64,000 nucleotides of DNA from Bacteroidales bacterium UBA5235 (GCA_002409145.1 DHUL01000037.1:49325-113324); one strand, 5' to 3'. Counted from the stretch's first letter, positions 1-64,000 are shown. Numbers and translations: made by a program. Notes: generated by a model from the sequence alone, not told the origin.

Positions 1-563
1 AAGAGGTTCTGGTCGGGGCCGCCGCCGCGTACGTAGATGCCGGTGGATCCTTCGGTGCCCGACTGCACACCGGGGAGTAGCTGTATCACCTTGAGCACGT
101 CGGCTTCGCCGAAGATCACCGGCAGCTTGAGGAATTTCTCCACCGGGACGTCTATCATGCTCATCTGGGTGCTTTCGATTTTTGCCCTTCGGCCGGAGGC
201 CGTAACTGTTACTGCAGCTATCTCGCTTGATGACATGACCAGGCTGAAGTTGATAACCGTGTCACGGGAGAGTTGCACGACAAGGGTGTCAGGGCTGTAG
301 CCCAGGTAGGAGACGATAAGTTCAGCCTTTCCCTCCTGGAGTGGAAGGCTGTAGAAACCGTAGCTGTTGGTTGTGGTTCCGGCGAAGGAGGCTCTTTCAT
401 AGACAGTGGCGTCGATCATTCGTTCTCCGCTGCCTGCATCGGTGACGAAGCCGCTGACGGTGATCCTTGCAGCTGCGGCAGAAGAGCCGGTTGCACTTCG
501 CTGCGCCTCAAGGGACAGGCTCAGGGCGAGTGCTGTAAAAGTGAGAGAGAGCAGGATGCGCAT
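1..563 (-). CDS. TonB-dependent receptor, N-terminal part (gene runs off the window start)
   Basis: Absent from the ORF track because it is open at the window edge. ATG at 563-561 (rc). Hand translation gives signal peptide MRILLSLTFTALALSLSLEAQ, then ITVSGFVTDAGSGE (carboxypeptidase-regulatory-like domain), then FGEADVLKVIQLLPGVQSGTEGSTGIYVRGGGPDQNL (TonB-dependent receptor plug motif). Confidence 0.8.
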   Translation of the reverse strand, partial: MRILLSLTFTALALSLSLEAQRSATGSSAAAARITVSGFVTDAGSGERMIDATVYERASFAGTTTNSYGFYSLPLQEGKAELIVSYLGYSPDTLVVQLSRDTVINFSLVMSSSEIAAVTVTASGRRAKIESTQMSMIDVPVEKFLKLPVIFGEADVLKVIQLLPGVQSGTEGSTGIYVRGGGPDQNL

Positions 564-568
564 ATGTA

Positions 569-979
569 TCAGAAGCCGGTTGTCTCTTTCAGGAATTTCC
601 GGACGGCCCGTTTCTCATCGAACTCAAGCATCCCCGTCGGGAGCCGGATGATACGGCCGTTTTTCATCACGATGCGGACAAAGTTTTCGTCGGCCAGGAT
701 CTCATCGATCTCATGTATCGGCAGGATTATCCTCATAGGTTTTGTGTACCATCTTATTGTCAGCACACCTTTTTCTACTGTCAGTCTGTTGACCAGGGTA
801 CCGAAGTTGAGGCTCAGGAATGCCAGCCCCAGCAGAAGCAAGGCTACAATCTGGATCCAGAATGACCACTCATTTTTATCACCTGTAATGATTATTACGA
901 TAACCATCACCAGGCAGACGATTCCCAGTGAGCGGTAGATCCGTTCATAAAGTGAGTTCCGGAGTACGAGCTGTTTCAT
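569..979 (-). CDS. small membrane protein, two N-terminal TM helices plus a bacterial-PH-like C-terminal domain (paralog 1)
   Basis: 136-aa ORF with ATG start. Hydrophobic N-terminal half, then LTIRWYTK...IDEI...FVRIVMKNGRIIRL...RKFLKETTGF. Stop lies 5 nt upstream of the TonB-receptor start. Domain call rests on topology and pattern only. Confidence 0.55.
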   Translation of the reverse strand: MKQLVLRNSLYERIYRSLGIVCLVMVIVIIITGDKNEWSFWIQIVALLLLGLAFLSLNFGTLVNRLTVEKGVLTIRWYTKPMRIILPIHEIDEILADENFVRIVMKNGRIIRLPTGMLEFDEKRAVRKFLKETTGF

Positions 980-1102
980 GACAAGAGATTTATAAATGTA
1001 AATATAGGAAATTCCTTGAACAGGCCGAAGGAGTGATACGGTGTCAGTCCTGTCATTGGAACAAGCTGGCGATATTATGAGTTATCCCGCAGGGATGGTG
1101 CC

Positions 1103-1513
1103 TTACAGTCCTGTACTCTCCTTAAGGAATTTGCGTGCTGCTTTGCGTTTGTCGGCGTCCATGAGTTTTACGTGCAGGCGGATGGTGCGGCCGTCTTTCA
1201 TGATTATGCGTATAAATCGCTTGTCCTCAGTAATCTCTGCGATCTGCTCAATAGGGAGATGTTTTTTAAAGATTTTTGTGTTCCATCTGATTGTCAGTAT
1301 TCCGTGATCAGCAGTGAGCCGGTTGATAATGGCGCCGAAAATCAGTGTAAAGAAGACTACGGCAGCCAGAATAAAAACCACCACAAGAATCCAGAAGACA
1401 GCTCTTTTAGGACTGTGCATGAAAAGTTGGAGGCCCACAGCGAAGAGCAGCAGTCCTCCCAGGAAGCGGAAGAGATATTCCTGAGCCTTGTCGCGAATCA
1501 CCAGTTGATTCAT
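1103..1513 (-). CDS. small membrane protein, bacterial-PH-like (paralog 2 of 569..979)
   Basis: Same 136-aa length and gap-free alignment to the neighbour, roughly 40 percent identical by eye. Shared blocks: NRLT..G.LTIRW.TK, LPI..I.EI, F.RI.MK.GR.IRL, RKFLKE.TG. Confidence 0.55.
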   Translation of the reverse strand: MNQLVIRDKAQEYLFRFLGGLLLFAVGLQLFMHSPKRAVFWILVVVFILAAVVFFTLIFGAIINRLTADHGILTIRWNTKIFKKHLPIEQIAEITEDKRFIRIIMKDGRTIRLHVKLMDADKRKAARKFLKESTGL

Positions 1514-1620
1514 CAGGGATTAGTTTATTGCATCGCTAAAGTTATAAAAATCCGCAGAATTGCTGACGGGAGCACGCATTGAATGAGTTTTGTTTTTATG
1601 ATCACGTTGTCATTCCGGCA

Positions 1621-1815
1621 TTACTTTCTATACTGCCTGATCTGGAAGAAGAAAGAGAGACATGTGAGCGCTGCCACAACTGCCATGAGTATCATGGCTA
1701 ATCTGTGATAGGGACCGGTCGGCGGAAGAATCGCCATAATGACTGTTATAACCAGGGTGATCAGGCTGATTATGAATCCTGCCTTCAGCAACTTTATTCT
1801 TTTAATTGAGCTCAA
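1621..1815 (-). CDS. 2-TM mini-protein with a basic C-terminus
   Basis: 64-aa ORF. The track start is TTG (rc of caa at 1813-1815), so the start is uncertain. Two hydrophobic helices, tail QIRQYRK. Confidence 0.35.
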   Translation of the reverse strand: MSSIKRIKLLKAGFIISLITLVITVIMAILPPTGPYHRLAMILMAVVAALTCLSFFFQIRQYRK

Positions 1816-1950
1816 GACAAGGCCCTCCCCTCACTGTTGCCGGTTTACCGAAGCGTAACTTCCTCTTTGTTTTTCATACTGAACATATATGCAATGAATA
1901 GATTCCCGATCGAAACATGCTGGCGGGCTTCCCCGGGTTAGTGGGCCGGA

Positions 1951-2421
1951 TCAGGCTGGCTGGCCCTGTTGGCTGTACACCAGCAGAGTTATGACACCGA
2001 CGATTATGAAAGCAGCGCATCTGATGGCAGTGGCCCTGTAGAAGCGGTGCCTTTCGCTGGAGTTTCTGATAAGGGCAAGAAGCAGCATCAGTGCTGTGAC
2101 CACCAGGCCACAGTTGATGAGGATTCTTGTCATAGGATAATTGTTCAGGGCAAATAATAATCCCAAAGTCAGTTGAGACAGTCCAAGCCCGGTTCCTGCT
2201 GCAACAACGATTCTCCAGGGTCCCAGACCCTTGTAGGATTCGGAATTGAATATTTTCCGAATCGGAATTTCGTTAAAGAGGGCGAATCCAAGGTAGAGGT
2301 AGACGGTACCCAGCACCACCAGGAAGACAGATGTGATTAGCGAATGGAAAGGCACGTTGAGCAATGCCATCAGGATGCCGATTATGGCTCCGGCGATGAG
2401 GATTAGTTCGGGCTTCTTCAT
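1951..2421 (-). CDS. polytopic membrane protein, unknown function
   Basis: 156-aa ORF with ATG start and about 5 hydrophobic segments. No motif recognised. Confidence 0.55.
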   Translation of the reverse strand: MKKPELILIAGAIIGILMALLNVPFHSLITSVFLVVLGTVYLYLGFALFNEIPIRKIFNSESYKGLGPWRIVVAAGTGLGLSQLTLGLLFALNNYPMTRILINCGLVVTALMLLLALIRNSSERHRFYRATAIRCAAFIIVGVITLLVYSQQGQPA

Positions 2422-2575
2422 ACTTTTGGATTAGAGACATTTGACTTTCGATGATAATTTGGTAATCTGGTACTAAGTTATTATATTATTGTTATCAAAT
2501 CAGTTACAGCCAATATTCTTCTGCGATGAAATTAATAAACCTGCCAACACTTTGTACAGACTCTTTAGTAAGGTT

Positions 2576-3058
2576 TTAAACAAACATATTATATAATGAG
2601 GCCAGGAAATTATCCATGGCGTGAAGAATGAAAACCAGGATTATTGCATCTTCCTTTCTGTATCTTCCAAGGTAATATGCTAAGGCATAAATTATTCCAA
2701 CCAAAAACGTAATTAATACATAAAGAAAACTGTATGTATGATTCAATGCAAACGCCAGAGAAGAAGCTAATACTGCAATCCAGATGTTCTTCCATGGTCT
2801 TTTAACGATCTTACAGATAATTTCAATTATTAATGATTGAAACAAAAGCGTTTCTATGATTGGAACAGCTATAACCGCAATTAACAGATCAATAACGATA
2901 TTATCTGTTTTCCAGTAACCTGCCGACTCAGGTTCCGGTAAAAATGTGGTTATTGCAGCCAGCAATAAAGTAGGAACCAGGAATATTAAAATATATTTAA
3001 TAGTCGGAACCTTAATCAAATAACTGACTGAAAAGATATGTATTGAACCTTTATGCAA
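2576..3058 (-). CDS. CPBP/Abi family intramembrane protease-like protein (bacteriocin self-immunity type)
   Basis: 160 aa, polytopic. Motif 2 is FALNH and motif 3 is LHAMDN. Motif 1 is degenerate (IETLLFQ instead of EExxxR). The track start is TTG, so the start is uncertain. Confidence 0.6.
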   Translation of the reverse strand: MHKGSIHIFSVSYLIKVPTIKYILIFLVPTLLLAAITTFLPEPESAGYWKTDNIVIDLLIAVIAVPIIETLLFQSLIIEIICKIVKRPWKNIWIAVLASSLAFALNHTYSFLYVLITFLVGIIYALAYYLGRYRKEDAIILVFILHAMDNFLASLYNMFV

Positions 3059-3111
3059 CTATTATGAATTTAGCATTACATAGTCCTTATGACCGTTATT
3101 AAGCAGAATTG

Positions 3112-3486
3112 TCATCCTTTTTTGAAGAAAATGCTAACAACCATGAGATTTATTCCGATGGCTATCACTGTGCCAATCAGAGTACCCAGTATATCATGGA
3201 AATCGAAAGTAGCCCATGGAAGAAATATCTGAATAAACTCATAGGCTGCTAAACCCAAACCAACCGACAAGATTCCCCAAATCCTGGGTTTGATTGTTCT
3301 GTAGTCTTTGAACCAAATGAATAACGAAGAAATAGTCAATACTCCACCAGTATTAGCTGAAGTATCATGAATGAAACCCATAGTAGCATTGTGATGAGGA
3401 AGAAACCTCATCAGTGTAACTCCCAGGGAGGTCAGGATAAAGAAAGCAATAAACAGGAATAAATCAGTGTTCCTTGGATCAGTCAT
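3112..3486 (-). CDS. VanZ-like membrane protein
   Basis: Track ORF 3112..3519 begins at TTG. I prefer the in-frame ATG at 3486 (MTDPRNTD...). Four hydrophobic segments. YEFIQIFLPWATFDFHDILGTLIG resembles the VanZ E..Q.F.P....D..D....G pattern. Confidence 0.5.
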   Translation of the reverse strand: MTDPRNTDLFLFIAFFILTSLGVTLMRFLPHHNATMGFIHDTSANTGGVLTISSLFIWFKDYRTIKPRIWGILSVGLGLAAYEFIQIFLPWATFDFHDILGTLIGTVIAIGINLMVVSIFFKKG

Positions 3487-3549
3487 TATTATGTAAGTGT
3501 TTAATCTTAAGTAGCACAAACTTTCAAGTTTTCCGGAAAATGAAAAGAA

Positions 3550-3738
3550 TCATTCTTTCTTTCTCTTGCGGGACAGGGAAATCCATCCTAAAACAACCAC
3601 TGATCCGGTAGCATAAAGCAGCACAGATGTTGCCTTAGAGAGGTTAGCCATGTCACTTAATAACCAATAGTAAGTCATCATGATGACATACAACAGGGAA
3701 ATCAGGGCAAGTGCAATTTTAAGAACTGTTCTGTTCAT
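3550..3738 (-). CDS. 2-TM mini-protein with a polybasic tail
   Basis: Track ORF begins at TTG (3753). The in-frame ATG at 3738 gives 62 aa, MNRTVLKIALALISLLYV...LSRKRKKE. Confidence 0.45.
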   Translation of the reverse strand: MNRTVLKIALALISLLYVIMMTYYWLLSDMANLSKATSVLLYATGSVVVLGWISLSRKRKKE

Positions 3739-4178
3739 GTTGTATAAATTCAAGTCGATTTATGCAGGAGAAAATCGATCATCTACAGATTCAGTATGTT
3801 AAAGATAAGAATTTATCACGTTTGAGAGCAAAGATTGCCGCTGATCGGACTTCTTCTGTCACATTACTGGTAAGCTATAATTGGTAGAGGTTTTCCTGCT
3901 GTGTTCCTGCTCCCTGGTTTTATCCAGATTGGTTTTATAATAGGCTTCACAGAAGATAGCTTTAAAACTCCGGGTGTTCTATTTATAGTTGGCGAATAAC
4001 TGGATCAGAATCAAAACAACCACTCCTCAGTGGAACGGTCAGATCTCTTTTAGTAATTTTTTTTGAATAGATGTTTTCATGAAAGGAGCAATAAACCAAG
4101 TGAAGAGTGAATATACACTATGCCAATAGGAAGATAGACATTAGGCACTATTCGATGGCAAGTTATTCTGTACTAAAC

Positions 4179-4370
4179 CTATTCCCTATTTCTCCTTTTT
4201 ACCCTTCTTCTATACTCAATAAGTAATGAATTTATCAATCCTCCAACCAAAAGAATAATAAACAAAATATTATCAGTTTTAGTCAGGTCCTCAATAAAGA
4301 TCAACTTGTAAAGAATATAGACTGCCAAAGCAACTAAGATGACAAATACAATTGTAGTAACAGTTCTCAT
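4179..4370 (-). CDS. 2-TM mini-protein with a polybasic tail
   Basis: 63 aa with ATG start. Two hydrophobic helices, tail EYRRRVKRRNRE. Lies immediately downstream of the two GG-leader peptide genes. Confidence 0.5.
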   Translation of the reverse strand: MRTVTTIVFVILVALAVYILYKLIFIEDLTKTDNILFIILLVGGLINSLLIEYRRRVKRRNRE

Positions 4371-4483
4371 TTCAGTAAAATAACTGAAGAAAGCCTACTT
4401 TGTTTTTACCACAGAATTTGGGTTTTAACGAAATAACCCTAATGTTCCTAAATGACAAAAACACTTAATAAACCCTCTTTTAG

Positions 4484-4672
4484 TTAATCTAGTGTGGCTG
4501 CCTTGTAAATTATACAGCCTATTCCTGCAGCCTTTACTATGACATAACCCACCCCAGATAATGCCAAGAGGGGAGAGATAATATTAGCAACACCTACTGC
4601 AACACAAAAGCCATCCCAAAAGTTACCTCCTTGAGTTTCACTTAACTCATCATATGTTAGAATCCTTATCAT
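4484..4672 (-). CDS. double-glycine-leader peptide precursor B (bacteriocin-like)
   Basis: 62 aa. Leader MIRILTYDELSETQGG (DELSxxxGG type). The 46-aa core NFWDGFCVAVGV...GIGCIIYKAATLD has 2 Cys. ATG start. Sits 11 nt after precursor A and downstream of the C39 ABC exporter. Confidence 0.7.
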   Translation of the reverse strand: MIRILTYDELSETQGGNFWDGFCVAVGVANIISPLLALSGVGYVIVKAAGIGCIIYKAATLD

Positions 4673-4683
4673 AATTCTTAGTA

Positions 4684-4890
4684 TTATTCTACGACAATTC
4701 CTTCACTTTCCCAATATTTTTTCGCAGCAAGGGCTGCTGCACAACCAACTGCAGGTGCAGCTGCTAAAGGTGCCAAAACAAACCCAAAGCAAGCAATCAT
4801 AGCAGCTGAACCGCATAGTAATCCAGTTAGAGTGCTGAATTTTAATCCACCATTTACTGTTTCCATTTGACACGTCTGAAGTTCTTTCAT
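4684..4890 (-). CDS. double-glycine-leader peptide precursor A (bacteriocin-like)
   Basis: 68 aa. Leader MKELQTCQMETVNGG has hydrophobic residues at -4 (V), -7 (M), -12 (L) and -15 (M) relative to the GG. The 53-aa hydrophobic core has 3 Cys. ATG start. Confidence 0.7.
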   Translation of the reverse strand: MKELQTCQMETVNGGLKFSTLTGLLCGSAAMIACFGFVLAPLAAAPAVGCAAALAAKKYWESEGIVVE

Positions 4891-5080
4891 AGCGAGACAA
4901 TTTTAACTTTCACCTACTCTATTATTGGCTTTTCGGTTTCTGCCTGCAGACGAAAAATGTTAAATTCCATCTGCATTATCAAAGTAAAAACAGTGCAGTC
5001 CAATAATACAGGATTGGCGTATTTTTCTTCCTGCCGAACCTGGTTTTTGTTTGCTGATAATACACCTGGCGGTTGAAAAT

Positions 5081-7276
5081 CTAAGCCTTAATCTGCTTTG
5101 CCAGATCAAATTCCTCCCAAAACCTTTTGTAAAGGTTCTCCTTCATCAACAGCTCGCTATGGGTTCCTGAAGCTGTTATGGTCCCTCCCTCAAGAAGGTA
5201 AATCCTGTCACATATTTTCCTGATAATATTAATTCTGTGAGTAACGAGCAGTATTCCAACTGAAGCCCTGATCCTCATCAGAATTTTCAATATGAGAGAT
5301 TCTGTATCCCGGTCCATTCCTGAGGTGCCTTCGTCAATGATCAAAATATCAGGATCATTGAACAATGTTCGCATGAATGCAATTACTTGTTTTTGACCCC
5401 CTGACAGCTTGACACCTTCTTCTCCGGTTAATGTGGCAAATCCAAGTGGCAAACTATTAACGAATTGTTCAAGTCCGAATTCAGCGGTCAACCGTACAAG
5501 TCTGGCAATTTTGGTCTCATCAGGATCAGGAATAATGTTTTCTAGGACTGTCCCATTGAAAATATGAACATCCTGAGGGATAAGACCAATCGACTTGCGC
5601 CATTTAGCCATAGGTATTTCCTGATGTGCAGAATGATCATTCACTGTTATAACACCAGATTCAGGGTCATAAAAGCGCATCAGGATATTGACCAGAGTGC
5701 TTTTCCCCGAACCGGATTCGCCAACCAATGCGACAATCCTGCCCTTCCTGATCTCAAAACCTATATCCTTTAACAGCAGCTTTTGTCCAGGGAATCGAAA
5801 TGAAATACCCTTTAATCCTATACCGACAATATCAGGAAAATCTTCCTTTAGATCTGCAGGGATTTCCTCCGCCTTCAACTGGGTAAATTCAAACATCCTT
5901 TCAAGCGCCACCTTCGCCTCACTCAAAGGAATGGAAACGAGGGCCAGGTTTAAAACTGAAGGCAGCAGGGTCGAACTAAGTGTAATGATAGCCATCAGTT
6001 CGCCCTGGGTCATCCTCGTCCCCATAACTTCAAGCGATGTGAATAACAGTAATCCCATCAGATATAAGGTCCCCGCCAGGTTGGTAACTATGCCCAGCTT
6101 AATTTTAATCTTGCCAAGAGAGAATGCCCTCTCCTGAAACAAACTGAAAATTGATTTATTCCTGCCCTCATAAAAACTCTGCCACCCCATGCTCTTAATC
6201 TCCGTAATTCCCTTTAAAGTGCTGATGAAGTTACTTTCGTTGAGCGCATAACCCGCCATCAGATCCTGCTGGGATTTTATCACTGGTTTATTCCATTTGT
6301 GAACCAGGAGAAAAAACAATGGGACTGCTGTAGTCGAGATTGTTCCGGCGATCGTAGAGTAAGACCAAATCATTGCCAACGTTATCAAAACAATCAGACA
6401 ATCTATTACATAAACACTGACCACTTCGGAAATAACCCGCTGAATCCTGAGAGTATCATTAAGACGGGCAACCATGTCCCCCGTTTTACGTGAATCGAAG
6501 AATGGCTTTGGCAAACCAAGCAGCGATCTGTAGAATCCATCAACGACCCTGATATTGTATGTCTTGCCCTGGGATAATAACGTCGTCTGACGGATAGCGG
6601 TAAGTACCACCCTCACAGCAAGAAGCATGAACACTAAAACGATTGAAACGATCAGCATCCGATTATTGCCGGATGGCAAGATATCATCCAGTAATTTCTG
6701 TGTAAAGACTGCCATTACAACTCCAAGCCCGGAAACGAGAATGCCAACAAAAAAACTAGCAGTCAACAATTCAATATCGGGTTTGACAGTTTCAGCTATC
6801 CACTGACGCTTCCTTCTTATCGTTGTTTCATGATAGGTAAAATTCTTCCCTGGAGCAACTGCAAGGCATTTATGGCTCAACCAGATTTTTTCAACTTCAT
6901 CCCGGGTTCTTAAAACAAGTCCCCGGGCCGGATCCCAGATTATGAATCGGTTATCTATATAACCATACGATACAACATAATGCTCGTATCCCTTTCCCGG
7001 GGTTACGTGAAGGATCAGAATCCCGGTATACTCAGTAATATTTTTTATAGTAGCCTCATAGCCTGTAGCTACCATACCTGATGACTTGGCAGCCTGATAC
7101 AAACCCAGCATGGTTGTCCCTGACTGGCTTGTGCCGCTCAATAGGCGTATCTGATCAATAGTTGAATCCCCTCCAGAATACCTTATGATTGATGCAAGGC
7201 ATGCTGCTCCACAGTCTGTAGAGTCGTGCTGCAACAATGAGACCTCCTTAATCCTTTTTAGATTAATCGCTGTCAT
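5081..7276 (-). CDS. peptidase-C39-containing ABC transporter (PCAT; GG-leader peptide processing and export)
   Basis: 731 aa. C39 catalytic Cys in HDSTDCGAACLASII, with His/Asp context EHYVVSYG...IWDPARG. Six-helix TMD. Walker A GESGSGKST, signature LSGGQKQ, Walker B ILIIDEGTS. Confidence 0.92.
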   Translation of the reverse strand: MTAINLKRIKEVSLLQHDSTDCGAACLASIIRYSGGDSTIDQIRLLSGTSQSGTTMLGLYQAAKSSGMVATGYEATIKNITEYTGILILHVTPGKGYEHYVVSYGYIDNRFIIWDPARGLVLRTRDEVEKIWLSHKCLAVAPGKNFTYHETTIRRKRQWIAETVKPDIELLTASFFVGILVSGLGVVMAVFTQKLLDDILPSGNNRMLIVSIVLVFMLLAVRVVLTAIRQTTLLSQGKTYNIRVVDGFYRSLLGLPKPFFDSRKTGDMVARLNDTLRIQRVISEVVSVYVIDCLIVLITLAMIWSYSTIAGTISTTAVPLFFLLVHKWNKPVIKSQQDLMAGYALNESNFISTLKGITEIKSMGWQSFYEGRNKSIFSLFQERAFSLGKIKIKLGIVTNLAGTLYLMGLLLFTSLEVMGTRMTQGELMAIITLSSTLLPSVLNLALVSIPLSEAKVALERMFEFTQLKAEEIPADLKEDFPDIVGIGLKGISFRFPGQKLLLKDIGFEIRKGRIVALVGESGSGKSTLVNILMRFYDPESGVITVNDHSAHQEIPMAKWRKSIGLIPQDVHIFNGTVLENIIPDPDETKIARLVRLTAEFGLEQFVNSLPLGFATLTGEEGVKLSGGQKQVIAFMRTLFNDPDILIIDEGTSGMDRDTESLILKILMRIRASVGILLVTHRINIIRKICDRIYLLEGGTITASGTHSELLMKENLYKRFWEEFDLAKQIKA

Positions 7277-7784
7277 ACAAATACTTCATTATTGTTTCCG
7301 GCTTAACCGAGCCTCTGAATATCTTAACAAGCCGAAGACTGTCGTTGTATATAAAATTGGCCGGAATGATATTAGCTCCAAACAATTCACTCAATTTTAA
7401 ATCAGGATCATGTATTATATGTAGATGCGATGTATCTATGATTTTGAAATCCTTAAGAAAAGATCTGATCTCAGATTTTCCAGCGTAACTTACCAGGATG
7501 ATTCTGGAATTGCAGCTTTGGGAGTCATTGGATATAAGAGAGGAAATTTCATACCTGCAATGATCACACTCCGGGTGAAAGAAAGTGATCAGTAAGGGTC
7601 CCGATGTAAGCCAGGAAGTATTGAATTCTTCCCCATTGATATCAGTCAATACTAAATCCGGCAGAATCCTGATCCTTTCCAATGCGCCTTCCACCCGTGA
7701 CTTGCGTGTGAGAATAGCTACAATCAACAATACAATAATGATTATCGGGATCAACAGTAAGAATTTCGCAATTCTCCGTTTCAT
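7263..7784 (-). CDS. membrane-anchored thioredoxin-fold thiol-disulfide oxidoreductase (TlpA/ResA-like)
   Basis: 173 aa. N-terminal anchor FLLLIPIIIIVLLIVAIL. CxxC in FFHPECDHCRYE. Its 3' end overlaps the PCAT start by 14 nt. Confidence 0.75.
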   Translation of the reverse strand: MKRRIAKFLLLIPIIIIVLLIVAILTRKSRVEGALERIRILPDLVLTDINGEEFNTSWLTSGPLLITFFHPECDHCRYEISSLISNDSQSCNSRIILVSYAGKSEIRSFLKDFKIIDTSHLHIIHDPDLKLSELFGANIIPANFIYNDSLRLVKIFRGSVKPETIMKYLYDSD

Positions 7785-8437
7785 GGCATTGCATCAATTG
7801 TTAAAAACATAATAACCGCGATCCATACTGCGACAGCGGGAACATAGGTCGATAAAACAACCTTATCCGCCGCCCCCTTCCTTATTGATCCGATTCTGGA
7901 TAGGCCGAATGCAAGCAGCAATACATAAAGTGCCTGAAAAATGTTAACGCTCTGCAGGGGATAGATCCAATAGGATGCGACTTCTGACCGGCTGAAAAGA
8001 TTAATCAATGACAGCGGATAAAAGAAACTAATATCTTCAAGTGTGTAATTACCAGCAAAAAAAATAAACCATAACAGTTTCATCACCGAAGCCAAAATGA
8101 ACACTATTTCGCACAAGACGACTACTTTAAAGATCTTACCTAGAGTAATCTCCTTGTGCAGATCGCTGAAGAATGCACCTATAAATAAAACCACACTCAA
8201 GGCAGAAAATTTGAGAAGTAGCAATATAGGTGTAATTGCATAGGTCACCCAGGAATATGATTTCATCCTGTAAAAGAGCTCCATCGATCGTTCGTATGTC
8301 AGCTGCTCGCTGTAGGTATTGAAAAAGACGATTTCATCAATCAGAAGTGTTTGAGAAGCGATAAGGAAAAGTATGTCTATCATTACTATCCCGGAAAACA
8401 GCTTCCACCCTCTTAAAGACAAGGCTCTGGCAATCAT
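7781..8437 (-). CDS. polytopic membrane protein of unknown function, coupled to the redoxin gene
   Basis: 218 aa with ATG start and about 5-6 hydrophobic segments. ATGA 4-nt overlap with the downstream redoxin gene. No motif recognised. Confidence 0.6.
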   Translation of the reverse strand: MIARALSLRGWKLFSGIVMIDILFLIASQTLLIDEIVFFNTYSEQLTYERSMELFYRMKSYSWVTYAITPILLLLKFSALSVVLFIGAFFSDLHKEITLGKIFKVVVLCEIVFILASVMKLLWFIFFAGNYTLEDISFFYPLSLINLFSRSEVASYWIYPLQSVNIFQALYVLLLAFGLSRIGSIRKGAADKVVLSTYVPAVAVWIAVIMFLTIDAMP

Positions 8438-8512
8438 ACCTTCATTATTAAGAATCTATCTTCAAACCAAGGATATGCACTTCAGTAATGCGCATTTATA
8501 GTCTTAACTTAA

Positions 8513-8758
8513 TTAATGTCCCTCCATAACCTTCTCTACTTTTATTACTATCCTTCTGGAATCACCATAGTAGTAGGATTCCCGAACATTGGAATACCTG
8601 ATATCAACACCCATCCCTTTCATCTCCTGAAGGGTTTCAAACAGCATTGAACGACTTAGATTCATCTTGTACGCAAACTCCTCTGGCGGACCGGTTGCCT
8701 TCATGGCAATAAGAGAGTCCATCCGTTGCAAACGTGCAATGTATTTTGACAACGACAT
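8513..8758 (-). CDS. small HTH-domain protein (putative locus regulator)
   Basis: Track ORF starts at TTG (8788). The in-frame ATG at 8758 gives 81 aa, MSLSKYIARLQRMDSLIAMKATGPPEEFAYKMNLSRSMLFETLQEMKGMG. This is the wHTH-like pattern of small Bacteroidota HTH proteins found next to peptide clusters. Confidence 0.5.
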   Translation of the reverse strand: MSLSKYIARLQRMDSLIAMKATGPPEEFAYKMNLSRSMLFETLQEMKGMGVDIRYSNVRESYYYGDSRRIVIKVEKVMEGH

Positions 8759-8785
8759 GATTACTATTTTAGAAATGCAGCACTT

Positions 8786-8793
8786 CAAATTTA
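8786..8793 (-). promoter_or_regulatory. candidate Bacteroidota -7 promoter box TAAATTTG
   Basis: The rc of caaattta is an exact match to TAnnTTTG. It ends 28 nt upstream of the HTH ATG at 8758. Confidence 0.3.
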
Positions 8794-8996
8794 AGAAGGG
8801 TTTTTAAGAATGTCAACACTGCTTGCAAAATATTTTGATATATGGTTCTTCGAGATGACTTTTTATAACAATCATGGTTCCTGCCGACTGAGGTCATAAT
8901 CAAGATCCTGACTTGAGAATATCTTAGATTTACTTGACATGAGCAGTCAAATGGCGTAAATTTATATGGCATTACTGGGGAGAAACCTAAAAATCA

Positions 8997-9443
8997 ATGC
9001 CTATGAAAAAGACTGCCGTTCTCTGCTCACTGCTCCTGATTATGCTCGTGGCATGCAAGCAGGAGCCACTAAATCCTGTCATTGGCGCATGGGACCTGTT
9101 CTATGCCAAACAGGTGGTAAATGACTCGGTCGTAGCCATATACCCGGACACCTACCAGGGAAGCCAGGTAAAAATGTGGTGCAATAACTACTGGATGTTC
9201 GTCGGGCAATATAAACAGGATACCATCATATCAGAAAGCTATGGCGGCGGATCCTATACGCTCGAGGGAATCGTCTATAAAGAAACCATCGAGTACCACG
9301 TCACCGGTGATTTCATCGGGAAAACCTTAAGAATGAGAATCGTTGTCGCCAATGATACCCTGATACAGGTGTGGCCGGCCGACGAAACAGGTGAAGTGGA
9401 TAAAAGCAATTACTGGTCCGAAAAATACGTCAGGGTGAAATAG
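8997..9443 (+). CDS. lipoprotein, unknown function
   Basis: 148 aa. Signal peptide plus lipobox LLIMLVAC. The second ATG at 9003 (MKKTAV...) may be the true start. Confidence 0.6.
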   Translation: MPMKKTAVLCSLLLIMLVACKQEPLNPVIGAWDLFYAKQVVNDSVVAIYPDTYQGSQVKMWCNNYWMFVGQYKQDTIISESYGGGSYTLEGIVYKETIEYHVTGDFIGKTLRMRIVVANDTLIQVWPADETGEVDKSNYWSEKYVRVK

Positions 9444-9527
9444 GGGTGTCAGTGACCCGTCAGGCGGGACAATGCTGGACGATCTGTGATCAACGCCGTA
9501 ATTATTGTCACTTGGACTACAATTCTT

Positions 9528-9594
9528 AAAGGCCTGCGGCCTATATACATCTTTTGGCATTCTGTGCTGCAATGCTGAAAGGCCTACGGCCTAT
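9528..9594. repeat. two copies of a 17-nt hairpin motif (aaaggccTGCggcctat / aaaggccTACggcctat) exactly 50 nt apart
   Basis: Copies at 9528-9544 and 9578-9594, 16/17 identical. Each has a 5-7 bp stem (aggcc/ggcct) and a 3-nt loop. They lie between convergent genes, and copy 2 overlaps the stop codon of 9591..10118. Confidence 0.35.
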
Positions 9595-10118
9595 TTGGCC
9601 AGGAGCTTTACCAGCTTTTCATGCAACTGTACTGACCAGGTCTCTATTTCCGAATGACCCCGGTTCTCGGCTTCACGAAGTAACCCAAGCAACAGCCGCA
9701 GTTTGAATTTTGACCGCTCACCGGGCTGCGCTGCCTCCCTGCTGTCAGCCTCACCACTGAAGAATCCTTCACTAACAGTATGAACCATACCCCTTACATG
9801 AGAAGTGTATTGCATGATCACCATTCGCGACTCAGCCCCTCTATCTGTACTGAGCGACGGAATGACAGTAAAAATGGCAAAGGGCTTCTTGCCCAACACC
9901 GACTGGTTCCGCCTGACAAACTCCATCGCCTCCGGAACCCATCCTCCACCCTGCTCCTGGCACCCGGCAATCACAGCCGAAAAAACTTTTACCCCTGACA
10001 CCCCGCTCATAGGCCTGAGCGTCACCTCGGCACCCAGGCCGGTCAACACCCGGGCCACTCGCTCAGCCACACTGGCTGCCAGCCCGGACGTACCTGCATG
10101 AGTTACAAGAATCTTCAT
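9591..10118 (-). CDS. flavodoxin-fold protein (HemG/flavodoxin_5-like)
   Basis: 175 aa. MKILVTHAGTSGLAASVAERVARVL...FSAVIAGC...KPFAIFTV follows the flavodoxin-like beta-alpha pattern. ATG start. Confidence 0.55.
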   Translation of the reverse strand: MKILVTHAGTSGLAASVAERVARVLTGLGAEVTLRPMSGVSGVKVFSAVIAGCQEQGGGWVPEAMEFVRRNQSVLGKKPFAIFTVIPSLSTDRGAESRMVIMQYTSHVRGMVHTVSEGFFSGEADSREAAQPGERSKFKLRLLLGLLREAENRGHSEIETWSVQLHEKLVKLLAK

Positions 10119-10237
10119 CGCTCTGGAACAAGGTTTGGTCTCCCAAAATTAATAAAAAGTGAACAATCTTTAACCGGGGATCCCGGCCGGAACTACCCCG
10201 CTAAGCGTTTTCTTGCTATTTTTGCAAAAAGAACACA

Positions 10238-10573
10238 ATGGCTATCCCGAGCTTCTTCAAACAGAACAAACCCCGCGGCTTCAACTACAAGCCCCGGTAC
10301 TATGATCCGGTCAAGGAGGAACTGGAACAGAGACGCAAGACATGGGAGAAAGAAAAGAGAGATAGCGGGGAAAGGCAGAATAATAGTGAGCCCTCCCCCG
10401 CTGAAGCTGCGGAGGGAACCTCCCGTCAGCCCTACCGCTCAAGGATCATGCGCGGTGATATGAAAAACTACTTTAACCACAGGCAGGAGAAAGTGCAGAA
10501 ACAGACCACCATCAGACTAATTGTGATCATAATTATCCTTGCCTTCGTAGTCTATCTTTACCTCCGTTTTTAA
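10238..10573 (+). CDS. hypothetical protein with a C-terminal TM anchor
   Basis: 111 aa. Charged, low-complexity N-terminal part and C-terminal helix LIVIIIILAFVVYLYL. Sits 9 nt upstream of mutL. Confidence 0.5.
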   Translation: MAIPSFFKQNKPRGFNYKPRYYDPVKEELEQRRKTWEKEKRDSGERQNNSEPSPAEAAEGTSRQPYRSRIMRGDMKNYFNHRQEKVQKQTTIRLIVIIIILAFVVYLYLRF

Positions 10574-10582
10574 TCGCCCCGG

Positions 10583-12439
10583 ATGAGTGACATTATAAAG
10601 CTTCTGCCCGACTCCGTCGCCAACCAGATAGCGGCAGGTGAAGTCATCCAGCGTCCGGCATCAGTGGTCAAGGAGTTGACGGAGAACGCCGTTGACGCAG
10701 GGGCTACAGAAATAAGCGTGGTCATCCGCGATGCCGGCCGTACTCTCGTACAGGTGATTGACAACGGATGCGGCATGAGCGAGACTGACGCCCGCCTCTC
10801 ATTCGAGAGACACGCCACCTCAAAGATCTCATCAGCCGATGATCTTTTTATCATAACTACCAAAGGATTCCGGGGTGAGGCGCTCGCCTCAATAGCAGCC
10901 GTCTCAATGACCGAGTTGCGCACAAGACGCGAAGAAGACGAAGCAGGAACACTGGTTGAAATAAATAACTCGAGGGTCACAAGACAGGAACCATGTTCAT
11001 GCGCTGCAGGATCAGTATTCAGCGTCAGGAACCTCTTTTACAATGTCCCCGCCCGCCGAAAATTCCTGAAGTCGGACACAACCGAGTTCCGGCATATCAT
11101 CACCGAGTTCCAGCGTGTAGCCCTTGCCCACCCGGAGATAAGGTTCAACCTTACCCACAATGACCAGGAGATTTACCGCCTTCCGGCGGGAAACCATCGT
11201 CAGCGGATAGCAGGGCTGTTCGGAAAACATTACAACCAAAACCTGGTCAGTGTGGAGACCTCCACCTCCATTGTGTCAGTAAGCGGGTTTGCGGGGAAGC
11301 CCGAAAACGCCCGCCGCTCAGCCGGTGAACAGTTTTTCTTCGTGAACAACAGGTTCATCCGGCATCCCTATCTGCATCGCGCTGTGCTGGAAGCCTACCA
11401 GGGTCTCCTTCCTCCCGATACCCTCCCGGCATATTTCATATATATGATCGCTGACCCGGCAACAATAGATGTGAACATCCACCCCACCAAAACCGAGGTC
11501 AAGTTCGAGGACGAGAGGTCTGTCTGGCAGATCATGCTGGCTTCCGTCCGTGAGGCTCTGGGCCGGTTCAACGTGGTGCCGTCGCTTGACTTCGGTCCCG
11601 AGGGCGCCGTGGATATCCCGGTCATCATGGGCAACACCCCTCCGCCACCGCTGCCGCAGATAGAGGTTGACCACACCTTCAATCCGTTCGAAGGCACTGA
11701 ATACCAGAGACCCGGAATAAAATGGAAATGGGACGCTGAGCGTAATCCTCCACGCGACTGGGAGTCGCTTTTCACCATCACCACACGCGGAAAGAGTGAG
11801 AGTGAGAGTGAGATTGAGGCTGAGAGCGGAAAAAGGATATCATCAGGCCCGTCAGATGATGAAGGGCACGGAGCAGCCCAGCGCCGTTTTTTCCAGGTAA
11901 AAAACCGCTACATCATGTGCCCTGTGATCTCCGGAATAATGATGATTGACCAGAGAAGGGCCCACGAGAGAGTGCTCTACGAGAGATACCTTACCTCACT
12001 CGGTGACGGTCCGAGACCTGCACAGGTATCGCTTTTCCCTGTAGAGGCGGAACTTAATCCGGGCGATCTGGTGATCATTGAAGAGATAAGCGACCAGCTC
12101 AGGATACTCGGATTTGAGATAAAAACCGGGACGCAAGGCAGGGTCACAATCAGCGGTCATCCCGCTGACAGCCGCAATGCAAACCCCCTGGCAATGCTCG
12201 AAACTATCATCGCCGAATACAAGCACTCGATGGGAGACCCGGCTATAGGTGCACGCGAACGGATCGCCCTCTCCATGGCCAGGGCTTCAGCTATCCAGTA
12301 TGGCACCCCGCTGACTCACACAGAGATGGAGGAACTATTTGACATGCTTTTCGCCTGCGCTATGCCAAACTACTCTCCCTCAGGCAAAACGGTGATGAAC
12401 ATCATCACCCTCGAGGAGCTTGACCGGAGATTCAGCTGA
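10583..12439 (+). CDS. mutL: DNA mismatch repair protein MutL
   Basis: 618 aa. GHKL ATPase motifs VVKELTENAVDAGAT, DNGCGM and GFRGEALASI. DVNIHPTKTEV. C-terminal dimerisation region. Confidence 0.95.
   Translation: MSDIIKLLPDSVANQIAAGEVIQRPASVVKELTENAVDAGATEISVVIRDAGRTLVQVIDNGCGMSETDARLSFERHATSKISSADDLFIITTKGFRGEALASIAAVSMTELRTRREEDEAGTLVEINNSRVTRQEPCSCAAGSVFSVRNLFYNVPARRKFLKSDTTEFRHIITEFQRVALAHPEIRFNLTHNDQEIYRLPAGNHRQRIAGLFGKHYNQNLVSVETSTSIVSVSGFAGKPENARRSAGEQFFFVNNRFIRHPYLHRAVLEAYQGLLPPDTLPAYFIYMIADPATIDVNIHPTKTEVKFEDERSVWQIMLASVREALGRFNVVPSLDFGPEGAVDIPVIMGNTPPPPLPQIEVDHTFNPFEGTEYQRPGIKWKWDAERNPPRDWESLFTITTRGKSESESEIEAESGKRISSGPSDDEGHGAAQRRFFQVKNRYIMCPVISGIMMIDQRRAHERVLYERYLTSLGDGPRPAQVSLFPVEAELNPGDLVIIEEISDQLRILGFEIKTGTQGRVTISGHPADSRNANPLAMLETIIAEYKHSMGDPAIGARERIALSMARASAIQYGTPLTHTEMEELFDMLFACAMPNYSPSGKTVMNIITLEELDRRFS
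11794..11823 (+). repeat. hexanucleotide tandem repeat (GAGTGA)x3 plus two degenerate units inside the mutL linker
   Basis: Read directly as gagtga gagtga gagtga gattga ggctga. Encodes SESESEIEAE in the disordered linker. Confidence 0.8.
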
Positions 12440-12491
12440 TATTTGGTCAGAATGGCTAAATTTGCGCTTTGAAACACGTGAGAACAATAAG

Positions 12492-13226
12492 ATGAACAGA
12501 ATACTTTCAGGGACCCCTCCGGTGGTGAAAAACCTCATCATCATCAATGTGGTGATGCTCCTGCTGTATGAACTCCTCAAGCTGACAACAGGCATCAACC
12601 TGAACGGCATCCTGGGGCTCTATTTCCCAAAATCGGAATTCTTCCGTTCATGGCAGATTGTCACACACATGTTTATGCATGGCGGGTTTGTGCACCTGCT
12701 TTTCAACATGTTTGCCCTGTGGATGTTCGGGAGGATACTCGAACAGGTATGGGGGCCAAAGAGGTTCCTCCTCTATTACCTGGTGACGGGACTGGGCGCA
12801 GCCTTCTTCTTTGAACTGGTACAGTGGTACCAGTACAACAAGGTGATGGGAATCCTCTCACCTGAGCAGCTTCAGTATGTCTATGACGCCGGAAGCAATG
12901 CCGTCAGCCAGGGCAAAAACTTCACAGACCCGGATATGGGGAGGCTGAATTCAATACTTAATGTTCCCGTTGTGGGAGCATCAGGAGCTGTCTACGGAGT
13001 GCTTCTGGCCTTCGGGGTGCTCTTCCCCAACACGCAGCTGATGTTCATATTTCCTCCCATACCTGTCAAGGCGAAATATGTTGTCATAGGGTATGCAGCC
13101 ATAGAGCTCTACCTGGCTATCACAAGCCCGGGAAGCAGCATAGCCCATACGGCACACCTCGGCGGTATGCTCTTTGGCTATATCCTGATAAGATACTGGA
13201 GGAAGACCACTAAAACCCTTTACTGA
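12492..13226 (+). CDS. rhomboid family intramembrane serine protease
   Basis: The track ORF starts at 12420, inside mutL. ATG 12492 (MNRILSG...) is preferred. Motifs: HMFMHGGFVHLLFNM, catalytic GASGAVYG, AHLGG. Confidence 0.85.
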   Translation: MNRILSGTPPVVKNLIIINVVMLLLYELLKLTTGINLNGILGLYFPKSEFFRSWQIVTHMFMHGGFVHLLFNMFALWMFGRILEQVWGPKRFLLYYLVTGLGAAFFFELVQWYQYNKVMGILSPEQLQYVYDAGSNAVSQGKNFTDPDMGRLNSILNVPVVGASGAVYGVLLAFGVLFPNTQLMFIFPPIPVKAKYVVIGYAAIELYLAITSPGSSIAHTAHLGGMLFGYILIRYWRKTTKTLY

Positions 13227-14140
13227 TGAGCATCTGGGACGAGATAAAGGGTTCATTCAAACATGGCACAGCCCTGACAAGGCTGATGTACATCAACGGC
13301 GCCGTATTCCTGTTTATAAAGATTATTGAAGTAATAGGGGTACTTACATCCAGCCCCGGCCTGGCTACGGCAGTAATATCGAACCTGGCTGTCCCGGCCT
13401 CCACCACCGCCCTTGCCCTTAAGCCATGGACACCCGTCACCTACATGTTCACTCACCAGGGATTTATCCACCTGCTCTTTAACCTGTTGTGGCTATGGTG
13501 GTTCGGGAAAATTTTCCTGGCATATCTCGATCAGCGGAAGCTGGTGGCACTCTATATCATGGGAGGTCTCGCCGGAGCACTTCTTTATGTAATTGTCTTC
13601 AATATCTTCCCTGCCTTCGCGTCAGCGGTGAACGTCTCAATTGCACTGGGTGCATCCGCCTCGGTGATGGCATTGGTTATAGGCACAGCCGTCTACCTGC
13701 CCGATCTCGAGCTGCACCTCCTCTTTTTCGGGAGGGTGAAGCTGAAATACCTGGCACTGGTAACCTTCCTGATAACCTCTGTGTTTGATTTCTCGGTGAA
13801 CACCGGAGGCAAGATCGCCCATATCGGCGGTGCACTGATGGGATTAGCCTACGGACAGGGTCTGAGAAATGGCAGGGATTTTGGAATATGGTTAAACAGG
13901 ATCCTCGACTTTTTTGTTAGTCTGTTCAAACCGGGGAAAAGGCTCAGGGTGAAATACAAGAAAACCGGAACCGCCTTCAAAGCACAAAAGACAAAGACTG
14001 ACCACGAATACAACTCAGCAAAAGCCGAAAGGCAGAAGGAGATAGACCATATACTCGACAAGATTTCGAAAGGAGGTTATGACAGTCTCACGAGGGAAGA
14101 AAAAGCAATCCTCTTCAGCGAGAGCCAGAAAAAAGGATAG
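13226..14140 (+). CDS. rhomboid family intramembrane serine protease with a lysine-rich cytosolic tail
   Basis: 304 aa. Motifs YMFTHQGFIHLLFNL, GASASVMA and AHIGGAL. The start overlaps the previous stop. About 90-aa charged C-terminal extension. Confidence 0.85.
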   Translation: MSIWDEIKGSFKHGTALTRLMYINGAVFLFIKIIEVIGVLTSSPGLATAVISNLAVPASTTALALKPWTPVTYMFTHQGFIHLLFNLLWLWWFGKIFLAYLDQRKLVALYIMGGLAGALLYVIVFNIFPAFASAVNVSIALGASASVMALVIGTAVYLPDLELHLLFFGRVKLKYLALVTFLITSVFDFSVNTGGKIAHIGGALMGLAYGQGLRNGRDFGIWLNRILDFFVSLFKPGKRLRVKYKKTGTAFKAQKTKTDHEYNSAKAERQKEIDHILDKISKGGYDSLTREEKAILFSESQKKG

Positions 14141-15266
14141 CGGTATCAGGCGCTTCACGCGAAACATACTGCTGGTGGTCAACCTTTTCCTGGTTATCCT
14201 CCTGGCGTTGGCTTATCTTTCAATCTATATCAATCCTGCCACGATAGCATTCCCGGCCCTTTTCGGGCTTGCATACCCCTATATCGCTGCTGTGAACGTT
14301 GCCATGGTCATTGTCTGGATCCTCTTCAGGAAATGGTATGCACTGCTGTCGGCCGTTGCACTGGTGGCAGGTGTCGGTTATATCCACAACTTCATCAGGT
14401 TCACCAATCATGGGAAGGAAGAGCATCACCACCTGAAGCTGATGAGTTATAACGTACGACTGTTCAACATTTATGAGTCAGCCGAGAAGAACACCCACAC
14501 CAAGATGCTTCAGCTTCTGAAGAAGGAGGATCCGGGTATTATCTGCCTCCAGGAATATTATGTAAGGGGTGACCCTGCTGCCGGTGAGCGGAAGTTGAGA
14601 GAGGGTCTCGGGGGAAAGAGATATACCCATTTCAAACTCATCCGCAGCGGATCAGCGAGCAGGTACGGGATTGCTACCATCTCACGGTACCCTATTATCT
14701 ACCGGGGTGATGTGGTACATCCGGGGTCATCATCACTTACCATCTTCAGCGATATCGTGGTCGAAACTGACACTTTCAGGGTCTATAACAATCACCTGCA
14801 GTCGTTCCGCCTGCGTCGCATGGAGGGTAACCTGTTCAGCGAGATTGCCGGGGAGGAGAAGGGGCGCTCCATGGATAACATCTCTGGTATCTACCGCAGC
14901 CTGATGCAGGGTTTTGCCAGCCGTGCGCTGCAGGTCGACCGTGTCAGGAGACACATGGAGTCATCGCCTTACCCGGTGATTGTGGCCGGGGATTTCAATG
15001 ACACACCTGTTTCATACACATACCGCGTTATGCGCCGGGGTCTGAATGATGCCTTTGTGGAGGCCGGGTACGGGGCAGGATTCACCTACCGTGGCAAGTA
15101 CCCGCCGAACAGGATAGACTATATTCTCTACAGCGAAGGAATTGAATGCTCTGATTTTGATATCGTCAAGGTCAGGTATTCAGATCACTACCCGGTCATT
15201 GCCTATTTCAGGCGTGCTGACCGGACATTGGTTTCAAAAAACCAGCAATCCCGCCGGAATCAATAG
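14079..15266 (+). CDS. endonuclease/exonuclease/phosphatase (EEP) family membrane protein
   Basis: 395 aa. N-terminal TM segments, then SYNVRLFN, CLQE, AGDFNDTP and SDHYPV. The ATG at 14079 overlaps the previous gene by 62 nt and the start is not verified. Confidence 0.8.
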   Translation: MTVSRGKKKQSSSARARKKDSGIRRFTRNILLVVNLFLVILLALAYLSIYINPATIAFPALFGLAYPYIAAVNVAMVIVWILFRKWYALLSAVALVAGVGYIHNFIRFTNHGKEEHHHLKLMSYNVRLFNIYESAEKNTHTKMLQLLKKEDPGIICLQEYYVRGDPAAGERKLREGLGGKRYTHFKLIRSGSASRYGIATISRYPIIYRGDVVHPGSSSLTIFSDIVVETDTFRVYNNHLQSFRLRRMEGNLFSEIAGEEKGRSMDNISGIYRSLMQGFASRALQVDRVRRHMESSPYPVIVAGDFNDTPVSYTYRVMRRGLNDAFVEAGYGAGFTYRGKYPPNRIDYILYSEGIECSDFDIVKVRYSDHYPVIAYFRRADRTLVSKNQQSRRNQ

Positions 15267-15273
15267 AGGTCAA

Positions 15274-16287
15274 TCACCCGTTCTGACCGAAAGGAAGCTT
15301 CGACAGGTCGGCATTTCCGCCGGAGACAACAATTCCCACCTTCCTGCCGCTGAACAGTTCCCGGTTTGCCAGTACTGCAGCCAGGGGGACGGCTGAAGAA
15401 GGTTCAACCACTATCTTCATCCGTGTCCATATCAGGGCCATGGCCTCGATAATCTGTTCCTCGGAGACGGTCAGGATGTCGTCAACATTCTTTTTTATGA
15501 CCGTGAAGGTTCTTTCGCAGAGCGAAGTGAGGAGTCCGTCCGCGATGGTGCGCGGGGGCAGTGCGGGCTGGATGGTGCCTGTGCGGAGTGATCTGGCTGC
15601 ATCGTCGGCCAGCAGCGGCTCAGCCCCGTATATTTTTGCAGCCGGGGCCATATGGCGGATGGCTATGGCCGAGCCGCTGAGGAGGCCGCCGCCGCCCACC
15701 GGAACGAGGACCGCGTCAGGGTCCGGTAACTCTCCGAGCAGTTCCATAGCCGCGGTCCCCTGACCGGCGATGATGTAAAAGTTGTCATAAGGATGGATCA
15801 TCGTTGCGCCGGTCCGCTCAATCACCCCTGCGGCGGCGGCCTCACGCGCCGCCAGCGTGGGCTCACAGAAGGTGATCTCGGCACCGTAGCCTGCCACCGC
15901 CCTCTTCTTCACCTCGGGCGCCGAGGAGGGCATCACAATATAAGCCTTCATCCCGCGCATCGCTGCAGCATGCGCCAGGGCGGCGGCATGATTGCCCGAC
16001 GAGTGCGTCACCACGCCGGCGGCGCGCTGGCCTTCCGTGAGATTCAGGACAGCATTGGTGGCTCCTCTGAACTTGAATGCTCCCACCTTCTGGAAATTCT
16101 CGCACTTGAAAAAAAGCCTGGCACCGCTGATGGCATCAAGCTTCTGCGATGTCAGTACCGGGGTGCGGTGCACATAGGGCGAGATCAGCTGCATAGCCGC
16201 TGCAACATCTTTAAAATCAGGAATTAATGACATAATTTTTTGATCAGTATGTTTCTTAAGTTCAGGGCCATTATCCGGCCTATTCAT
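15274..16287 (-). CDS. PLP-dependent serine/threonine dehydratase family enzyme (short form, no regulatory domain)
   Basis: PLP-lysine motif CENFQKVGAFKFRGA, plus SGNHAAALA and GGGGLLSG. An alternative ATG at 16233 (MSLIPDF...) is equally plausible. Confidence 0.85.
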   Translation of the reverse strand: MNRPDNGPELKKHTDQKIMSLIPDFKDVAAAMQLISPYVHRTPVLTSQKLDAISGARLFFKCENFQKVGAFKFRGATNAVLNLTEGQRAAGVVTHSSGNHAAALAHAAAMRGMKAYIVMPSSAPEVKKRAVAGYGAEITFCEPTLAAREAAAAGVIERTGATMIHPYDNFYIIAGQGTAAMELLGELPDPDAVLVPVGGGGLLSGSAIAIRHMAPAAKIYGAEPLLADDAARSLRTGTIQPALPPRTIADGLLTSLCERTFTVIKKNVDDILTVSEEQIIEAMALIWTRMKIVVEPSSAVPLAAVLANRELFSGRKVGIVVSGGNADLSKLPFGQNG

Positions 16288-16373
16288 TCAATATCACAAG
16301 TATACATCCTCCGGGTTCTCCCGGTTCAGGAGCGCCCGGGATCCCCGGTACTTACCGGCACCGGGTCCTCTGT

Positions 16374-17222
16374 TCAATGAACAACCCTGAACATGTCATT
16401 GAAAATCAACTCCTGCGCCTTAGTCATCACCTCCTGGGTGCCGGCAAGGATGGGGCTGTCGAACAGCACATCATAGCCCGGGGCGCTGAATGACCGCCAC
16501 GTTCCGGCCGGGGTACCGGCTGTCTCCGCTCTGTTGGAGGTAGTCACCGGCTCCAGTCCTGTTGAGACGGTGGTCCATCCGGGATACAGATCAAGGGTGA
16601 TATGACTGGGCTCAGCCAGTGCATCTTCCGGGTAAAGAAAGAGGGCTGCCGGTACGATGAAAGCATGGGTGGTATCAATGAAAGCATCAGCAACAGAGTG
16701 GCTGTTGCCGTAGATCACCCATGAAGCCGTCAGTTTGTCTGCGCCACCGGTGGCCACCTTCCAGATATTCTTTGATGTCTTCAGAAAGTGACATTCCCTG
16801 CCTGTGGCATCCCTGATCTCCAGCCGGCTCAGGTTCTTCGGGTAGTTCTGTATCCAGTAATAACCCGGAGTCCATACGGGCATTTTCAGCACAAGCGTAT
16901 CTGTCATGACACCGTCAAGGGTCATCGTGATCCTGAAATTATGGTTCACAGCATCATTCATTGATACCATGTAGTTTATAATAAGCTCACCCGACAGGGA
17001 GGCGGGTGAAATACAACCTTCAATTGGGGTAGAAGAGGTGGCCGTGGCCGGTAAGCCAGGGGAAACGAGTGCCGGGGAACCTTCGGAAGCCGCCTGCATA
17101 ACACTGGCAGTGCAACCGGCAAGGGTAGCAGAGGAAACGGAGAAGCCCAACACCATGTTGACAATCAGCGTCAGTAATCTGGATCGAAACAGGATTGCGT
17201 CAGGCCCGGATAGAATATTCAT
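16374..17222 (-). pseudogene. M61 glycyl-aminopeptidase N-terminal domain only (truncated gene or stand-alone remnant lipoprotein)
   Basis: The track start is GTG at 17285. ATG 17222 gives a signal peptide plus lipobox (SSATLAGC). FRITMTLDG...LKMPVWTPGYYWIQNYPKN...YDVLFDSPILAGT matches the M61 N-domain. The ORF stops about 20 aa later, before any HExxH catalytic domain. Confidence 0.5.
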
Positions 17223-17424
17223 AGTGTTAATGATAAGATGCTTTATTGACATAAGGTGCACAAGACATAAAAGTAGTAAAATCACCTCAACAGATTACCG
17301 GGTATGATGAGTAAGATATAATTTGGGGATGAGAGAGTCTGTACTACATCCATTACAGAATTTTCAGCCGGATGAAGGAGTAGTAAAACAGGAGGAAATC
17401 TGTTTCAATTTCCTCCTGTCTGAA

Positions 17425-17817
17425 TCAGTAATTTACCATAAAACAAAAACCGTCTTTCGATTCCTTCTGCGAGAGGTATCCATTCTTCAGGATCCAGCGG
17501 CATCTGAAGGCGTCATAATCATAAATTGCATTGAAAAAACTAACATATTCCGTCAATGAGTTAAGATGATCAGGAAATATGAAAGCATAATCGCACCTTT
17601 CATCAGAATCAAATAAACAGGTAATTGAAGTCTGTTCACAATCAAATCTTATTTCTACAGATATCTGTCTTTCTTCCTTCTCATAAAAGTCCATGAAACA
17701 TATTGGGTATTGATTAAACCTTTCCCAGATTTGTCGACCAGATAATCTAAGTAATGAACTTGCATGTGCAACCAGACCGGGGAACATTTTCAGATTAGAA
17801 AGATTTTCAGGTAGCAT
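17425..17817 (-). CDS. hypothetical acidic, Cys-rich cytoplasmic protein
   Basis: 130 aa with ATG start. No signal peptide or TM segment, no recognisable motif. Located in a lower-GC patch. Confidence 0.45.
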   Translation of the reverse strand: MLPENLSNLKMFPGLVAHASSLLRLSGRQIWERFNQYPICFMDFYEKEERQISVEIRFDCEQTSITCLFDSDERCDYAFIFPDHLNSLTEYVSFFNAIYDYDAFRCRWILKNGYLSQKESKDGFCFMVNY

Positions 17818-18159
17818 GTCAGTCCGTGTTAGTTCCTGTAGTCCCAGATACAGGTGTATTATATAGGGGAAGCGTGGGACAATAGTATTCCTTTCGGGAC
17901 AGCCGGTACTTCCGTGTTTTAATTAACTGGTCCGGGCTCAGCTCATGTTATGTTATTTCCCGGTTGCACGAACTAACAACCAGGAAATGGAATGAACAGC
18001 CTTTATAACCGTTAACTGAATGCGGAATTTCACCTGCCGGTTATCCGGTAAAGGTTATTAACTAACGCTCCCGTTTGACAAATAACAGGTTAAATGTAAA
18101 AAAATAATACATTAAGTCAGCCATTTATTACCTTTAGTCGTTCAAAATAATCTGCTTAC

Positions 18160-19119
18160 ATGAAAAAGTCTGTAAAATATCTGCCGCGGGAGAAACAAGA
18201 AGACCTGAAATATATTGTTAGCATGATTCTGGAGAGAATCCCTCGTACTGAAATGATAATACTGTACGGCAGTTACGCCACCGGGAAGTATGTTGAATAC
18301 GACACTCGTGTTGAATTCGGTGTTCGTACCACCTATATGAGTGATTATGATATACTTGTCGTGACGAGTGGTGAAAAGGATAAGGAAGTCGGTCAGAAAC
18401 TTGATAATATCGAAGCTATTTACTATAAAAATCATAGCATTAGCGATATTCTTTACGTAGGTGAAACCGGCAGTATGGAAGTGATATCCGGCAGGTCCTC
18501 AGACAGGCAAACACCGGTACAGTTCATTAATGAAGACATCAGGAAATTGAACAGGGATCTGTCGGATGGCAGGTATTTTTATACCCAGATTAAAGAAGAG
18601 GGTATTCTGTTGTACAACAGTGGTAAACATAAACTCGAAAGACGCCGGAAACTGCGTTTTGATGAGATTGCTAAACAGGCTGCGGAGTATTTTGAAGAGA
18701 AATTCAACAGGGCTTCTGTATTTATAAAACATGCCAGGTATGCATTTAAGGATAAAGACTATGGGATGGCATCTTTTTTTCTCCACCAGACAATTGAAAA
18801 CCTGTTTTACGCCGTGAGGTTGGTTTACACCCTGGAAAACAATAAGATGCATAATCTGATAAAACTGCTGGCATCGGTAAGGAAGTACTCGGGTGAGTTT
18901 GAGAAACTATTCTTCCCGGAAAAAACAGAAGATGAGAAAAGGTTGTTTAACCTTGTAAAGGCTGCATATGTCGAAGCCCGTTATAATCCGGATTTTGTGG
19001 TGACAAAAGCTGATGCAGAGTATCTGATCTCTGTGGCAGAAAGGCTTTTTAAACTTGTTGATGAGCTTTGTCACATAAGGATCAGCGAGTATGAGAAATC
19101 GGCGTCTTCTGCAGCCTGA
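18160..19119 (+). CDS. fused nucleotidyltransferase (MNT-like) and HEPN domain protein
   Basis: 319 aa. NTase motif ILYGSYATGKY...SDYDILVV. C-terminal HEPN-type helices (FFLHQTIENLFYAV, KMHNLIKLL, AYVEARYNPDF). Confidence 0.75.
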   Translation: MKKSVKYLPREKQEDLKYIVSMILERIPRTEMIILYGSYATGKYVEYDTRVEFGVRTTYMSDYDILVVTSGEKDKEVGQKLDNIEAIYYKNHSISDILYVGETGSMEVISGRSSDRQTPVQFINEDIRKLNRDLSDGRYFYTQIKEEGILLYNSGKHKLERRRKLRFDEIAKQAAEYFEEKFNRASVFIKHARYAFKDKDYGMASFFLHQTIENLFYAVRLVYTLENNKMHNLIKLLASVRKYSGEFEKLFFPEKTEDEKRLFNLVKAAYVEARYNPDFVVTKADAEYLISVAERLFKLVDELCHIRISEYEKSASSAA

Positions 19120-19138
19120 AGATCCAGTGTAATAAAAA

Positions 19139-19158
19139 GAGGGCCCCGAAAGGCCCTC
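19139..19158. terminator. bidirectional rho-independent terminator between convergent genes
   Basis: 7-bp GC-rich stem gagggcc/ggccctc with loop ccgaaa. An A-run precedes it, which gives the U-run for the minus-strand hppA transcript. Confidence 0.6.
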
Positions 19159-19182
19159 CTGAGTTCTATATAGTCTTAGTTG

Positions 19183-21477
19183 TCATCCCATTATGCTCCA
19201 CATGACCGTAAGGCCGGCGAGCACCACTGAAACCATTGACATCAGCTTGATGAGGATGTTGAGAGCCGGACCGGAGGTATCCTTGAACGGATCGCCTACA
19301 GTATCACCAACTACACCTGCCTTATGGCACTCGCTCCCCTTGCCGCCGAAGTTGCCTTTCTCAATGAATTTTTTCGCGTTGTCCCATGCACCGCCTGCAT
19401 TGTTCAGCATGCTGGCCAGGGTGAATCCGGCAGTCATGCCACCCACAAGAAGGCCTACAACACCCGGGACACCAAGCAATATGCCGGTTAAAGTCGGAAC
19501 GGCTATTGCCAGAAGTGACGGGAACAACATCTCACGCTGAGCGCCCTTTGTAGATATGGCAACGCACTTTGCATATTCTGGTTTGCCTGTTCCTTCCATT
19601 ATACCTGGTATTTCACGGAACTGGCGCCTGACCTCGTCGACCATACTTCCTGCAGCACGCCCGACAGCCTTCATTGAGAGTGCGCTGAAAAGGAATGCCA
19701 TCATGGCACCGATGAAGATTCCGCCCAGGAGAAGCGGGTTAAGAACCGACAGGTTATATGCATTTACAAAGTCCATAATGCCGGCGTTGCTGACCATCAC
19801 CGCAGACATGCCGTCAGGAACATTTACAGGAACATGGCTCTTGTAGAAAAGCACGTCACCTATCTGTTTGAATCCCTCAGGGGCGCTGTCGGCTGTTCTG
19901 CCGAGCCAGAGCCTTACCTCTTCAATATAGGCAGCCACAAGGGCCATGGCGGTGAGAGCAGCTGATCCGATTGCAAATCCCTTGCCTGTTGCAGCTGTGG
20001 TGTTGCCCAGTGCATCAAGGGCATCAGTACGCTCGCGTACCTCCTTGGGCAGATGAGACATCTCTGCGTTTCCGCCTGCGTTGTCGGCAATGGGGCCGAA
20101 GGCATCAGTAGCAAGCGTGATACCAAGAGTTGAAAGCATACCCACAGCCGCGAAACCAATACCATATACTCCGTTTGCGAAGCTGGTGAAACCGCCTGCA
20201 AACCCGTAAGCAGCTATAATGGCAGCGGCAATAACAAGAACCGGCACCCATGATGACATCATACCAACTGCCATGCCTTCAATAATGGTCGTTGCCGGAC
20301 CCTGCTGAGTCTGTTTTGCAATTCCCTTCGTTGGTTTGTATTCGTCTGATGTAAAGTACTCTGTTGACTGTCCGATTATAACCCCTGCGGCAAGCCCTGC
20401 CACCACAGCACCAAACACACCCCATGAAATCCAGCCAAGAAATGCCAGCAGGGCTACAGCCACCAGGATCAGCGCAGAACTGCCTCCTGTGCCAAGCAAC
20501 AATGCATTCAACAGGTTTTTCTGCGTGGCCTGTTCCTTTGTCCGGACCATATAGACGCCCGCGATGGACAGCAATATTCCTACCGCGGCAACGATCATCG
20601 GTGAGATGATTGCCTTGATCTGGTCATTGGCGCTTAATAAGGGCAATGCTGCGCCAAGAGCAGCAGTGGACAGGATTGATCCTGCATACGATTCATAAAG
20701 GTCGGCTCCCATACCTGCCACGTCTCCCACATTATCACCAACGTTGTCAGCTATTGTAGCCGGGTTACGCGGGTCATCCTCGGGGATGCCGGCTTCAACC
20801 TTACCAACCAGGTCAGCGCCCACATCAGCAGCCTTTGTGAAGATACCGCCGCCCACGCGGGCAAAGAGAGCCTGTGTAGAGGCACCCATACCAAATGTAA
20901 GCATGGTTGCGGTCATCTCAATCATTTTTGTATGCTGATCTGTTCCGGGCTGAACAAATGTCAGTCCGAGCCATTTCCACCCTTCAACCATATTCTCCGG
21001 CGTAAAAACAAGGTAATTAAGAATGAGGAACCAGAGGACAATATCGAGCAGGCCGAAGCCAACCACAACGAGTCCCATCACAGCACCGCTCCGGAAGGCA
21101 ATCTTAAGTCCCCTGTTCAGCGAAACTGATGCTCCCTGGGCAGTCCTTGAAGATGCCATGGTTGCTGTCTTCATCCCGAGGTAGCCACATAAACCGGAGA
21201 AGAAACCACCGGTAAGAAACGCAATAGGTACAAATGGGTTCTGAACACCCAGATATGCCAGAATCAGTAGCAGTACCACAAGGATCATAAACACCTTGAA
21301 TACCACACTGTACTGGCGTTTCAGATAAGCCATTGCGCCTTCACTGACGTATCCGGCAATCTCCTGCATCCTGTCGTTGCCGGCAGGAGCCTTAATCATA
21401 CCCCTGTAGAAAATCCATGCAAATAGCAAGGCAAGCACCGCTGCAATGGGCGCTATCCAAAAAAGACCTTCAATCAT
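19183..21477 (-). CDS. hppA: membrane-bound ion-translocating pyrophosphatase (K+-dependent type by the GNTTAA motif)
   Basis: Track ORF 19183..21699 carries a 74-aa non-homologous N-extension that overlaps the next gene. ATG at 21477 gives MIEGLFWIAPIAAVLALLFAW... Motifs: KAADVGADLVGKVE, DNVGDNVGD, GNTTAATGKGFAIGSAAL, DTVGDPFKD. Confidence 0.93.
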   Translation of the reverse strand: MIEGLFWIAPIAAVLALLFAWIFYRGMIKAPAGNDRMQEIAGYVSEGAMAYLKRQYSVVFKVFMILVVLLLILAYLGVQNPFVPIAFLTGGFFSGLCGYLGMKTATMASSRTAQGASVSLNRGLKIAFRSGAVMGLVVVGFGLLDIVLWFLILNYLVFTPENMVEGWKWLGLTFVQPGTDQHTKMIEMTATMLTFGMGASTQALFARVGGGIFTKAADVGADLVGKVEAGIPEDDPRNPATIADNVGDNVGDVAGMGADLYESYAGSILSTAALGAALPLLSANDQIKAIISPMIVAAVGILLSIAGVYMVRTKEQATQKNLLNALLLGTGGSSALILVAVALLAFLGWISWGVFGAVVAGLAAGVIIGQSTEYFTSDEYKPTKGIAKQTQQGPATTIIEGMAVGMMSSWVPVLVIAAAIIAAYGFAGGFTSFANGVYGIGFAAVGMLSTLGITLATDAFGPIADNAGGNAEMSHLPKEVRERTDALDALGNTTAATGKGFAIGSAALTAMALVAAYIEEVRLWLGRTADSAPEGFKQIGDVLFYKSHVPVNVPDGMSAVMVSNAGIMDFVNAYNLSVLNPLLLGGIFIGAMMAFLFSALSMKAVGRAAGSMVDEVRRQFREIPGIMEGTGKPEYAKCVAISTKGAQREMLFPSLLAIAVPTLTGILLGVPGVVGLLVGGMTAGFTLASMLNNAGGAWDNAKKFIEKGNFGGKGSECHKAGVVGDTVGDPFKDTSGPALNILIKLMSMVSVVLAGLTVMWSIMG

Positions 21478-21506
21478 AACCTGACTTTTTTTTAAGATTT
21501 GAGTTA

Positions 21507-21514
21507 CAAAACTA
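21507..21514 (-). promoter_or_regulatory. candidate -7 promoter box TAGTTTTG
   Basis: Exact TAnnTTTG match (rc of caaaacta), 30 nt upstream of the hppA ATG. Confidence 0.3.
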
Positions 21515-21553
21515 ATCAGATTTTTAAAACTACCTAACCAAAGCCGGTAGTAA

Positions 21554-23965
21554 TCATTTTTTGTTTTTAACGTACTTATCAAGCCATCTGAGGTACTCCC
21601 AGTGCATGTGGAGGAGCGATTCGCGGGCCGAGTATCCGTGAGCTTCATGTGGCAGCAGTACCAGCCTGGTAACAGCCCCGGCTCCCTTGAGTGCCGCATA
21701 GTACCTTTCGCTCTGTATGGGGAAGGTCCCCTGGTTGTCGTCAGCCATACCGTGGATCAGCAGCAGGGGATCCTTAACCTTTGTGGCATGGGTGAAGGGT
21801 GACATCTGAAGATATAATTCAGGATCCTCCCAGAAGCTGCGGCGCTCGCTCTGGAACCCGAACGGTGTAAGTGAACGGTTATAAGCACCGCTGCGGGCAA
21901 TGCCTGCTGCAAAGAGCCTCGAGTGCGACAGCAGGTGTGCGGTCATGAATGCGCCATACGAATGACCGCTGACAGCAACCCGCCCAGGATCGGTGACACC
22001 CATCTCAACAGCCTTGCTGATTGCTGCCTCAGCATTGGCAACAAGCTGTTCCACGAAGGTGTCATTGGGTTCTTTACCATCCGCACCCACTATGGGGAAA
22101 CTGGCGTCATTAAGCACGGCATATCCCTGGGTTACATAAACGAGCACCGATGAAGCGCTGATGCGTGTGAAGGTATATGGAGAACCGCTCACCTGACCTG
22201 CCATCGACGGATCATTGTATTCACGCGGATACGCCCACAGGATAGTGGGAAGCGGACCGTCCTTGGTCCTGTCATATCCGGCCGGGAGGTAAAGGGTGAA
22301 TGAGAGATCCACACCATCCTTACGCTTGTAGGTGACCAGTTCCTTGTGCACACCTGCCATCTGCGGATAAGGATTCTCAAATTTCGTTACCTGCTTCAGG
22401 GTTCCCTTCTTCAGGTCACGTATGAAATAATTCGGCACTTCAGAGACAGACTGTCTCACGGTAAGAAGAAGACCGCGGGCCGGATCAATAAACTCATTTA
22501 CCGTCTCAAAGTACGGTGCCTCGGAGCGCCACAGCCTGGTTGTCCTGCCTGTCTTCAGATCATATTTGTCCATGAACGGCCTGTCACCTTCGGGTGATGC
22601 CCCGGGGCCCGACAGATACAGGCTCCTGCCCCTGTCTGTGGTCAGCAATACTGACCTGCCCCATATATTGGGCACCGTCACCGGGAAGCCGGGGTTGTTG
22701 TACCTGTCGTCAGAGTTGAGCTCCCATAGTTTTTTCAGAGTGGTCTTCGGACTGGCAGGACTGAAAGTTGATGTAACCCTGACACGTGATTTTGACAACC
22801 CCTCTGTAAGGACAGCAAGGTTTTCATCGCCCCAGGTTATTCCCTGAAAGCGTTTCTCCGTGGCAATGAAAGGCTCCGGTTCACCGGTAAATGGTGCCTC
22901 GAGGATGAATACCTGGTCATGATACTTCATCTCCCTTGCGTGGTAGTCGCCTCCGTCAAGAGCCTCCACCCACATCAGTGATGCCGGCCTGTCACTGCGC
23001 CAGTTGTATCCCCTGGGGCCGGGTATGACAACATCATAGCCCCTGGGCAGGTTTTCCCGGAGGGGAGCCTCAAGCAAAAGTCTTACCATCCTGCCATTAA
23101 GGTCCCATATCTCGGTCCTTGACGGGAAAAAGTAATAAGGAACCACGTACGAGAATGGCCTGCCGGTAACGGAAACGAGTAACCATTGTCCATCAGGTGA
23201 GGGCGAGACATCATTAATCATTCCCTTGCTGCCCAGAGTGGTCGCTGACATGCCATCCCACCTGACCAGTTCCGAAGTGGCATAATATTCAAAAATCTTT
23301 TCGTCATCAACTGTCTGGAGGAGGTCCTGGTATGTGCGCGACTCTCCCCTGACACCATCACTTTCCTGTACTGAAGGGCCCGCGGGCACCGCGGAAGCCT
23401 CCGGGGCTTTCCCCCTGTTGCTCAGCGTACGGAGGTATATCAGTGATCCGTCAGGCAGCCATGTCACATTCCTGCGAAGAACGCCGTTAAGTCCTTCATC
23501 GATTTTTCGTGCCGTCATCGTTGCAGCATCGGCAATCCATAGTTCAATTGTATTGTCAGTGGTGTTGGTGAAGGCAAACCTTTTACTGTCAGGTGACCAT
23601 GCTACCCCACCCACGCTGGCTTCAGCCGGAAGATCTTTAAGATCAACAGGCTGCGTACCGTCAATCTTCATTGCCGAAATCCGGCTGATCCCCTGTCCGC
23701 GACTCGGACCATTGGTAGAAGGATTGAACCTGATTCCGGCCAGGCGCAGTTCAGTTTGTGAAAGGTCGGCAATGGTCGGTAATCCAGGGCGGTATAACAA
23801 GAGCATCGTCTGGTTGTCAGGGCTGAGATTCACAGATGGAGTCTGCGGGGCATCCAGTAGTGAGACAATAGCTTCAGGCGGAATCTGGTAACCGGATTTG
23901 TCCTGTGCACTGATCAGCATGGCTGAAACGGCAAGGATGGCAGAGATGAGAATTTTACGCATCAT
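21554..23965 (-). CDS. S9 family serine peptidase (beta-propeller plus prolyl-oligopeptidase-type catalytic domain)
   Basis: 803 aa with a signal peptide. Nucleophile elbow SGHSYGAFM. Asp in IHGMADDN and His in PHEAHGY. Confidence 0.85.
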   Translation of the reverse strand: MMRKILISAILAVSAMLISAQDKSGYQIPPEAIVSLLDAPQTPSVNLSPDNQTMLLLYRPGLPTIADLSQTELRLAGIRFNPSTNGPSRGQGISRISAMKIDGTQPVDLKDLPAEASVGGVAWSPDSKRFAFTNTTDNTIELWIADAATMTARKIDEGLNGVLRRNVTWLPDGSLIYLRTLSNRGKAPEASAVPAGPSVQESDGVRGESRTYQDLLQTVDDEKIFEYYATSELVRWDGMSATTLGSKGMINDVSPSPDGQWLLVSVTGRPFSYVVPYYFFPSRTEIWDLNGRMVRLLLEAPLRENLPRGYDVVIPGPRGYNWRSDRPASLMWVEALDGGDYHAREMKYHDQVFILEAPFTGEPEPFIATEKRFQGITWGDENLAVLTEGLSKSRVRVTSTFSPASPKTTLKKLWELNSDDRYNNPGFPVTVPNIWGRSVLLTTDRGRSLYLSGPGASPEGDRPFMDKYDLKTGRTTRLWRSEAPYFETVNEFIDPARGLLLTVRQSVSEVPNYFIRDLKKGTLKQVTKFENPYPQMAGVHKELVTYKRKDGVDLSFTLYLPAGYDRTKDGPLPTILWAYPREYNDPSMAGQVSGSPYTFTRISASSVLVYVTQGYAVLNDASFPIVGADGKEPNDTFVEQLVANAEAAISKAVEMGVTDPGRVAVSGHSYGAFMTAHLLSHSRLFAAGIARSGAYNRSLTPFGFQSERRSFWEDPELYLQMSPFTHATKVKDPLLLIHGMADDNQGTFPIQSERYYAALKGAGAVTRLVLLPHEAHGYSARESLLHMHWEYLRWLDKYVKNKK

Positions 23966-23987
23966 AAAAGTTCATTTAGATCTGTCT

Positions 23988-23995
23988 CAAATTTA
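23988..23995 (-). promoter_or_regulatory. candidate -7 promoter box TAAATTTG
   Basis: Exact TAnnTTTG match (rc of caaattta), 23 nt upstream of the S9 peptidase ATG. Confidence 0.3.
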
Positions 23996-24065
23996 TACTT
24001 CTGAAATCAGGCAGAAAAACTAAATAAGAGCTATTATTGTTTTTTAACTTTATCAAAAACTGACA

Positions 24066-24662
24066 ATGACCGTTCATCATAAGGAAATGAAGAGTGAATT
24101 CGGAACCGACCTGGCCAGTGCTCTGAAGGTTCTCAGAGCCGGAGGGGTTATACTTTATCCAACTGACACTGTCTGGGGGCTGGGCTGTGATGCCACAAAC
24201 GCGAAAGCTGTACAACGGATCTATGAGATCAAACAGAGGGCTGAGAACAAGAGTCTGATAATCCTTGTCAACTCCGTTGCGATGCTTGAGAGGTATGTTG
24301 AAAACCCGCCTGAGGTGGCCATAGAGATGGCAGAGCTCTCGGAGAAGCCGATGACGGTGGTTTATGACAGGGGAAGGAACCTGGCTGAAGGGGTTGCCTC
24401 TGCCGACGGGTCCGTGGGGGTGCGGGTTTGCGCTGAACCGTTCTGCGATGCGCTCATTGAAGCTTTTCGGAAACCTCTGGTCTCCACCTCGGCAAATATA
24501 AGCGGAAGCAGTTCTCCTTCCATATTCGATGAGATAAGTGAGGAGATGAAATCTGCTGTAGATTATATATGCCTCTGGAGACAGGATGACCGAAGCAGGG
24601 CCACACCCTCTTCGGTCATCAAAATATCCGGAAACGGTATTGTAAAAATTCTCCGCGGATGA
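24066..24662 (+). CDS. tsaC: L-threonylcarbamoyladenylate synthase (YrdC/TsaC family)
   Basis: 198 aa. Motifs GGVILYPTDTVWGLGCDATN and STSANISG. Confidence 0.85.
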   Translation: MTVHHKEMKSEFGTDLASALKVLRAGGVILYPTDTVWGLGCDATNAKAVQRIYEIKQRAENKSLIILVNSVAMLERYVENPPEVAIEMAELSEKPMTVVYDRGRNLAEGVASADGSVGVRVCAEPFCDALIEAFRKPLVSTSANISGSSSPSIFDEISEEMKSAVDYICLWRQDDRSRATPSSVIKISGNGIVKILRG

Positions 24663-25358
24663 TTACTTCATCCGCACCTTGCCTGACCCGGATACAGAGG
24701 CATCAATCTTCGGATTGCCCGAATAATAGATATCGCCACTTCCCGAGATAGAGGCTCTCAGCATTTCAGTCACATGGCAGTCGCAACTGCCGCTGCCGGA
24801 AATCCTGGCATCCAGGGCTTCAATCCTGGTGCCATCCCCCATATAGTCACCGGAACCTGAGATTGATAATTCAAGTTTCCTGATGGTGCCGTTTCCGGCG
24901 AGGTTAAGACTGCCTGATCCGGATATGGCGCACTCGACTTCCCCAAGTGCCACATCACGGAGAATTGCCTTACCGCTACCGCTGATGGCCACATCGAGCT
25001 CATTCCCCCTGAGAGGATCGTTTACCGTTAACCTCCCTGAGCCCGAAACGCTTATACCATCAAGGGCAGGCATAGTGATTCTTACAATAACCTTTTTGTT
25101 CCCGGAATCAAACCATTTATCCCGTTTGATTCTCAGCTCATCGCCGTTAACTTCGGTAATGATCTCATTGATGTAATTCCTGTCACCTTCCAGTTCAACA
25201 CTGTAATCCTTTCCGATGCTGATCAGAACTTCGCCTGAGACGGCGAATGCCACTTCGTCGAAGCCTGACACCTGTCTCTTTTCTGTATAAGCTGTCTGAG
25301 CAAGTGAAGACTGAACGGCGAATATCGTTAAGAATGAGAAAATCAGGAATTTTTTCAT
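24663..25358 (-). CDS. secreted DUF2807 / head-GIN-domain-like beta-helix protein
   Basis: 231 aa with a signal peptide. Repeated ISGSGS/VSGSGK strands roughly every 20 aa. Confidence 0.6.
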   Translation of the reverse strand: MKKFLIFSFLTIFAVQSSLAQTAYTEKRQVSGFDEVAFAVSGEVLISIGKDYSVELEGDRNYINEIITEVNGDELRIKRDKWFDSGNKKVIVRITMPALDGISVSGSGRLTVNDPLRGNELDVAISGSGKAILRDVALGEVECAISGSGSLNLAGNGTIRKLELSISGSGDYMGDGTRIEALDARISGSGSCDCHVTEMLRASISGSGDIYYSGNPKIDASVSGSGKVRMK

Positions 25359-25443
25359 AGCTGCTCCGTTTTATTTGATTATAACATAAAGACGGGGCAG
25401 GATGTTCTTCGCTGCACAATGAATCAAAAAAGGAGTGGAGAGG

Positions 25444-25938
25444 TCAGTTGTTAAGATTTACGAGACCTTCCGGAAGTGCCATCCTGATTGCCTTGTGGCT
25501 GTGGTCAACTGAGATGATCAGGTCAGGGTGGATGGGTATGTATACCTCCCGGCCTTTAATGATGGCTACGGCAATAACCTGGCCGGGGTTCCGGATCAGA
25601 TCATTTATTATACCTGACAATCCGGTTGTTGCATCTGTAAGTGTGAATCCCTTCAGTGCCATGAGGTCATCACCTGGCTCACCGGCGCCTTCAGAAAGCA
25701 CTTCGCACCCCCGCAGATGTACAACGGATTCTGCAGTAGGATAATCGTCAAATGAGATGATCAGTGTATCAGGGGCAGGCGAAAACGCCTCCCGTGTAAA
25801 AAAGGGAACCGGTATTCCGTCTGTCACGACGAATACCGGTTCTCCCTGTTCCGGTTCCCCTGCAATGCCCGTCTGGCTCTTCACCACCACGGCTCCATCG
25901 AAGCCATAGGTTTTTATTATTCTGCCAATCGATCTCAT
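25444..25938 (-). CDS. rimM: 16S rRNA processing protein RimM
   Basis: 164 aa. IGRIIKTYGFDGAVVVKS, then a PRC-barrel-like C-terminus. Lies directly downstream of rpsP. Confidence 0.85.
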   Translation of the reverse strand: MRSIGRIIKTYGFDGAVVVKSQTGIAGEPEQGEPVFVVTDGIPVPFFTREAFSPAPDTLIISFDDYPTAESVVHLRGCEVLSEGAGEPGDDLMALKGFTLTDATTGLSGIINDLIRNPGQVIAVAIIKGREVYIPIHPDLIISVDHSHKAIRMALPEGLVNLNN

Positions 25939-25964
25939 TATCAGGCGGCAGGGGAATGATGACT

Positions 25965-26582
25965 TTATTCGGTCTTTTCAGCAGTATCCTCCTGAGCTTC
26001 GGCTGCGGGAGCCTCATCCTCTGCCTGTGCTGAAGCCTCTCCGGCTGCAGTTTCGGCAACGGCCTCTTCAGGAGCCTCGGCTGCTGCGGCGGCTTTTGCT
26101 GCTGCCTCAGCCTCAGCGGCGAGAGCTGCAGCCTTCTTGGCGAGTTCTTCTGCCCTGGCTTCCTTGATAGCCTTCTCAGCTTCAAGTTTCTTCTTGCGCA
26201 GTTCTTCGCCCTTCTTCTCGAGACCTGATTTCTTAAGCTCGATCTTTTCTTCCTTGCCTTTCAGCCATTCATTAAACCGGCGGTCGGCTTCTGCTTCGTC
26301 AAAAGCGCCCTTCTTTACTCCCTCGAGGAGATGTTTCTTCATCATGACACCCTTGTACTTCAGGATTGCCCTGCATGTGTCCGTAGGTTGCGCGCCGTTC
26401 TGCAGCCATCCCAGTGCCTTCTCGAAGTTGATGTCGATCGTTGCCGGGTCAGTGATCGGATTGTAAATTCCGATCTTCTCAATGAATCTGCCATCACGTG
26501 GCGACCTGCTATCTGCTACCACCACGTGGTAGTAGGCCTGCTTCTTGCGGCCTTTCCTAGCTAATCTGATTTTTACTGACAT
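25965..26582 (-). CDS. rpsP: 30S ribosomal protein S16 with a long Ala/Glu/Lys-rich C-terminal extension
   Basis: [42 protein letters not shown], followed by about 110 aa of low-complexity tail. Confidence 0.92.
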
Positions 26583-26798
26583 TTAAAGAATTAATTTGTT
26601 GTTACTCTTTTTAAACGAGGGTGCAAATATACAAGTAAATTTTTTACCTGCCGACGTTTATGTACATTAAAATTCACCTCACACAGTCTGATTATGGTTT
26701 TTGAGCGCTGTTTTCGCCTGGCTGTTAAATCCGTTACTATATAGTTACCTGCGGGCCAGCCGGCGCCGGAAATTGTTATTCTGAAAGTTCACAAGAAA

Positions 26799-26821
26799 AG
26801 GGTGTCCTTGCGAGACACCCT
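26799..26821 (-). terminator. rho-independent terminator after the SusC/SusD/lipoprotein operon
   Basis: Stem agggtgtc/gacaccct with a 7-nt loop. Followed on the minus strand by tttcttgtg. Confidence 0.55.
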
Positions 26822-26845
26822 CTGATAATTGTTCGTCAGATATTA

Positions 26846-27736
26846 TTAACGTATTGTCCAGGTTGTATTAAACACATCCCAGCAATATACGTAGTCATCA
26901 AGAACGATTGCCATCCTGTTAATCTGGATCACTCCGTTGTCAGTGAATGTGCCTGTCATGCTGATTCCCTTTGCTTCATCAAGGAATGAGGCATCAGTAT
27001 AATTACCGGCATCCCTGATTATATCATCCGTAGCATAATAGACTGATCCGGCAAACGGGCCACCATAGGCCTCATAAATATTACCAAGGTCCTGACCTGA
27101 CTCTATTGTGACAATCTTGTCGTCCATATTGAATTTAAGAATCACAGCTTCGGTTCCAAATGAAATACCGGTAGCCTTCAGTTCAAGCTGATTATCTCCT
27201 TCAACTGTGGTTACAGTCCATAATTCATCATTGATTCCGGGCACGAAAGTACTGATTGCCTCCACATCATAAGTTCCTATCCATGTTGTGAGGGGATGTT
27301 CATCCTCCAGTATTGTCACCAGGATTGAATTTTGTGCAGCAACCGGGTAATTTTTGCTGTTACCTGCAATTGATACTTTAAACTGTTTATTGCCTGTGAA
27401 TTTATCATCATTGGCTGGTATTACAGACACTGATGCAGTACCAACAGGAAGGTTGATATTCTTTGTTGACAGTGTAAAGTCGGTGCCTTCCACTGCAGGA
27501 TTATCAATGCCGTCAACGGAAACCTGCAGTGTGACATCGGTAGCCTCGGTACCGGTGACACCGCCGAGATATATTGTAAATTCTCCTTCGGCATCCTCAT
27601 TCAACGTGAGGACGGCTGTGTTCAAGCCGACAATGATGTTTGATTCATCATATATTACCGGATAGCTATCGTCGCAGGAAGTCATCATAAGGATGGCTAC
27701 TCCGAAAATGAACAATTTTGAAAATATCTTTTTCAT
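26846..27736 (-). CDS. surface lipoprotein with a Calx-beta-like segment, third gene of the SusC/D operon
   Basis: 296 aa. Lipobox ILMMTSCDD. AVEGTDFTLSTKNINLPVGTASVSVIPANDDKFTGNKQFKVSI. Confidence 0.55.
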   Translation of the reverse strand: MKKIFSKLFIFGVAILMMTSCDDSYPVIYDESNIIVGLNTAVLTLNEDAEGEFTIYLGGVTGTEATDVTLQVSVDGIDNPAVEGTDFTLSTKNINLPVGTASVSVIPANDDKFTGNKQFKVSIAGNSKNYPVAAQNSILVTILEDEHPLTTWIGTYDVEAISTFVPGINDELWTVTTVEGDNQLELKATGISFGTEAVILKFNMDDKIVTIESGQDLGNIYEAYGGPFAGSVYYATDDIIRDAGNYTDASFLDEAKGISMTGTFTDNGVIQINRMAIVLDDYVYCWDVFNTTWTIR

Positions 27737-27753
27737 CTCTTTCTGGTTTAGAG

Positions 27754-29196
27754 TTAATAACCCGGGTTTTGTTGGCAGTTGACATTGGCGTCAATTTCTG
27801 CCTGTGGTATAGGCATGGCCCATAGGTAGTTGACAATTGCCGAGCCACCCGGGGTGAATATTACATTCTTATTTACCAGTCCGGTAAAATCTGTCCTTGA
27901 AAGTGAACGTCCGGTACGTGCAAGGTCAAAGAGTTCGTTTCCTTCGAAGCAAAGTTCCCTTCTTCTTTCAGCGTATATGTCATTGAGGGTCACAGAAGAT
28001 GCAGCAGCAAGACCACGATGTATGCGGACAGCATTAAAATCATTCAGGGCTGTAGCACCAGGGACAGAGGCATCCTCGAGCAGAGCTTCAGCACGAATGA
28101 GATACATCTCGGCAAGTCTCAGAACAGGTGTATTATATTCCCTTATTGAACCATTGCGTCCCGGATATTTCAGGCTCCAGTATTCACCCGGATAATCTTC
28201 AGGTTCGAGATAAAGATCAGCGCGAACATCACCTGCCTCATACAGGTTGATCAGGTCCATGGATGCTGCACAGTCACCGTATCCTTCCGGATTTACCAAA
28301 TAGCTTATGGCCTCCCAGTAACCATGCGAAGTGTTCGGCTCTGAGCCATCTACCTGGAAAATGATTTCAGCGCCCGGTCCGCCACTGCCCCAGTAACCAT
28401 CATTATCCCATGTGGTATAATCCTCGGGGCTGAAGAGTTCAAAACCGGGGGCTCCGATAACATCGGTGGCCAGGGTTGCAGCCTCCTGCCAGTTCTCCAT
28501 ATAGAGGTGGACTTTAGCAAGGAGTGCCTGTGCGGCCACTTTAGTTGCCCAGGCGCCATCATCTCCTCTCGGACTGGTAACGGGAAGAAGCTCTATAGCA
28601 TCTTCAAGGTCTGTAACTACCCTTTCATAGGTCTCGCCAACGGTATTACGGGAAGGATAACCTTCCTCTGTCACCAGAACGACAGGCACACCGGGATTGC
28701 TGACACCTGCTGAATAAGGCTGGCAGTACATGCGTGCCAGGTCAAAGTATGACAATCCCCTCAGGAAAAGGCATTCTCCCTTCAGCAGATCGATGTCAGT
28801 CTGTTCGATTCCAGCTTGCCCGAAACCACCATCAATAACCTCTATTACGTTATTTGCCTTCGCTATGGTTGAATATGCCACCGACCAAAGCCCGGAGGTT
28901 GCACCCGGCCTGTTGTTCCATAAGTATTCGTCAGTATAGCGACCCGAAACAACAGAGCCTCTTTTTGCGTTACCCCCTTTCATGTCAGCAGTAACTATAA
29001 ATCCGGCACCGTACCATTCTGTAGAACACAACTGCGAGTAAGCACCGCCGGTTGCATTGTTGAGTCCGTCAAATGTGGAAAGAGTCTCTTTGTTCAATTG
29101 TGATAACCGGGGTTCTTTCACAAGAAAATCTTCGCATGCTGTGGTAAACAGAACCAGAATGATTACCAGGAATATTGTATAACTTCTCGTTTTCAT
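27754..29196 (-). CDS. SusD/RagB family outer-membrane nutrient-binding lipoprotein
   Basis: 480 aa. Lipobox LFTTACED. LIRAEALLE and ERRRELCFEGNELFDLARTG are typical of SusD. Begins 19 nt after the SusC-like gene. Confidence 0.85.
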   Translation of the reverse strand: MKTRSYTIFLVIILVLFTTACEDFLVKEPRLSQLNKETLSTFDGLNNATGGAYSQLCSTEWYGAGFIVTADMKGGNAKRGSVVSGRYTDEYLWNNRPGATSGLWSVAYSTIAKANNVIEVIDGGFGQAGIEQTDIDLLKGECLFLRGLSYFDLARMYCQPYSAGVSNPGVPVVLVTEEGYPSRNTVGETYERVVTDLEDAIELLPVTSPRGDDGAWATKVAAQALLAKVHLYMENWQEAATLATDVIGAPGFELFSPEDYTTWDNDGYWGSGGPGAEIIFQVDGSEPNTSHGYWEAISYLVNPEGYGDCAASMDLINLYEAGDVRADLYLEPEDYPGEYWSLKYPGRNGSIREYNTPVLRLAEMYLIRAEALLEDASVPGATALNDFNAVRIHRGLAAASSVTLNDIYAERRRELCFEGNELFDLARTGRSLSRTDFTGLVNKNVIFTPGGSAIVNYLWAMPIPQAEIDANVNCQQNPGY

Positions 29197-29215
29197 ATCA
29201 TCATCGTTTTAATGA

Positions 29216-32194
29216 TTAAAATGATACCTCAATCCCACCAATGATCTTCTTTGTCTGAGGGTAGATACCTGAGCCGCTGCCTTCAACCCCTCTTTCGGGA
29301 TCCCAGAAATCTACCTTATGGAAAGTGTAAAGGTTAACAGCAGCTGCATAAATCCTCAGGTTTTGCATTTTCATCCTGGCAGTGACTGCCTTGGGGAGAG
29401 AATAGGAAAGGGTAAGGTTCTTAACCCTTAAATAAGATCCGTCGTATAACCAGCGTGTGCTGAGAGAACTGCTGGAAGCCGATACGTTATTTGCTACCGG
29501 TTTGGGGTTGCGTGCAATCTGACCAGGAGTTGTCCAGTAATCAAGCTGAGTATTGCCATAGTTGTTTGGCCAGCTGAAACCATCAGAATTGGCATACCTG
29601 TTCTCGGTCAGGCAGATGAGGTTGCCATATTTATATTCAAAGTTTACATCCAGGGTCAGACCCTTGTAAGATACTGCGGTATTGAAGCCTCCCGTCAGCT
29701 TGGGTTCAGGAGAGCCGGCAATGATTCTTCTTGCTTCCGAATACTTGTTGGTCAACTCTCCATCTTCATTGTACCACATTGCGTCACCATTGGCAGGGTT
29801 AACGCCGGCATAGTCAAACAGATAGAAGCTGTAGAGCCGTTCTCCGACCTTATGTAAAAGAAGGGTGTTTGATGTCGGCACAAACTGCTCATCTTTCCCA
29901 AGATCAAGTATTTCACTTTTATTATGGGAGAGATTGAAGCCTGCATTCCATTTGAAATCATTACCGGAGATAATAGAGCCGTCTATCAGAAACTCAAATC
30001 CTGCGTTCCTTATGGAACCGATATTCGACTTGATGGACGGGAAACCTGATGTGAGTGATAACGGATAGTCAAGAAGCATATCAGTGGTCTTTCTTGAGTA
30101 TACATCAAATGATCCGGTAATTCTGTCGAATAATGCAAAATCAAAACCGGCATTGTATTCACTGTTGTTTTCCCAACCCAATTCCGGGTTAGCCGGTTGT
30201 ACCGGAACCATTACTGAGATGGCATTGTATTCTGCAGGACGGTATAAACCAAACTGTTCATAGTCGCCAATATTAAAGTTGCCGCTTATACCATAACTGC
30301 CCCTGAGCTTGAGCATATTGACAAAACTGATGTCTTCCATAAAAGCTTCATTATGGATGTTCCATGAGGCACCCAGCGACCAGAAGGTACCCCACCTGTT
30401 TTTTTCACCGAAACGCGATGAACCATCTGATCTCAGGCTGGCCTGCAGATAATACTTACTGTCAAAATTGTAATACATGACGCCAAAGAAAGACAGTATG
30501 GAGTAGGCTGATTCAAAATAGTCAGCATCGTCATCCTCGGCAGTTGCAGTATTTGGGAAGGGTATATCAGGATGAACTCCTGGAGAATAGATGAAATATT
30601 CGTTATAATTATATCTTGAAGCCTCCTGACCTGCAACCACTGACAAAGAATGCCTGTCAAATTCATTGCTGTAGTTGAGTGTATTGGAAGTTGTTAGCAA
30701 AAGATACTTGGTTCTGGATACCTGTAGTGTTCCGGTTTCCTCTCCGTAATTGGCTTCCGGGGTCCAGAGTCTCGCTCCTTCCCCGTCGGTCAGTTCTATA
30801 CCATTTGTGGTCTTTGCGGTGAGTCCTTTGATAATGTTATATTCCAGATATCCATTCCCGTTAAGCTTGTACTGTTTCTCCCACTGCGAATCATAATCAG
30901 CCGTGGCCCTGGGATTTGTATAGTTATTCTCAGGGATGTTGAGATTGTATGTTCCATCTTCATTATAAAGCGGAGTAAAAGGCTTGATCATAATCATCGA
31001 AAACAGGGGATTAGCAAAGTATAAACTCTGCATGGCAATGTCATTTGCCTTTGAGTATGCACCATTTATGCGTGTTCCCAGCTTTAGTTTATTGCTGATC
31101 TTATGATCAATGTTGGAACGTACTGCATACTTCTTGTAATCAGACCCATAAACAATACCCTGATGATCATCATAAACGAGTGAGAAGAAGTTGGCTGTTT
31201 TGTCTGTACCTCCCTCGGCGCTTATTTCGGCAGAATATATGTTGCCGGTCCTGGTAAGCTCTTTTTTCCAATCCGTTACCGGTCCGTCAAGTAATGACAA
31301 GGGGAAATAATAGGCTGCCCTGGTCGGGTCATCCGGATTGCCTCCGGCGTTTGTAACGGCAAGCCTCTGATATGTAAGGTATTCCTCAGCAGTCAGGGGG
31401 CGATAACCATTATCATTTGCCAGCTGTTCCACTCCGTAGGAGGCGCGGAAGTTAATCTTCGTTGCACCGGATTTACCTGATTTGGTAGTGATAAGGATAA
31501 CCCCGTTTGCAGCCCGCGAACCGTAGATGCTTGAAGCAGCGGCGTCCTTGAGGATCGTCATCGACTCAACATCATTCGGGTTAAGTGATGCAAGCGCGTT
31601 ACCTGTGTTGGTGAAGTAACTCTGATTACCCGACAATACAGGAATTCCGTCTATTACATACAGAGGTTCAGTACCGGCATTAATAGAACTGATGCCACGG
31701 ATACGTATCTCCGAGGCAGCTCCGGGCTGCCCGGATGTAGAGGTTACCTGAACACCGGCCACCTTCCCGGTAAGCATCTTTTCAATACTTGTTTCAGGGA
31801 TGTTCTTGATTTCAGCACTCCTGACCTCACCGACTGATCCCGTGCTGGCCTCTCGTTTCTGCACGCCATAAGCCACCACGATCACCTCCTCAAGGTTCAG
31901 AAGATCAGGTTGCATGGCAATATCAATGATGTTACCTGCACCTACGGTAACTTCCTGTGTCTTCTGGCCCGTAAACCTGTACACAAGGATCTGTCCCTCC
32001 GAGGCTTTAATTGAATACTGACCATCAGTGTCGGTCACTACCCCTGTTGTGGTCCCCTTTACCTGAACAGTCACTCCCGGTATGCCCAAATTGTCTTCTG
32101 TGCCGGTAACAGTTCCGGTAATTAACTTTTCCTGGGCAAAGGCAGTTGCCAGGAATCCACATAGTACCATAAATACTAAAATTCCCCTTTTCAT
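29216..32194 (-). CDS. SusC/RagA family TonB-dependent outer-membrane transporter
   Basis: 992 aa. ITGTVTGTEDNLGIPGVTVQVKGTTTGVVTDTDGQYSI, plug motif TILKDAAASSIYGSRAANGVILITTKSG, and a terminal aromatic residue (EVSF). No N-terminal anti-sigma signalling extension. Confidence 0.9.
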   Translation of the reverse strand: MKRGILVFMVLCGFLATAFAQEKLITGTVTGTEDNLGIPGVTVQVKGTTTGVVTDTDGQYSIKASEGQILVYRFTGQKTQEVTVGAGNIIDIAMQPDLLNLEEVIVVAYGVQKREASTGSVGEVRSAEIKNIPETSIEKMLTGKVAGVQVTSTSGQPGAASEIRIRGISSINAGTEPLYVIDGIPVLSGNQSYFTNTGNALASLNPNDVESMTILKDAAASSIYGSRAANGVILITTKSGKSGATKINFRASYGVEQLANDNGYRPLTAEEYLTYQRLAVTNAGGNPDDPTRAAYYFPLSLLDGPVTDWKKELTRTGNIYSAEISAEGGTDKTANFFSLVYDDHQGIVYGSDYKKYAVRSNIDHKISNKLKLGTRINGAYSKANDIAMQSLYFANPLFSMIMIKPFTPLYNEDGTYNLNIPENNYTNPRATADYDSQWEKQYKLNGNGYLEYNIIKGLTAKTTNGIELTDGEGARLWTPEANYGEETGTLQVSRTKYLLLTTSNTLNYSNEFDRHSLSVVAGQEASRYNYNEYFIYSPGVHPDIPFPNTATAEDDDADYFESAYSILSFFGVMYYNFDSKYYLQASLRSDGSSRFGEKNRWGTFWSLGASWNIHNEAFMEDISFVNMLKLRGSYGISGNFNIGDYEQFGLYRPAEYNAISVMVPVQPANPELGWENNSEYNAGFDFALFDRITGSFDVYSRKTTDMLLDYPLSLTSGFPSIKSNIGSIRNAGFEFLIDGSIISGNDFKWNAGFNLSHNKSEILDLGKDEQFVPTSNTLLLHKVGERLYSFYLFDYAGVNPANGDAMWYNEDGELTNKYSEARRIIAGSPEPKLTGGFNTAVSYKGLTLDVNFEYKYGNLICLTENRYANSDGFSWPNNYGNTQLDYWTTPGQIARNPKPVANNVSASSSSLSTRWLYDGSYLRVKNLTLSYSLPKAVTARMKMQNLRIYAAAVNLYTFHKVDFWDPERGVEGSGSGIYPQTKKIIGGIEVSF

Positions 32195-32306
32195 AACTTT
32201 TCAAAATGTTTAGCAATTTTGTAGTAGTTCCAAATATGCAAATACATACTAGAAATCAAACTCCCATTGTTAAAAAAAATTGTTTCAGGGCATCCCCCTT
32301 TTTCCT

Positions 32307-32314
32307 TAAATTTG
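32307..32314 (+). promoter_or_regulatory. candidate -7 promoter box TAAATTTG
   Basis: Exact TAnnTTTG match, 41 nt upstream of the dnaE ATG. Confidence 0.3.
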
Positions 32315-32354
32315 TCAGCAGGTGAGGTGAAAATCAGGTAACAAACAGTTTTTT

Positions 32355-35300
32355 ATGTCTTTATTTGTTCATTTACACGTACATACACAATATTCCATTC
32401 TTGACGGGGCATCAGCCGTAAAAACTCTGGTCCGAAGGGCGAATGAACTGGGAATGAAAGCTCTTGCCATCACTGACCATGGGAACATGTTCGGCGTAAA
32501 AGAATTCCATGATGCAGCTACTGCTGCATCCATAAAACCCATTATCGGATGCGAAATCTACGTGGCACGGACAAGCCTTGAAGACAAAACATCCGTGGAG
32601 GACCGCTCCGGTGACCATCTTATATTACTGGCAAAAAACAAAACCGGGTACCGGAACCTGATCAAACTGGTTTCAGAAGCATGGATCCGGGGCTTCTATT
32701 ACAAGCCACGCATTGACAAGGAGCTTCTCCGTAAGCATCGTGAGGGACTTATCGCTTCTTCCGCCTGCATTGCCGGAGAGGCGGCGCAGGAAATACTGAC
32801 GGGAAACATACGTGCAGCTGAGGAAGCCATCCTTTCATACAGTGAGATCTTCGGTGACGACTACTACCTTGAGGTGCAACGCCACGAAACAACTGATCCG
32901 ACAGCCGATGTTACCGTCTTCCCCCAGCAGCAACGGGTGATAGCCGCATACCGTGAGCTGGCAGCAAAACACAATATTAAAATAATAGCCTCTAACGACG
33001 TCCACTTCATAATGAAGGATGACGCCGAGGCTCACGATCGTCTTATTTGCCTCAATACGGGCAAGGATATCGATGACCTTAAGAGACTTCGCTATACCAA
33101 ACAGGAGTACCTGAAGAGTGCAGATGAGATGCTGGACATCTTTGCCGATATTCCCGAGGCGGTCAGCAACACTGTGGACCTGGCAGATAAGGTTGAGTAT
33201 TACAAGCTTAACAGCGAGCCCATAATGCCGGAATTCTTGATCCCCGGCGAATTTGCCGACAAGGACGAATACCTCCGGCACCTGACGATGAAAGGAGCAG
33301 CAGAGCGGTGGGAGACTATCACACCTGAAATACAGTCACGCATTGATTTTGAGCTCTCAGTAATCAAAAACATGGGCTTCCCCGGCTACTTCCTGATAGT
33401 GCAGGATTTCCTGAAGGCTGCCCGCGGGATGGGCGTATGGGTCGGTCCGGGCAGGGGATCTGCTGCCGGTAGTGCCGTAGCCTATTCTCTCCGGATCACT
33501 GACATTGATCCCATAAAGTATAATCTCCTCTTCGAAAGATTCCTCAACCCTGACCGCATCTCGATGCCTGACATAGACATTGACTTCGACGAAGACGGCC
33601 GTGAGAAGGTACTCAGGTACGTGGTTGAAAAGTACGGTCATGACCGTGTGGCACATATCATAACCTTCGGCACCATGGCCGCCAAGATGGCTATCAGGGA
33701 TGTTGCCCGCGTACAGAAACTGCCTCTTCCCGAAGCAATAAGGCTGACTAAGCTGGTGCCCGACAGACCCGGCACAACCCTGGCATCAGCTTACGAGGAA
33801 GTGCCTGAGCTGCTGAAGGAGAAGGAGTCAAAGGAACCACTGGTAGCCCAGACACTGAAGTATGCAGAGGTGCTAGAAGGAAGCATCAGGCAGACCGGTG
33901 TCCACGCCTGCGGAATAATTATAGGCAAGGATAACCTGTCAGAACATATACCCATCTGTACTGCGAAGGATACTGACCTCTATGTGACCCAGTACGAAGG
34001 CAACCACGTTGAGTCAGTGGGGCTTCTGAAAATGGACTTTCTTGGTCTGAAAACCCTTTCAATCATGAAGGATGCCGTTGACAATATTAAAAAGTCAAAA
34101 GGCATAACAATTGACCTCCAGACCCTGGAACTCGATGACCGGGTTACATATGAACTCTTCAGCAACGGTGAGACAACAGGCGTATTCCAGTTTGAATCTG
34201 TCGGTATGAAACGGTACCTCCGCGAACTGAAGCCAAACCAGTTCGGTGACCTTATCGCCATGAACGCTCTCTACCGCCCCGGACCGATGGACTATATACC
34301 GCAGTTCATCAGGCGCAAGCACGGGAAGGAAAAGATCTCATACGAGGTGCCGGCCATGGAAAAGTATCTTAAAGAAACATACGGCATCACTGTTTACCAG
34401 GAACAGGTGATGCTTCTCTCACAGGAACTGGGAGGTTTTTCCAAAGGCCAGGCCGACTCGCTGCGCAAGGCGATGGGCAAAAAGAAGCGTGACATCATGG
34501 ACAGGCTCAAGGAGCAGTTCATTGAGGGTTGCCGCAGGAACGAATATGACCAGAACACAATAAACAAGATATGGTCAGACTGGGAATCGTTCGCTCAATA
34601 TGCCTTCAACAAGTCACACTCAACCTGTTATGCGCTGATAGCCTACCAGACGGGATACCTCAAGGCACATTACCCGGCAGAGTTCATGGCGGCAGTACTG
34701 AGCCGCAACATCAGTGATATAAAGAAGATCACCGTCATGATGGAGGAGACCAGGCGAATGGGGATAGAAGTTCTTGGCCCTGACGTAAATGAGAGCCTCC
34801 TGCAGTTCACCGTCAACCGTAACGGCAACATCAGGTTCGGACTGGGCGCCATCAAGGGTGTGGGTGAGAATGCAGTACTCCACCTGATTGAGGAAAGGGA
34901 AAAGAACGGTCCATACAAAGATATTTATGATCTTGCAGAAAGGGTGAACCTGAACACTGTCAACAAAAAAATGCTTGAAGCCCTGGTGGTATCAGGCGCC
35001 CTCGACGGGCTTCAGGGGATGACCAGGGCCCAGTACTTCGCCGCTGACGGCAAGGGCTCCAGCTTCCTCGAAAGCCTTATCCGTTACGGCAACAACGTGA
35101 AGAACATCAGGAACAGCACCCAGCAGTCACTCTTCGGCGACACCGGCGGATTTGACCTGGTACGTCCCGAACCGGCACCATGCCCCGAATGGTCAAAGCT
35201 TGAAAGACTTAACAAGGAAAAGGAGGTTATCGGCATCTACCTCTCATCACACCCTCTTGATGATTTCAAACTTGAGATCAGCACATTCTGCAATGCAAAC

Positions 35301-35840
35301 CTGACCGACCTTCAGAACCTGAGTGAGTTCGCCAACCGTGATGTCTGCGTCGCCGGTATCGTGAGTGACACCCGCAGCGGGGTGACCAGGAACGGCAAAC
35401 CCTTCGGGGGATTCACCCTGCAGGATTATACTGATTCGTTCTCCTTCCTGCTGTTTGACAAGGATTATGTTTCCTTCAGCAACTACTTCAGGAATGACTA
35501 TCAGCTCCTTGTAAGAGGGAGGGTGCAGGGAAGACATTTCAACCCCGAGGAGCTTGAATTCAAGATAAAGGAGATCCACCTCCTGACTGCCGTCAGGGAA
35601 GACCTGATAACATCAATCACCATAAAACTGAAACCGGAACTGGTTAATCCTGAATTCATTAAAAACCTTAAGTCAGTCATATCGGAAAACCCCGGGAACA
35701 AATCTCTGAAATTCCTGTTGATTGACCATGATGAAAGGATTACCATCCCGCTCTTCTCGCGAAGTATAAAGGCAGGTATCACTGATGAGCTTATCGGATG
35801 GCTTGAAGATAATCCGGAACTCGGTTTTAAAGTAAATTAG
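32355..35840 (+). CDS. dnaE: DNA polymerase III alpha subunit
   Basis: 1161 aa. PHP domain HLHVHTQYSILDG, with palm, fingers and OB regions colinear with DnaE. Confidence 0.96.
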   Translation: MSLFVHLHVHTQYSILDGASAVKTLVRRANELGMKALAITDHGNMFGVKEFHDAATAASIKPIIGCEIYVARTSLEDKTSVEDRSGDHLILLAKNKTGYRNLIKLVSEAWIRGFYYKPRIDKELLRKHREGLIASSACIAGEAAQEILTGNIRAAEEAILSYSEIFGDDYYLEVQRHETTDPTADVTVFPQQQRVIAAYRELAAKHNIKIIASNDVHFIMKDDAEAHDRLICLNTGKDIDDLKRLRYTKQEYLKSADEMLDIFADIPEAVSNTVDLADKVEYYKLNSEPIMPEFLIPGEFADKDEYLRHLTMKGAAERWETITPEIQSRIDFELSVIKNMGFPGYFLIVQDFLKAARGMGVWVGPGRGSAAGSAVAYSLRITDIDPIKYNLLFERFLNPDRISMPDIDIDFDEDGREKVLRYVVEKYGHDRVAHIITFGTMAAKMAIRDVARVQKLPLPEAIRLTKLVPDRPGTTLASAYEEVPELLKEKESKEPLVAQTLKYAEVLEGSIRQTGVHACGIIIGKDNLSEHIPICTAKDTDLYVTQYEGNHVESVGLLKMDFLGLKTLSIMKDAVDNIKKSKGITIDLQTLELDDRVTYELFSNGETTGVFQFESVGMKRYLRELKPNQFGDLIAMNALYRPGPMDYIPQFIRRKHGKEKISYEVPAMEKYLKETYGITVYQEQVMLLSQELGGFSKGQADSLRKAMGKKKRDIMDRLKEQFIEGCRRNEYDQNTINKIWSDWESFAQYAFNKSHSTCYALIAYQTGYLKAHYPAEFMAAVLSRNISDIKKITVMMEETRRMGIEVLGPDVNESLLQFTVNRNGNIRFGLGAIKGVGENAVLHLIEEREKNGPYKDIYDLAERVNLNTVNKKMLEALVVSGALDGLQGMTRAQYFAADGKGSSFLESLIRYGNNVKNIRNSTQQSLFGDTGGFDLVRPEPAPCPEWSKLERLNKEKEVIGIYLSSHPLDDFKLEISTFCNANLTDLQNLSEFANRDVCVAGIVSDTRSGVTRNGKPFGGFTLQDYTDSFSFLLFDKDYVSFSNYFRNDYQLLVRGRVQGRHFNPEELEFKIKEIHLLTAVREDLITSITIKLKPELVNPEFIKNLKSVISENPGNKSLKFLLIDHDERITIPLFSRSIKAGITDELIGWLEDNPELGFKVN

Positions 35841-35886
35841 GTATCTTTGAAACGGAAAGAAAGTAATTAAAGAAACATATAACATT

Positions 35887-36204
35887 ATGGCACAACAAGT
35901 TAACGACAGCAATTTTGATGAGGTAGTATTGAAGTCAGACAAACCGGTTATTGTTGATTTCTGGGCTGAATGGTGCGGACCCTGCAGAATGATAGCTCCC
36001 TACATTGAACAGATAGCAGAGGCTTACAAGGAGAAAGCGCTGGTCGTTAAGTGTGACGTTGACAGCTCCCCTGAAGTTGCCCGCCGGTTTATGATAAGAA
36101 ATATCCCGACTGTGCTTTATTTCAAAAACGGTGAGGTGGTTGACAAGCAGGTGGGCGCCGCTGCCCGCTCTGCCTTCGAGGCCAAGCTCACTCCCCTGCT
36201 ATGA
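35887..36204 (+). CDS. trxA: thioredoxin
   Basis: 105 aa with the WAEWCGPCR active site. Confidence 0.93.
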   Translation: MAQQVNDSNFDEVVLKSDKPVIVDFWAEWCGPCRMIAPYIEQIAEAYKEKALVVKCDVDSSPEVARRFMIRNIPTVLYFKNGEVVDKQVGAAARSAFEAKLTPLL

Positions 36205-36211
36205 TAACAGT

Positions 36212-36787
36212 ATGAAGGTATGTGTTTTTGCAGCCTCCAGCAGCCGTATTGACCCTGCTTATATGAAAGCGGCTGAAGAACTGGGCGTGGCATTTGCCAG
36301 GCACAGGGTTCATGCTGTGTTCGGCGGAGGAGGCATAGGACTGATGGGGGTATTCGCCGATTCACTGATGACTCATGGCGGCACCCTGACCGGAGTAATC
36401 CCGGGTTTTATGATAGATGAGGGCTGGGGACACAGCGGGGTGAGTGATATGATTGTCACCCCTGACATGTCAGAGAGGAAGAAAACCATCTTCGCCATGT
36501 CAGATGCTGCAGTAGCTCTTCCCGGCGGCGTGGGGACACTCGAAGAACTAACGGAAGTTATCACCCTTAAGCAACTGGGTCAGTTCAACAAACCTATCGT
36601 AATCATTAATGTCAACGGTTTCTATGACCACCTGATCGAGTTTTTTGACCATATGGTCAGGGGTCACTTCATGAGACTGGAACACAAGGATATATGGCAG
36701 ATAGTTACCACTGCCGATGAGGTTGTGCCGGCCATTATCAATTATACCGGCTGGCATGCCGATCCCAGGGTGATTGCCAGGATATAA
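36212..36787 (+). CDS. LOG family nucleotide 5'-monophosphate nucleosidase (TIGR00730-type)
   Basis: The track ORF starts at 36131, inside trxA. ATG 36212 (MKVCVFAASS) is preferred. Motifs GGGGIGLMG and PGGVGTLEEL. Confidence 0.8.
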   Translation: MKVCVFAASSSRIDPAYMKAAEELGVAFARHRVHAVFGGGGIGLMGVFADSLMTHGGTLTGVIPGFMIDEGWGHSGVSDMIVTPDMSERKKTIFAMSDAAVALPGGVGTLEELTEVITLKQLGQFNKPIVIINVNGFYDHLIEFFDHMVRGHFMRLEHKDIWQIVTTADEVVPAIINYTGWHADPRVIARI

Positions 36788-36825
36788 CCCGACTCATTGA
36801 AAGCGTCTGAAAGGCATGCTGTTAT

Positions 36826-39800
36826 TTAAGGCACCCTGGTCCCGATAAACAGAATATCATCAACCTGGGCCAGGTCACCCATCCATTCCCTGATGGCTTT
36901 TTCGAGACGGAACTTCTGTTCCTCAACAGGAAGCATATGAATTTCGGCCAGCAGTGACCTGATATTTATGGTCTTGAACTTTTTCTCATGTTCTCCGCCG
37001 AACTGGTCGGCAAAGCCGTCGGTGAAGATGTAGAGCATGTCGCCAGGCTTTACCTCCACCCTGTGGTTGGTAAAGCTCTTCCTGGCCTGTCCGTCGATCA
37101 TTCCTATCGGGAAACGGTCACCCCTGTATATGGTTACCTTGCCTTCACGGACATGATAAAGGGGCTGGTATGCCCCGGCATAATCGACTGTATGCTCCAG
37201 GATATCATATGAAATAACCGAGATATCCATTCCGTCCCTGACGGCCTTTTCGCTGCGTTGCAGCAGGGCATGGACAACCTCGATGTTCAGATGGTCAAGG
37301 ATGTCTGACGGTTTTGTTATGCCGCTCTCTCTGACTATCTTATTGAGGGAGTTATGGCCGATGATTGACATAAAGGCTCCTGGAACGCCGTGTCCGGTGC
37401 AGTCGACTGCAGCAATATATTGCTTGAAGCCGCTGTCATGCATCCAGTAGAAGTCACCGCTCACAATATCCCTCGGCATGAACAGCACGAATGTATCATT
37501 GAAGAAATTTTCCGGTGGCAGCATAGCCGCCTGAATCCTCTCTGCATACCTGATGCTGGCGGTGGTATCCCTGTTTTTCTCCTCCAGTTCCAGGCTTTTG
37601 CTGACTACCTCGGCGGTACGTTCCTCAACCTTCTGTTCCAGGTGCTCCTTTTCCCGGCGCAGCGTTCTTTCGCGGAGGCTTATGAAGAGATATATTCCCG
37701 CAACCAGTGAAGTGATGCAGAGTATGATGAACCACGAAGTCATGTATACCGGCCCCCTTATGGAGAATGATAGTTTTGCCGGTACCTCGTTCCAGTAACC
37801 ATAGTTGTTTGAAGCCCTCACCATGAAGGTATACCTGCCCGGACTGAGTGTCGGATATGTGGCACGGTTCTGGTCCGTGGTGATCCACTCCTTGTCTAAT
37901 CCCTCAAGCATGAACTGGTATCTTACCGCTCCGGGATTGACAAGGCAGATGCTGAGGAAGTCAAAGATAATTCTGTTTTGTGTATGCATGAGCCTTATAC
38001 CGTCATGCATCGGGAATACCTCGTAGTTGACAAGCGTTCTCCAGATATGCGTTTCAGGCTCGGTAACCACCGGGGGTATCATGGAGGGAGAGAGTCTCAT
38101 TGCCCCGTTTGATGTTCCGAACCAGAGGTCGCCCATATCATCTGCAAACGAGGCATTGGGCCTGGTCTCAATACCGGTAAAGCCGCTCTTTTCCGTAAAT
38201 GAAGAGATCCTGCCTGTGTTGCTGTCATACCTGTTCAGCCCCAGGTTGGTTCCTATGAACAGGTTACCGGACCTGTCAGGCTGAAGAAGGTTGATTGAAT
38301 TCATCAGCAGGCCTTCAGCCTCCGTGAGTTTCTTTTTCACCGTGTCATTCCTCAGACCATAGAGTCCGTCAATAGTACCCACCCAGATCATTCCGTCAGG
38401 GGTTTCAGTGATGGCTGTCGGATGTACATCAGACCTGAAGGTCACAGGGGTGAATGTATTGCTCCCCGGGGTGAACCTGGTGAGGCCGTTACGCTCCTCG
38501 GTGCCTATCCACAGAGAGCCGCGGCTGTCGCAGAAGAGAGAGGTTATGTTGTTTCCCGTCAGGCCGTTGATCTGCGTATAGGTTGTACTCTGCTTGCGCC
38601 TGGCATCCCACATTATGAGGGCCCTGTCAGTGCCAATCCAGAGGTTATCCCTCAGGTCAGTGGTCATGGCGGCGATCCTCAGAGAGCGGAGGCTGGCGTT
38701 GAGGTCAAGGTCATACCGGAAATTCCTTTCGTCAATATCATAGCGGTACACCTCGTCGCCTGCGGTGGCTATCCATACATTTCCCTCATTGTCAGGACTG
38801 ATAATGCTTATCTGTGTTCCCTCAAGCGATGGGGGGAATCCGCTGAGCTTGATACGGTCCTCCTCTTTAAGGGCGGGGTTGTACAGTGAGAGGCCCCTGC
38901 TGGTGCCGAACCAGTACCTGCCCGTGTGATCCTGGGCCAGGGAGAAAACATCGTTTGAGGGCATGAACTGCGGTGCCATGAACGAGGCAAAGTGGTCACC
39001 CTTATAGATGAAGAGCCCTGCATCACGGTCAGCTATCAGTATATTTTTTTCCTTATCCTCAATCATGCAGAGGATGTGCTGAGCGGGCAGGCCGTTGCTA
39101 CTGTTGTAGACGACTGTCCCCTCCGGGGAAAAGACTGTTATTCCTCCCCTGCTTTCCCAGTCTTCCATTGATGCCACCCAGATATTACCCCGGTAGTCTT
39201 CGAGGATGTAAGAGACAAAATTGCCCCAGAGGCCGCTGCGCGTATCAAAGAAGCCCATCTCTCCCGTCTCGCCATCCTGACGGTAGAGCCCGCCGTTGAA
39301 GGTTCCGAACCACATATTTCCCCGTGAGTCCTCGAAGATGGTTGTAGTCAGGAAGTAGCGTGTCAGCCCTTCCGGATTGAAAGGAACAAACCTGTCACTT
39401 GCATGGTCATACTTCCTGATGCCCATGTCAGTGATGGAGTACAGGTTTTCGCGATGGTCGGCATAAAGTCCGAAGACGTCATTGCTGAGTCCCTGGCGGC
39501 CTGCATATTGCTGGCCGGTCATCAGTGTCACCCCATGTTCCGGCATGTCAAGTCTCAGCGCTCCGCCGAGAGAGGTTGAGACCCAGATGGAGCCGTCGTA
39601 TTCAGTAATGCCTGTAACATCTCCCGTCAGGCTGGTGACGGGTCTCAGTGGGTCACTGATACGGGCAGAATCGACTCCGATGAATATAGATGGGGAAAAA
39701 GATGCTCTTCTGATTATGTTGTCCCCGATAATTGAAACACCCCCGCCGATATGTCCCAGCCATAGTCTTCCGCGGCTGTCCTCGCAGATGCTTTTTACGC

Positions 39801-40071
39801 CACCGGGAGCCAGGCTGTCAGAAGTGGAGAAGTTCTCGAAGCGCAGGCCGTCAAAGCGTGTGACACCGCTGCCGGTGCCAAGCCATATGAATTCGTTTGC
39901 ATCCTGTATGACTGTATAAACCTTCGAGGCGCTCAGCCCTTCCTTTGAGCCGTACTGTTCAAAATAGTAGGTCTGGCTGTTTAACGGCGGAGGAAGTAAA
40001 ATATGAGACAAAAGCAGTAATGCCAGGACAGTTATTGAGTATTTGCCGGAGTTACTGCCTCGCCCTCGCAT
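36826..40071 (-). CDS. sensor protein: periplasmic two-component-regulator propeller repeats, Y_Y_Y domain, one TM helix, and a cytoplasmic PP2C/SpoIIE phosphatase
   Basis: 1081 aa. Repeated ..IWIGT..GL..Y propeller blades. RYQFMLEGLDKEW...GRYTF is the Y_Y_Y domain. TM helix WFIILCITSLVAGIYLFISL, then a coiled coil. Phosphatase motifs SGDFYW, DCTGHGVPGAF and FTDGFADQ. Confidence 0.8.
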   Translation of the reverse strand: MRGRGSNSGKYSITVLALLLLSHILLPPPLNSQTYYFEQYGSKEGLSASKVYTVIQDANEFIWLGTGSGVTRFDGLRFENFSTSDSLAPGGVKSICEDSRGRLWLGHIGGGVSIIGDNIIRRASFSPSIFIGVDSARISDPLRPVTSLTGDVTGITEYDGSIWVSTSLGGALRLDMPEHGVTLMTGQQYAGRQGLSNDVFGLYADHRENLYSITDMGIRKYDHASDRFVPFNPEGLTRYFLTTTIFEDSRGNMWFGTFNGGLYRQDGETGEMGFFDTRSGLWGNFVSYILEDYRGNIWVASMEDWESRGGITVFSPEGTVVYNSSNGLPAQHILCMIEDKEKNILIADRDAGLFIYKGDHFASFMAPQFMPSNDVFSLAQDHTGRYWFGTSRGLSLYNPALKEEDRIKLSGFPPSLEGTQISIISPDNEGNVWIATAGDEVYRYDIDERNFRYDLDLNASLRSLRIAAMTTDLRDNLWIGTDRALIMWDARRKQSTTYTQINGLTGNNITSLFCDSRGSLWIGTEERNGLTRFTPGSNTFTPVTFRSDVHPTAITETPDGMIWVGTIDGLYGLRNDTVKKKLTEAEGLLMNSINLLQPDRSGNLFIGTNLGLNRYDSNTGRISSFTEKSGFTGIETRPNASFADDMGDLWFGTSNGAMRLSPSMIPPVVTEPETHIWRTLVNYEVFPMHDGIRLMHTQNRIIFDFLSICLVNPGAVRYQFMLEGLDKEWITTDQNRATYPTLSPGRYTFMVRASNNYGYWNEVPAKLSFSIRGPVYMTSWFIILCITSLVAGIYLFISLRERTLRREKEHLEQKVEERTAEVVSKSLELEEKNRDTTASIRYAERIQAAMLPPENFFNDTFVLFMPRDIVSGDFYWMHDSGFKQYIAAVDCTGHGVPGAFMSIIGHNSLNKIVRESGITKPSDILDHLNIEVVHALLQRSEKAVRDGMDISVISYDILEHTVDYAGAYQPLYHVREGKVTIYRGDRFPIGMIDGQARKSFTNHRVEVKPGDMLYIFTDGFADQFGGEHEKKFKTINIRSLLAEIHMLPVEEQKFRLEKAIREWMGDLAQVDDILFIGTRVP

Positions 40072-40075
40072 CAGG

Positions 40076-42457
40076 TTATTTCTTTACAAAGAAGAATGTC
40101 CCGTCTTCATCCTTCAGGCCTGTAATCTTGCCGAATCTGGGCTTCTGCTGGTTATTCCCGGTAACGGCTTTGGTAACGTGGAGTACAATCTCGTCTATGG
40201 AGATACATGTTTTCGGATTGCCGCGCAGGGTGCTGGCAAAGGTGCGGGTGAACTGTGAGTCGTCAACCGCAAGCTCATAGCCCGCAGATGAAAAGATCTG
40301 GCTTGACTTGAACTGTGTGGCCCTCCAGTCGGCACAGTTGCGTGGCCTGGGATCTGACCTCATGGCCTGGTAGAAGCTGGGCCCCGACTCACATGCATCA
40401 GTGATCACCAGCACATGCGTCAGATAGTTCATATATGTCTCCATTGACGCCCTCAGAGTATTGAGGCTGAAGTAGGTAAACTCCTCATCGCGGCGGGCGT
40501 CAACGGGGATCCAGTAGCCCACGTCATTGATGAACTTGCCATGACCGGCGAACCAGATGACAAGCGACTTGATCTGTTTTGCCCTGACCTCGTCACGCAG
40601 GTCTATGGAAAAGAATTTTTCCATCTCCTGTTTAGTCTGGTTGCGAATGAGTTTTACGGGCAGCACCTGGTAATCATCCTCGAGCACACCGGTAATGAGA
40701 CTGGCGTCCTTGGGCGGCCCTTGCAGTGCGGCAAAGTTCTGATAATCACTATTTTCTATAAAGACCACCAGGGTGTTTCCCATGGGGTTTGATGCTGAAA
40801 TTGTTGTACCGTTACGGTCAAGCGAATAGTCCATGATGGTACGGTTGCCGTAGACGTCCTCTACAAGTATGGTAACCTTGTCATTGTTCCTGACATCAAT
40901 ACCCTTGGCAATGAATGACGGATTAAGGTTATCCTGCGAGAACTGGGCACTTATGTTTTCGATCTTCACTGACTTAATCAGGTTCTGGTCCTTCACCCTG
41001 CCCTCGATGTCAATTGTCGATGCGATGCTGTCAATCACAAGCACATTTCCTCCAAGGATGTAGGGAGCAAGGATCTGGATCTCAGGAGGATCTACCTCGG
41101 TGCGCCTGATACGGAATGTAAGGACCTTCTCGTTGTCATAGACGTCACGGGCAACGATGCGAAGGGTTTCGTCAGAAGGGATCTCCACCTCCGCGGCAAA
41201 GGGAACTGTTCCCCTGCCCTCATACCTCACTGGGATGTTATTTATTGAGAGCTCGGCAAGGAGGCTTTTGTCAGTCACCTTTCCGGTCACCATTATGCTT
41301 TTCTTGTCAAGTCCTATCTCGATCTCGCTTTTGGAAGTGATAGTCGGGGTCTCGAGCCATATATCCGGGCTGTCGTTTTCACGGTTGATGGCGTAGAGCC
41401 TGTCGTTAGCCTCGGTAAGCATCTTCTTGGCCGAGGAGCTGTTCTCGTTCATCGCCACCACCCTGGTGTAATCGTCAGCAGCCTTTTCAAAGTCATGCAT
41501 CTCCTCGTAGGAACGGGCGCGCATAAGGTAAATCTCCGGGGTGAACTGGTCGATTGTAAGGGCTCTTGTGAAGTCGCTTACGGCAGCCAGATGCTGGTTG
41601 AACTTCTGGTAGCAGGTACCGCGGGTGACATAGTGCTGCTGTGAGGCCGGTTCAAGAAGTATGGCTGTGGAGACGTCATTAATTGCAGATGGATAGTCAA
41701 GCTTTGCCTCATATACCATGGCACGGGTAAGGTATGCCTCCACATTTTTCTGATCCTGCTGAATCACCATGTTACACTGGCCGAGTGCGCTGTTGACATC
41801 TCCCTGGCGGATCAGCACCCTGGCGAGTTCAAGGCGTGCAGCTGCGAATGATTTGTCCCTGGTCACCGCCTTTTCCAGCTGCCGCCTGGCAGTGTTGTCA
41901 TCACCTTTTTTCTGGTAGATGATCCCCTGGTGGTAATAGTTGACCGCATCATCGCGCATCTGGATTGCAGTGTCAGATGCACCCAGGGCCCTGTCCCAGA
42001 GTTCCATTCCAATCAGTGAAACCACCTTTTCGGTATAAAGTTTCCCGTTGCGGAACTCCTTCCTTATGGCCATCTGCAGATAAGAGACAGCATCAGAATA
42101 GCATTTGCTTTTTTCTTCAGGGGTTGCCTTTGCCGACGCGCCCAGCAGGTTGCACATCCGCCCCAGACTGTAGAGTATGCCGGCATCATCCGGGAGGAAG
42201 TTGTTCGCCCTGCGGTAGTCATCGCAGGCAAGCCCGTAACTGCCGGTCATTTCATGAACCCTGGCCCGCCTGACATAACCGTCAGCGGAGGAAGGGTCCT
42301 CATCGATAGCCTTCGAGTATTGCTCAATAGCATCCTCAAGCATGCCATTCCTGGTGAACTCCTCACCGGCCTTTATGTACTTGCGGGCTGTCTGTCCTGC
42401 TAAATTAAGGCAGGTGACAACAAGTAATAATACAAGAACACTGAATCCTCGCTTCAT
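40076..42457 (-). CDS. secreted TPR-repeat protein with Ig-like middle repeats and a C-terminal caspase-like (C14) domain
   Basis: 793 aa with a signal peptide. About 8 TPR-like repeats, two internally similar beta-rich repeats, and the caspase His/Cys dyad contexts VIWFAGHG and VITDACESG. The stop lies 4 nt before the phosphatase ATG. Confidence 0.75.
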   Translation of the reverse strand: MKRGFSVLVLLLVVTCLNLAGQTARKYIKAGEEFTRNGMLEDAIEQYSKAIDEDPSSADGYVRRARVHEMTGSYGLACDDYRRANNFLPDDAGILYSLGRMCNLLGASAKATPEEKSKCYSDAVSYLQMAIRKEFRNGKLYTEKVVSLIGMELWDRALGASDTAIQMRDDAVNYYHQGIIYQKKGDDNTARRQLEKAVTRDKSFAAARLELARVLIRQGDVNSALGQCNMVIQQDQKNVEAYLTRAMVYEAKLDYPSAINDVSTAILLEPASQQHYVTRGTCYQKFNQHLAAVSDFTRALTIDQFTPEIYLMRARSYEEMHDFEKAADDYTRVVAMNENSSSAKKMLTEANDRLYAINRENDSPDIWLETPTITSKSEIEIGLDKKSIMVTGKVTDKSLLAELSINNIPVRYEGRGTVPFAAEVEIPSDETLRIVARDVYDNEKVLTFRIRRTEVDPPEIQILAPYILGGNVLVIDSIASTIDIEGRVKDQNLIKSVKIENISAQFSQDNLNPSFIAKGIDVRNNDKVTILVEDVYGNRTIMDYSLDRNGTTISASNPMGNTLVVFIENSDYQNFAALQGPPKDASLITGVLEDDYQVLPVKLIRNQTKQEMEKFFSIDLRDEVRAKQIKSLVIWFAGHGKFINDVGYWIPVDARRDEEFTYFSLNTLRASMETYMNYLTHVLVITDACESGPSFYQAMRSDPRPRNCADWRATQFKSSQIFSSAGYELAVDDSQFTRTFASTLRGNPKTCISIDEIVLHVTKAVTGNNQQKPRFGKITGLKDEDGTFFFVKK

Positions 42458-42486
42458 GACTTTAGGTCCTTTCCCGGTTGGGGTCT

Positions 42487-42494
42487 CAAAAATA
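42487..42494 (-). promoter_or_regulatory. candidate -7 promoter box TATTTTTG
   Basis: Exact TAnnTTTG match (rc of caaaaata), 30 nt upstream of the TPR-caspase ATG. Confidence 0.3.
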
Positions 42495-42553
42495 CGAATA
42501 ATTATTTACTAACAAGTAAAAGCAGTTATTAACATTAGTTATACGGAATTTGA

Positions 42554-43603
42554 TCAAAAATGATACGCAAATTCCAGAATACTTTTGTCAAAAAATACTG
42601 TTTTATCAGGGGTGAATCCGGGGAACGGATCAGGCACCCCGTCGCCGAAGCTTGTGTTGCCGGTGAAGCGCCGTGCTTCATCCCACTGCCCCGACTCAAG
42701 GAAACTGCCGATGATAAAGGCGCCGCCCTCAACAAAGAGCGACTGAATGCCGGCCTGCCGGAGGCTTGCCAACACCTCGCTGACGAACGGTTCAGCGCCT
42801 GGCAGTATTACGGTTCGTGTGCCGTGGAATTGTGCCTGCCCGTTGCAGGTATAGAGGACGGTTTCTACTGACCCGTCGAAGACCGACGAGGCAGGATCAA
42901 GGTTGCCGCTCCGGCTGACAATAATACGTACCGGGTTTCTGCCGCTCCAATACCTGACGGTGAGCGACGGATTGTCAGCGCGGATGGTTCCTCCGCCGGC
43001 GAGAATAGCGTCTTCACCGGCGCGCCATCGGTGAACGAGAACGCGCTCAGCCATTCCGGTGATCCAGTTTGGCCCGATGGCATCAGAGCTTTTCCTGCGC
43101 AGATCAATGAACCCGTCTGCACTGCGGGCCCACTTGAGAATCACATAAGGTCTCTTTTTCTCATGCCATGTAAAGAAGCGTCTGTTGAGACTGCGGCATT
43201 CCTCCTCCGCCACTCCGGTTATCACCTCCACTCCTGCCTGTCTGAGGCGGGCAATACCCATGCCTGCCACCTGCGGGTTGGTGTCAGGGGTGCCGATGAC
43301 CACCCGGCGAATGCCGCTGCTGATGATCAGGTCAGCGCATGGCGGAGTACGTCCCTGGTGAGAGCATGGCTCAAGGCTGACATATATGGTTGATGTGGGC
43401 AGCAGGCTGCGGTCGCTGACTGCATTGATGGCATGTACCTCGGCATGTGGAGTACCTGCTTTAAGATGATATCCCTCACCAATTATCACACCGTTATGCA
43501 CCACCACCGCTCCCACCAAAGGGTTGGGTGAGGTGCATCCCTCAGCCATTGCTGCGAGCTGCAGAGCACGTCTCATCCATATAAGGTCATCAGGTCGGGT
43601 CAT
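42554..43603 (-). CDS. ribD: bifunctional riboflavin biosynthesis deaminase/reductase RibD
   Basis: 349 aa. Zinc deaminase motifs HAEVHAI and PCSHQGRTPPC, plus a C-terminal reductase domain. Confidence 0.92.
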   Translation of the reverse strand: MTRPDDLIWMRRALQLAAMAEGCTSPNPLVGAVVVHNGVIIGEGYHLKAGTPHAEVHAINAVSDRSLLPTSTIYVSLEPCSHQGRTPPCADLIISSGIRRVVIGTPDTNPQVAGMGIARLRQAGVEVITGVAEEECRSLNRRFFTWHEKKRPYVILKWARSADGFIDLRRKSSDAIGPNWITGMAERVLVHRWRAGEDAILAGGGTIRADNPSLTVRYWSGRNPVRIIVSRSGNLDPASSVFDGSVETVLYTCNGQAQFHGTRTVILPGAEPFVSEVLASLRQAGIQSLFVEGGAFIIGSFLESGQWDEARRFTGNTSFGDGVPDPFPGFTPDKTVFFDKSILEFAYHF

Positions 43604-43628
43604 GAACTCAATTTCCTATCTTTGAATC

Positions 43629-44495
43629 ATGGCCGGAAAGGTACAAACAATAAGCGAGATCCGCCGTTGCTCCCTTGATTTGCTTAAGGAGGGATGGCCT
43701 GCAGAGGAGGCTGCGGCGCTGGCGTCAGCCATCATAAGTGAGTATACCGGGATGGGCAGGGCAGCACAGATGGCTTTCGGGGAGCGTGTTCCCGGGGCTG
43801 ATGCCGCCGCACGAATAGAGAATGCCGTTGCCCGCGCCGTAGCCGGCGAACCGCTGCAGTATATCCTTGGCTATACCGGGTTCTGCGGACACCGGATTGA
43901 GGTGGCGCCGGGTGTTCTGATACCAAGGCCCGAAACCGAGGAGATGACCATCATGATCACCAGTGAAAACAACGGCTTCACCGGAACCGTCACTGACCTG
44001 TGCACAGGATCAGGGTGCATCGCGATTGCCATTGCCCTGGCATTTCCCAGTGCTGCTGTTACAGCAACGGACCTGTCAGGTACGGCACTGGAGATGGCAC
44101 GACGAAACATCTGCATCAACGGTGCGGCCGTGAATCTGATCAGGGCTGATATCCTGAACGATGACCCTTCGCTGGTGCCCCTGAGCAATATCATGGTCAG
44201 CAATCCTCCCTATGTCACCATGCATGAGAAGGAGGCTATGCACGGCAACGTGCTTGATCATGAGCCCCATGAGGCCCTGTTTGTGCCTGATGACAACCCG
44301 TTGCTCTACTACCGGGCCATAGCAGCCGTGGCTGAAACACGCCTCCTGCCCGGAGGCACCCTGTGGCTTGAGGTGAATGAGAACTTTGCAGAAGAGACGG
44401 CTGCCCTGCTATCCCCGGGTAGCTACAGAAAGGTCCGGGTCATAAGGGATATCAGGGGCAAAGAGAGATTTATCAAAGCTGAGAAAAATGGCTGA
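43629..44495 (+). CDS. prmC: peptide chain release factor N5-glutamine methyltransferase
   Basis: 288 aa. SAM motif DLCTGSGCIAI and the catalytic VSNPPYV. Confidence 0.85.
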   Translation: MAGKVQTISEIRRCSLDLLKEGWPAEEAAALASAIISEYTGMGRAAQMAFGERVPGADAAARIENAVARAVAGEPLQYILGYTGFCGHRIEVAPGVLIPRPETEEMTIMITSENNGFTGTVTDLCTGSGCIAIAIALAFPSAAVTATDLSGTALEMARRNICINGAAVNLIRADILNDDPSLVPLSNIMVSNPPYVTMHEKEAMHGNVLDHEPHEALFVPDDNPLLYYRAIAAVAETRLLPGGTLWLEVNENFAEETAALLSPGSYRKVRVIRDIRGKERFIKAEKNG

Positions 44496-44961
44496 AAAGA
44501 AACAGAGGGAGGAACTGCTGCAGAGGGCAATGAGAGCCTGCTCGGAAAGGGAGTACTGCATCAGTGACATCTCGGCGCTGCTTGACCGCTGGGGTGCGGA
44601 TGGATCTGAGACGCGAACCTGGATAATCGACAGGCTGATAAAGGAAAAGTTCATTGACGAATACCGTTACAGCAGGGCATTTGTGCTTGACCATTTCAGG
44701 CACAGCCAGTGGGGGCGGGTAAAGATCAGCATGGCACTGAAACAGAAGAAGGTCGAACCGGAAGCCATAGCATCAGGTATGGAAGCCATCGGTGAAGATG
44801 AATACCTGGAACTGCTGCAAAAGATCCTGGGCGACCAGCGGAGGAAAATAAAGGCAAAGAACAGGCTTGACCTCAGGGGAAAGCTTCTCAGGCATGCACT
44901 GGGAAAGGGATTTGAGAGCCATCTTGTATATGACGCCATCAACTCGCTGCTGACTGACTGA
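44488..44961 (+). CDS. recX: RecX family regulatory protein
   Basis: 157 aa. Repeated three-helix pattern (REYCISDISALL, IIDRLIKEKFIDEYRYSRAFV, GRVKISMALKQKKV). Overlaps prmC by 8 nt. Confidence 0.75.
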   Translation: MAEKKQREELLQRAMRACSEREYCISDISALLDRWGADGSETRTWIIDRLIKEKFIDEYRYSRAFVLDHFRHSQWGRVKISMALKQKKVEPEAIASGMEAIGEDEYLELLQKILGDQRRKIKAKNRLDLRGKLLRHALGKGFESHLVYDAINSLLTD

Positions 44962-44996
44962 AGTCCTTTCTTTGCCTGGCTGCAGATCCATCAGGC

Positions 44997-45416
44997 TCAG
45001 AAAAGGCTGATCCACAATACCCTGAAGAACGGATAAAAAGCAGTCAGCGCCATCACACCCGAGACGGCAGCATCAGTGATGCCAACCGTCCTAAAGTTCA
45101 CCTTCGCCCTGAGGGCCGTAAGTGCAAGACCGAGGCGCATCACCAGTTGCAATGCAAAGAAGATGAATACCCTGAGTGACTGGCTGTTCCACACCATCGC
45201 TTCGTCCACCCTGCCCCTGACAATAAGTGAAAAAGCATGGGACAACCCGCATGACGGACATGGTTCACCGGTCAGTTTCTCATGAATACATGATACGGGG
45301 TACTCATTCTCATCAGGGGAATAAAAAAGGGAGTAACCCATGATTAACAGGATTACTCCGGCAAGTATAAGATTTAAAATGAAATACGGCTTGTCAGACG
45401 GGTTCAGCCTTACCAC
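44997..45416 (-). CDS. DUF2752-like membrane protein
   Basis: 139 aa. CIHEKLTGEPCPSCGLSHAF, followed by TM helices. Confidence 0.55.
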   Translation of the reverse strand: MVRLNPSDKPYFILNLILAGVILLIMGYSLFYSPDENEYPVSCIHEKLTGEPCPSCGLSHAFSLIVRGRVDEAMVWNSQSLRVFIFFALQLVMRLGLALTALRAKVNFRTVGITDAAVSGVMALTAFYPFFRVLWISLF

Positions 45417-45901
45417 TGTCCCTTTGTTGTGTCCGTCTTCGACTTCAGGGTGTCAGTGGTTCCCTCAAGTTCCTGCAGCCTGTCCTCGAGGTCAGTTCTT
45501 TTTGTGGAAGCTTTGATCTCGACAGAATCATCATTGCTGTTAATCTTAATTGTCACCTCGTTGTCACCGAACTCCTTCTCGAGGTCATCGGTAACATCCT
45601 TGATCACCTTCTCAATATCGGTAGCCCAGCCGCCTGACTTATTTGCAATCTTGCCGAGGACAAAACTCTGCGAAACTGAGATCATAAGGGCGATAATGCC
45701 GACAACAAGCCCGCCGACGAGCATCCCCTGGTTTCCCTGGGGCCTGGAAAGCCCTATTATGCCAAGGACAATGGCGATCACTGCCGGGATTATTGCAACC
45801 AGGCCTATGCATGGAATAACTGCCAGCAGGAAAGCTATTATGGCGGTCACAAGGGCACCTACACCCACTCCTGACTGCTTGGAGGATTTTTCTTCTTCCA
45901 T
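45410..45901 (-). CDS. membrane protein (DUF4190-like N-terminal helices, charged C-terminal domain)
   Basis: 163 aa. Three Gly/Ile-rich helices, then a soluble acidic tail. Overlaps the downstream gene by 7 nt. Confidence 0.5.
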   Translation of the reverse strand: MEEEKSSKQSGVGVGALVTAIIAFLLAVIPCIGLVAIIPAVIAIVLGIIGLSRPQGNQGMLVGGLVVGIIALMISVSQSFVLGKIANKSGGWATDIEKVIKDVTDDLEKEFGDNEVTIKINSNDDSVEIKASTKRTDLEDRLQELEGTTDTLKSKTDTTKGQW

Positions 45902-45926
45902 TGGTTCAAGTATTAATTGTTCCTAA

Positions 45927-46570
45927 TTACCTTATGAGGATATTTCTTGTATCCTGTTCTAAAGACGTCACAGGAACTTCAATGATGCGTCCCTTTTCTA
46001 TATTATTTTTATAAAAAATAAATGTCGGGACCCTCTCAATTGCCAGCTGAGGGTAATCTTCAAGAGGTGCGACCTTGTTGATGTCAACCCCGATGAATTT
46101 GATTCTGTCATGCGGGAATCCCCACAGGTCGGTCACTTTGATAAATCGGGGCACCTCTCTCCTGCTGTCGGGGCACCAGGTACCTAGCACGATTGTTATT
46201 GTCAGGTCATCCTTTCCGAGTTCCATGAGTTCCGCCATCACTCCCTGGTCAGGCTGGTAATCTGCGTAGCCCTTGTGATACCATTCTGAATGCGGAGGGT
46301 TGTTCAGCATGGCCGGTGTGAGTTCTCCCAGCAGCCATGTGGTGGCATCGCGGAAATCCCATACATGTGCAGCCTCTTCTTCCCCTTCCGGTTTACCGGC
46401 AAGAGCGGCATTGCCGAGGGGGGCAATCTCCGGGACCTGTGCGTCAGGCGATTGCTGTCCTGCAGGTGCCGCGGGAGACGGGTCGTCCGGTACTACCCTG
46501 TTCTTCCGGCTCGCACTGCAGCCGGCAATGAGGCCAAGGGCTGCAACGAACAGTATGACAAGAATCGTTC

Positions 46571-46574
<4 letters not shown>
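45927..46574 (-). CDS. thioredoxin-fold lipoprotein with a CxxS motif
   Basis: 215 aa. Lipobox [24 protein letters not shown] is a thioredoxin-like fold with WCPDS. ATGA-type 4-nt overlap with mutB. Confidence 0.65.
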
Positions 46575-48727
<2,153 letters not shown>

Positions 48728-48733
48728 CTGCCG

Positions 48734-50599
48734 TCAGTTTATTCCGAGTATCCTGTTGAACATTTGCAGTGTCTCAAGCACATTTGATTTGATGCTTATG
48801 AAGTGTTCCATTCCTCCGGTCTTAAGTTCCTCCATGCATGGCGGATTTCCAGCCACCACGAAGAGGGCCCTGCCACCGGTTTCCCTGAAAGCCTCATTTG
48901 CCAGTGTGGCGTACTCCTCGTCAGAGCTGCAGATAACTATTATGTCTGCCCTGGCCTCAATGGCGGCATTTATGCCTTCGGCGACGCTTGCGAAGCCGTT
49001 ATTGTCCCTGACCTCATAACCTGCCACCGCGAAGAAGTTGGATGAGAACTGTGCTCTTGCCCTGCGCATGGCGAGATCACCGATGGTGAGCATGAAAACA
49101 AGCGGCCTGCGGCCTGACTTCCCGGTAGCCAGTCTCAGTTTCTCGAACTCATCTGCACCGCGGGCAGGAATTATCGGCTTTACCTCCTCCTCCGCAGAAG
49201 GGGTGTATTCAGTAAAGAGCTTTCCGGGATCATGCTCCGGTGACCTCTTCTCCCTGAAGTCAGGATACTGGTTCGTACCCAGGAGTACTTCCTTTCTCTT
49301 TGCCATGTCAGCCTTGCGCGATGCAGCAGTCTCACTGATACGCTGTTGTATCATTCCTTTACGAAGTGCTGCAAGGAATCCTCCTTCGTTTTCAAGCTCA
49401 AGGAAGAGTTTCCAGGCCTGACGGGCTATCATGGATGTCAGTTCTTCTATATAGTATGATCCGGCTCCCGGGTCAGCAACCTTTCCGAGATGAGCCTCTT
49501 CCATCAGCAGCAGCTGCTGGTTGCGGGCGATCCTCTCGGAGAAATCACCTGCACTGCGGAATACGGCATCAAATGGCTCCACGGTTATTGACTCAGCTCC
49601 TCCGAGAACAGCGGACATTGCTTCTGTCTGGGTTCTGAGCATGTTGACGTACGGGTCAAAAAGAGTCTTGTTCCACCTGCCTGTGACCGAGTGAATGTGC
49701 ATCAGGGCTGACCCGGGTTGCTTCGTGCCATAGGCACTGACTATCTCTGCCCAGAGCATCCTGGCTGCACGCAGTTTGGCTGTCTCAGGGAAGAAGTCGG
49801 GACCGATGCCGAATGTGAACCGGAAGGAGCCGGCTGCGATGTCCGGGTCAATCCCCCTTGTGGTCAGTGCGGCCATGTATTCATTGCCAAGTGACAGGGT
49901 ATACGCCAGTTCGGCCACAGGGCCGACGCCGGCGTTGCTGAAGAGCGTGCCTGAGGGCTCCACGCACCTTATGCCCGGTGTCTCTGCCGCATCGCTGACG
50001 AGACCTGCCAGGTAATCGAGGCCCTGATCAACCGGGATGCACAGTCTGCCATTGGCGGCCAGCCTGCCAAGCGGATCAGCCGAAACGGTTATGTTCACCT
50101 GATCCAGGTCAGTGCCTGATGAGCGGAGGTATCCCTTCAGTGCGGCAACGAGCTCCTTCGCCCTGCCGGCGATTGAAAAGTTTATCTCTATACTTTCAGG
50201 ATGAATATCTTTCAGGAGCTGTGCAACCGTTTCAGGAGATGCCGACTGCGGATCAGCGACGACAAAGCCAAGTGAGGTGATGCCTCTCATCAGTATGTCA
50301 AGGGCCTTGGCGTTAGCTGCCTTATAGTCGGTCACCGTGATATCCTGGCGGATGAGCCAGTGGTTACCCTTTATCTCCACTCCCCTTACAAAGGGAAAAT
50401 CACCCGGAAGCAGGTGGCTGTGTGGCAGCTTGTCAAGATCCTCCTGCCTGTAGAAGGGCATGACAGAAAGATTGTCACGTGTTTTCCATACAAGTTTCCT
50501 GTTAAAGTCCGCCCCCTTCAGATCAGCAGTGATCTTCTCCATCCACTCCGTTGTGGAGACAGGTGGAAATTGTTCAAATAGCTTCTTTTTTTTATCCAT
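48734..50599 (-). CDS. mutA: methylmalonyl-CoA mutase small subunit
   Basis: 621 aa. Colinear paralog of the large subunit (RIARNQQ) without the DxHxxG motif. Sits 6 nt upstream of mutB. Confidence 0.9.
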   Translation of the reverse strand: MDKKKKLFEQFPPVSTTEWMEKITADLKGADFNRKLVWKTRDNLSVMPFYRQEDLDKLPHSHLLPGDFPFVRGVEIKGNHWLIRQDITVTDYKAANAKALDILMRGITSLGFVVADPQSASPETVAQLLKDIHPESIEINFSIAGRAKELVAALKGYLRSSGTDLDQVNITVSADPLGRLAANGRLCIPVDQGLDYLAGLVSDAAETPGIRCVEPSGTLFSNAGVGPVAELAYTLSLGNEYMAALTTRGIDPDIAAGSFRFTFGIGPDFFPETAKLRAARMLWAEIVSAYGTKQPGSALMHIHSVTGRWNKTLFDPYVNMLRTQTEAMSAVLGGAESITVEPFDAVFRSAGDFSERIARNQQLLLMEEAHLGKVADPGAGSYYIEELTSMIARQAWKLFLELENEGGFLAALRKGMIQQRISETAASRKADMAKRKEVLLGTNQYPDFREKRSPEHDPGKLFTEYTPSAEEEVKPIIPARGADEFEKLRLATGKSGRRPLVFMLTIGDLAMRRARAQFSSNFFAVAGYEVRDNNGFASVAEGINAAIEARADIIVICSSDEEYATLANEAFRETGGRALFVVAGNPPCMEELKTGGMEHFISIKSNVLETLQMFNRILGIN

Positions 50600-50673
50600 C
50601 AGGATTTATGTTGCTGAGGGTTGTAAATTAATGCGTGGTAAGGTTGTTAAACCATGCTTTTTATCATGACAGT

Positions 50674-51766
50674 TCACTCTTTTCCGCCAAATTCCATCAG
50701 GTACGCCTTGATGAACTCATCAATCTCCCCGTCGAGGACAGCCTGGGCATTGCCTGCCTCGTAACCGGTGCGCAGGTCCTTTACCAGCTTGTATGGGTGC
50801 AGGGTGTACGATCTGATCTGTGAACCCCATTCGATCTTTTTCTTAGCGCCCTCGATCTTTGCCTGTTCATCCATCCTCTTGCGCAGTTCCATCTCGTAGA
50901 GGTGAGACCTGAGGAGGCGGAGTGCGTTCTCCTTGTTCTGTCCCTGGGAGCGCGACTCCTGGTTCTCGATGACGAGGCCGGTAGGGGCATGTCTCAGGCG
51001 GACGGCTGTCTCAACCTTGTTGACGTTCTGTCCGCCGGCGCCGGATGAGCGGAAAGTCTCCCAGGTAATGTCGGCCGGATTTATCTCGACAACGATGTCA
51101 TCATCCACAAGCGGAGCCACGAAGACCGATGCAAATGTCGTTTGTCGTTTACCCTGTGCGTTGAAGGGTGATATGCGGACCAGTCTGTGCACTCCGTTCT
51201 CGCTCTTGAGGTAACCGTAGGCATTTTCGCCCTCAAACTCCAGGGTAACGGTCTTAATGCCTGCCTCATCGCCGGCCTGGTAGTATGCCTCTGTGATCTT
51301 GTACCCGCTTTTCTCTCCCCACATGAGGTACATTCTCATGAGCATCTGTGCCCAGTCATTGCTCTCTGTGCCACCGGCGCCTGCGTTGATCTTCAGGACA
51401 GCGCCAAGGCGATCCTCCTCGCGGCGGAGCATGTTGCGGAGCTCAAGCTTCTCCACGGCTGTGAGGGTCTTGTCATACTGAGAGGCCATCTCTTCATCTG
51501 TCACCTCACCCTCCTTGAAAAAGTCGTATAGGACAAGCATGTCTTCCACGGCGGTATCGACTGTTGAGAATGCTGTGGTCCAGCTCTTGATGCCGGAGAT
51601 CTCCTTCATGAGTTCCTCCGCCTTTTTCGGGTCATTCCAGAATCCGGCCGAGTGTGCAATTTCTTCCTTCTCTTTGATTTCTTTCAGTCTGGCATCGACG
51701 TCAAAGATACCTCCTTAACGCATCCCGGCGTTCAACGAGGTCCTGTATCTGGTCATTGTTTATCAT
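50674..51766 (-). CDS. prfB: peptide chain release factor 2, two segments joined by a programmed +1 frameshift: complement(join(50674..51702,51704..51766))
   Basis: The track shows only 50674..51609. Hand translation from ATG 51766 gives [21 protein letters not shown], then an in-frame TGA. The +1 frame continues [34 protein letters not shown]... into the tracked ORF. SPF (RISPFNA) and GGQ ([10 protein letters not shown]) motifs are present. Confidence 0.93.
51700..51715 (-). promoter_or_regulatory. RF2 +1 frameshift cassette AGGAGG-TAT-CTT-TGA-C
   Basis: Read directly on the minus strand. SD-like AGGAGG sits 3 nt before the slippery CTT, and the TGA stop is followed by C, as in the classical prfB autoregulatory site. 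Confidence 0.9.
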
Positions 51767-51784
51767 GTACTGTGAAAGTTTGCG

Positions 51785-51792
51785 CAAAGATA
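51785..51792 (-). promoter_or_regulatory. candidate -7 promoter box TATCTTTG
   Basis: Exact TAnnTTTG match (rc of caaagata), 19 nt upstream of the prfB ATG. Confidence 0.3.
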
Positions 51793-52022
51793 GTCAAAAT
51801 AGGTATGAGGCAGTATCCCGCAGAAGTAACAGCAGTGTATACACAGCAATGAAAAACCTTTAAATACCGCGTAGTGGTTTAAGCATTGTAGGACCGCAAA
51901 TAATCCCCGGAATCCTTGACAAAGGGGTGTATCCGGGCGTAAATTGCATCATATTTCTCCAATGAAGATCAATCAGTTGACTCCAGGACCTGAGTTAATA
52001 AACCTCAATAAAATCTGAACTT

Positions 52023-52844
52023 ATGAAAAAACTGATCTTCTTACTGGCATTGATGATCCTTGCTGCGGTTGCATGCAAGGAGAAAAAGTCTGCTGAATTC
52101 ACCAGGCTTGGAATCTACACACCCTACCAGGGTTACATGGAAAAGCTGAATGGCAAGATTGAATCGGTTACCGAAAAAGGTTATTGGGCAATTCCTGAGG
52201 GCGATACATATATCAAAGGAGCACGGATCACCAAAAAGGAACTGGACAGTATAGGTTATACCTATGAATACAAGGCTGTTTTTGATGCTGACGGTGACCT
52301 TGTCTCCAGTACTACTTTTGATGAGAATGACAAGGTTATAGGTGTTTGGCGTCTGTACAAAGTCAATAACCTTTATGCAAGATCCGAGTACATCTCGGAT
52401 GACACGGTCAGGTTCAGGCAGGTGATCACCTGTGACGGGGAGGGCAATCCCGTTCTCTATGAAGGATATAACGAACCGGCTGATACACTTGCTCAGAGAA
52501 TAGAGTTTGAAGGGAGTTACCTGAGTGATTCTTTGAAAGTGCAGTTTTTTAATCAAAGGGGTGAGGCTGGAGGAAGATACCTCTTTGTATTCAATGATCA
52601 GGGACTTCTAACGCATTTTGACTTTTACAGGAAAGACGGCACCCTGGGGTCAAGTCAGGTTCTTAACTATAATGACAAAGGATTTCAATCGGAGTATACC
52701 TCTTCTGACAAGGATAAGAATGTTATAGGAAAGACATACTCAACCTACGAGTATGATCAGAGGGGCAACTGGATAAAGGCCACAATCAGGGATGACAAAG
52801 GATTTACTGTAATATCCGAGCGGGTTTATACCTATTTCGAATAA
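52023..52844 (+). CDS. lipoprotein, unknown function
   Basis: 273 aa. Signal peptide plus lipobox LAAVACKE. No motif recognised. Confidence 0.55.
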   Translation: MKKLIFLLALMILAAVACKEKKSAEFTRLGIYTPYQGYMEKLNGKIESVTEKGYWAIPEGDTYIKGARITKKELDSIGYTYEYKAVFDADGDLVSSTTFDENDKVIGVWRLYKVNNLYARSEYISDDTVRFRQVITCDGEGNPVLYEGYNEPADTLAQRIEFEGSYLSDSLKVQFFNQRGEAGGRYLFVFNDQGLLTHFDFYRKDGTLGSSQVLNYNDKGFQSEYTSSDKDKNVIGKTYSTYEYDQRGNWIKATIRDDKGFTVISERVYTYFE

Positions 52845-52884
52845 ATGGCTCTCCGGTTACACCGGAGCAGATTAAAGCCATTTT
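52845..52884. terminator. nested hairpin between convergent genes (probable bidirectional terminator)
   Basis: Inner stem ctccggt/accggag with loop tac. Outer stem atggct/agccat. Followed by a T-run on the + strand. Confidence 0.45.
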
Positions 52885-53856
52885 TCAATCTACTCTGAAT
52901 CCGGAGAAATAACCCTTTTCTAGTCCTGTTAGATAATCAGTGGTGTTCCGTACCAACACTGTGATGGTATGAGAAGGTGTCAATCTCATGGTAATGCTGC
53001 CCGATGAAATACCAGCGGTTGCTGAATTAATGATCACCTCTTCGCGATCATCCACAATTTTCAGGATGACCCGTATACCACTGGGAATATCCATGGCTAC
53101 ATTAAAAGTGTAAATCCCCTCAAACGGTGTTCTGAATTCGCCGGTAGTCGGGTTGTAAGCTCCGCCGATATTAAAATTTGACCCTGTAGTGGCATTATCA
53201 AACTTTACCTGCACCTCTCCTTTGGCAGGGAGGGGTATTGTGGTTCCATCACCAAGGCTTGCCCTGAAGGCAACCATCGGCTCGAGAGTTGCTGAACTGC
53301 CTCCGGTGATGGTAATAGTCCTGGTTGCAGGATTGTAACCCAGGTCCTGAAGTTCATTTTCCGGATCGGTGTCAATGGTGATGGATTTGTTGATCCCGGA
53401 AATGGATAGTTGGTTATTGTTAACCGTCAGTTCCTGCAGAAGAGTCTTCCCTGCATATAATGCATAAGGCACTGACATAAAAGAGATTGTGCCCATTCTT
53501 TTCCATCCGTTGCCAAGGTCTATGTCTACCTGAAGTGAATGGTTTCCTGTTGACCAGTCGATGGCATGAAAAGTGCCATTGAGCGCCTCTCCCTTACCTA
53601 TGATAAGAGAGAATACACCGTATTGTGATGTAGTAGTATGGTGAAGCTCCTCGTAAACCGAGGTTTCACCTGCAAGGATGGAGAATTTCACATCAATGGA
53701 TTCATTTTTGATCTCCCCGCTTGCATCACGGGCCACAGCCTGATAATGTATCCCCGGAGGAACTGTTCCTGTTCCCTGTCCCCTGACGCGACACTCGCTT
53801 CCTGCAAGAAAGAGTCCCATCAGTAATAATAAACCTATACCTTTCTTCATCATCAT
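52885..53856 (-). CDS. secreted protein with a C-terminal C1q/TNF-like globular domain
   Basis: The track ORF has a 24-aa upstream extension. ATG 53856 gives MMMKKGIGLLLLMGLFLAG. The C-terminus N-IGGA-Y-NPTTGE-F-RTPFE-G-I-Y-T-F fits the C1q signature core [ND]-x4-[FYWL]-x6-F-x5-G-x-Y-x-F as I recall it. The middle carries tail-fibre-like ...NQLSISG...ENELQDL. Confidence 0.6.
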   Translation of the reverse strand: MMMKKGIGLLLLMGLFLAGSECRVRGQGTGTVPPGIHYQAVARDASGEIKNESIDVKFSILAGETSVYEELHHTTTSQYGVFSLIIGKGEALNGTFHAIDWSTGNHSLQVDIDLGNGWKRMGTISFMSVPYALYAGKTLLQELTVNNNQLSISGINKSITIDTDPENELQDLGYNPATRTITITGGSSATLEPMVAFRASLGDGTTIPLPAKGEVQVKFDNATTGSNFNIGGAYNPTTGEFRTPFEGIYTFNVAMDIPSGIRVILKIVDDREEVIINSATAGISSGSITMRLTPSHTITVLVRNTTDYLTGLEKGYFSGFRVD

Positions 53857-53860
53857 CGTT

Positions 53861-54406
53861 TTAAATCTTGAGTATCTTCGCCTCAGCGGCTTGACCATCA
53901 GACCGCACAACCCTGACCAGATAAACACCCCTGGACCATCCTTCCATATCTACCATAGTCTTGTAGAAAAAACTGCCTGATGAGTACGTACTCCAGGCAT
54001 CGACAGAAATATTAAGCACTTCGGCGTATACGATGGATCCGGTGAGATTGACAATAACAATTTCATAAGTCCATGGGAGCGCAGCACCGGCAAACAGTTC
54101 CAGGATAAGTTTATTCCTCAGGTCATTCTCCTTGGAGACAGGATTGGGATAAAACTTAACCCCGCTATCCTCCGGTACTCCTGGTTTCTGAATGATGCTG
54201 GGTTGCTGGAATCCCTGTGTCAGAACTGTGTCCTCCTCCCCGACCAGCTCAACCATAACCTCCCCGATAGTATGCTGGTAATAAATATGGCCGTTAGCTA
54301 TGTAATCTACTCCTGCACCCGACACGATCACCCTGTGAGACAGCTCCTGTGAAAGTACCGATGCAGACATAAGAGCCAATGCCGTACACGCTAACAACCC
54401 CTTCAT
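53861..54406 (-). CDS. small secreted protein with a T9SS C-terminal sorting domain
   Basis: Track ORF 53861..54829 carries a 141-aa extension overlapping the flippase gene. ATG 54406 gives signal peptide MKGLLACTALALMSASVLSQ. LTQGFQQP motif. C-terminal FYPNPV...GVYLVRV...KILKI is a type-A T9SS CTD pattern. Confidence 0.6.
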   Translation of the reverse strand: MKGLLACTALALMSASVLSQELSHRVIVSGAGVDYIANGHIYYQHTIGEVMVELVGEEDTVLTQGFQQPSIIQKPGVPEDSGVKFYPNPVSKENDLRNKLILELFAGAALPWTYEIVIVNLTGSIVYAEVLNISVDAWSTYSSGSFFYKTMVDMEGWSRGVYLVRVVRSDGQAAEAKILKI

Positions 54407-54447
54407 ATCAAACACAAGTATACAATTACTGACAAAAATAACACTTT

Positions 54448-55899
54448 TTATGCAGAACCGGCCCTGTCGGTCAGCAGTTTGAGGCTTTTGAGAGGTTCGG
54501 CGAACCTTAAGAGAAGGGCCAGGACGGCACCTGCTGCCAGTTGGAGACCACCAGCCGCCATCCATGAGAGTCCTGTCCTCCGCAACAACCAGCCGGTAGC
54601 GAAAGTAAGGGTAAGCATCAGAAGGAAGAAAGTAACCCGGCCTGCACCGGTAATACCGGTTATGGTCTTCCTCACTGCTGCCATGCATGCTGCTGCCACC
54701 AGTGTTTGTGTAACCAGTGCGGTGTATGCAGCACCTGCAATACCAAGCCACGGGATCAGCGCAAGGTTGAGGGACACGTTCAGGAGCATGCCCGACAGAG
54801 TGATTAATCCAAGAAGCCTCAGTTTCCATGCAGCTGTAAGCATCGTACTGTATATGTAGATCGCTCCAACGGGAACCAGGGTGATCATCAGAATCCGGAA
54901 AGCTAAGACAGCGCTGGCAGTGGGTGAGATATAGAGCAGATCGAGTATTTCGCCCGGGAAAGTGGCCAGTGTCACCGCTCCGACGCCCAGCGGCGCCATG
55001 AGCAGGCGTCCGGCCATGCTCGCAAGCGGCCTGATATCACTTCCGGACGACAACCCCCTGGTCATGATTGGAAGTAGCATGCCTCCGAACATGACCGGGA
55101 TCATTGCAAAAGCATCAAACAGCCGGAATGCCTGTGCATAGTTTCCTGCCTGGGTCGCCCCTTCAGGAAGCAGACGTTCAATCATCACAGAGTCGATCCG
55201 CCAGTAAATTGTCATTGCAAAAACTACAGCCGCATAGGGGAGTCCGGTCACAATGATGCTCCTTAGCACTGTGATATCAGGTTTCACCCCTGAAACCTGA
55301 CCCTTGCGCACCACTATTATGAATGCAGCGCACATAACTGTAAAATAGGCAGCTGTCTGCGCCCATACAAACCATTCGATCCTGAATCCTCCCGTTGTAA
55401 TACCACCCCACAGGAGCACCGAGCAGATGATGATCATCACAAGCCTGTCAGCTACAGAAAAAATACTGTCAAGGAAGAGATACTGCATGCCGCTTATGTT
55501 TGACCGGAGCCAAAGGATCATTGAAGCCATCACCTGGTTCAGCATCAGAACAAGGAGCATGGATATCTGCCATCCTCTGTAGCCGAGGGCTAAAGCGACA
55601 CTGACAGTCACAAGAAAGTAGGCCGTTGTAAGCAGGAGCCGGAGCAACAATACATTGCCGAAATAAAGCTTCACCCGGGAGGGATCGGCTGCCACTGCCC
55701 TGTTGTTGAAGCCCGACAGCCCCATGTCGAGCAGCAGGGTAAAGAGAACGGAGAAGCTGAAGAGTGAAAAATAGCTTCCGTAGGCGGTCTCGCCAACCAC
55801 GTTCTGAACGGTACGGTCTATACCAAGTACCCAGAAAGCTTTGACCAGGATGCTCACCGTCAGGAGGAAGGTGATATTAATAAGGAACTTTCGCCTCAA
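54448..55899 (-). CDS. polysaccharide/oligosaccharide flippase (MOP/Wzx-like)
   Basis: 483 aa with about 12-14 TM segments and the general MOP flippase pattern. The track start is TTG, so the start is uncertain. Confidence 0.7.
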   Translation of the reverse strand: MRRKFLINITFLLTVSILVKAFWVLGIDRTVQNVVGETAYGSYFSLFSFSVLFTLLLDMGLSGFNNRAVAADPSRVKLYFGNVLLLRLLLTTAYFLVTVSVALALGYRGWQISMLLVLMLNQVMASMILWLRSNISGMQYLFLDSIFSVADRLVMIIICSVLLWGGITTGGFRIEWFVWAQTAAYFTVMCAAFIIVVRKGQVSGVKPDITVLRSIIVTGLPYAAVVFAMTIYWRIDSVMIERLLPEGATQAGNYAQAFRLFDAFAMIPVMFGGMLLPIMTRGLSSGSDIRPLASMAGRLLMAPLGVGAVTLATFPGEILDLLYISPTASAVLAFRILMITLVPVGAIYIYSTMLTAAWKLRLLGLITLSGMLLNVSLNLALIPWLGIAGAAYTALVTQTLVAAACMAAVRKTITGITGAGRVTFFLLMLTLTFATGWLLRRTGLSWMAAGGLQLAAGAVLALLLRFAEPLKSLKLLTDRAGSA

Positions 55900-55980
55900 T
55901 TCAGTCTGCCGTGGATAAAAGAATCAATGCCAATTTATAAATTAATTGCCACATTTGTATTTCAGTACCAGCAACCGGAA

Positions 55981-57114
55981 ATGATCATTGCAATAAATGC
56001 GCGTACGCTCAGGGCTGTGCCACGTGATGGCATCGGATGGTTCACCCTTGAGGTTGTCAGCGGAATGATCCGTAAACATCCTGAGCACCGGTTTGTACTG
56101 GTTGGTGACAGAAGGCCGGAGCCACTGCCTGTTGAAGGTAACAATGTTGAATATTTCACCCTGCCGTTGCGTACAGTTCATCCGCTGCTCTGGTATGTGT
56201 GGCATGAATTTCTGCTGCCGCCCGTTCTGAAGCGCACAGGGGCTGCTCTGTTCATCGCCCCTGACGGGATGATCCCGCTGAAAACGGATATACCTTGCAT
56301 TCCCGTCATCCACGACCTCAACCATGAGCATCGTCCCGATGATATCCCCTCCGGAGAGTGCAGTTACTACCGCCGGCGGTTTCCGCTCTTCGCCGGGAAA
56401 GGAGCGCGTGTGGCGACGGTGTCTCATTTCTCGGCAGGAGACATTGCTTCGACCTATGGTATCAGGCCGGACAAGATAGATGTGGTGCCCAACGGCGTTT
56501 CAGCGATCTTCTCGCCGCCATTGCCGGGCGAAGTGGAGGAGACACGCCGCAGGTACACAGGTGGCAGGCCATATTTTCTCTTTGTCAGCAATTTTTCTCC
56601 GAGGAAGAATGTTGAGGCGGTCATCCGTGCTTTTGAGCTCTTCAGGCAATCGGGCAGCGGTGATCATGTACTGCTTCTTGCAGGGCGAAGGCTATATCTT
56701 ACCAGGGAGATGGACAGGCACCTGGAGGATTCTGCGTACAGTAATGATATACTCTTCACAGGGTCGGTCACTCGTGATGTGCTGCGCAGGCTCTATGGAG
56801 CTGCCGATGCTCTGACCTTTGTGCCGTGGTTCGAGGGGTTCGGCATACCTGTAGTGGAGGCGCAGCGGTGCGCTACGCCGTGCATTCTGTCAGACAACTC
56901 ATCACTCCCCGAGGTAAGCGGCGGCGCGGCGCTCTGCGTCAGCCCCGCTGACGCAGGTGCCATAGCCGAGGCTATGGCACGCCTCGTCACCGACGGCGCG
57001 CTGCGCCGCCGCCTGGCTGACGAGGGATATTACAACTCCCTCAGGTACACCTGGGAAAAGTCTGCGGAAGAAATGTGGAAATCAGTCATCAAAGCTACCG
57101 GGGGAGACGTCTGA
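55981..57114 (+). CDS. glycosyltransferase family 4 (GT-B, GT1-type domain)
   Basis: ATG 55981 (MIIAINARTL...GIGWFT) is preferred over 55927. C-terminal EGFGIPVVEAQRCATPCILSDNSSLPEV. Confidence 0.85.
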   Translation: MIIAINARTLRAVPRDGIGWFTLEVVSGMIRKHPEHRFVLVGDRRPEPLPVEGNNVEYFTLPLRTVHPLLWYVWHEFLLPPVLKRTGAALFIAPDGMIPLKTDIPCIPVIHDLNHEHRPDDIPSGECSYYRRRFPLFAGKGARVATVSHFSAGDIASTYGIRPDKIDVVPNGVSAIFSPPLPGEVEETRRRYTGGRPYFLFVSNFSPRKNVEAVIRAFELFRQSGSGDHVLLLAGRRLYLTREMDRHLEDSAYSNDILFTGSVTRDVLRRLYGAADALTFVPWFEGFGIPVVEAQRCATPCILSDNSSLPEVSGGAALCVSPADAGAIAEAMARLVTDGALRRRLADEGYYNSLRYTWEKSAEEMWKSVIKATGGDV

Positions 57115-57716
57115 TGCTTAAACCATTCTATAAGGACGGCATCCGTGAGGCCGGGTGCGACGAGGCAGGACGCGGATGCCTGGCAGGCCCCGTGTACGCT
57201 GCAGCAGTCATCCTCCCCAGAAGATACAGAAACAGGGAACTCAATGACTCCAAGAAACTGACCGCCCGCCAGCGCGAACGGCTGCGCTCCGAAATCATGT
57301 CATCTGCCAGCGCCTGGTGTATTGCCTCATGCTCAAACACCGAAATAGATGAGATGAACATACTCCGCGCCTCAATCACCGCCATGCACAGGGCTATCGA
57401 CGGACTTGAACCCAGGCCACTGCTGCTGCTAATAGACGGTAACAGGTTCTATACATATGGAGATATCCCCCATCAGACAATTATCAGGGGTGACGCCACA
57501 TACCTCTCCATCGCGGCTGCATCGGTGCTGGCAAAAACAGAACGTGATCACCGGATGGAGGAACTTGACGCCCTCTACCCATGCTACAGGTGGCGGCAGA
57601 ACAAAGGATATCCTACCCCGGAACATCGCAGAGCCATTGCTGAATACGGCCCAAGCCCGATTCACCGGCTTTCATTCAACCTGGTTGACAAGCAGGGGGT
57701 GCTTCCTTTCTTATAA
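57114..57716 (+). CDS. rnhB: ribonuclease HII
   Basis: ATG 57114 overlaps the glycosyltransferase stop (TGATG). Motifs AGCDEAGRGCLAGPV and DSKKL. Confidence 0.9.
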   Translation: MLKPFYKDGIREAGCDEAGRGCLAGPVYAAAVILPRRYRNRELNDSKKLTARQRERLRSEIMSSASAWCIASCSNTEIDEMNILRASITAMHRAIDGLEPRPLLLLIDGNRFYTYGDIPHQTIIRGDATYLSIAAASVLAKTERDHRMEELDALYPCYRWRQNKGYPTPEHRRAIAEYGPSPIHRLSFNLVDKQGVLPFL

Positions 57717-57792
57717 AATGTTAAAATCATCAATCCTGAGAGGGTATTTTGATATCTTTGGTTCCTTACTTAAATCAACAACACCTTAAATC

Positions 57793-59937
57793 ATGAGAAA
57801 AATACTGGCAATTATTGTTATCCTTCTAACCTTCTCAGCCTCACAGGCCAGAGCTGATGAGGGCATGTGGCTGCTGCCGCTCATTGAAAAGCTCAATATC
57901 GGTACCATGACCGAGATGGGGCTCAAACTGACAGCAGAAGACATCTACAGCATCAACCAGGCAAGCCTGAAAGACGCTATTGTCATCTTCGGTGGCGGCT
58001 GTACCGCTGAGATCGTCTCACCTCAAGGCCTGCTTCTTACCAACCACCACTGTGGTTACGGCCAGATCCAGAACCACAGCACCGTGGAACATGACTATCT
58101 CAACAATGGTTTCTGGGCTATGTCAAAGGAAGAAGAACTTCCCAATCCCGGACTGTCAGTCACCTTCCTGGTGCGCATTGAAGATGTCACCTCAAGGGTA
58201 CTTGGAAAGACCAGCACAGACATGACCGAAGCAGCACGCCGCGAAGCCATCCAGGCTGAGAGTGCCGCCATCACCGCCGAGGCAACAAAGGGAACCCACT
58301 ACAACGCCCGCGTCGCATCATTTTACAGTGGGAACCAGTATTTCCTGCTTATCTATGAAGTATTCTCCGACGTAAGGCTCGTTGGAACACCACCCAACTC
58401 AATCGGGAAATATGGTCATGACTCTGATAACTGGATGTGGCCGCGCCATACCTGCGATTTCAGCGTTTTCAGGGTCTATATGAGCCCTGACGGAAAACCG
58501 GCTCAGTACTCGAAGGACAATGTTCCTCTCAAGCCGAAGCACTACCTGCCTGTATCAATAAAGAACCTGCAGAAGAATGATTTCGCAATGGTGATGGGCT
58601 ACCCCGGTACAACAACCAGGTACATGACATCATACGAGGTTGACGAAGCGATGAAGATCACCAACGCCAACAGGATCAAGATCCGTGGTACACGCCAGGA
58701 GATATGGATGAAGGATATGATGGCTGACCCGAAGGTGAACATTCAATACGCATCGAAATATGCCGGTTCATCCAATTACTGGAAGTTCTCAATAGGCCAG
58801 AACGCAGGTCTCACACGTCTGCGCACCGCAGATAAGAAGGCAGCTTTCGAAGCTGAATATATGAAGTGGGTAAAGGCAGACCAGGCACGCAATGCCAGAT
58901 ACGGCAATGCACTTTCACTGATTGAAAACGCCGTTAAGGGAAGGGCTGAAAAGTACAATGTCTCACAATATATCAGGGAAGCATTGTCTACGGAACTGAT
59001 AGGCTTTGCCGGTCAGATGACCATACTCGAAGAGGCCCTTGCCACAAAAGAGACCGAAAGAATCAGCGGCATGATCGAAAGGTTAAAGAAATATGCTGAG
59101 AATTTCTACGGTGATTATAACTATCCTACCGATCAGAAAACTACAAAGGCGATGATGACGCTCTACAGAACGGATATCGATCCCAGGTACTGGCCATCTT
59201 TTTACAAGCTGATCGACACGAAGTTCAAGGGCAACATTGACACCTTTGTTGATAATATCTTCGCGAAGTCAATATTTGTCTCCCAGGAGAAACTGGCAGC
59301 CTTCCTTGGAGCTCCCAGCCTGAAGGTTCTTCAGAAGGATCCCGCATATGTTGTTGCCAGATCAATCAGCGAAATGAGTTCATCATTGATGAAAGATCTC
59401 CAGGGATTCAATGCTGATCTCTCAAAAGGACAGCGTCTCTATATGGCCGGAGTAATGGAATACCAGCCTGACAAAACAGAGTATCCGGATGCCAACTCCA
59501 CCATGAGGCTCACATATGGCAAGGTGCTTGACTACTACCCGTATGATGCAGTGCATTACAACTGGTATACGACACTCGACGGTGTGGTGCAGAAATACAA
59601 GCCTGGCGATTATGAGTTCGACCTGCCGCAGCGGCTCATTGATCTTAACAACAAAAGGGAGTATGGCCGTTATGCATCCCCGGATGGCTACATGCCGGTA
59701 TGCTTCATTACCGACAATGACATCACCGGGGGCAATTCAGGCAGTCCTGTCATAAACGGCAACGGCGAGCTTATCGGCCTTGCCTTTGACGGCAACTGGG
59801 AGGCCATGACCGGAAACATAGCATTCGAGCCTGACTTTCAGAGGTGCATCAACGTTGACATCCGTTACGTTCTCTGGGTGATTGACATCTACTCAGGGGC
59901 AGGGTATCTGCTCGATGAGATGGATATCAGAGAATAG
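57793..59937 (+). CDS. S46 family dipeptidyl-peptidase (DPP7-like by the specificity residue)
   Basis: 714 aa. Signal peptide then ADEGMWL. Catalytic TNHHCG (His) and GGNSGSPV (Ser). FDGNWE carries Gly at the position where DPP11 has Arg. Confidence 0.9.
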   Translation: MRKILAIIVILLTFSASQARADEGMWLLPLIEKLNIGTMTEMGLKLTAEDIYSINQASLKDAIVIFGGGCTAEIVSPQGLLLTNHHCGYGQIQNHSTVEHDYLNNGFWAMSKEEELPNPGLSVTFLVRIEDVTSRVLGKTSTDMTEAARREAIQAESAAITAEATKGTHYNARVASFYSGNQYFLLIYEVFSDVRLVGTPPNSIGKYGHDSDNWMWPRHTCDFSVFRVYMSPDGKPAQYSKDNVPLKPKHYLPVSIKNLQKNDFAMVMGYPGTTTRYMTSYEVDEAMKITNANRIKIRGTRQEIWMKDMMADPKVNIQYASKYAGSSNYWKFSIGQNAGLTRLRTADKKAAFEAEYMKWVKADQARNARYGNALSLIENAVKGRAEKYNVSQYIREALSTELIGFAGQMTILEEALATKETERISGMIERLKKYAENFYGDYNYPTDQKTTKAMMTLYRTDIDPRYWPSFYKLIDTKFKGNIDTFVDNIFAKSIFVSQEKLAAFLGAPSLKVLQKDPAYVVARSISEMSSSLMKDLQGFNADLSKGQRLYMAGVMEYQPDKTEYPDANSTMRLTYGKVLDYYPYDAVHYNWYTTLDGVVQKYKPGDYEFDLPQRLIDLNNKREYGRYASPDGYMPVCFITDNDITGGNSGSPVINGNGELIGLAFDGNWEAMTGNIAFEPDFQRCINVDIRYVLWVIDIYSGAGYLLDEMDIRE

Positions 59938-59961
59938 GCAAGAGGCATTAGGCTATAGGCA
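59934..59961 (+). repeat. four tandem heptads NNAGGCA (atAGGCA agAGGCA ttAGGCT atAGGCA)
   Basis: Read directly from the sequence. The first unit contains the TAG stop of the S46 gene. Confidence 0.8.
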
Positions 59962-59971
59962 ATAGTGAAGT

Positions 59972-59997
59972 GGGGCTGTCTTATATGAGACAGCCTC
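59972..59997 (+). terminator. rho-independent terminator of the S46 peptidase gene
   Basis: Stem ggctgtc/gacagcc with an 8-nt loop, followed by tcttttacattt. Confidence 0.55.
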
Positions 59998-60064
59998 TTT
60001 TACATTTCATAAAATAGTTTAATGACGTACAAATCCAACGACTGCATGTGATTGACAACGCTAC

Positions 60065-60092
60065 TGCCTACTGCCTCTTGCCTGATGCCTAA
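60065..60092 (-). repeat. four tandem heptads NNAGGCA in inverted orientation (plus strand TGCCTac TGCCTct TGCCTga TGCCTaa)
   Basis: Read directly from the sequence. The rc of 60066-60083 matches 59936-59953 at 17 of 18 positions. Confidence 0.8.
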
Positions 60093-60120
60093 TAAAGTCC
60101 TACCTTTGCAAAAATTTGCA

Positions 60121-60699
60121 ATGCAGTTCAGTTTTGTTGACATATTAGCCTGTTTTATGGTGTTGTTTGCAATCATTGACATCACCGGATCAATACCCAT
60201 CATCCTTGATATCAAATCCAAGACGGGCAACATCCATCCCTGGAAAGCCACGCTGGTATCATTCCTGATTTTCCTGGCTTTCCTTATTTTCGGGGAGAAG
60301 CTTCTCGGCCTCTTCGGCGTTGATGTCGGGTCATTCGCCATAGCCGGCTCCTTCATTATTTTCCTTATCGGGATGGAGATGGTTCTCGGTGCTGAATTCT
60401 TCAAGCATGACTCACCCGGAGGGGGAACCATTGTTCCGATTGCATTTCCGCTGATTGCCGGTGCCGGTTCAATAACAACAATCCTGTCACTGCGTGCGGA
60501 ATATGCTACTGTAAACATCCTCGTTGCCCTGTTGCTGAACATGGTAATTGTATATGTCGTGCTCAGGCTCACAACGAGAATTGAGCGTCTGCTGGGGCCA
60601 ACCGGGCTGCACATACTCAAGAAATTTTTCGGCATTATTCTTATAGCCATCGCAATAAGGCTCTTCATCAATAATACAGGTATTACCCTCCCCCAATGA
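60121..60699 (+). CDS. MarC/UPF0056 family membrane protein
   Basis: ATG 60121 (MQFSFVDILACFMVLFAIID) is preferred over the track start at 60052. IAFPLIAGAGSITT motif, six TM segments. Confidence 0.8.
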   Translation: MQFSFVDILACFMVLFAIIDITGSIPIILDIKSKTGNIHPWKATLVSFLIFLAFLIFGEKLLGLFGVDVGSFAIAGSFIIFLIGMEMVLGAEFFKHDSPGGGTIVPIAFPLIAGAGSITTILSLRAEYATVNILVALLLNMVIVYVVLRLTTRIERLLGPTGLHILKKFFGIILIAIAIRLFINNTGITLPQ

Positions 60700-61178
60700 G
60701 TCTGTCAGAGGTAACAATTTACACTGACGGTGCCTGCAGCGGCAATCCTGGTCCGGGAGGCTACGGCGTGGTGCTTATTTCGGGTCCTCTTCGCAAGGAG
60801 CTCTCCGGAGGTTTCAGGCTCACAACCAACAATCGGATGGAGCTGCTGGCTGCCATCACCGGCCTGGAGGCGCTTAAACTTGACGGGCTGAGTGTCAGGC
60901 TGCACACAGATTCACAGTACCTTGTAAATGCGGTCAACAACGGCTGGCTCTTCAGCTGGGAGATGAAACGGTTTGCCAGGAAGAAAAACCAGGATCTGTG
61001 GATCCGGTTCCTGGAGGTTTACAGGCGTCACAGGGTGACCCTGATATGGGTGAAAGGACATAACAATGACCCTGAGAATGAACGCTGTGACACCCTGGCG
61101 GTGGCAGCTTCAAAGCTGCCCGGTCTTCCTGAAGATGAGGGATACATGGCAAACAATGAAGCTGAGGACCTTATCTGA
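60696..61178 (+). CDS. rnhA: ribonuclease HI
   Basis: 160 aa. Motifs IYTDGACSGNPGPGGYG, TNNRMEL, TDSQY and GHNNDPENERCDTLA. ATGA overlap with the previous gene. Confidence 0.9.
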   Translation: MSLSEVTIYTDGACSGNPGPGGYGVVLISGPLRKELSGGFRLTTNNRMELLAAITGLEALKLDGLSVRLHTDSQYLVNAVNNGWLFSWEMKRFARKKNQDLWIRFLEVYRRHRVTLIWVKGHNNDPENERCDTLAVAASKLPGLPEDEGYMANNEAEDLI

Positions 61179-61240
61179 CAGGTGACAGTTATTTTTGACT
61201 TTTATAAAAAAAGTGCAATTTTTGTAAAAAAAGGGGAGAG

Positions 61241-61645
61241 ATGAAAAGTTTCATACACAAAGCCACAGAGCTGACACCGGAAATTATCCTCGCTCCGGCT
61301 GAAAACAGGTTCACCATTTCCGGGAAGTCGGCGCCGGAAGATGTAAGAGGCCTTTATTATCCGGTTATTGAATGGATGGAAGAGTTCGTAACGGAAATAA
61401 AAAGGGGGCACAATTACACTGACAGTAATCCTCTCCTCCTGAAGCTTGACCTTGAGTATTTCAATTCGTCCTCTGCAAAGTTCCTCTTTGACATCTTCGG
61501 CCAGCTGAAGGAAATGAGCAACGAAGGTATTCCCGTGGATATCGAATGGCATTATGACGAGGAAGATACCGATCTTCGCGAGGCTGGCGAGGACCTGGCG
61601 TTGCTTGCAGAACTTCAGTTCAGGTATTGCCCGGAGACCAGATGA
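61241..61645 (+). CDS. DUF1987 / SiaC-like regulatory protein
   Basis: 134 aa. TPEIILAPAENRFTISGKSAPEDV..YYPVIEWMEEF...LKLDLEYFNSSSAKFLFDIF is the characteristic DUF1987 pattern. Confidence 0.6.
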   Translation: MKSFIHKATELTPEIILAPAENRFTISGKSAPEDVRGLYYPVIEWMEEFVTEIKRGHNYTDSNPLLLKLDLEYFNSSSAKFLFDIFGQLKEMSNEGIPVDIEWHYDEEDTDLREAGEDLALLAELQFRYCPETR

Positions 61646-62133
61646 GCCAGCTGAGAGGACCGGCAGAACTGTACCGGCTGCTTGATTCCCTGCAAATACC
61701 ATTCGAATATATAGAGCATCCTCCGGTACCAACAGTTGAGGAAGCAATGAAATACTGGTCCGGCATAGACTCCGGTCATTGCAAGAACATCTTTTTCCGT
61801 AATCACAAGGGTGACAGGCACTACCTGGTGATACTCTATTATGAATCAAAGCTGAACATCAGGGAGCTTGAGCAGAAGCTTCGCCAGGGAAAGCTCTCGT
61901 TTGCCTCAGACAGGAGACTAATGCAGTATCTCGGACTGACGCCCGGCTCGGTCTCTCCTTTCGGACTTATAAATGACCACTCCCACCACGTCCATCTCTT
62001 CATTGATAAAACACTCATGGAGCACAAACGGCTGTCATTTCACCCGAACACAAACACCGCATCGCTGATTATTCCACGTGACGGGCTTTTCACATTCCTG
62101 AAACACACAGGCAACACCTGGGAATTTTTCTGA
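61642..62133 (+). CDS. YbaK/ProX-like aminoacyl-tRNA deacylase domain protein
   Basis: ATG 61642 overlaps the previous stop (ATGA). Motifs HCKNIFFRN and LGLTPGSVSPFGLIND. Confidence 0.7.
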   Translation: MSQLRGPAELYRLLDSLQIPFEYIEHPPVPTVEEAMKYWSGIDSGHCKNIFFRNHKGDRHYLVILYYESKLNIRELEQKLRQGKLSFASDRRLMQYLGLTPGSVSPFGLINDHSHHVHLFIDKTLMEHKRLSFHPNTNTASLIIPRDGLFTFLKHTGNTWEFF

Positions 62134-62211
62134 TCATCTTTCATGCAGCATAATGCATATTCCGGCAGTCTTTAAGGCGGACTTGCATCATTATATTTTA
62201 CTCTTACCGCC

Positions 62212-64000
62212 ATGAAAAGAATTGCGTTTATTGCGACTGTGCTTATCTTGTTTACCATTGCAGGAGCCGCAGCGTCTACCCAGGACTCCGTCCAAAGAAG
62301 AACCTACCAGGCAAGATTCACCTCCTCACCACCTGTTATTGACGGATCAATCGATGATGTAGAATGGAAGACAGGTGAATGGCAGGGTGATTTTACACAG
62401 TTTGAGCCAGATAACGGAGCCCCATCCTCTCAGAGAACTGAATTTATGATTCTTTATGATGACAACAATATATATGTTGCCTTCAAAGCCTATGACACAA
62501 ATCCTGACAGCATTGTCAGGCGTATCTCCCGGAGGGACAACGGTGACGGGGATTTTGTGGGGATTGGTTTCGACAGCTATCACGATCTTCAGACCGGTTT
62601 TGCATTTGTCACAAACGCGGCAGGTGTAAAGAATGATTTCATCTGGTCCCAGGATGGCCGGATAGAGGATGACACCTGGGATGCCATCTGGTTTACGGGA
62701 GCAAAGGTGTATGAATGGGGATGGGCCGCCGAGATGCGGATTCCGCTCACCCAGCTCCGGTTCCGTATCTCAGATGAAGGCGTATGGGGGATCGAGGCCT
62801 TCCGCCGCGTCTTTCGCTGCCAGGAGACTTCTGTATGGCAGTTTATTGACCGTAATGCTTCCGGTATGGTCCATAACTTCGGAACTCTGACCGGGCTGAC
62901 AGATATAAAGCCCAGAAAACAGGCTGACATCACTCCGTTTGTCGTGGGAAGTGTGGAGACATTCGAGAAAGAGGATGGCAACCCCTTTGCCACCGGCACA
63001 AACTGGAAATACAACGGCGGCCTCGATGCCAAGTTCGGCCTGACAAACAATATGACCCTTGACCTTACCGTCAATCCCGATTTCGGGCAGGTTGAGGCTG
63101 ACCCTTCCGAGGTGAACCTCACAGCATATGAGACTTTTTTCCAGGAGAAGAGGCCTTTCTTCATCGAAGGAAACAACATCACCAGCCTGAAGACCGGAAT
63201 TGGTGACGGAGACCTGGGCTTTGACAACCTCTTTTATTCAAGGAGGATCGGGCGGAGCCCCCACCTGGAAGCAGACAACGATGATGATGAATTCGCGAAG
63301 GTGCCACGCGTAACACCTATCATCAGCGCTGCCAAGCTGACAGGGAAAACACCGGAAGGCCTGTCAATAGGTATTGTGGAAGCAGTGACGGCAGAGGGCA
63401 GAGCTGTTATTGACTCGCTGGGTCACAGGAGTGAACAGACGGTTGAACCTCTTACCAACTATCTGGTTTCACGGGTAATGAGGGACTTTGGTGGTGGCCG
63501 GACAGTTATCGGCGGAGCCTTCACCAACACTCACCGTTTCCTTGACGGAAACGTCACTGAAGAGCTTGTCCGCAGCGCCAGTACAGCAGGCATCGACTTC
63601 ACCCGGTATTTTGATGAGGAGCGTAAATGGTACGCCTCGGTCACTGCAGCAGGAAGCAACCTTAAGGGCACCATGGAAGCCATTGAAGACCTGCAGCGCT
63701 CAACAGTCCACCTTTATCAGAGACCCGATGCCGATTATATGGAAGTAGACCCGTCGCGCACCTCCCTGAACGGTTTCGGCGGTAATCTGCAGGCAGGAAA
63801 AGTGGGAGGCAAGTGGAACTTCATGGCCTTTACATACCTGAAGTCGCCGGGCTTTGACCTTAACGACGTGGGATACCTTCAGAGCGCAGATGCAATATAT
63901 GCCGGACTATGGTCGGCATACAGCTTTGACAAGCCATTCAGCATCTTCAGGAGAATCAGGCCAAATGCCAACCTGTTCAGCGAGTGGGACTTTGGCGGCA
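62212..64000 (+). CDS. DUF5916-like outer-membrane protein with an N-terminal CBM9-like domain (3' end beyond the window)
   Basis: Absent from the track because it is open-ended. ATG 62212, signal peptide MKRIAFIATVLILFTIAGAAA. IDGSIDDVEWKTGEW..FTQFEPDNG and later LFYSRRIGRSPH. The reading frame stays open to 64000. Confidence 0.6.
   Translation, partial: MKRIAFIATVLILFTIAGAAASTQDSVQRRTYQARFTSSPPVIDGSIDDVEWKTGEWQGDFTQFEPDNGAPSSQRTEFMILYDDNNIYVAFKAYDTNPDSIVRRISRRDNGDGDFVGIGFDSYHDLQTGFAFVTNAAGVKNDFIWSQDGRIEDDTWDAIWFTGAKVYEWGWAAEMRIPLTQLRFRISDEGVWGIEAFRRVFRCQETSVWQFIDRNASGMVHNFGTLTGLTDIKPRKQADITPFVVGSVETFEKEDGNPFATGTNWKYNGGLDAKFGLTNNMTLDLTVNPDFGQVEADPSEVNLTAYETFFQEKRPFFIEGNNITSLKTGIGDGDLGFDNLFYSRRIGRSPHLEADNDDDEFAKVPRVTPIISAAKLTGKTPEGLSIGIVEAVTAEGRAVIDSLGHRSEQTVEPLTNYLVSRVMRDFGGGRTVIGGAFTNTHRFLDGNVTEELVRSASTAGIDFTRYFDEERKWYASVTAAGSNLKGTMEAIEDLQRSTVHLYQRPDADYMEVDPSRTSLNGFGGNLQAGKVGGKWNFMAFTYLKSPGFDLNDVGYLQSADAIYAGLWSAYSFDKPFSIFRRIRPNANLFSEWDFGG

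Follow-up and report, generated by a model that had tools for sequence, protein, structure and literature searches.

Two adjacent minus-strand ORFs of an uncultured Bacteroidales bacterium, referred to as genes A and B, make up a closely coupled operon of two genes, as was confirmed in the 64,000-nt stretch of DNA analysed (the window). Gene A (40076..42457; 793 aa plus stop) encodes a secreted TPR-Ig-Ig-caspase-like protein, and gene B (36826..40071; 1081 aa plus stop, the length already given in the sequence-only reading) encodes a transmembrane propeller/Y_Y_Y sensor with a PP2C phosphatase. The model in which the pair constitutes an envelope-signalling cassette is, taken as a whole, regarded as somewhat probable. 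Functional coupling of A and B is well supported, and proteolysis may be the gating step. We infer the periplasmic location, a physical A-B interaction, and the identities of both the substrate and the phosphoprotein.

The stop codon of A and the start codon of B are separated by 4 nt (cctg, 40072..40075, minus strand), and the junction reads TAA-cctg-ATG, in agreement with the gap claimed earlier. A Bacteroidetes-type -7 promoter box, TATTTTTG, is located at 42487..42494 (minus strand), 29 nt from the ATG of A. As the sequence-only reading had stated for a box about 30 nt upstream of the pair, it is single: TAnnTTTG occurs nowhere else on the minus strand between 37970 and 46588, and not once on that strand inside A. 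In the whole window, 31 occurrences were counted versus 30.4 expected, which is chance level. Among orthologous loci, a box 10–80 nt upstream of A was present in 116 of 143, versus 3% of random 78-nt windows. Scans of the region for sigma-70-type promoters and terminators gave nothing above shuffles, and searches of the operon for repeats and Rfam families returned nothing relevant. A and B would share the single Bacteroidetes-type promoter that precedes A, and translation of B would probably occur by re-initiation across the 4-nt spacer.

The signal peptide ascribed to A was located at aa 1–21 (42395..42457, minus strand), with cleavage predicted before Gln22. A G-Q-[ST]..RK motif is conserved at this site; the rule for signal-peptidase-I substrates of Bacteroidetes is known as the "Q-rule". 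The sequence VVTC in the signal peptide was considered as a lipoprotein signal. Its Cys is not conserved, and A was therefore taken as a signal-peptidase-I substrate and a lipoprotein ruled out. The signal peptide is followed by a TPR solenoid (aa 22–358, 41384..42394, minus strand), assigned from Pfam TPR families and an AF2 model with pLDDT above 90 across the solenoid. TPR identity was thereby upheld, while the count of about eight repeats had to be revised, the model containing approximately nine TPR-like helix pairs and a capping helix. Two tandem, mutually similar Ig-like beta-sandwich domains (aa 363–548, 40814..41371, minus strand) were recognised by model and fold search. They correspond to the two internally similar beta-rich repeats described before, which align to each other with a local score of 92 versus 27 +/- 4.9 for shuffles. 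Pfam searches with the isolated Ig regions of the window protein gave nothing useful; Glucodextran_B and Big matches were obtained in A orthologs.

The remainder of A (aa 556–793, 40079..40792, minus strand) was assigned as a caspase-fold domain (clan CD, C14-like) using Foldseek and orthologs. The AF2 model with the caspase fold reached a pLDDT of 76.7, with low confidence for the loops around the catalytic residues. Its best Foldseek match in the PDB was MALT1 (3V4O, E 6e-8), with further matches to procaspase-1, caspase-3, caspase-9 and SAVED-CHAT. Both catalytic contexts named earlier are present, FAGHG with His639 (codon 40541–40543, minus strand) and DACESG with Cys689 (codon 40391–40393, minus strand). 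In the model the two residues occupy canonical caspase-fold positions, His639 after strand 629–637 and Cys689 after strand 681–686, and in the alignment with MALT1, His639 falls on the catalytic His. The dyad is invariant in 101/101 A orthologs, and conservation within the protein peaks in the caspase domain (0.65 vs 0.31–0.37 for the other parts); judged from these alignments, the active site is under selection. A family-specific insert, GYWIPVDA.RDDEFTYF, is conserved after the His. Asp687 lies two residues before Cys689, an arrangement which we take to be metacaspase-like with a basic P1. On the basis of this Asp and the MALT1-like His context, and by analogy with metacaspases and the paracaspase, A probably cleaves after Arg or Lys.

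Of the HMM assignments proposed earlier, TPR, Reg_prop, Y_Y_Y and SpoIIE were all recovered with Pfam. The window protein gave no match to Peptidase_C14 (PF00656), also when the domain was searched by itself with a threshold of E = 10, and phmmer with the caspase region against PDB sequences likewise gave nothing useful. C14 matches were obtained for 7 of 11 A orthologs (best 6.7e-18), and NCBIfam caspase_w_EACC1 (NF047832) matched A with 35 bits (E 1e-8; cutoff 140). The caspase assignment is based on the fold search together with these ortholog and NCBIfam matches.

The weak NCBIfam match, to a "caspase, EACC1-associated type", would also suit a caspase-TPR module serving in conflict, defence or programmed death, and a context of this kind is present at one locus (L167). 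Proteins of the caspase-TPR and CHAT types are frequent in NTP-dependent conflict systems (PMC7159879). The score is far under the cutoff, however, PADLOC returned no matches, and the neighbouring genes included no NTPase, effector or mobile element. Both proteins carry export signals, and the pair is vertically inherited in a housekeeping neighbourhood. A defence function of the pair was rejected as highly improbable.

In gene B, the signal peptide (aa 1–32) is followed by an invariant Gln33, and the periplasmic sensor (aa 33–779, 37735..39975, minus strand) consists of double Reg_prop beta-propellers (Pfam, E 1e-47) and Y_Y_Y (2e-18). Among PDB entries, it matched 4A2L (BT4663-type) with E 6e-50, and also 3V9F and 3VA6. 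A single transmembrane helix, WFIILCITSLVAGIYLFISL (aa 780–799, 37675..37734, minus strand), precedes RERTLRREKE, in accordance with the positive-inside rule. The juxtamembrane signalling helix (aa 800–870, 37462..37674, minus strand) is the most conserved segment of B, with a mean conservation of 0.69 vs 0.42–0.45 for the propellers. The PP2C domain (PPM/SpoIIE-type, SiaA-like; aa 871–1081, 36829..37461, minus strand) was identified by Pfam, NCBIfam and PDB searches, with 67.9 bits and 1.5e-18 for SpoIIE (PF07228; cutoff 25). Its metal-binding residues D873, D890, D946/D949, D1018, D1022 and D1071/D1072 are invariant in 81 orthologs, and selection is thus seen at this active site as well. The architecture predicted earlier, propeller repeats plus Y_Y_Y and SpoIIE/PP2C with the motifs SGDFYW, DCTGHG and FTDGFADQ, was fully recovered.

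B shares the Reg_prop propellers, Y_Y_Y and the single following TM helix with the sensors of Bacteroides hybrid two-component systems (HTCS; BT4663, PDB 4A2L/4A2M; 3V9F; 3VA6). In those systems the output is HisKA-HATPase-REC-AraC, whereas Pfam detected the PP2C domain only, and none of that series, after the TM helix of B. B also differs in that its gene lies outside a polysaccharide utilisation locus, after a secreted caspase-like gene. We know of no caspase partner described for HTCSs, and a search of the literature on this point yielded no paper.

Of 142 related loci, 135 have B immediately after A; the median gap in these is 5 nt, and in 93 of them it does not exceed 10 nt. The neighbours of the pair in the window are ribD, prmC, recX, LOG, trx and dnaE, and the common block recX-prmC-ribD-A-B-LOG-trx-dnaE is syntenic in most of 163 loci, down to ~45% identity. 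Many of the A-B adjacencies are consequently not independent. Such a block, old and stable, could have kept together two neighbours with separate jobs, A being a protease for general processing or quality control in the periplasm, of the TPR-plus-protease kind known from BepA and NlpI-Prc, and B an independent glycan or envelope sensor. A does stand alone, with no B next to it, in 7 of 142 loci, where unrelated metabolic genes surround it, and also in four of six remote branches. Two of the seven, L103 and L112, lack B in an otherwise intact syntenic slot. Secondary caspase-sensor pairs within the related loci gathered were not found. The short gaps argue against mere inherited neighbourhood, as does the retention of the A-B junction (134/141), which outlasts both flanking junctions (ribD-A 111/131, B-LOG/trx 88/103). 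The pair also moves as a unit to new contexts: in 7 loci it persists although the genes on either side are different. L074 and L077 likewise have other surroundings, with an additional secreted caspase paralog.

Remote homologs of A were also collected. In a profile search with full-length remote homologs, unrelated TPR proteins crowded out all candidates except P0196 and P0272; the search was therefore repeated with the TPR region trimmed. P0272, with a different architecture and a CHAT/conflict-like context, was set aside. Among six remote relatives sampled, four had no sensor next door. In the other two deep branches (P0196 and P0393, 27–30% identical to A), a Reg_prop+Y_Y_Y sensor gene comes 23–26 nt after the caspase gene. 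Both have the conserved dyad and match Pfam C14 (3e-12 and 2e-16, respectively). Their sensors align with the periplasmic part of B over 874 aa (32% identity, E 1e-134) and 827 aa (28%, E 3e-79), and the outputs differ, one being a LytS-type His_kinase with a LytTR regulator and the other HisKA-HATPase-REC with a REC-cyclase. With non-PP2C outputs at both sites, the caspase protein travels with the periplasmic sensor domain, not with the phosphatase.

By our own estimate, Reg_prop/Y_Y_Y sensors account for under ~1% of the genes of a Bacteroidota genome, so two independent adjacencies in deep branches are very unlikely to have arisen by chance. Although much of the A-B linkage is inherited synteny, it goes beyond it, and separate functions for the two neighbours are considered unlikely. 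The sequence-only reading had named a lack of co-occurrence beyond chance as a refuting outcome; the adjacency counts, the durable junction and the remote pairs do not bear this outcome out. Its suggestion that A works with the sensing domain of B gained support from the same three observations as regards the coupling of the two, while we infer proteolysis as the gate.

Coupling could also be achieved without cleavage. A might act as a co-receptor that binds the sensor or presents a ligand via its large TPR and Ig modules, with the caspase domain serving as a binding module or transpeptidase. Known parallels are ExoR for ExoS and periplasmic binding proteins for LuxQ and TorS, and some clan CD enzymes, such as PorU and GPI8, are transpeptidases. 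A paralogous clade with the architecture of A (P0390, P0220, P0192, P0212, P0213 and P0221) has lost both His and Cys, so the scaffold can work without catalysis. However, the one pseudo-caspase locus examined has no adjoining sensor, the dyad is strictly kept in the sensor-linked lineages (the A orthologs together with P0196 and P0393), and, as noted, no part of A is better conserved than the caspase domain. A non-proteolytic role was judged quite unlikely.

In the proposed mechanism, A and B would both be exported by Sec and processed by signal peptidase I. A would be a soluble periplasmic protein in which the TPR solenoid binds a partner or peptide, the two Ig-like domains act as spacers, and the caspase domain is a predicted active caspase-family cysteine protease. 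B would be a type-I membrane protein with a sensor module as in Bacteroides hybrid two-component systems. A would act on this sensor either by docking via the TPRs or by cleaving the sensor itself, or an inhibitor or ligand precursor bound there, and its action would set the activity of the cytoplasmic SiaA-like PP2C through the conserved juxtamembrane helix. A bolder version, to which we give only limited credence, is a Bacteroidota counterpart of protease-activated receptors. There, a TPR-targeted periplasmic caspase would cleave or unmask its cognate propeller/Y_Y_Y ectodomain, and the caspase-sensor core would serve as a portable input for at least three outputs (PP2C partner switch, LytS/LytTR, and hybrid kinase with REC-cyclase).

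Several known systems resemble parts of this scheme. In ExoR-ExoS/ChvI, the sensor is controlled by an accessory protein and protease (PMC10659215). There and in CpxP/DegP-CpxA, a periplasmic repeat protein and proteolysis set the state of a transmembrane sensor, as proposed for A-B. Compared with ExoR-ExoS/ChvI, repeat and protease are combined in one polypeptide in A, the protease is of the caspase family, the sensor is a propeller protein, and A-B is known from sequence alone. BepA (TPR plus M48) and NlpI-Prc use a TPR module to direct a periplasmic protease towards its targets, as suggested for A; these belong to another protease class and a different phylum and have no dedicated signalling partner gene. 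With orthocaspases/metacaspases and the MALT1 paracaspase, A shares the caspase fold, the His-Cys dyad and the AGHG and D-x-C motifs. It differs from other C14 peptidases in its signal peptide, its fusion to TPR and Ig domains and the insert after His. Described orthocaspases are mostly cytoplasmic.

A published description of the A-B pair or of its domain combination was not found in the literature. The presence of related caspase genes beside this kind of sensor with other outputs suggests a protease-plus-sensor signalling cassette that had not been described. The family extends to at least 585 species-level genomes; at E 1e-30 or better, it is matched by 274 sequence clusters (50% identity). 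The cassette is therefore no peculiarity of a single MAG. In bacteria, caspase-family proteases are usually treated as effectors of death or defence in the cytoplasm; an exported, vertically inherited caspase wired to a receptor would, if the model is true, extend the family's role to regulation in the envelope. The propeller/Y_Y_Y sensors of Bacteroidota are very common and poorly understood. Those outside polysaccharide utilisation loci would gain a partner and a testable input mechanism, and such sensors would be tied to SiaA/SiaC-like Ser/Thr partner switching, which is almost unstudied in Bacteroidota.

The sequence-only reading had left the output unknown, with no STAS, anti-sigma or kinase partner nearby. 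For the operon this was correct: the adjacent STAS antagonist and anti-sigma kinase of an RsbU/RsbV/RsbW-type partner switch are absent at A-B, and window annotations contained no STAS or HATPase_c_2 protein, no SiaB-like kinase and no siaD. The output could be narrowed, however. The closest solved relative of the B phosphatase domain is SiaA-PP2C (PDB 6K4E, E 1e-32), and NCBIfam SiaA (NF038263) matched B with 190 bits over the PP2C part only (equivalog cutoff 700). B shares with SiaA of the Pseudomonas aeruginosa SiaABCD system a membrane-anchored PP2C with a preceding helix; unlike B, SiaA has no propeller sensor, and no siaB, siaC or siaD adjoins B. To our knowledge, Bacteroidota are generally without c-di-GMP output.

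A gene for a SiaC-family regulatory phosphoprotein (61241..61645, plus strand; 134 aa; Pfam PF09345, E 7e-30, 103.6 bits; NCBIfam SiaC, 70 bits) lies in the same window, 21 kb from A-B. As a linked partner it was rejected, a SiaC-like gene occurring within 10 kb of the pair in only 1 of 163 related loci. In the proposed mechanism, the B phosphatase would dephosphorylate a Ser/Thr-phosphorylated partner-switch protein, for which this gene product is tentatively the best candidate in view. The substrate of SiaA is SiaC phosphorylated at Thr68 in the motif LNTSS (PMC7647112), and the window protein has FNSSS at the position of this motif, with Ser in place of Thr68.

Genes A and B are long, tandem minus-strand ORFs at 40076-42457 and 36826-40071. 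They encode a secreted TPR-Ig-Ig-caspase-like protein (793 aa) and a propeller/Y_Y_Y-TM-PP2C sensor phosphatase (1081 aa), respectively. The junction reads TAA stop of A, cctg, ATG of B, confirming the 4-nt spacing given in the sequence-only reading. A single TAnnTTTG box, the Bacteroidetes-type promoter -7 element, had been placed 30 nt before the pair. This box (TATTTTTG, minus strand, 42487-42494) is indeed the sole minus-strand match between 37970 and 46588, and lies 29 nt 5' of the A start codon, in the 96-nt gap to the codirectional ribD (42554-43603). A thus contains no canonical promoter for B. Across the whole window the motif occurred at chance level (31 observed, 30.4 expected); a box 10-80 nt upstream of A was found in 116/143 orthologous loci versus 3% of random 78-nt windows. 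Upstream of A lie ribD, prmC and recX, and downstream of B a convergent LOG-family gene, thioredoxin and dnaE. The window matches contigs of fermenter and digester metagenomes, and the nearest genomes are uncultured Bacteroidales MAGs.

In the window's A protein Pfam detected TPR families only, and for its C-terminal 239 aa alone there was no match in Pfam, nor by sequence in the PDB. NCBIfam returned a weak match to the EACC1-associated caspase model (35 bits). The caspase-like domain of the earlier reading was therefore not recovered by Pfam in this protein, but it was supported by structure and orthologs. Residues 355-793, modelled with AF2 (pLDDT 76.7), formed two beta-sandwiches and one alpha/beta domain, whose top PDB matches were MALT1 paracaspase (E 6e-8), procaspase-1, caspase-3, caspase-9 and CHAT protease. 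Peptidase_C14 was matched by 7/11 orthologs (best E 6.7e-18), several homologs are named 'caspase family protein' by NCBI, and the segment 'iwyaGHGkf..ywiPVDA' of a family profile aligned to the catalytic-His segment of MALT1. The predicted dyad, His639 and Cys689, was invariant among 101 orthologs (<72% identity). Taken together, these data make the predicted caspase assignment sound. In the full-length model a beta-strand precedes each dyad residue, as in caspases, and mean conservation was highest in the caspase domain (0.65, versus 0.35 in the TPR region and 0.31-0.37 in the Ig domains). By fold and dyad A belongs to clan CD/C14; its export and fusion to TPR and Ig domains are unusual.

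The full-length model (pLDDT 82) had a pTM of 0.46, so that domain packing is uncertain. Where about eight TPRs and two similar beta-rich repeats had been proposed, the likeness of the two Ig-like repeats was significant (z ~13), and the model contained roughly nine pairs of TPR-like helices and a capping helix. The signal-peptide Cys was not conserved among orthologs; the conserved motif was G-Q-[ST]..RK, which fits the Bacteroidetes 'Q-rule' of cleavage by signal peptidase I in front of Gln. As Pfam also gave no match to a T9SS C-terminal domain, A is most likely a soluble periplasmic protein.

The domain order proposed earlier for B held throughout. Its signal peptide is followed by Gln33, invariant among orthologs, then by Reg_prop repeats (Pfam E 1e-47) and a Y_Y_Y domain (2e-18). 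This periplasmic region matched solved Bacteroides hybrid two-component system (HTCS) sensors (4A2L, E 6e-50; also 3V9F and 3VA6), although B itself is not an HTCS, lacking kinase, receiver and AraC domains. A single TM helix (780-799) is directly followed by a basic stretch, and the juxtamembrane helix is the best-conserved segment of the protein (0.69). The C-terminal PP2C domain (Pfam SpoIIE, 67.9 bits) carries metal-binding aspartates that were all invariant across 81 orthologs. Among solved structures, its match to SiaA-PP2C of P. aeruginosa (6K4E, E 1e-32) was far stronger than that to SpoIIE (7e-4). The predicted phosphatase is likened in action to SiaA/RsbU, but with 190 bits it fell well below the NCBIfam SiaA equivalog cutoff of 700.

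A scan with each GTDB species represented by a single genome found A relatives in 585 genomes or more. Gene context was taken from 80 of these loci and from 80 further loci of a metagenome scan seeded with a divergent A-family member; adjacency was counted at the 142 loci whose sequence extends 1 kb or more downstream of A. A B ortholog lay immediately 3' of A on the same strand in 135/142, with a median gap of 5 nt (≤10 nt in 93/135). The block recX-prmC-ribD-A-B-LOG-trx-dnaE is syntenic in most loci, so much of this adjacency reflects inheritance and is not independent evidence. Its order (window 32355-44961; loci L002-L163) was kept down to ~45% protein identity in many Bacteroidales/Bacteroidia MAGs, unusually deep for a signalling pair set among housekeeping genes. 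Plain synteny of two proteins with separate functions is nevertheless an unlikely explanation. The A-B junction was retained in 134/141 cases versus 111/131 for ribD-A and 88/103 for B-LOG/trx, and A-B was intact at seven loci where both flanks had changed. Loci lacking B fell inside the B-linked clade of a rough NJ tree, and two of them (L103 and L112) kept ribD-A, with LOG-trx-dnaE directly after A in L103; these look like secondary losses. Conservation of the pair, proposed earlier as a check, was borne out by evidence beyond synteny. At L074 and L077 the pair stands in other contexts, with a stand-alone secreted caspase gene gained just upstream (7897-8697 and 7151-7927; 258-266 aa; Pfam C14 E 1e-12 to 4e-14). 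Its 56% identity to the A caspase domain indicates a lineage-specific duplication of the protease module.

The decisive observation beyond synteny came from remote A homologs, retrieved from 1.84 billion representative proteins and by a profile search with the TPR region trimmed off. P0196 and P0393 share the TPR-Ig-caspase architecture at 27-30% identity. At locus L166, P0196 is followed after 26 nt by a Reg_prop (3e-39), Y_Y_Y and His_kinase (PF06580) protein and a REC-LytTR regulator; at L171, P0393 is followed after 23 nt by a Reg_prop (2e-42), Y_Y_Y, HisKA, HATPase_c and REC protein and a REC-adenylate/guanylate cyclase gene. Both sensors aligned with the periplasmic part of B over its full length (32%/874 aa, E 1e-134; 28%/827 aa, E 3e-79). 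In the same NJ tree the PP2C-linked clade had P0393 as its sister, with P0196 on a distant branch. The caspase-like protein travels with the periplasmic sensor module, whichever the cytoplasmic output, which suggests that the two interact in the periplasm. The association is recurrent, not universal, since within this small remote-branch sample no sensor gene adjoined P0390, P0391, P0392 or P0394; the last three keep the dyad. P0390 belongs to a pseudo-caspase clade (with P0220, P0192, P0212, P0213 and P0221) of signal peptide-TPR-Ig-caspase-like proteins that have lost both catalytic His and Cys; at the one locus examined from it (L169) no sensor gene was adjacent. In L166 (1-7687) the remote caspase/LytS-type sensor/LytTR cassette lies directly 3' of alpha-2-macroglobulin-like and PBP1C-type transglycosylase/transpeptidase genes, a periplasmic protease-trap pair; this arrangement could be meaningful or fortuitous.

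A and B probably form a functional cassette in which A acts at the sensor domain. One promoter would yield a bicistronic message, and both products would be exported. The TPRs of A would engage B at its propeller/Y_Y_Y ectodomain, or else a factor bound there, and the Cys protease would cleave a periplasmic target. The conserved juxtamembrane helix would relay the signal to the PP2C domain, and the latter would reset a Ser/Thr phosphoprotein of partner-switch type. Cleavage of the sensor, or of its ligand, as the actual trigger is more tentative, roughly half as probable as the cassette itself. A non-proteolytic co-receptor role for A appears less probable still, slightly behind plain synteny. 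A defence or conflict module is very improbable, given the export signals on both proteins, the housekeeping synteny and the lack of PADLOC matches. The A-B cassette falls under accessory-protein or protease-modulated transmembrane sensing, and is of interest because it is widespread, vertically conserved and modular. Literature searches found no paper describing the pair or its domain combination. As a system it is most akin to sensors under the control of a periplasmic repeat protein and proteolysis, for example ExoR-ExoS/ChvI (PMC10659215). BepA and NlpI-Prc, both TPR-guided envelope proteases, also belong among the closest analogies.

For the operon and the syntenic block the earlier reading was right that no STAS, anti-sigma or kinase partner is encoded close by, but a SiaC-family (DUF1987) phosphoprotein gene is present elsewhere in the window (61241-61645, plus strand; Pfam 103.6 bits, E 7e-30). 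It has its own TATTTTTG box (61190-61197) and lies between RNase H and YbaK-like genes, with no SiaB-like kinase adjoining. In P. aeruginosa, SiaB phosphorylates SiaC at Thr68 and SiaA removes the phosphate (PMC7647112); at this position (LLYLNT68SSIK) the window protein has Ser (LEYFNSSSAK). Given the SiaA-like phosphatase of B, this protein is the leading candidate for a substrate at present, though a weak one: a SiaC-family gene occurred within 10 kb in only 1/163 related loci, and the annotated portions of the window showed no SiaB-like kinase.

Elsewhere in the window, a HEPN-domain gene is located at 18160-19119. Positions ~2000-10000 are low in GC (0.38-0.44 versus ~0.5 elsewhere) and contain a Peptidase_C39-ABC exporter (5081-7276), an AhpC-TSA-like gene and small unannotated ORFs, resembling a bacteriocin/peptide export island. 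The window's sole Rfam match, a DUF805b cis-regulatory RNA motif (4911-4946, minus strand), scored 40.4 bits, above the gathering score.
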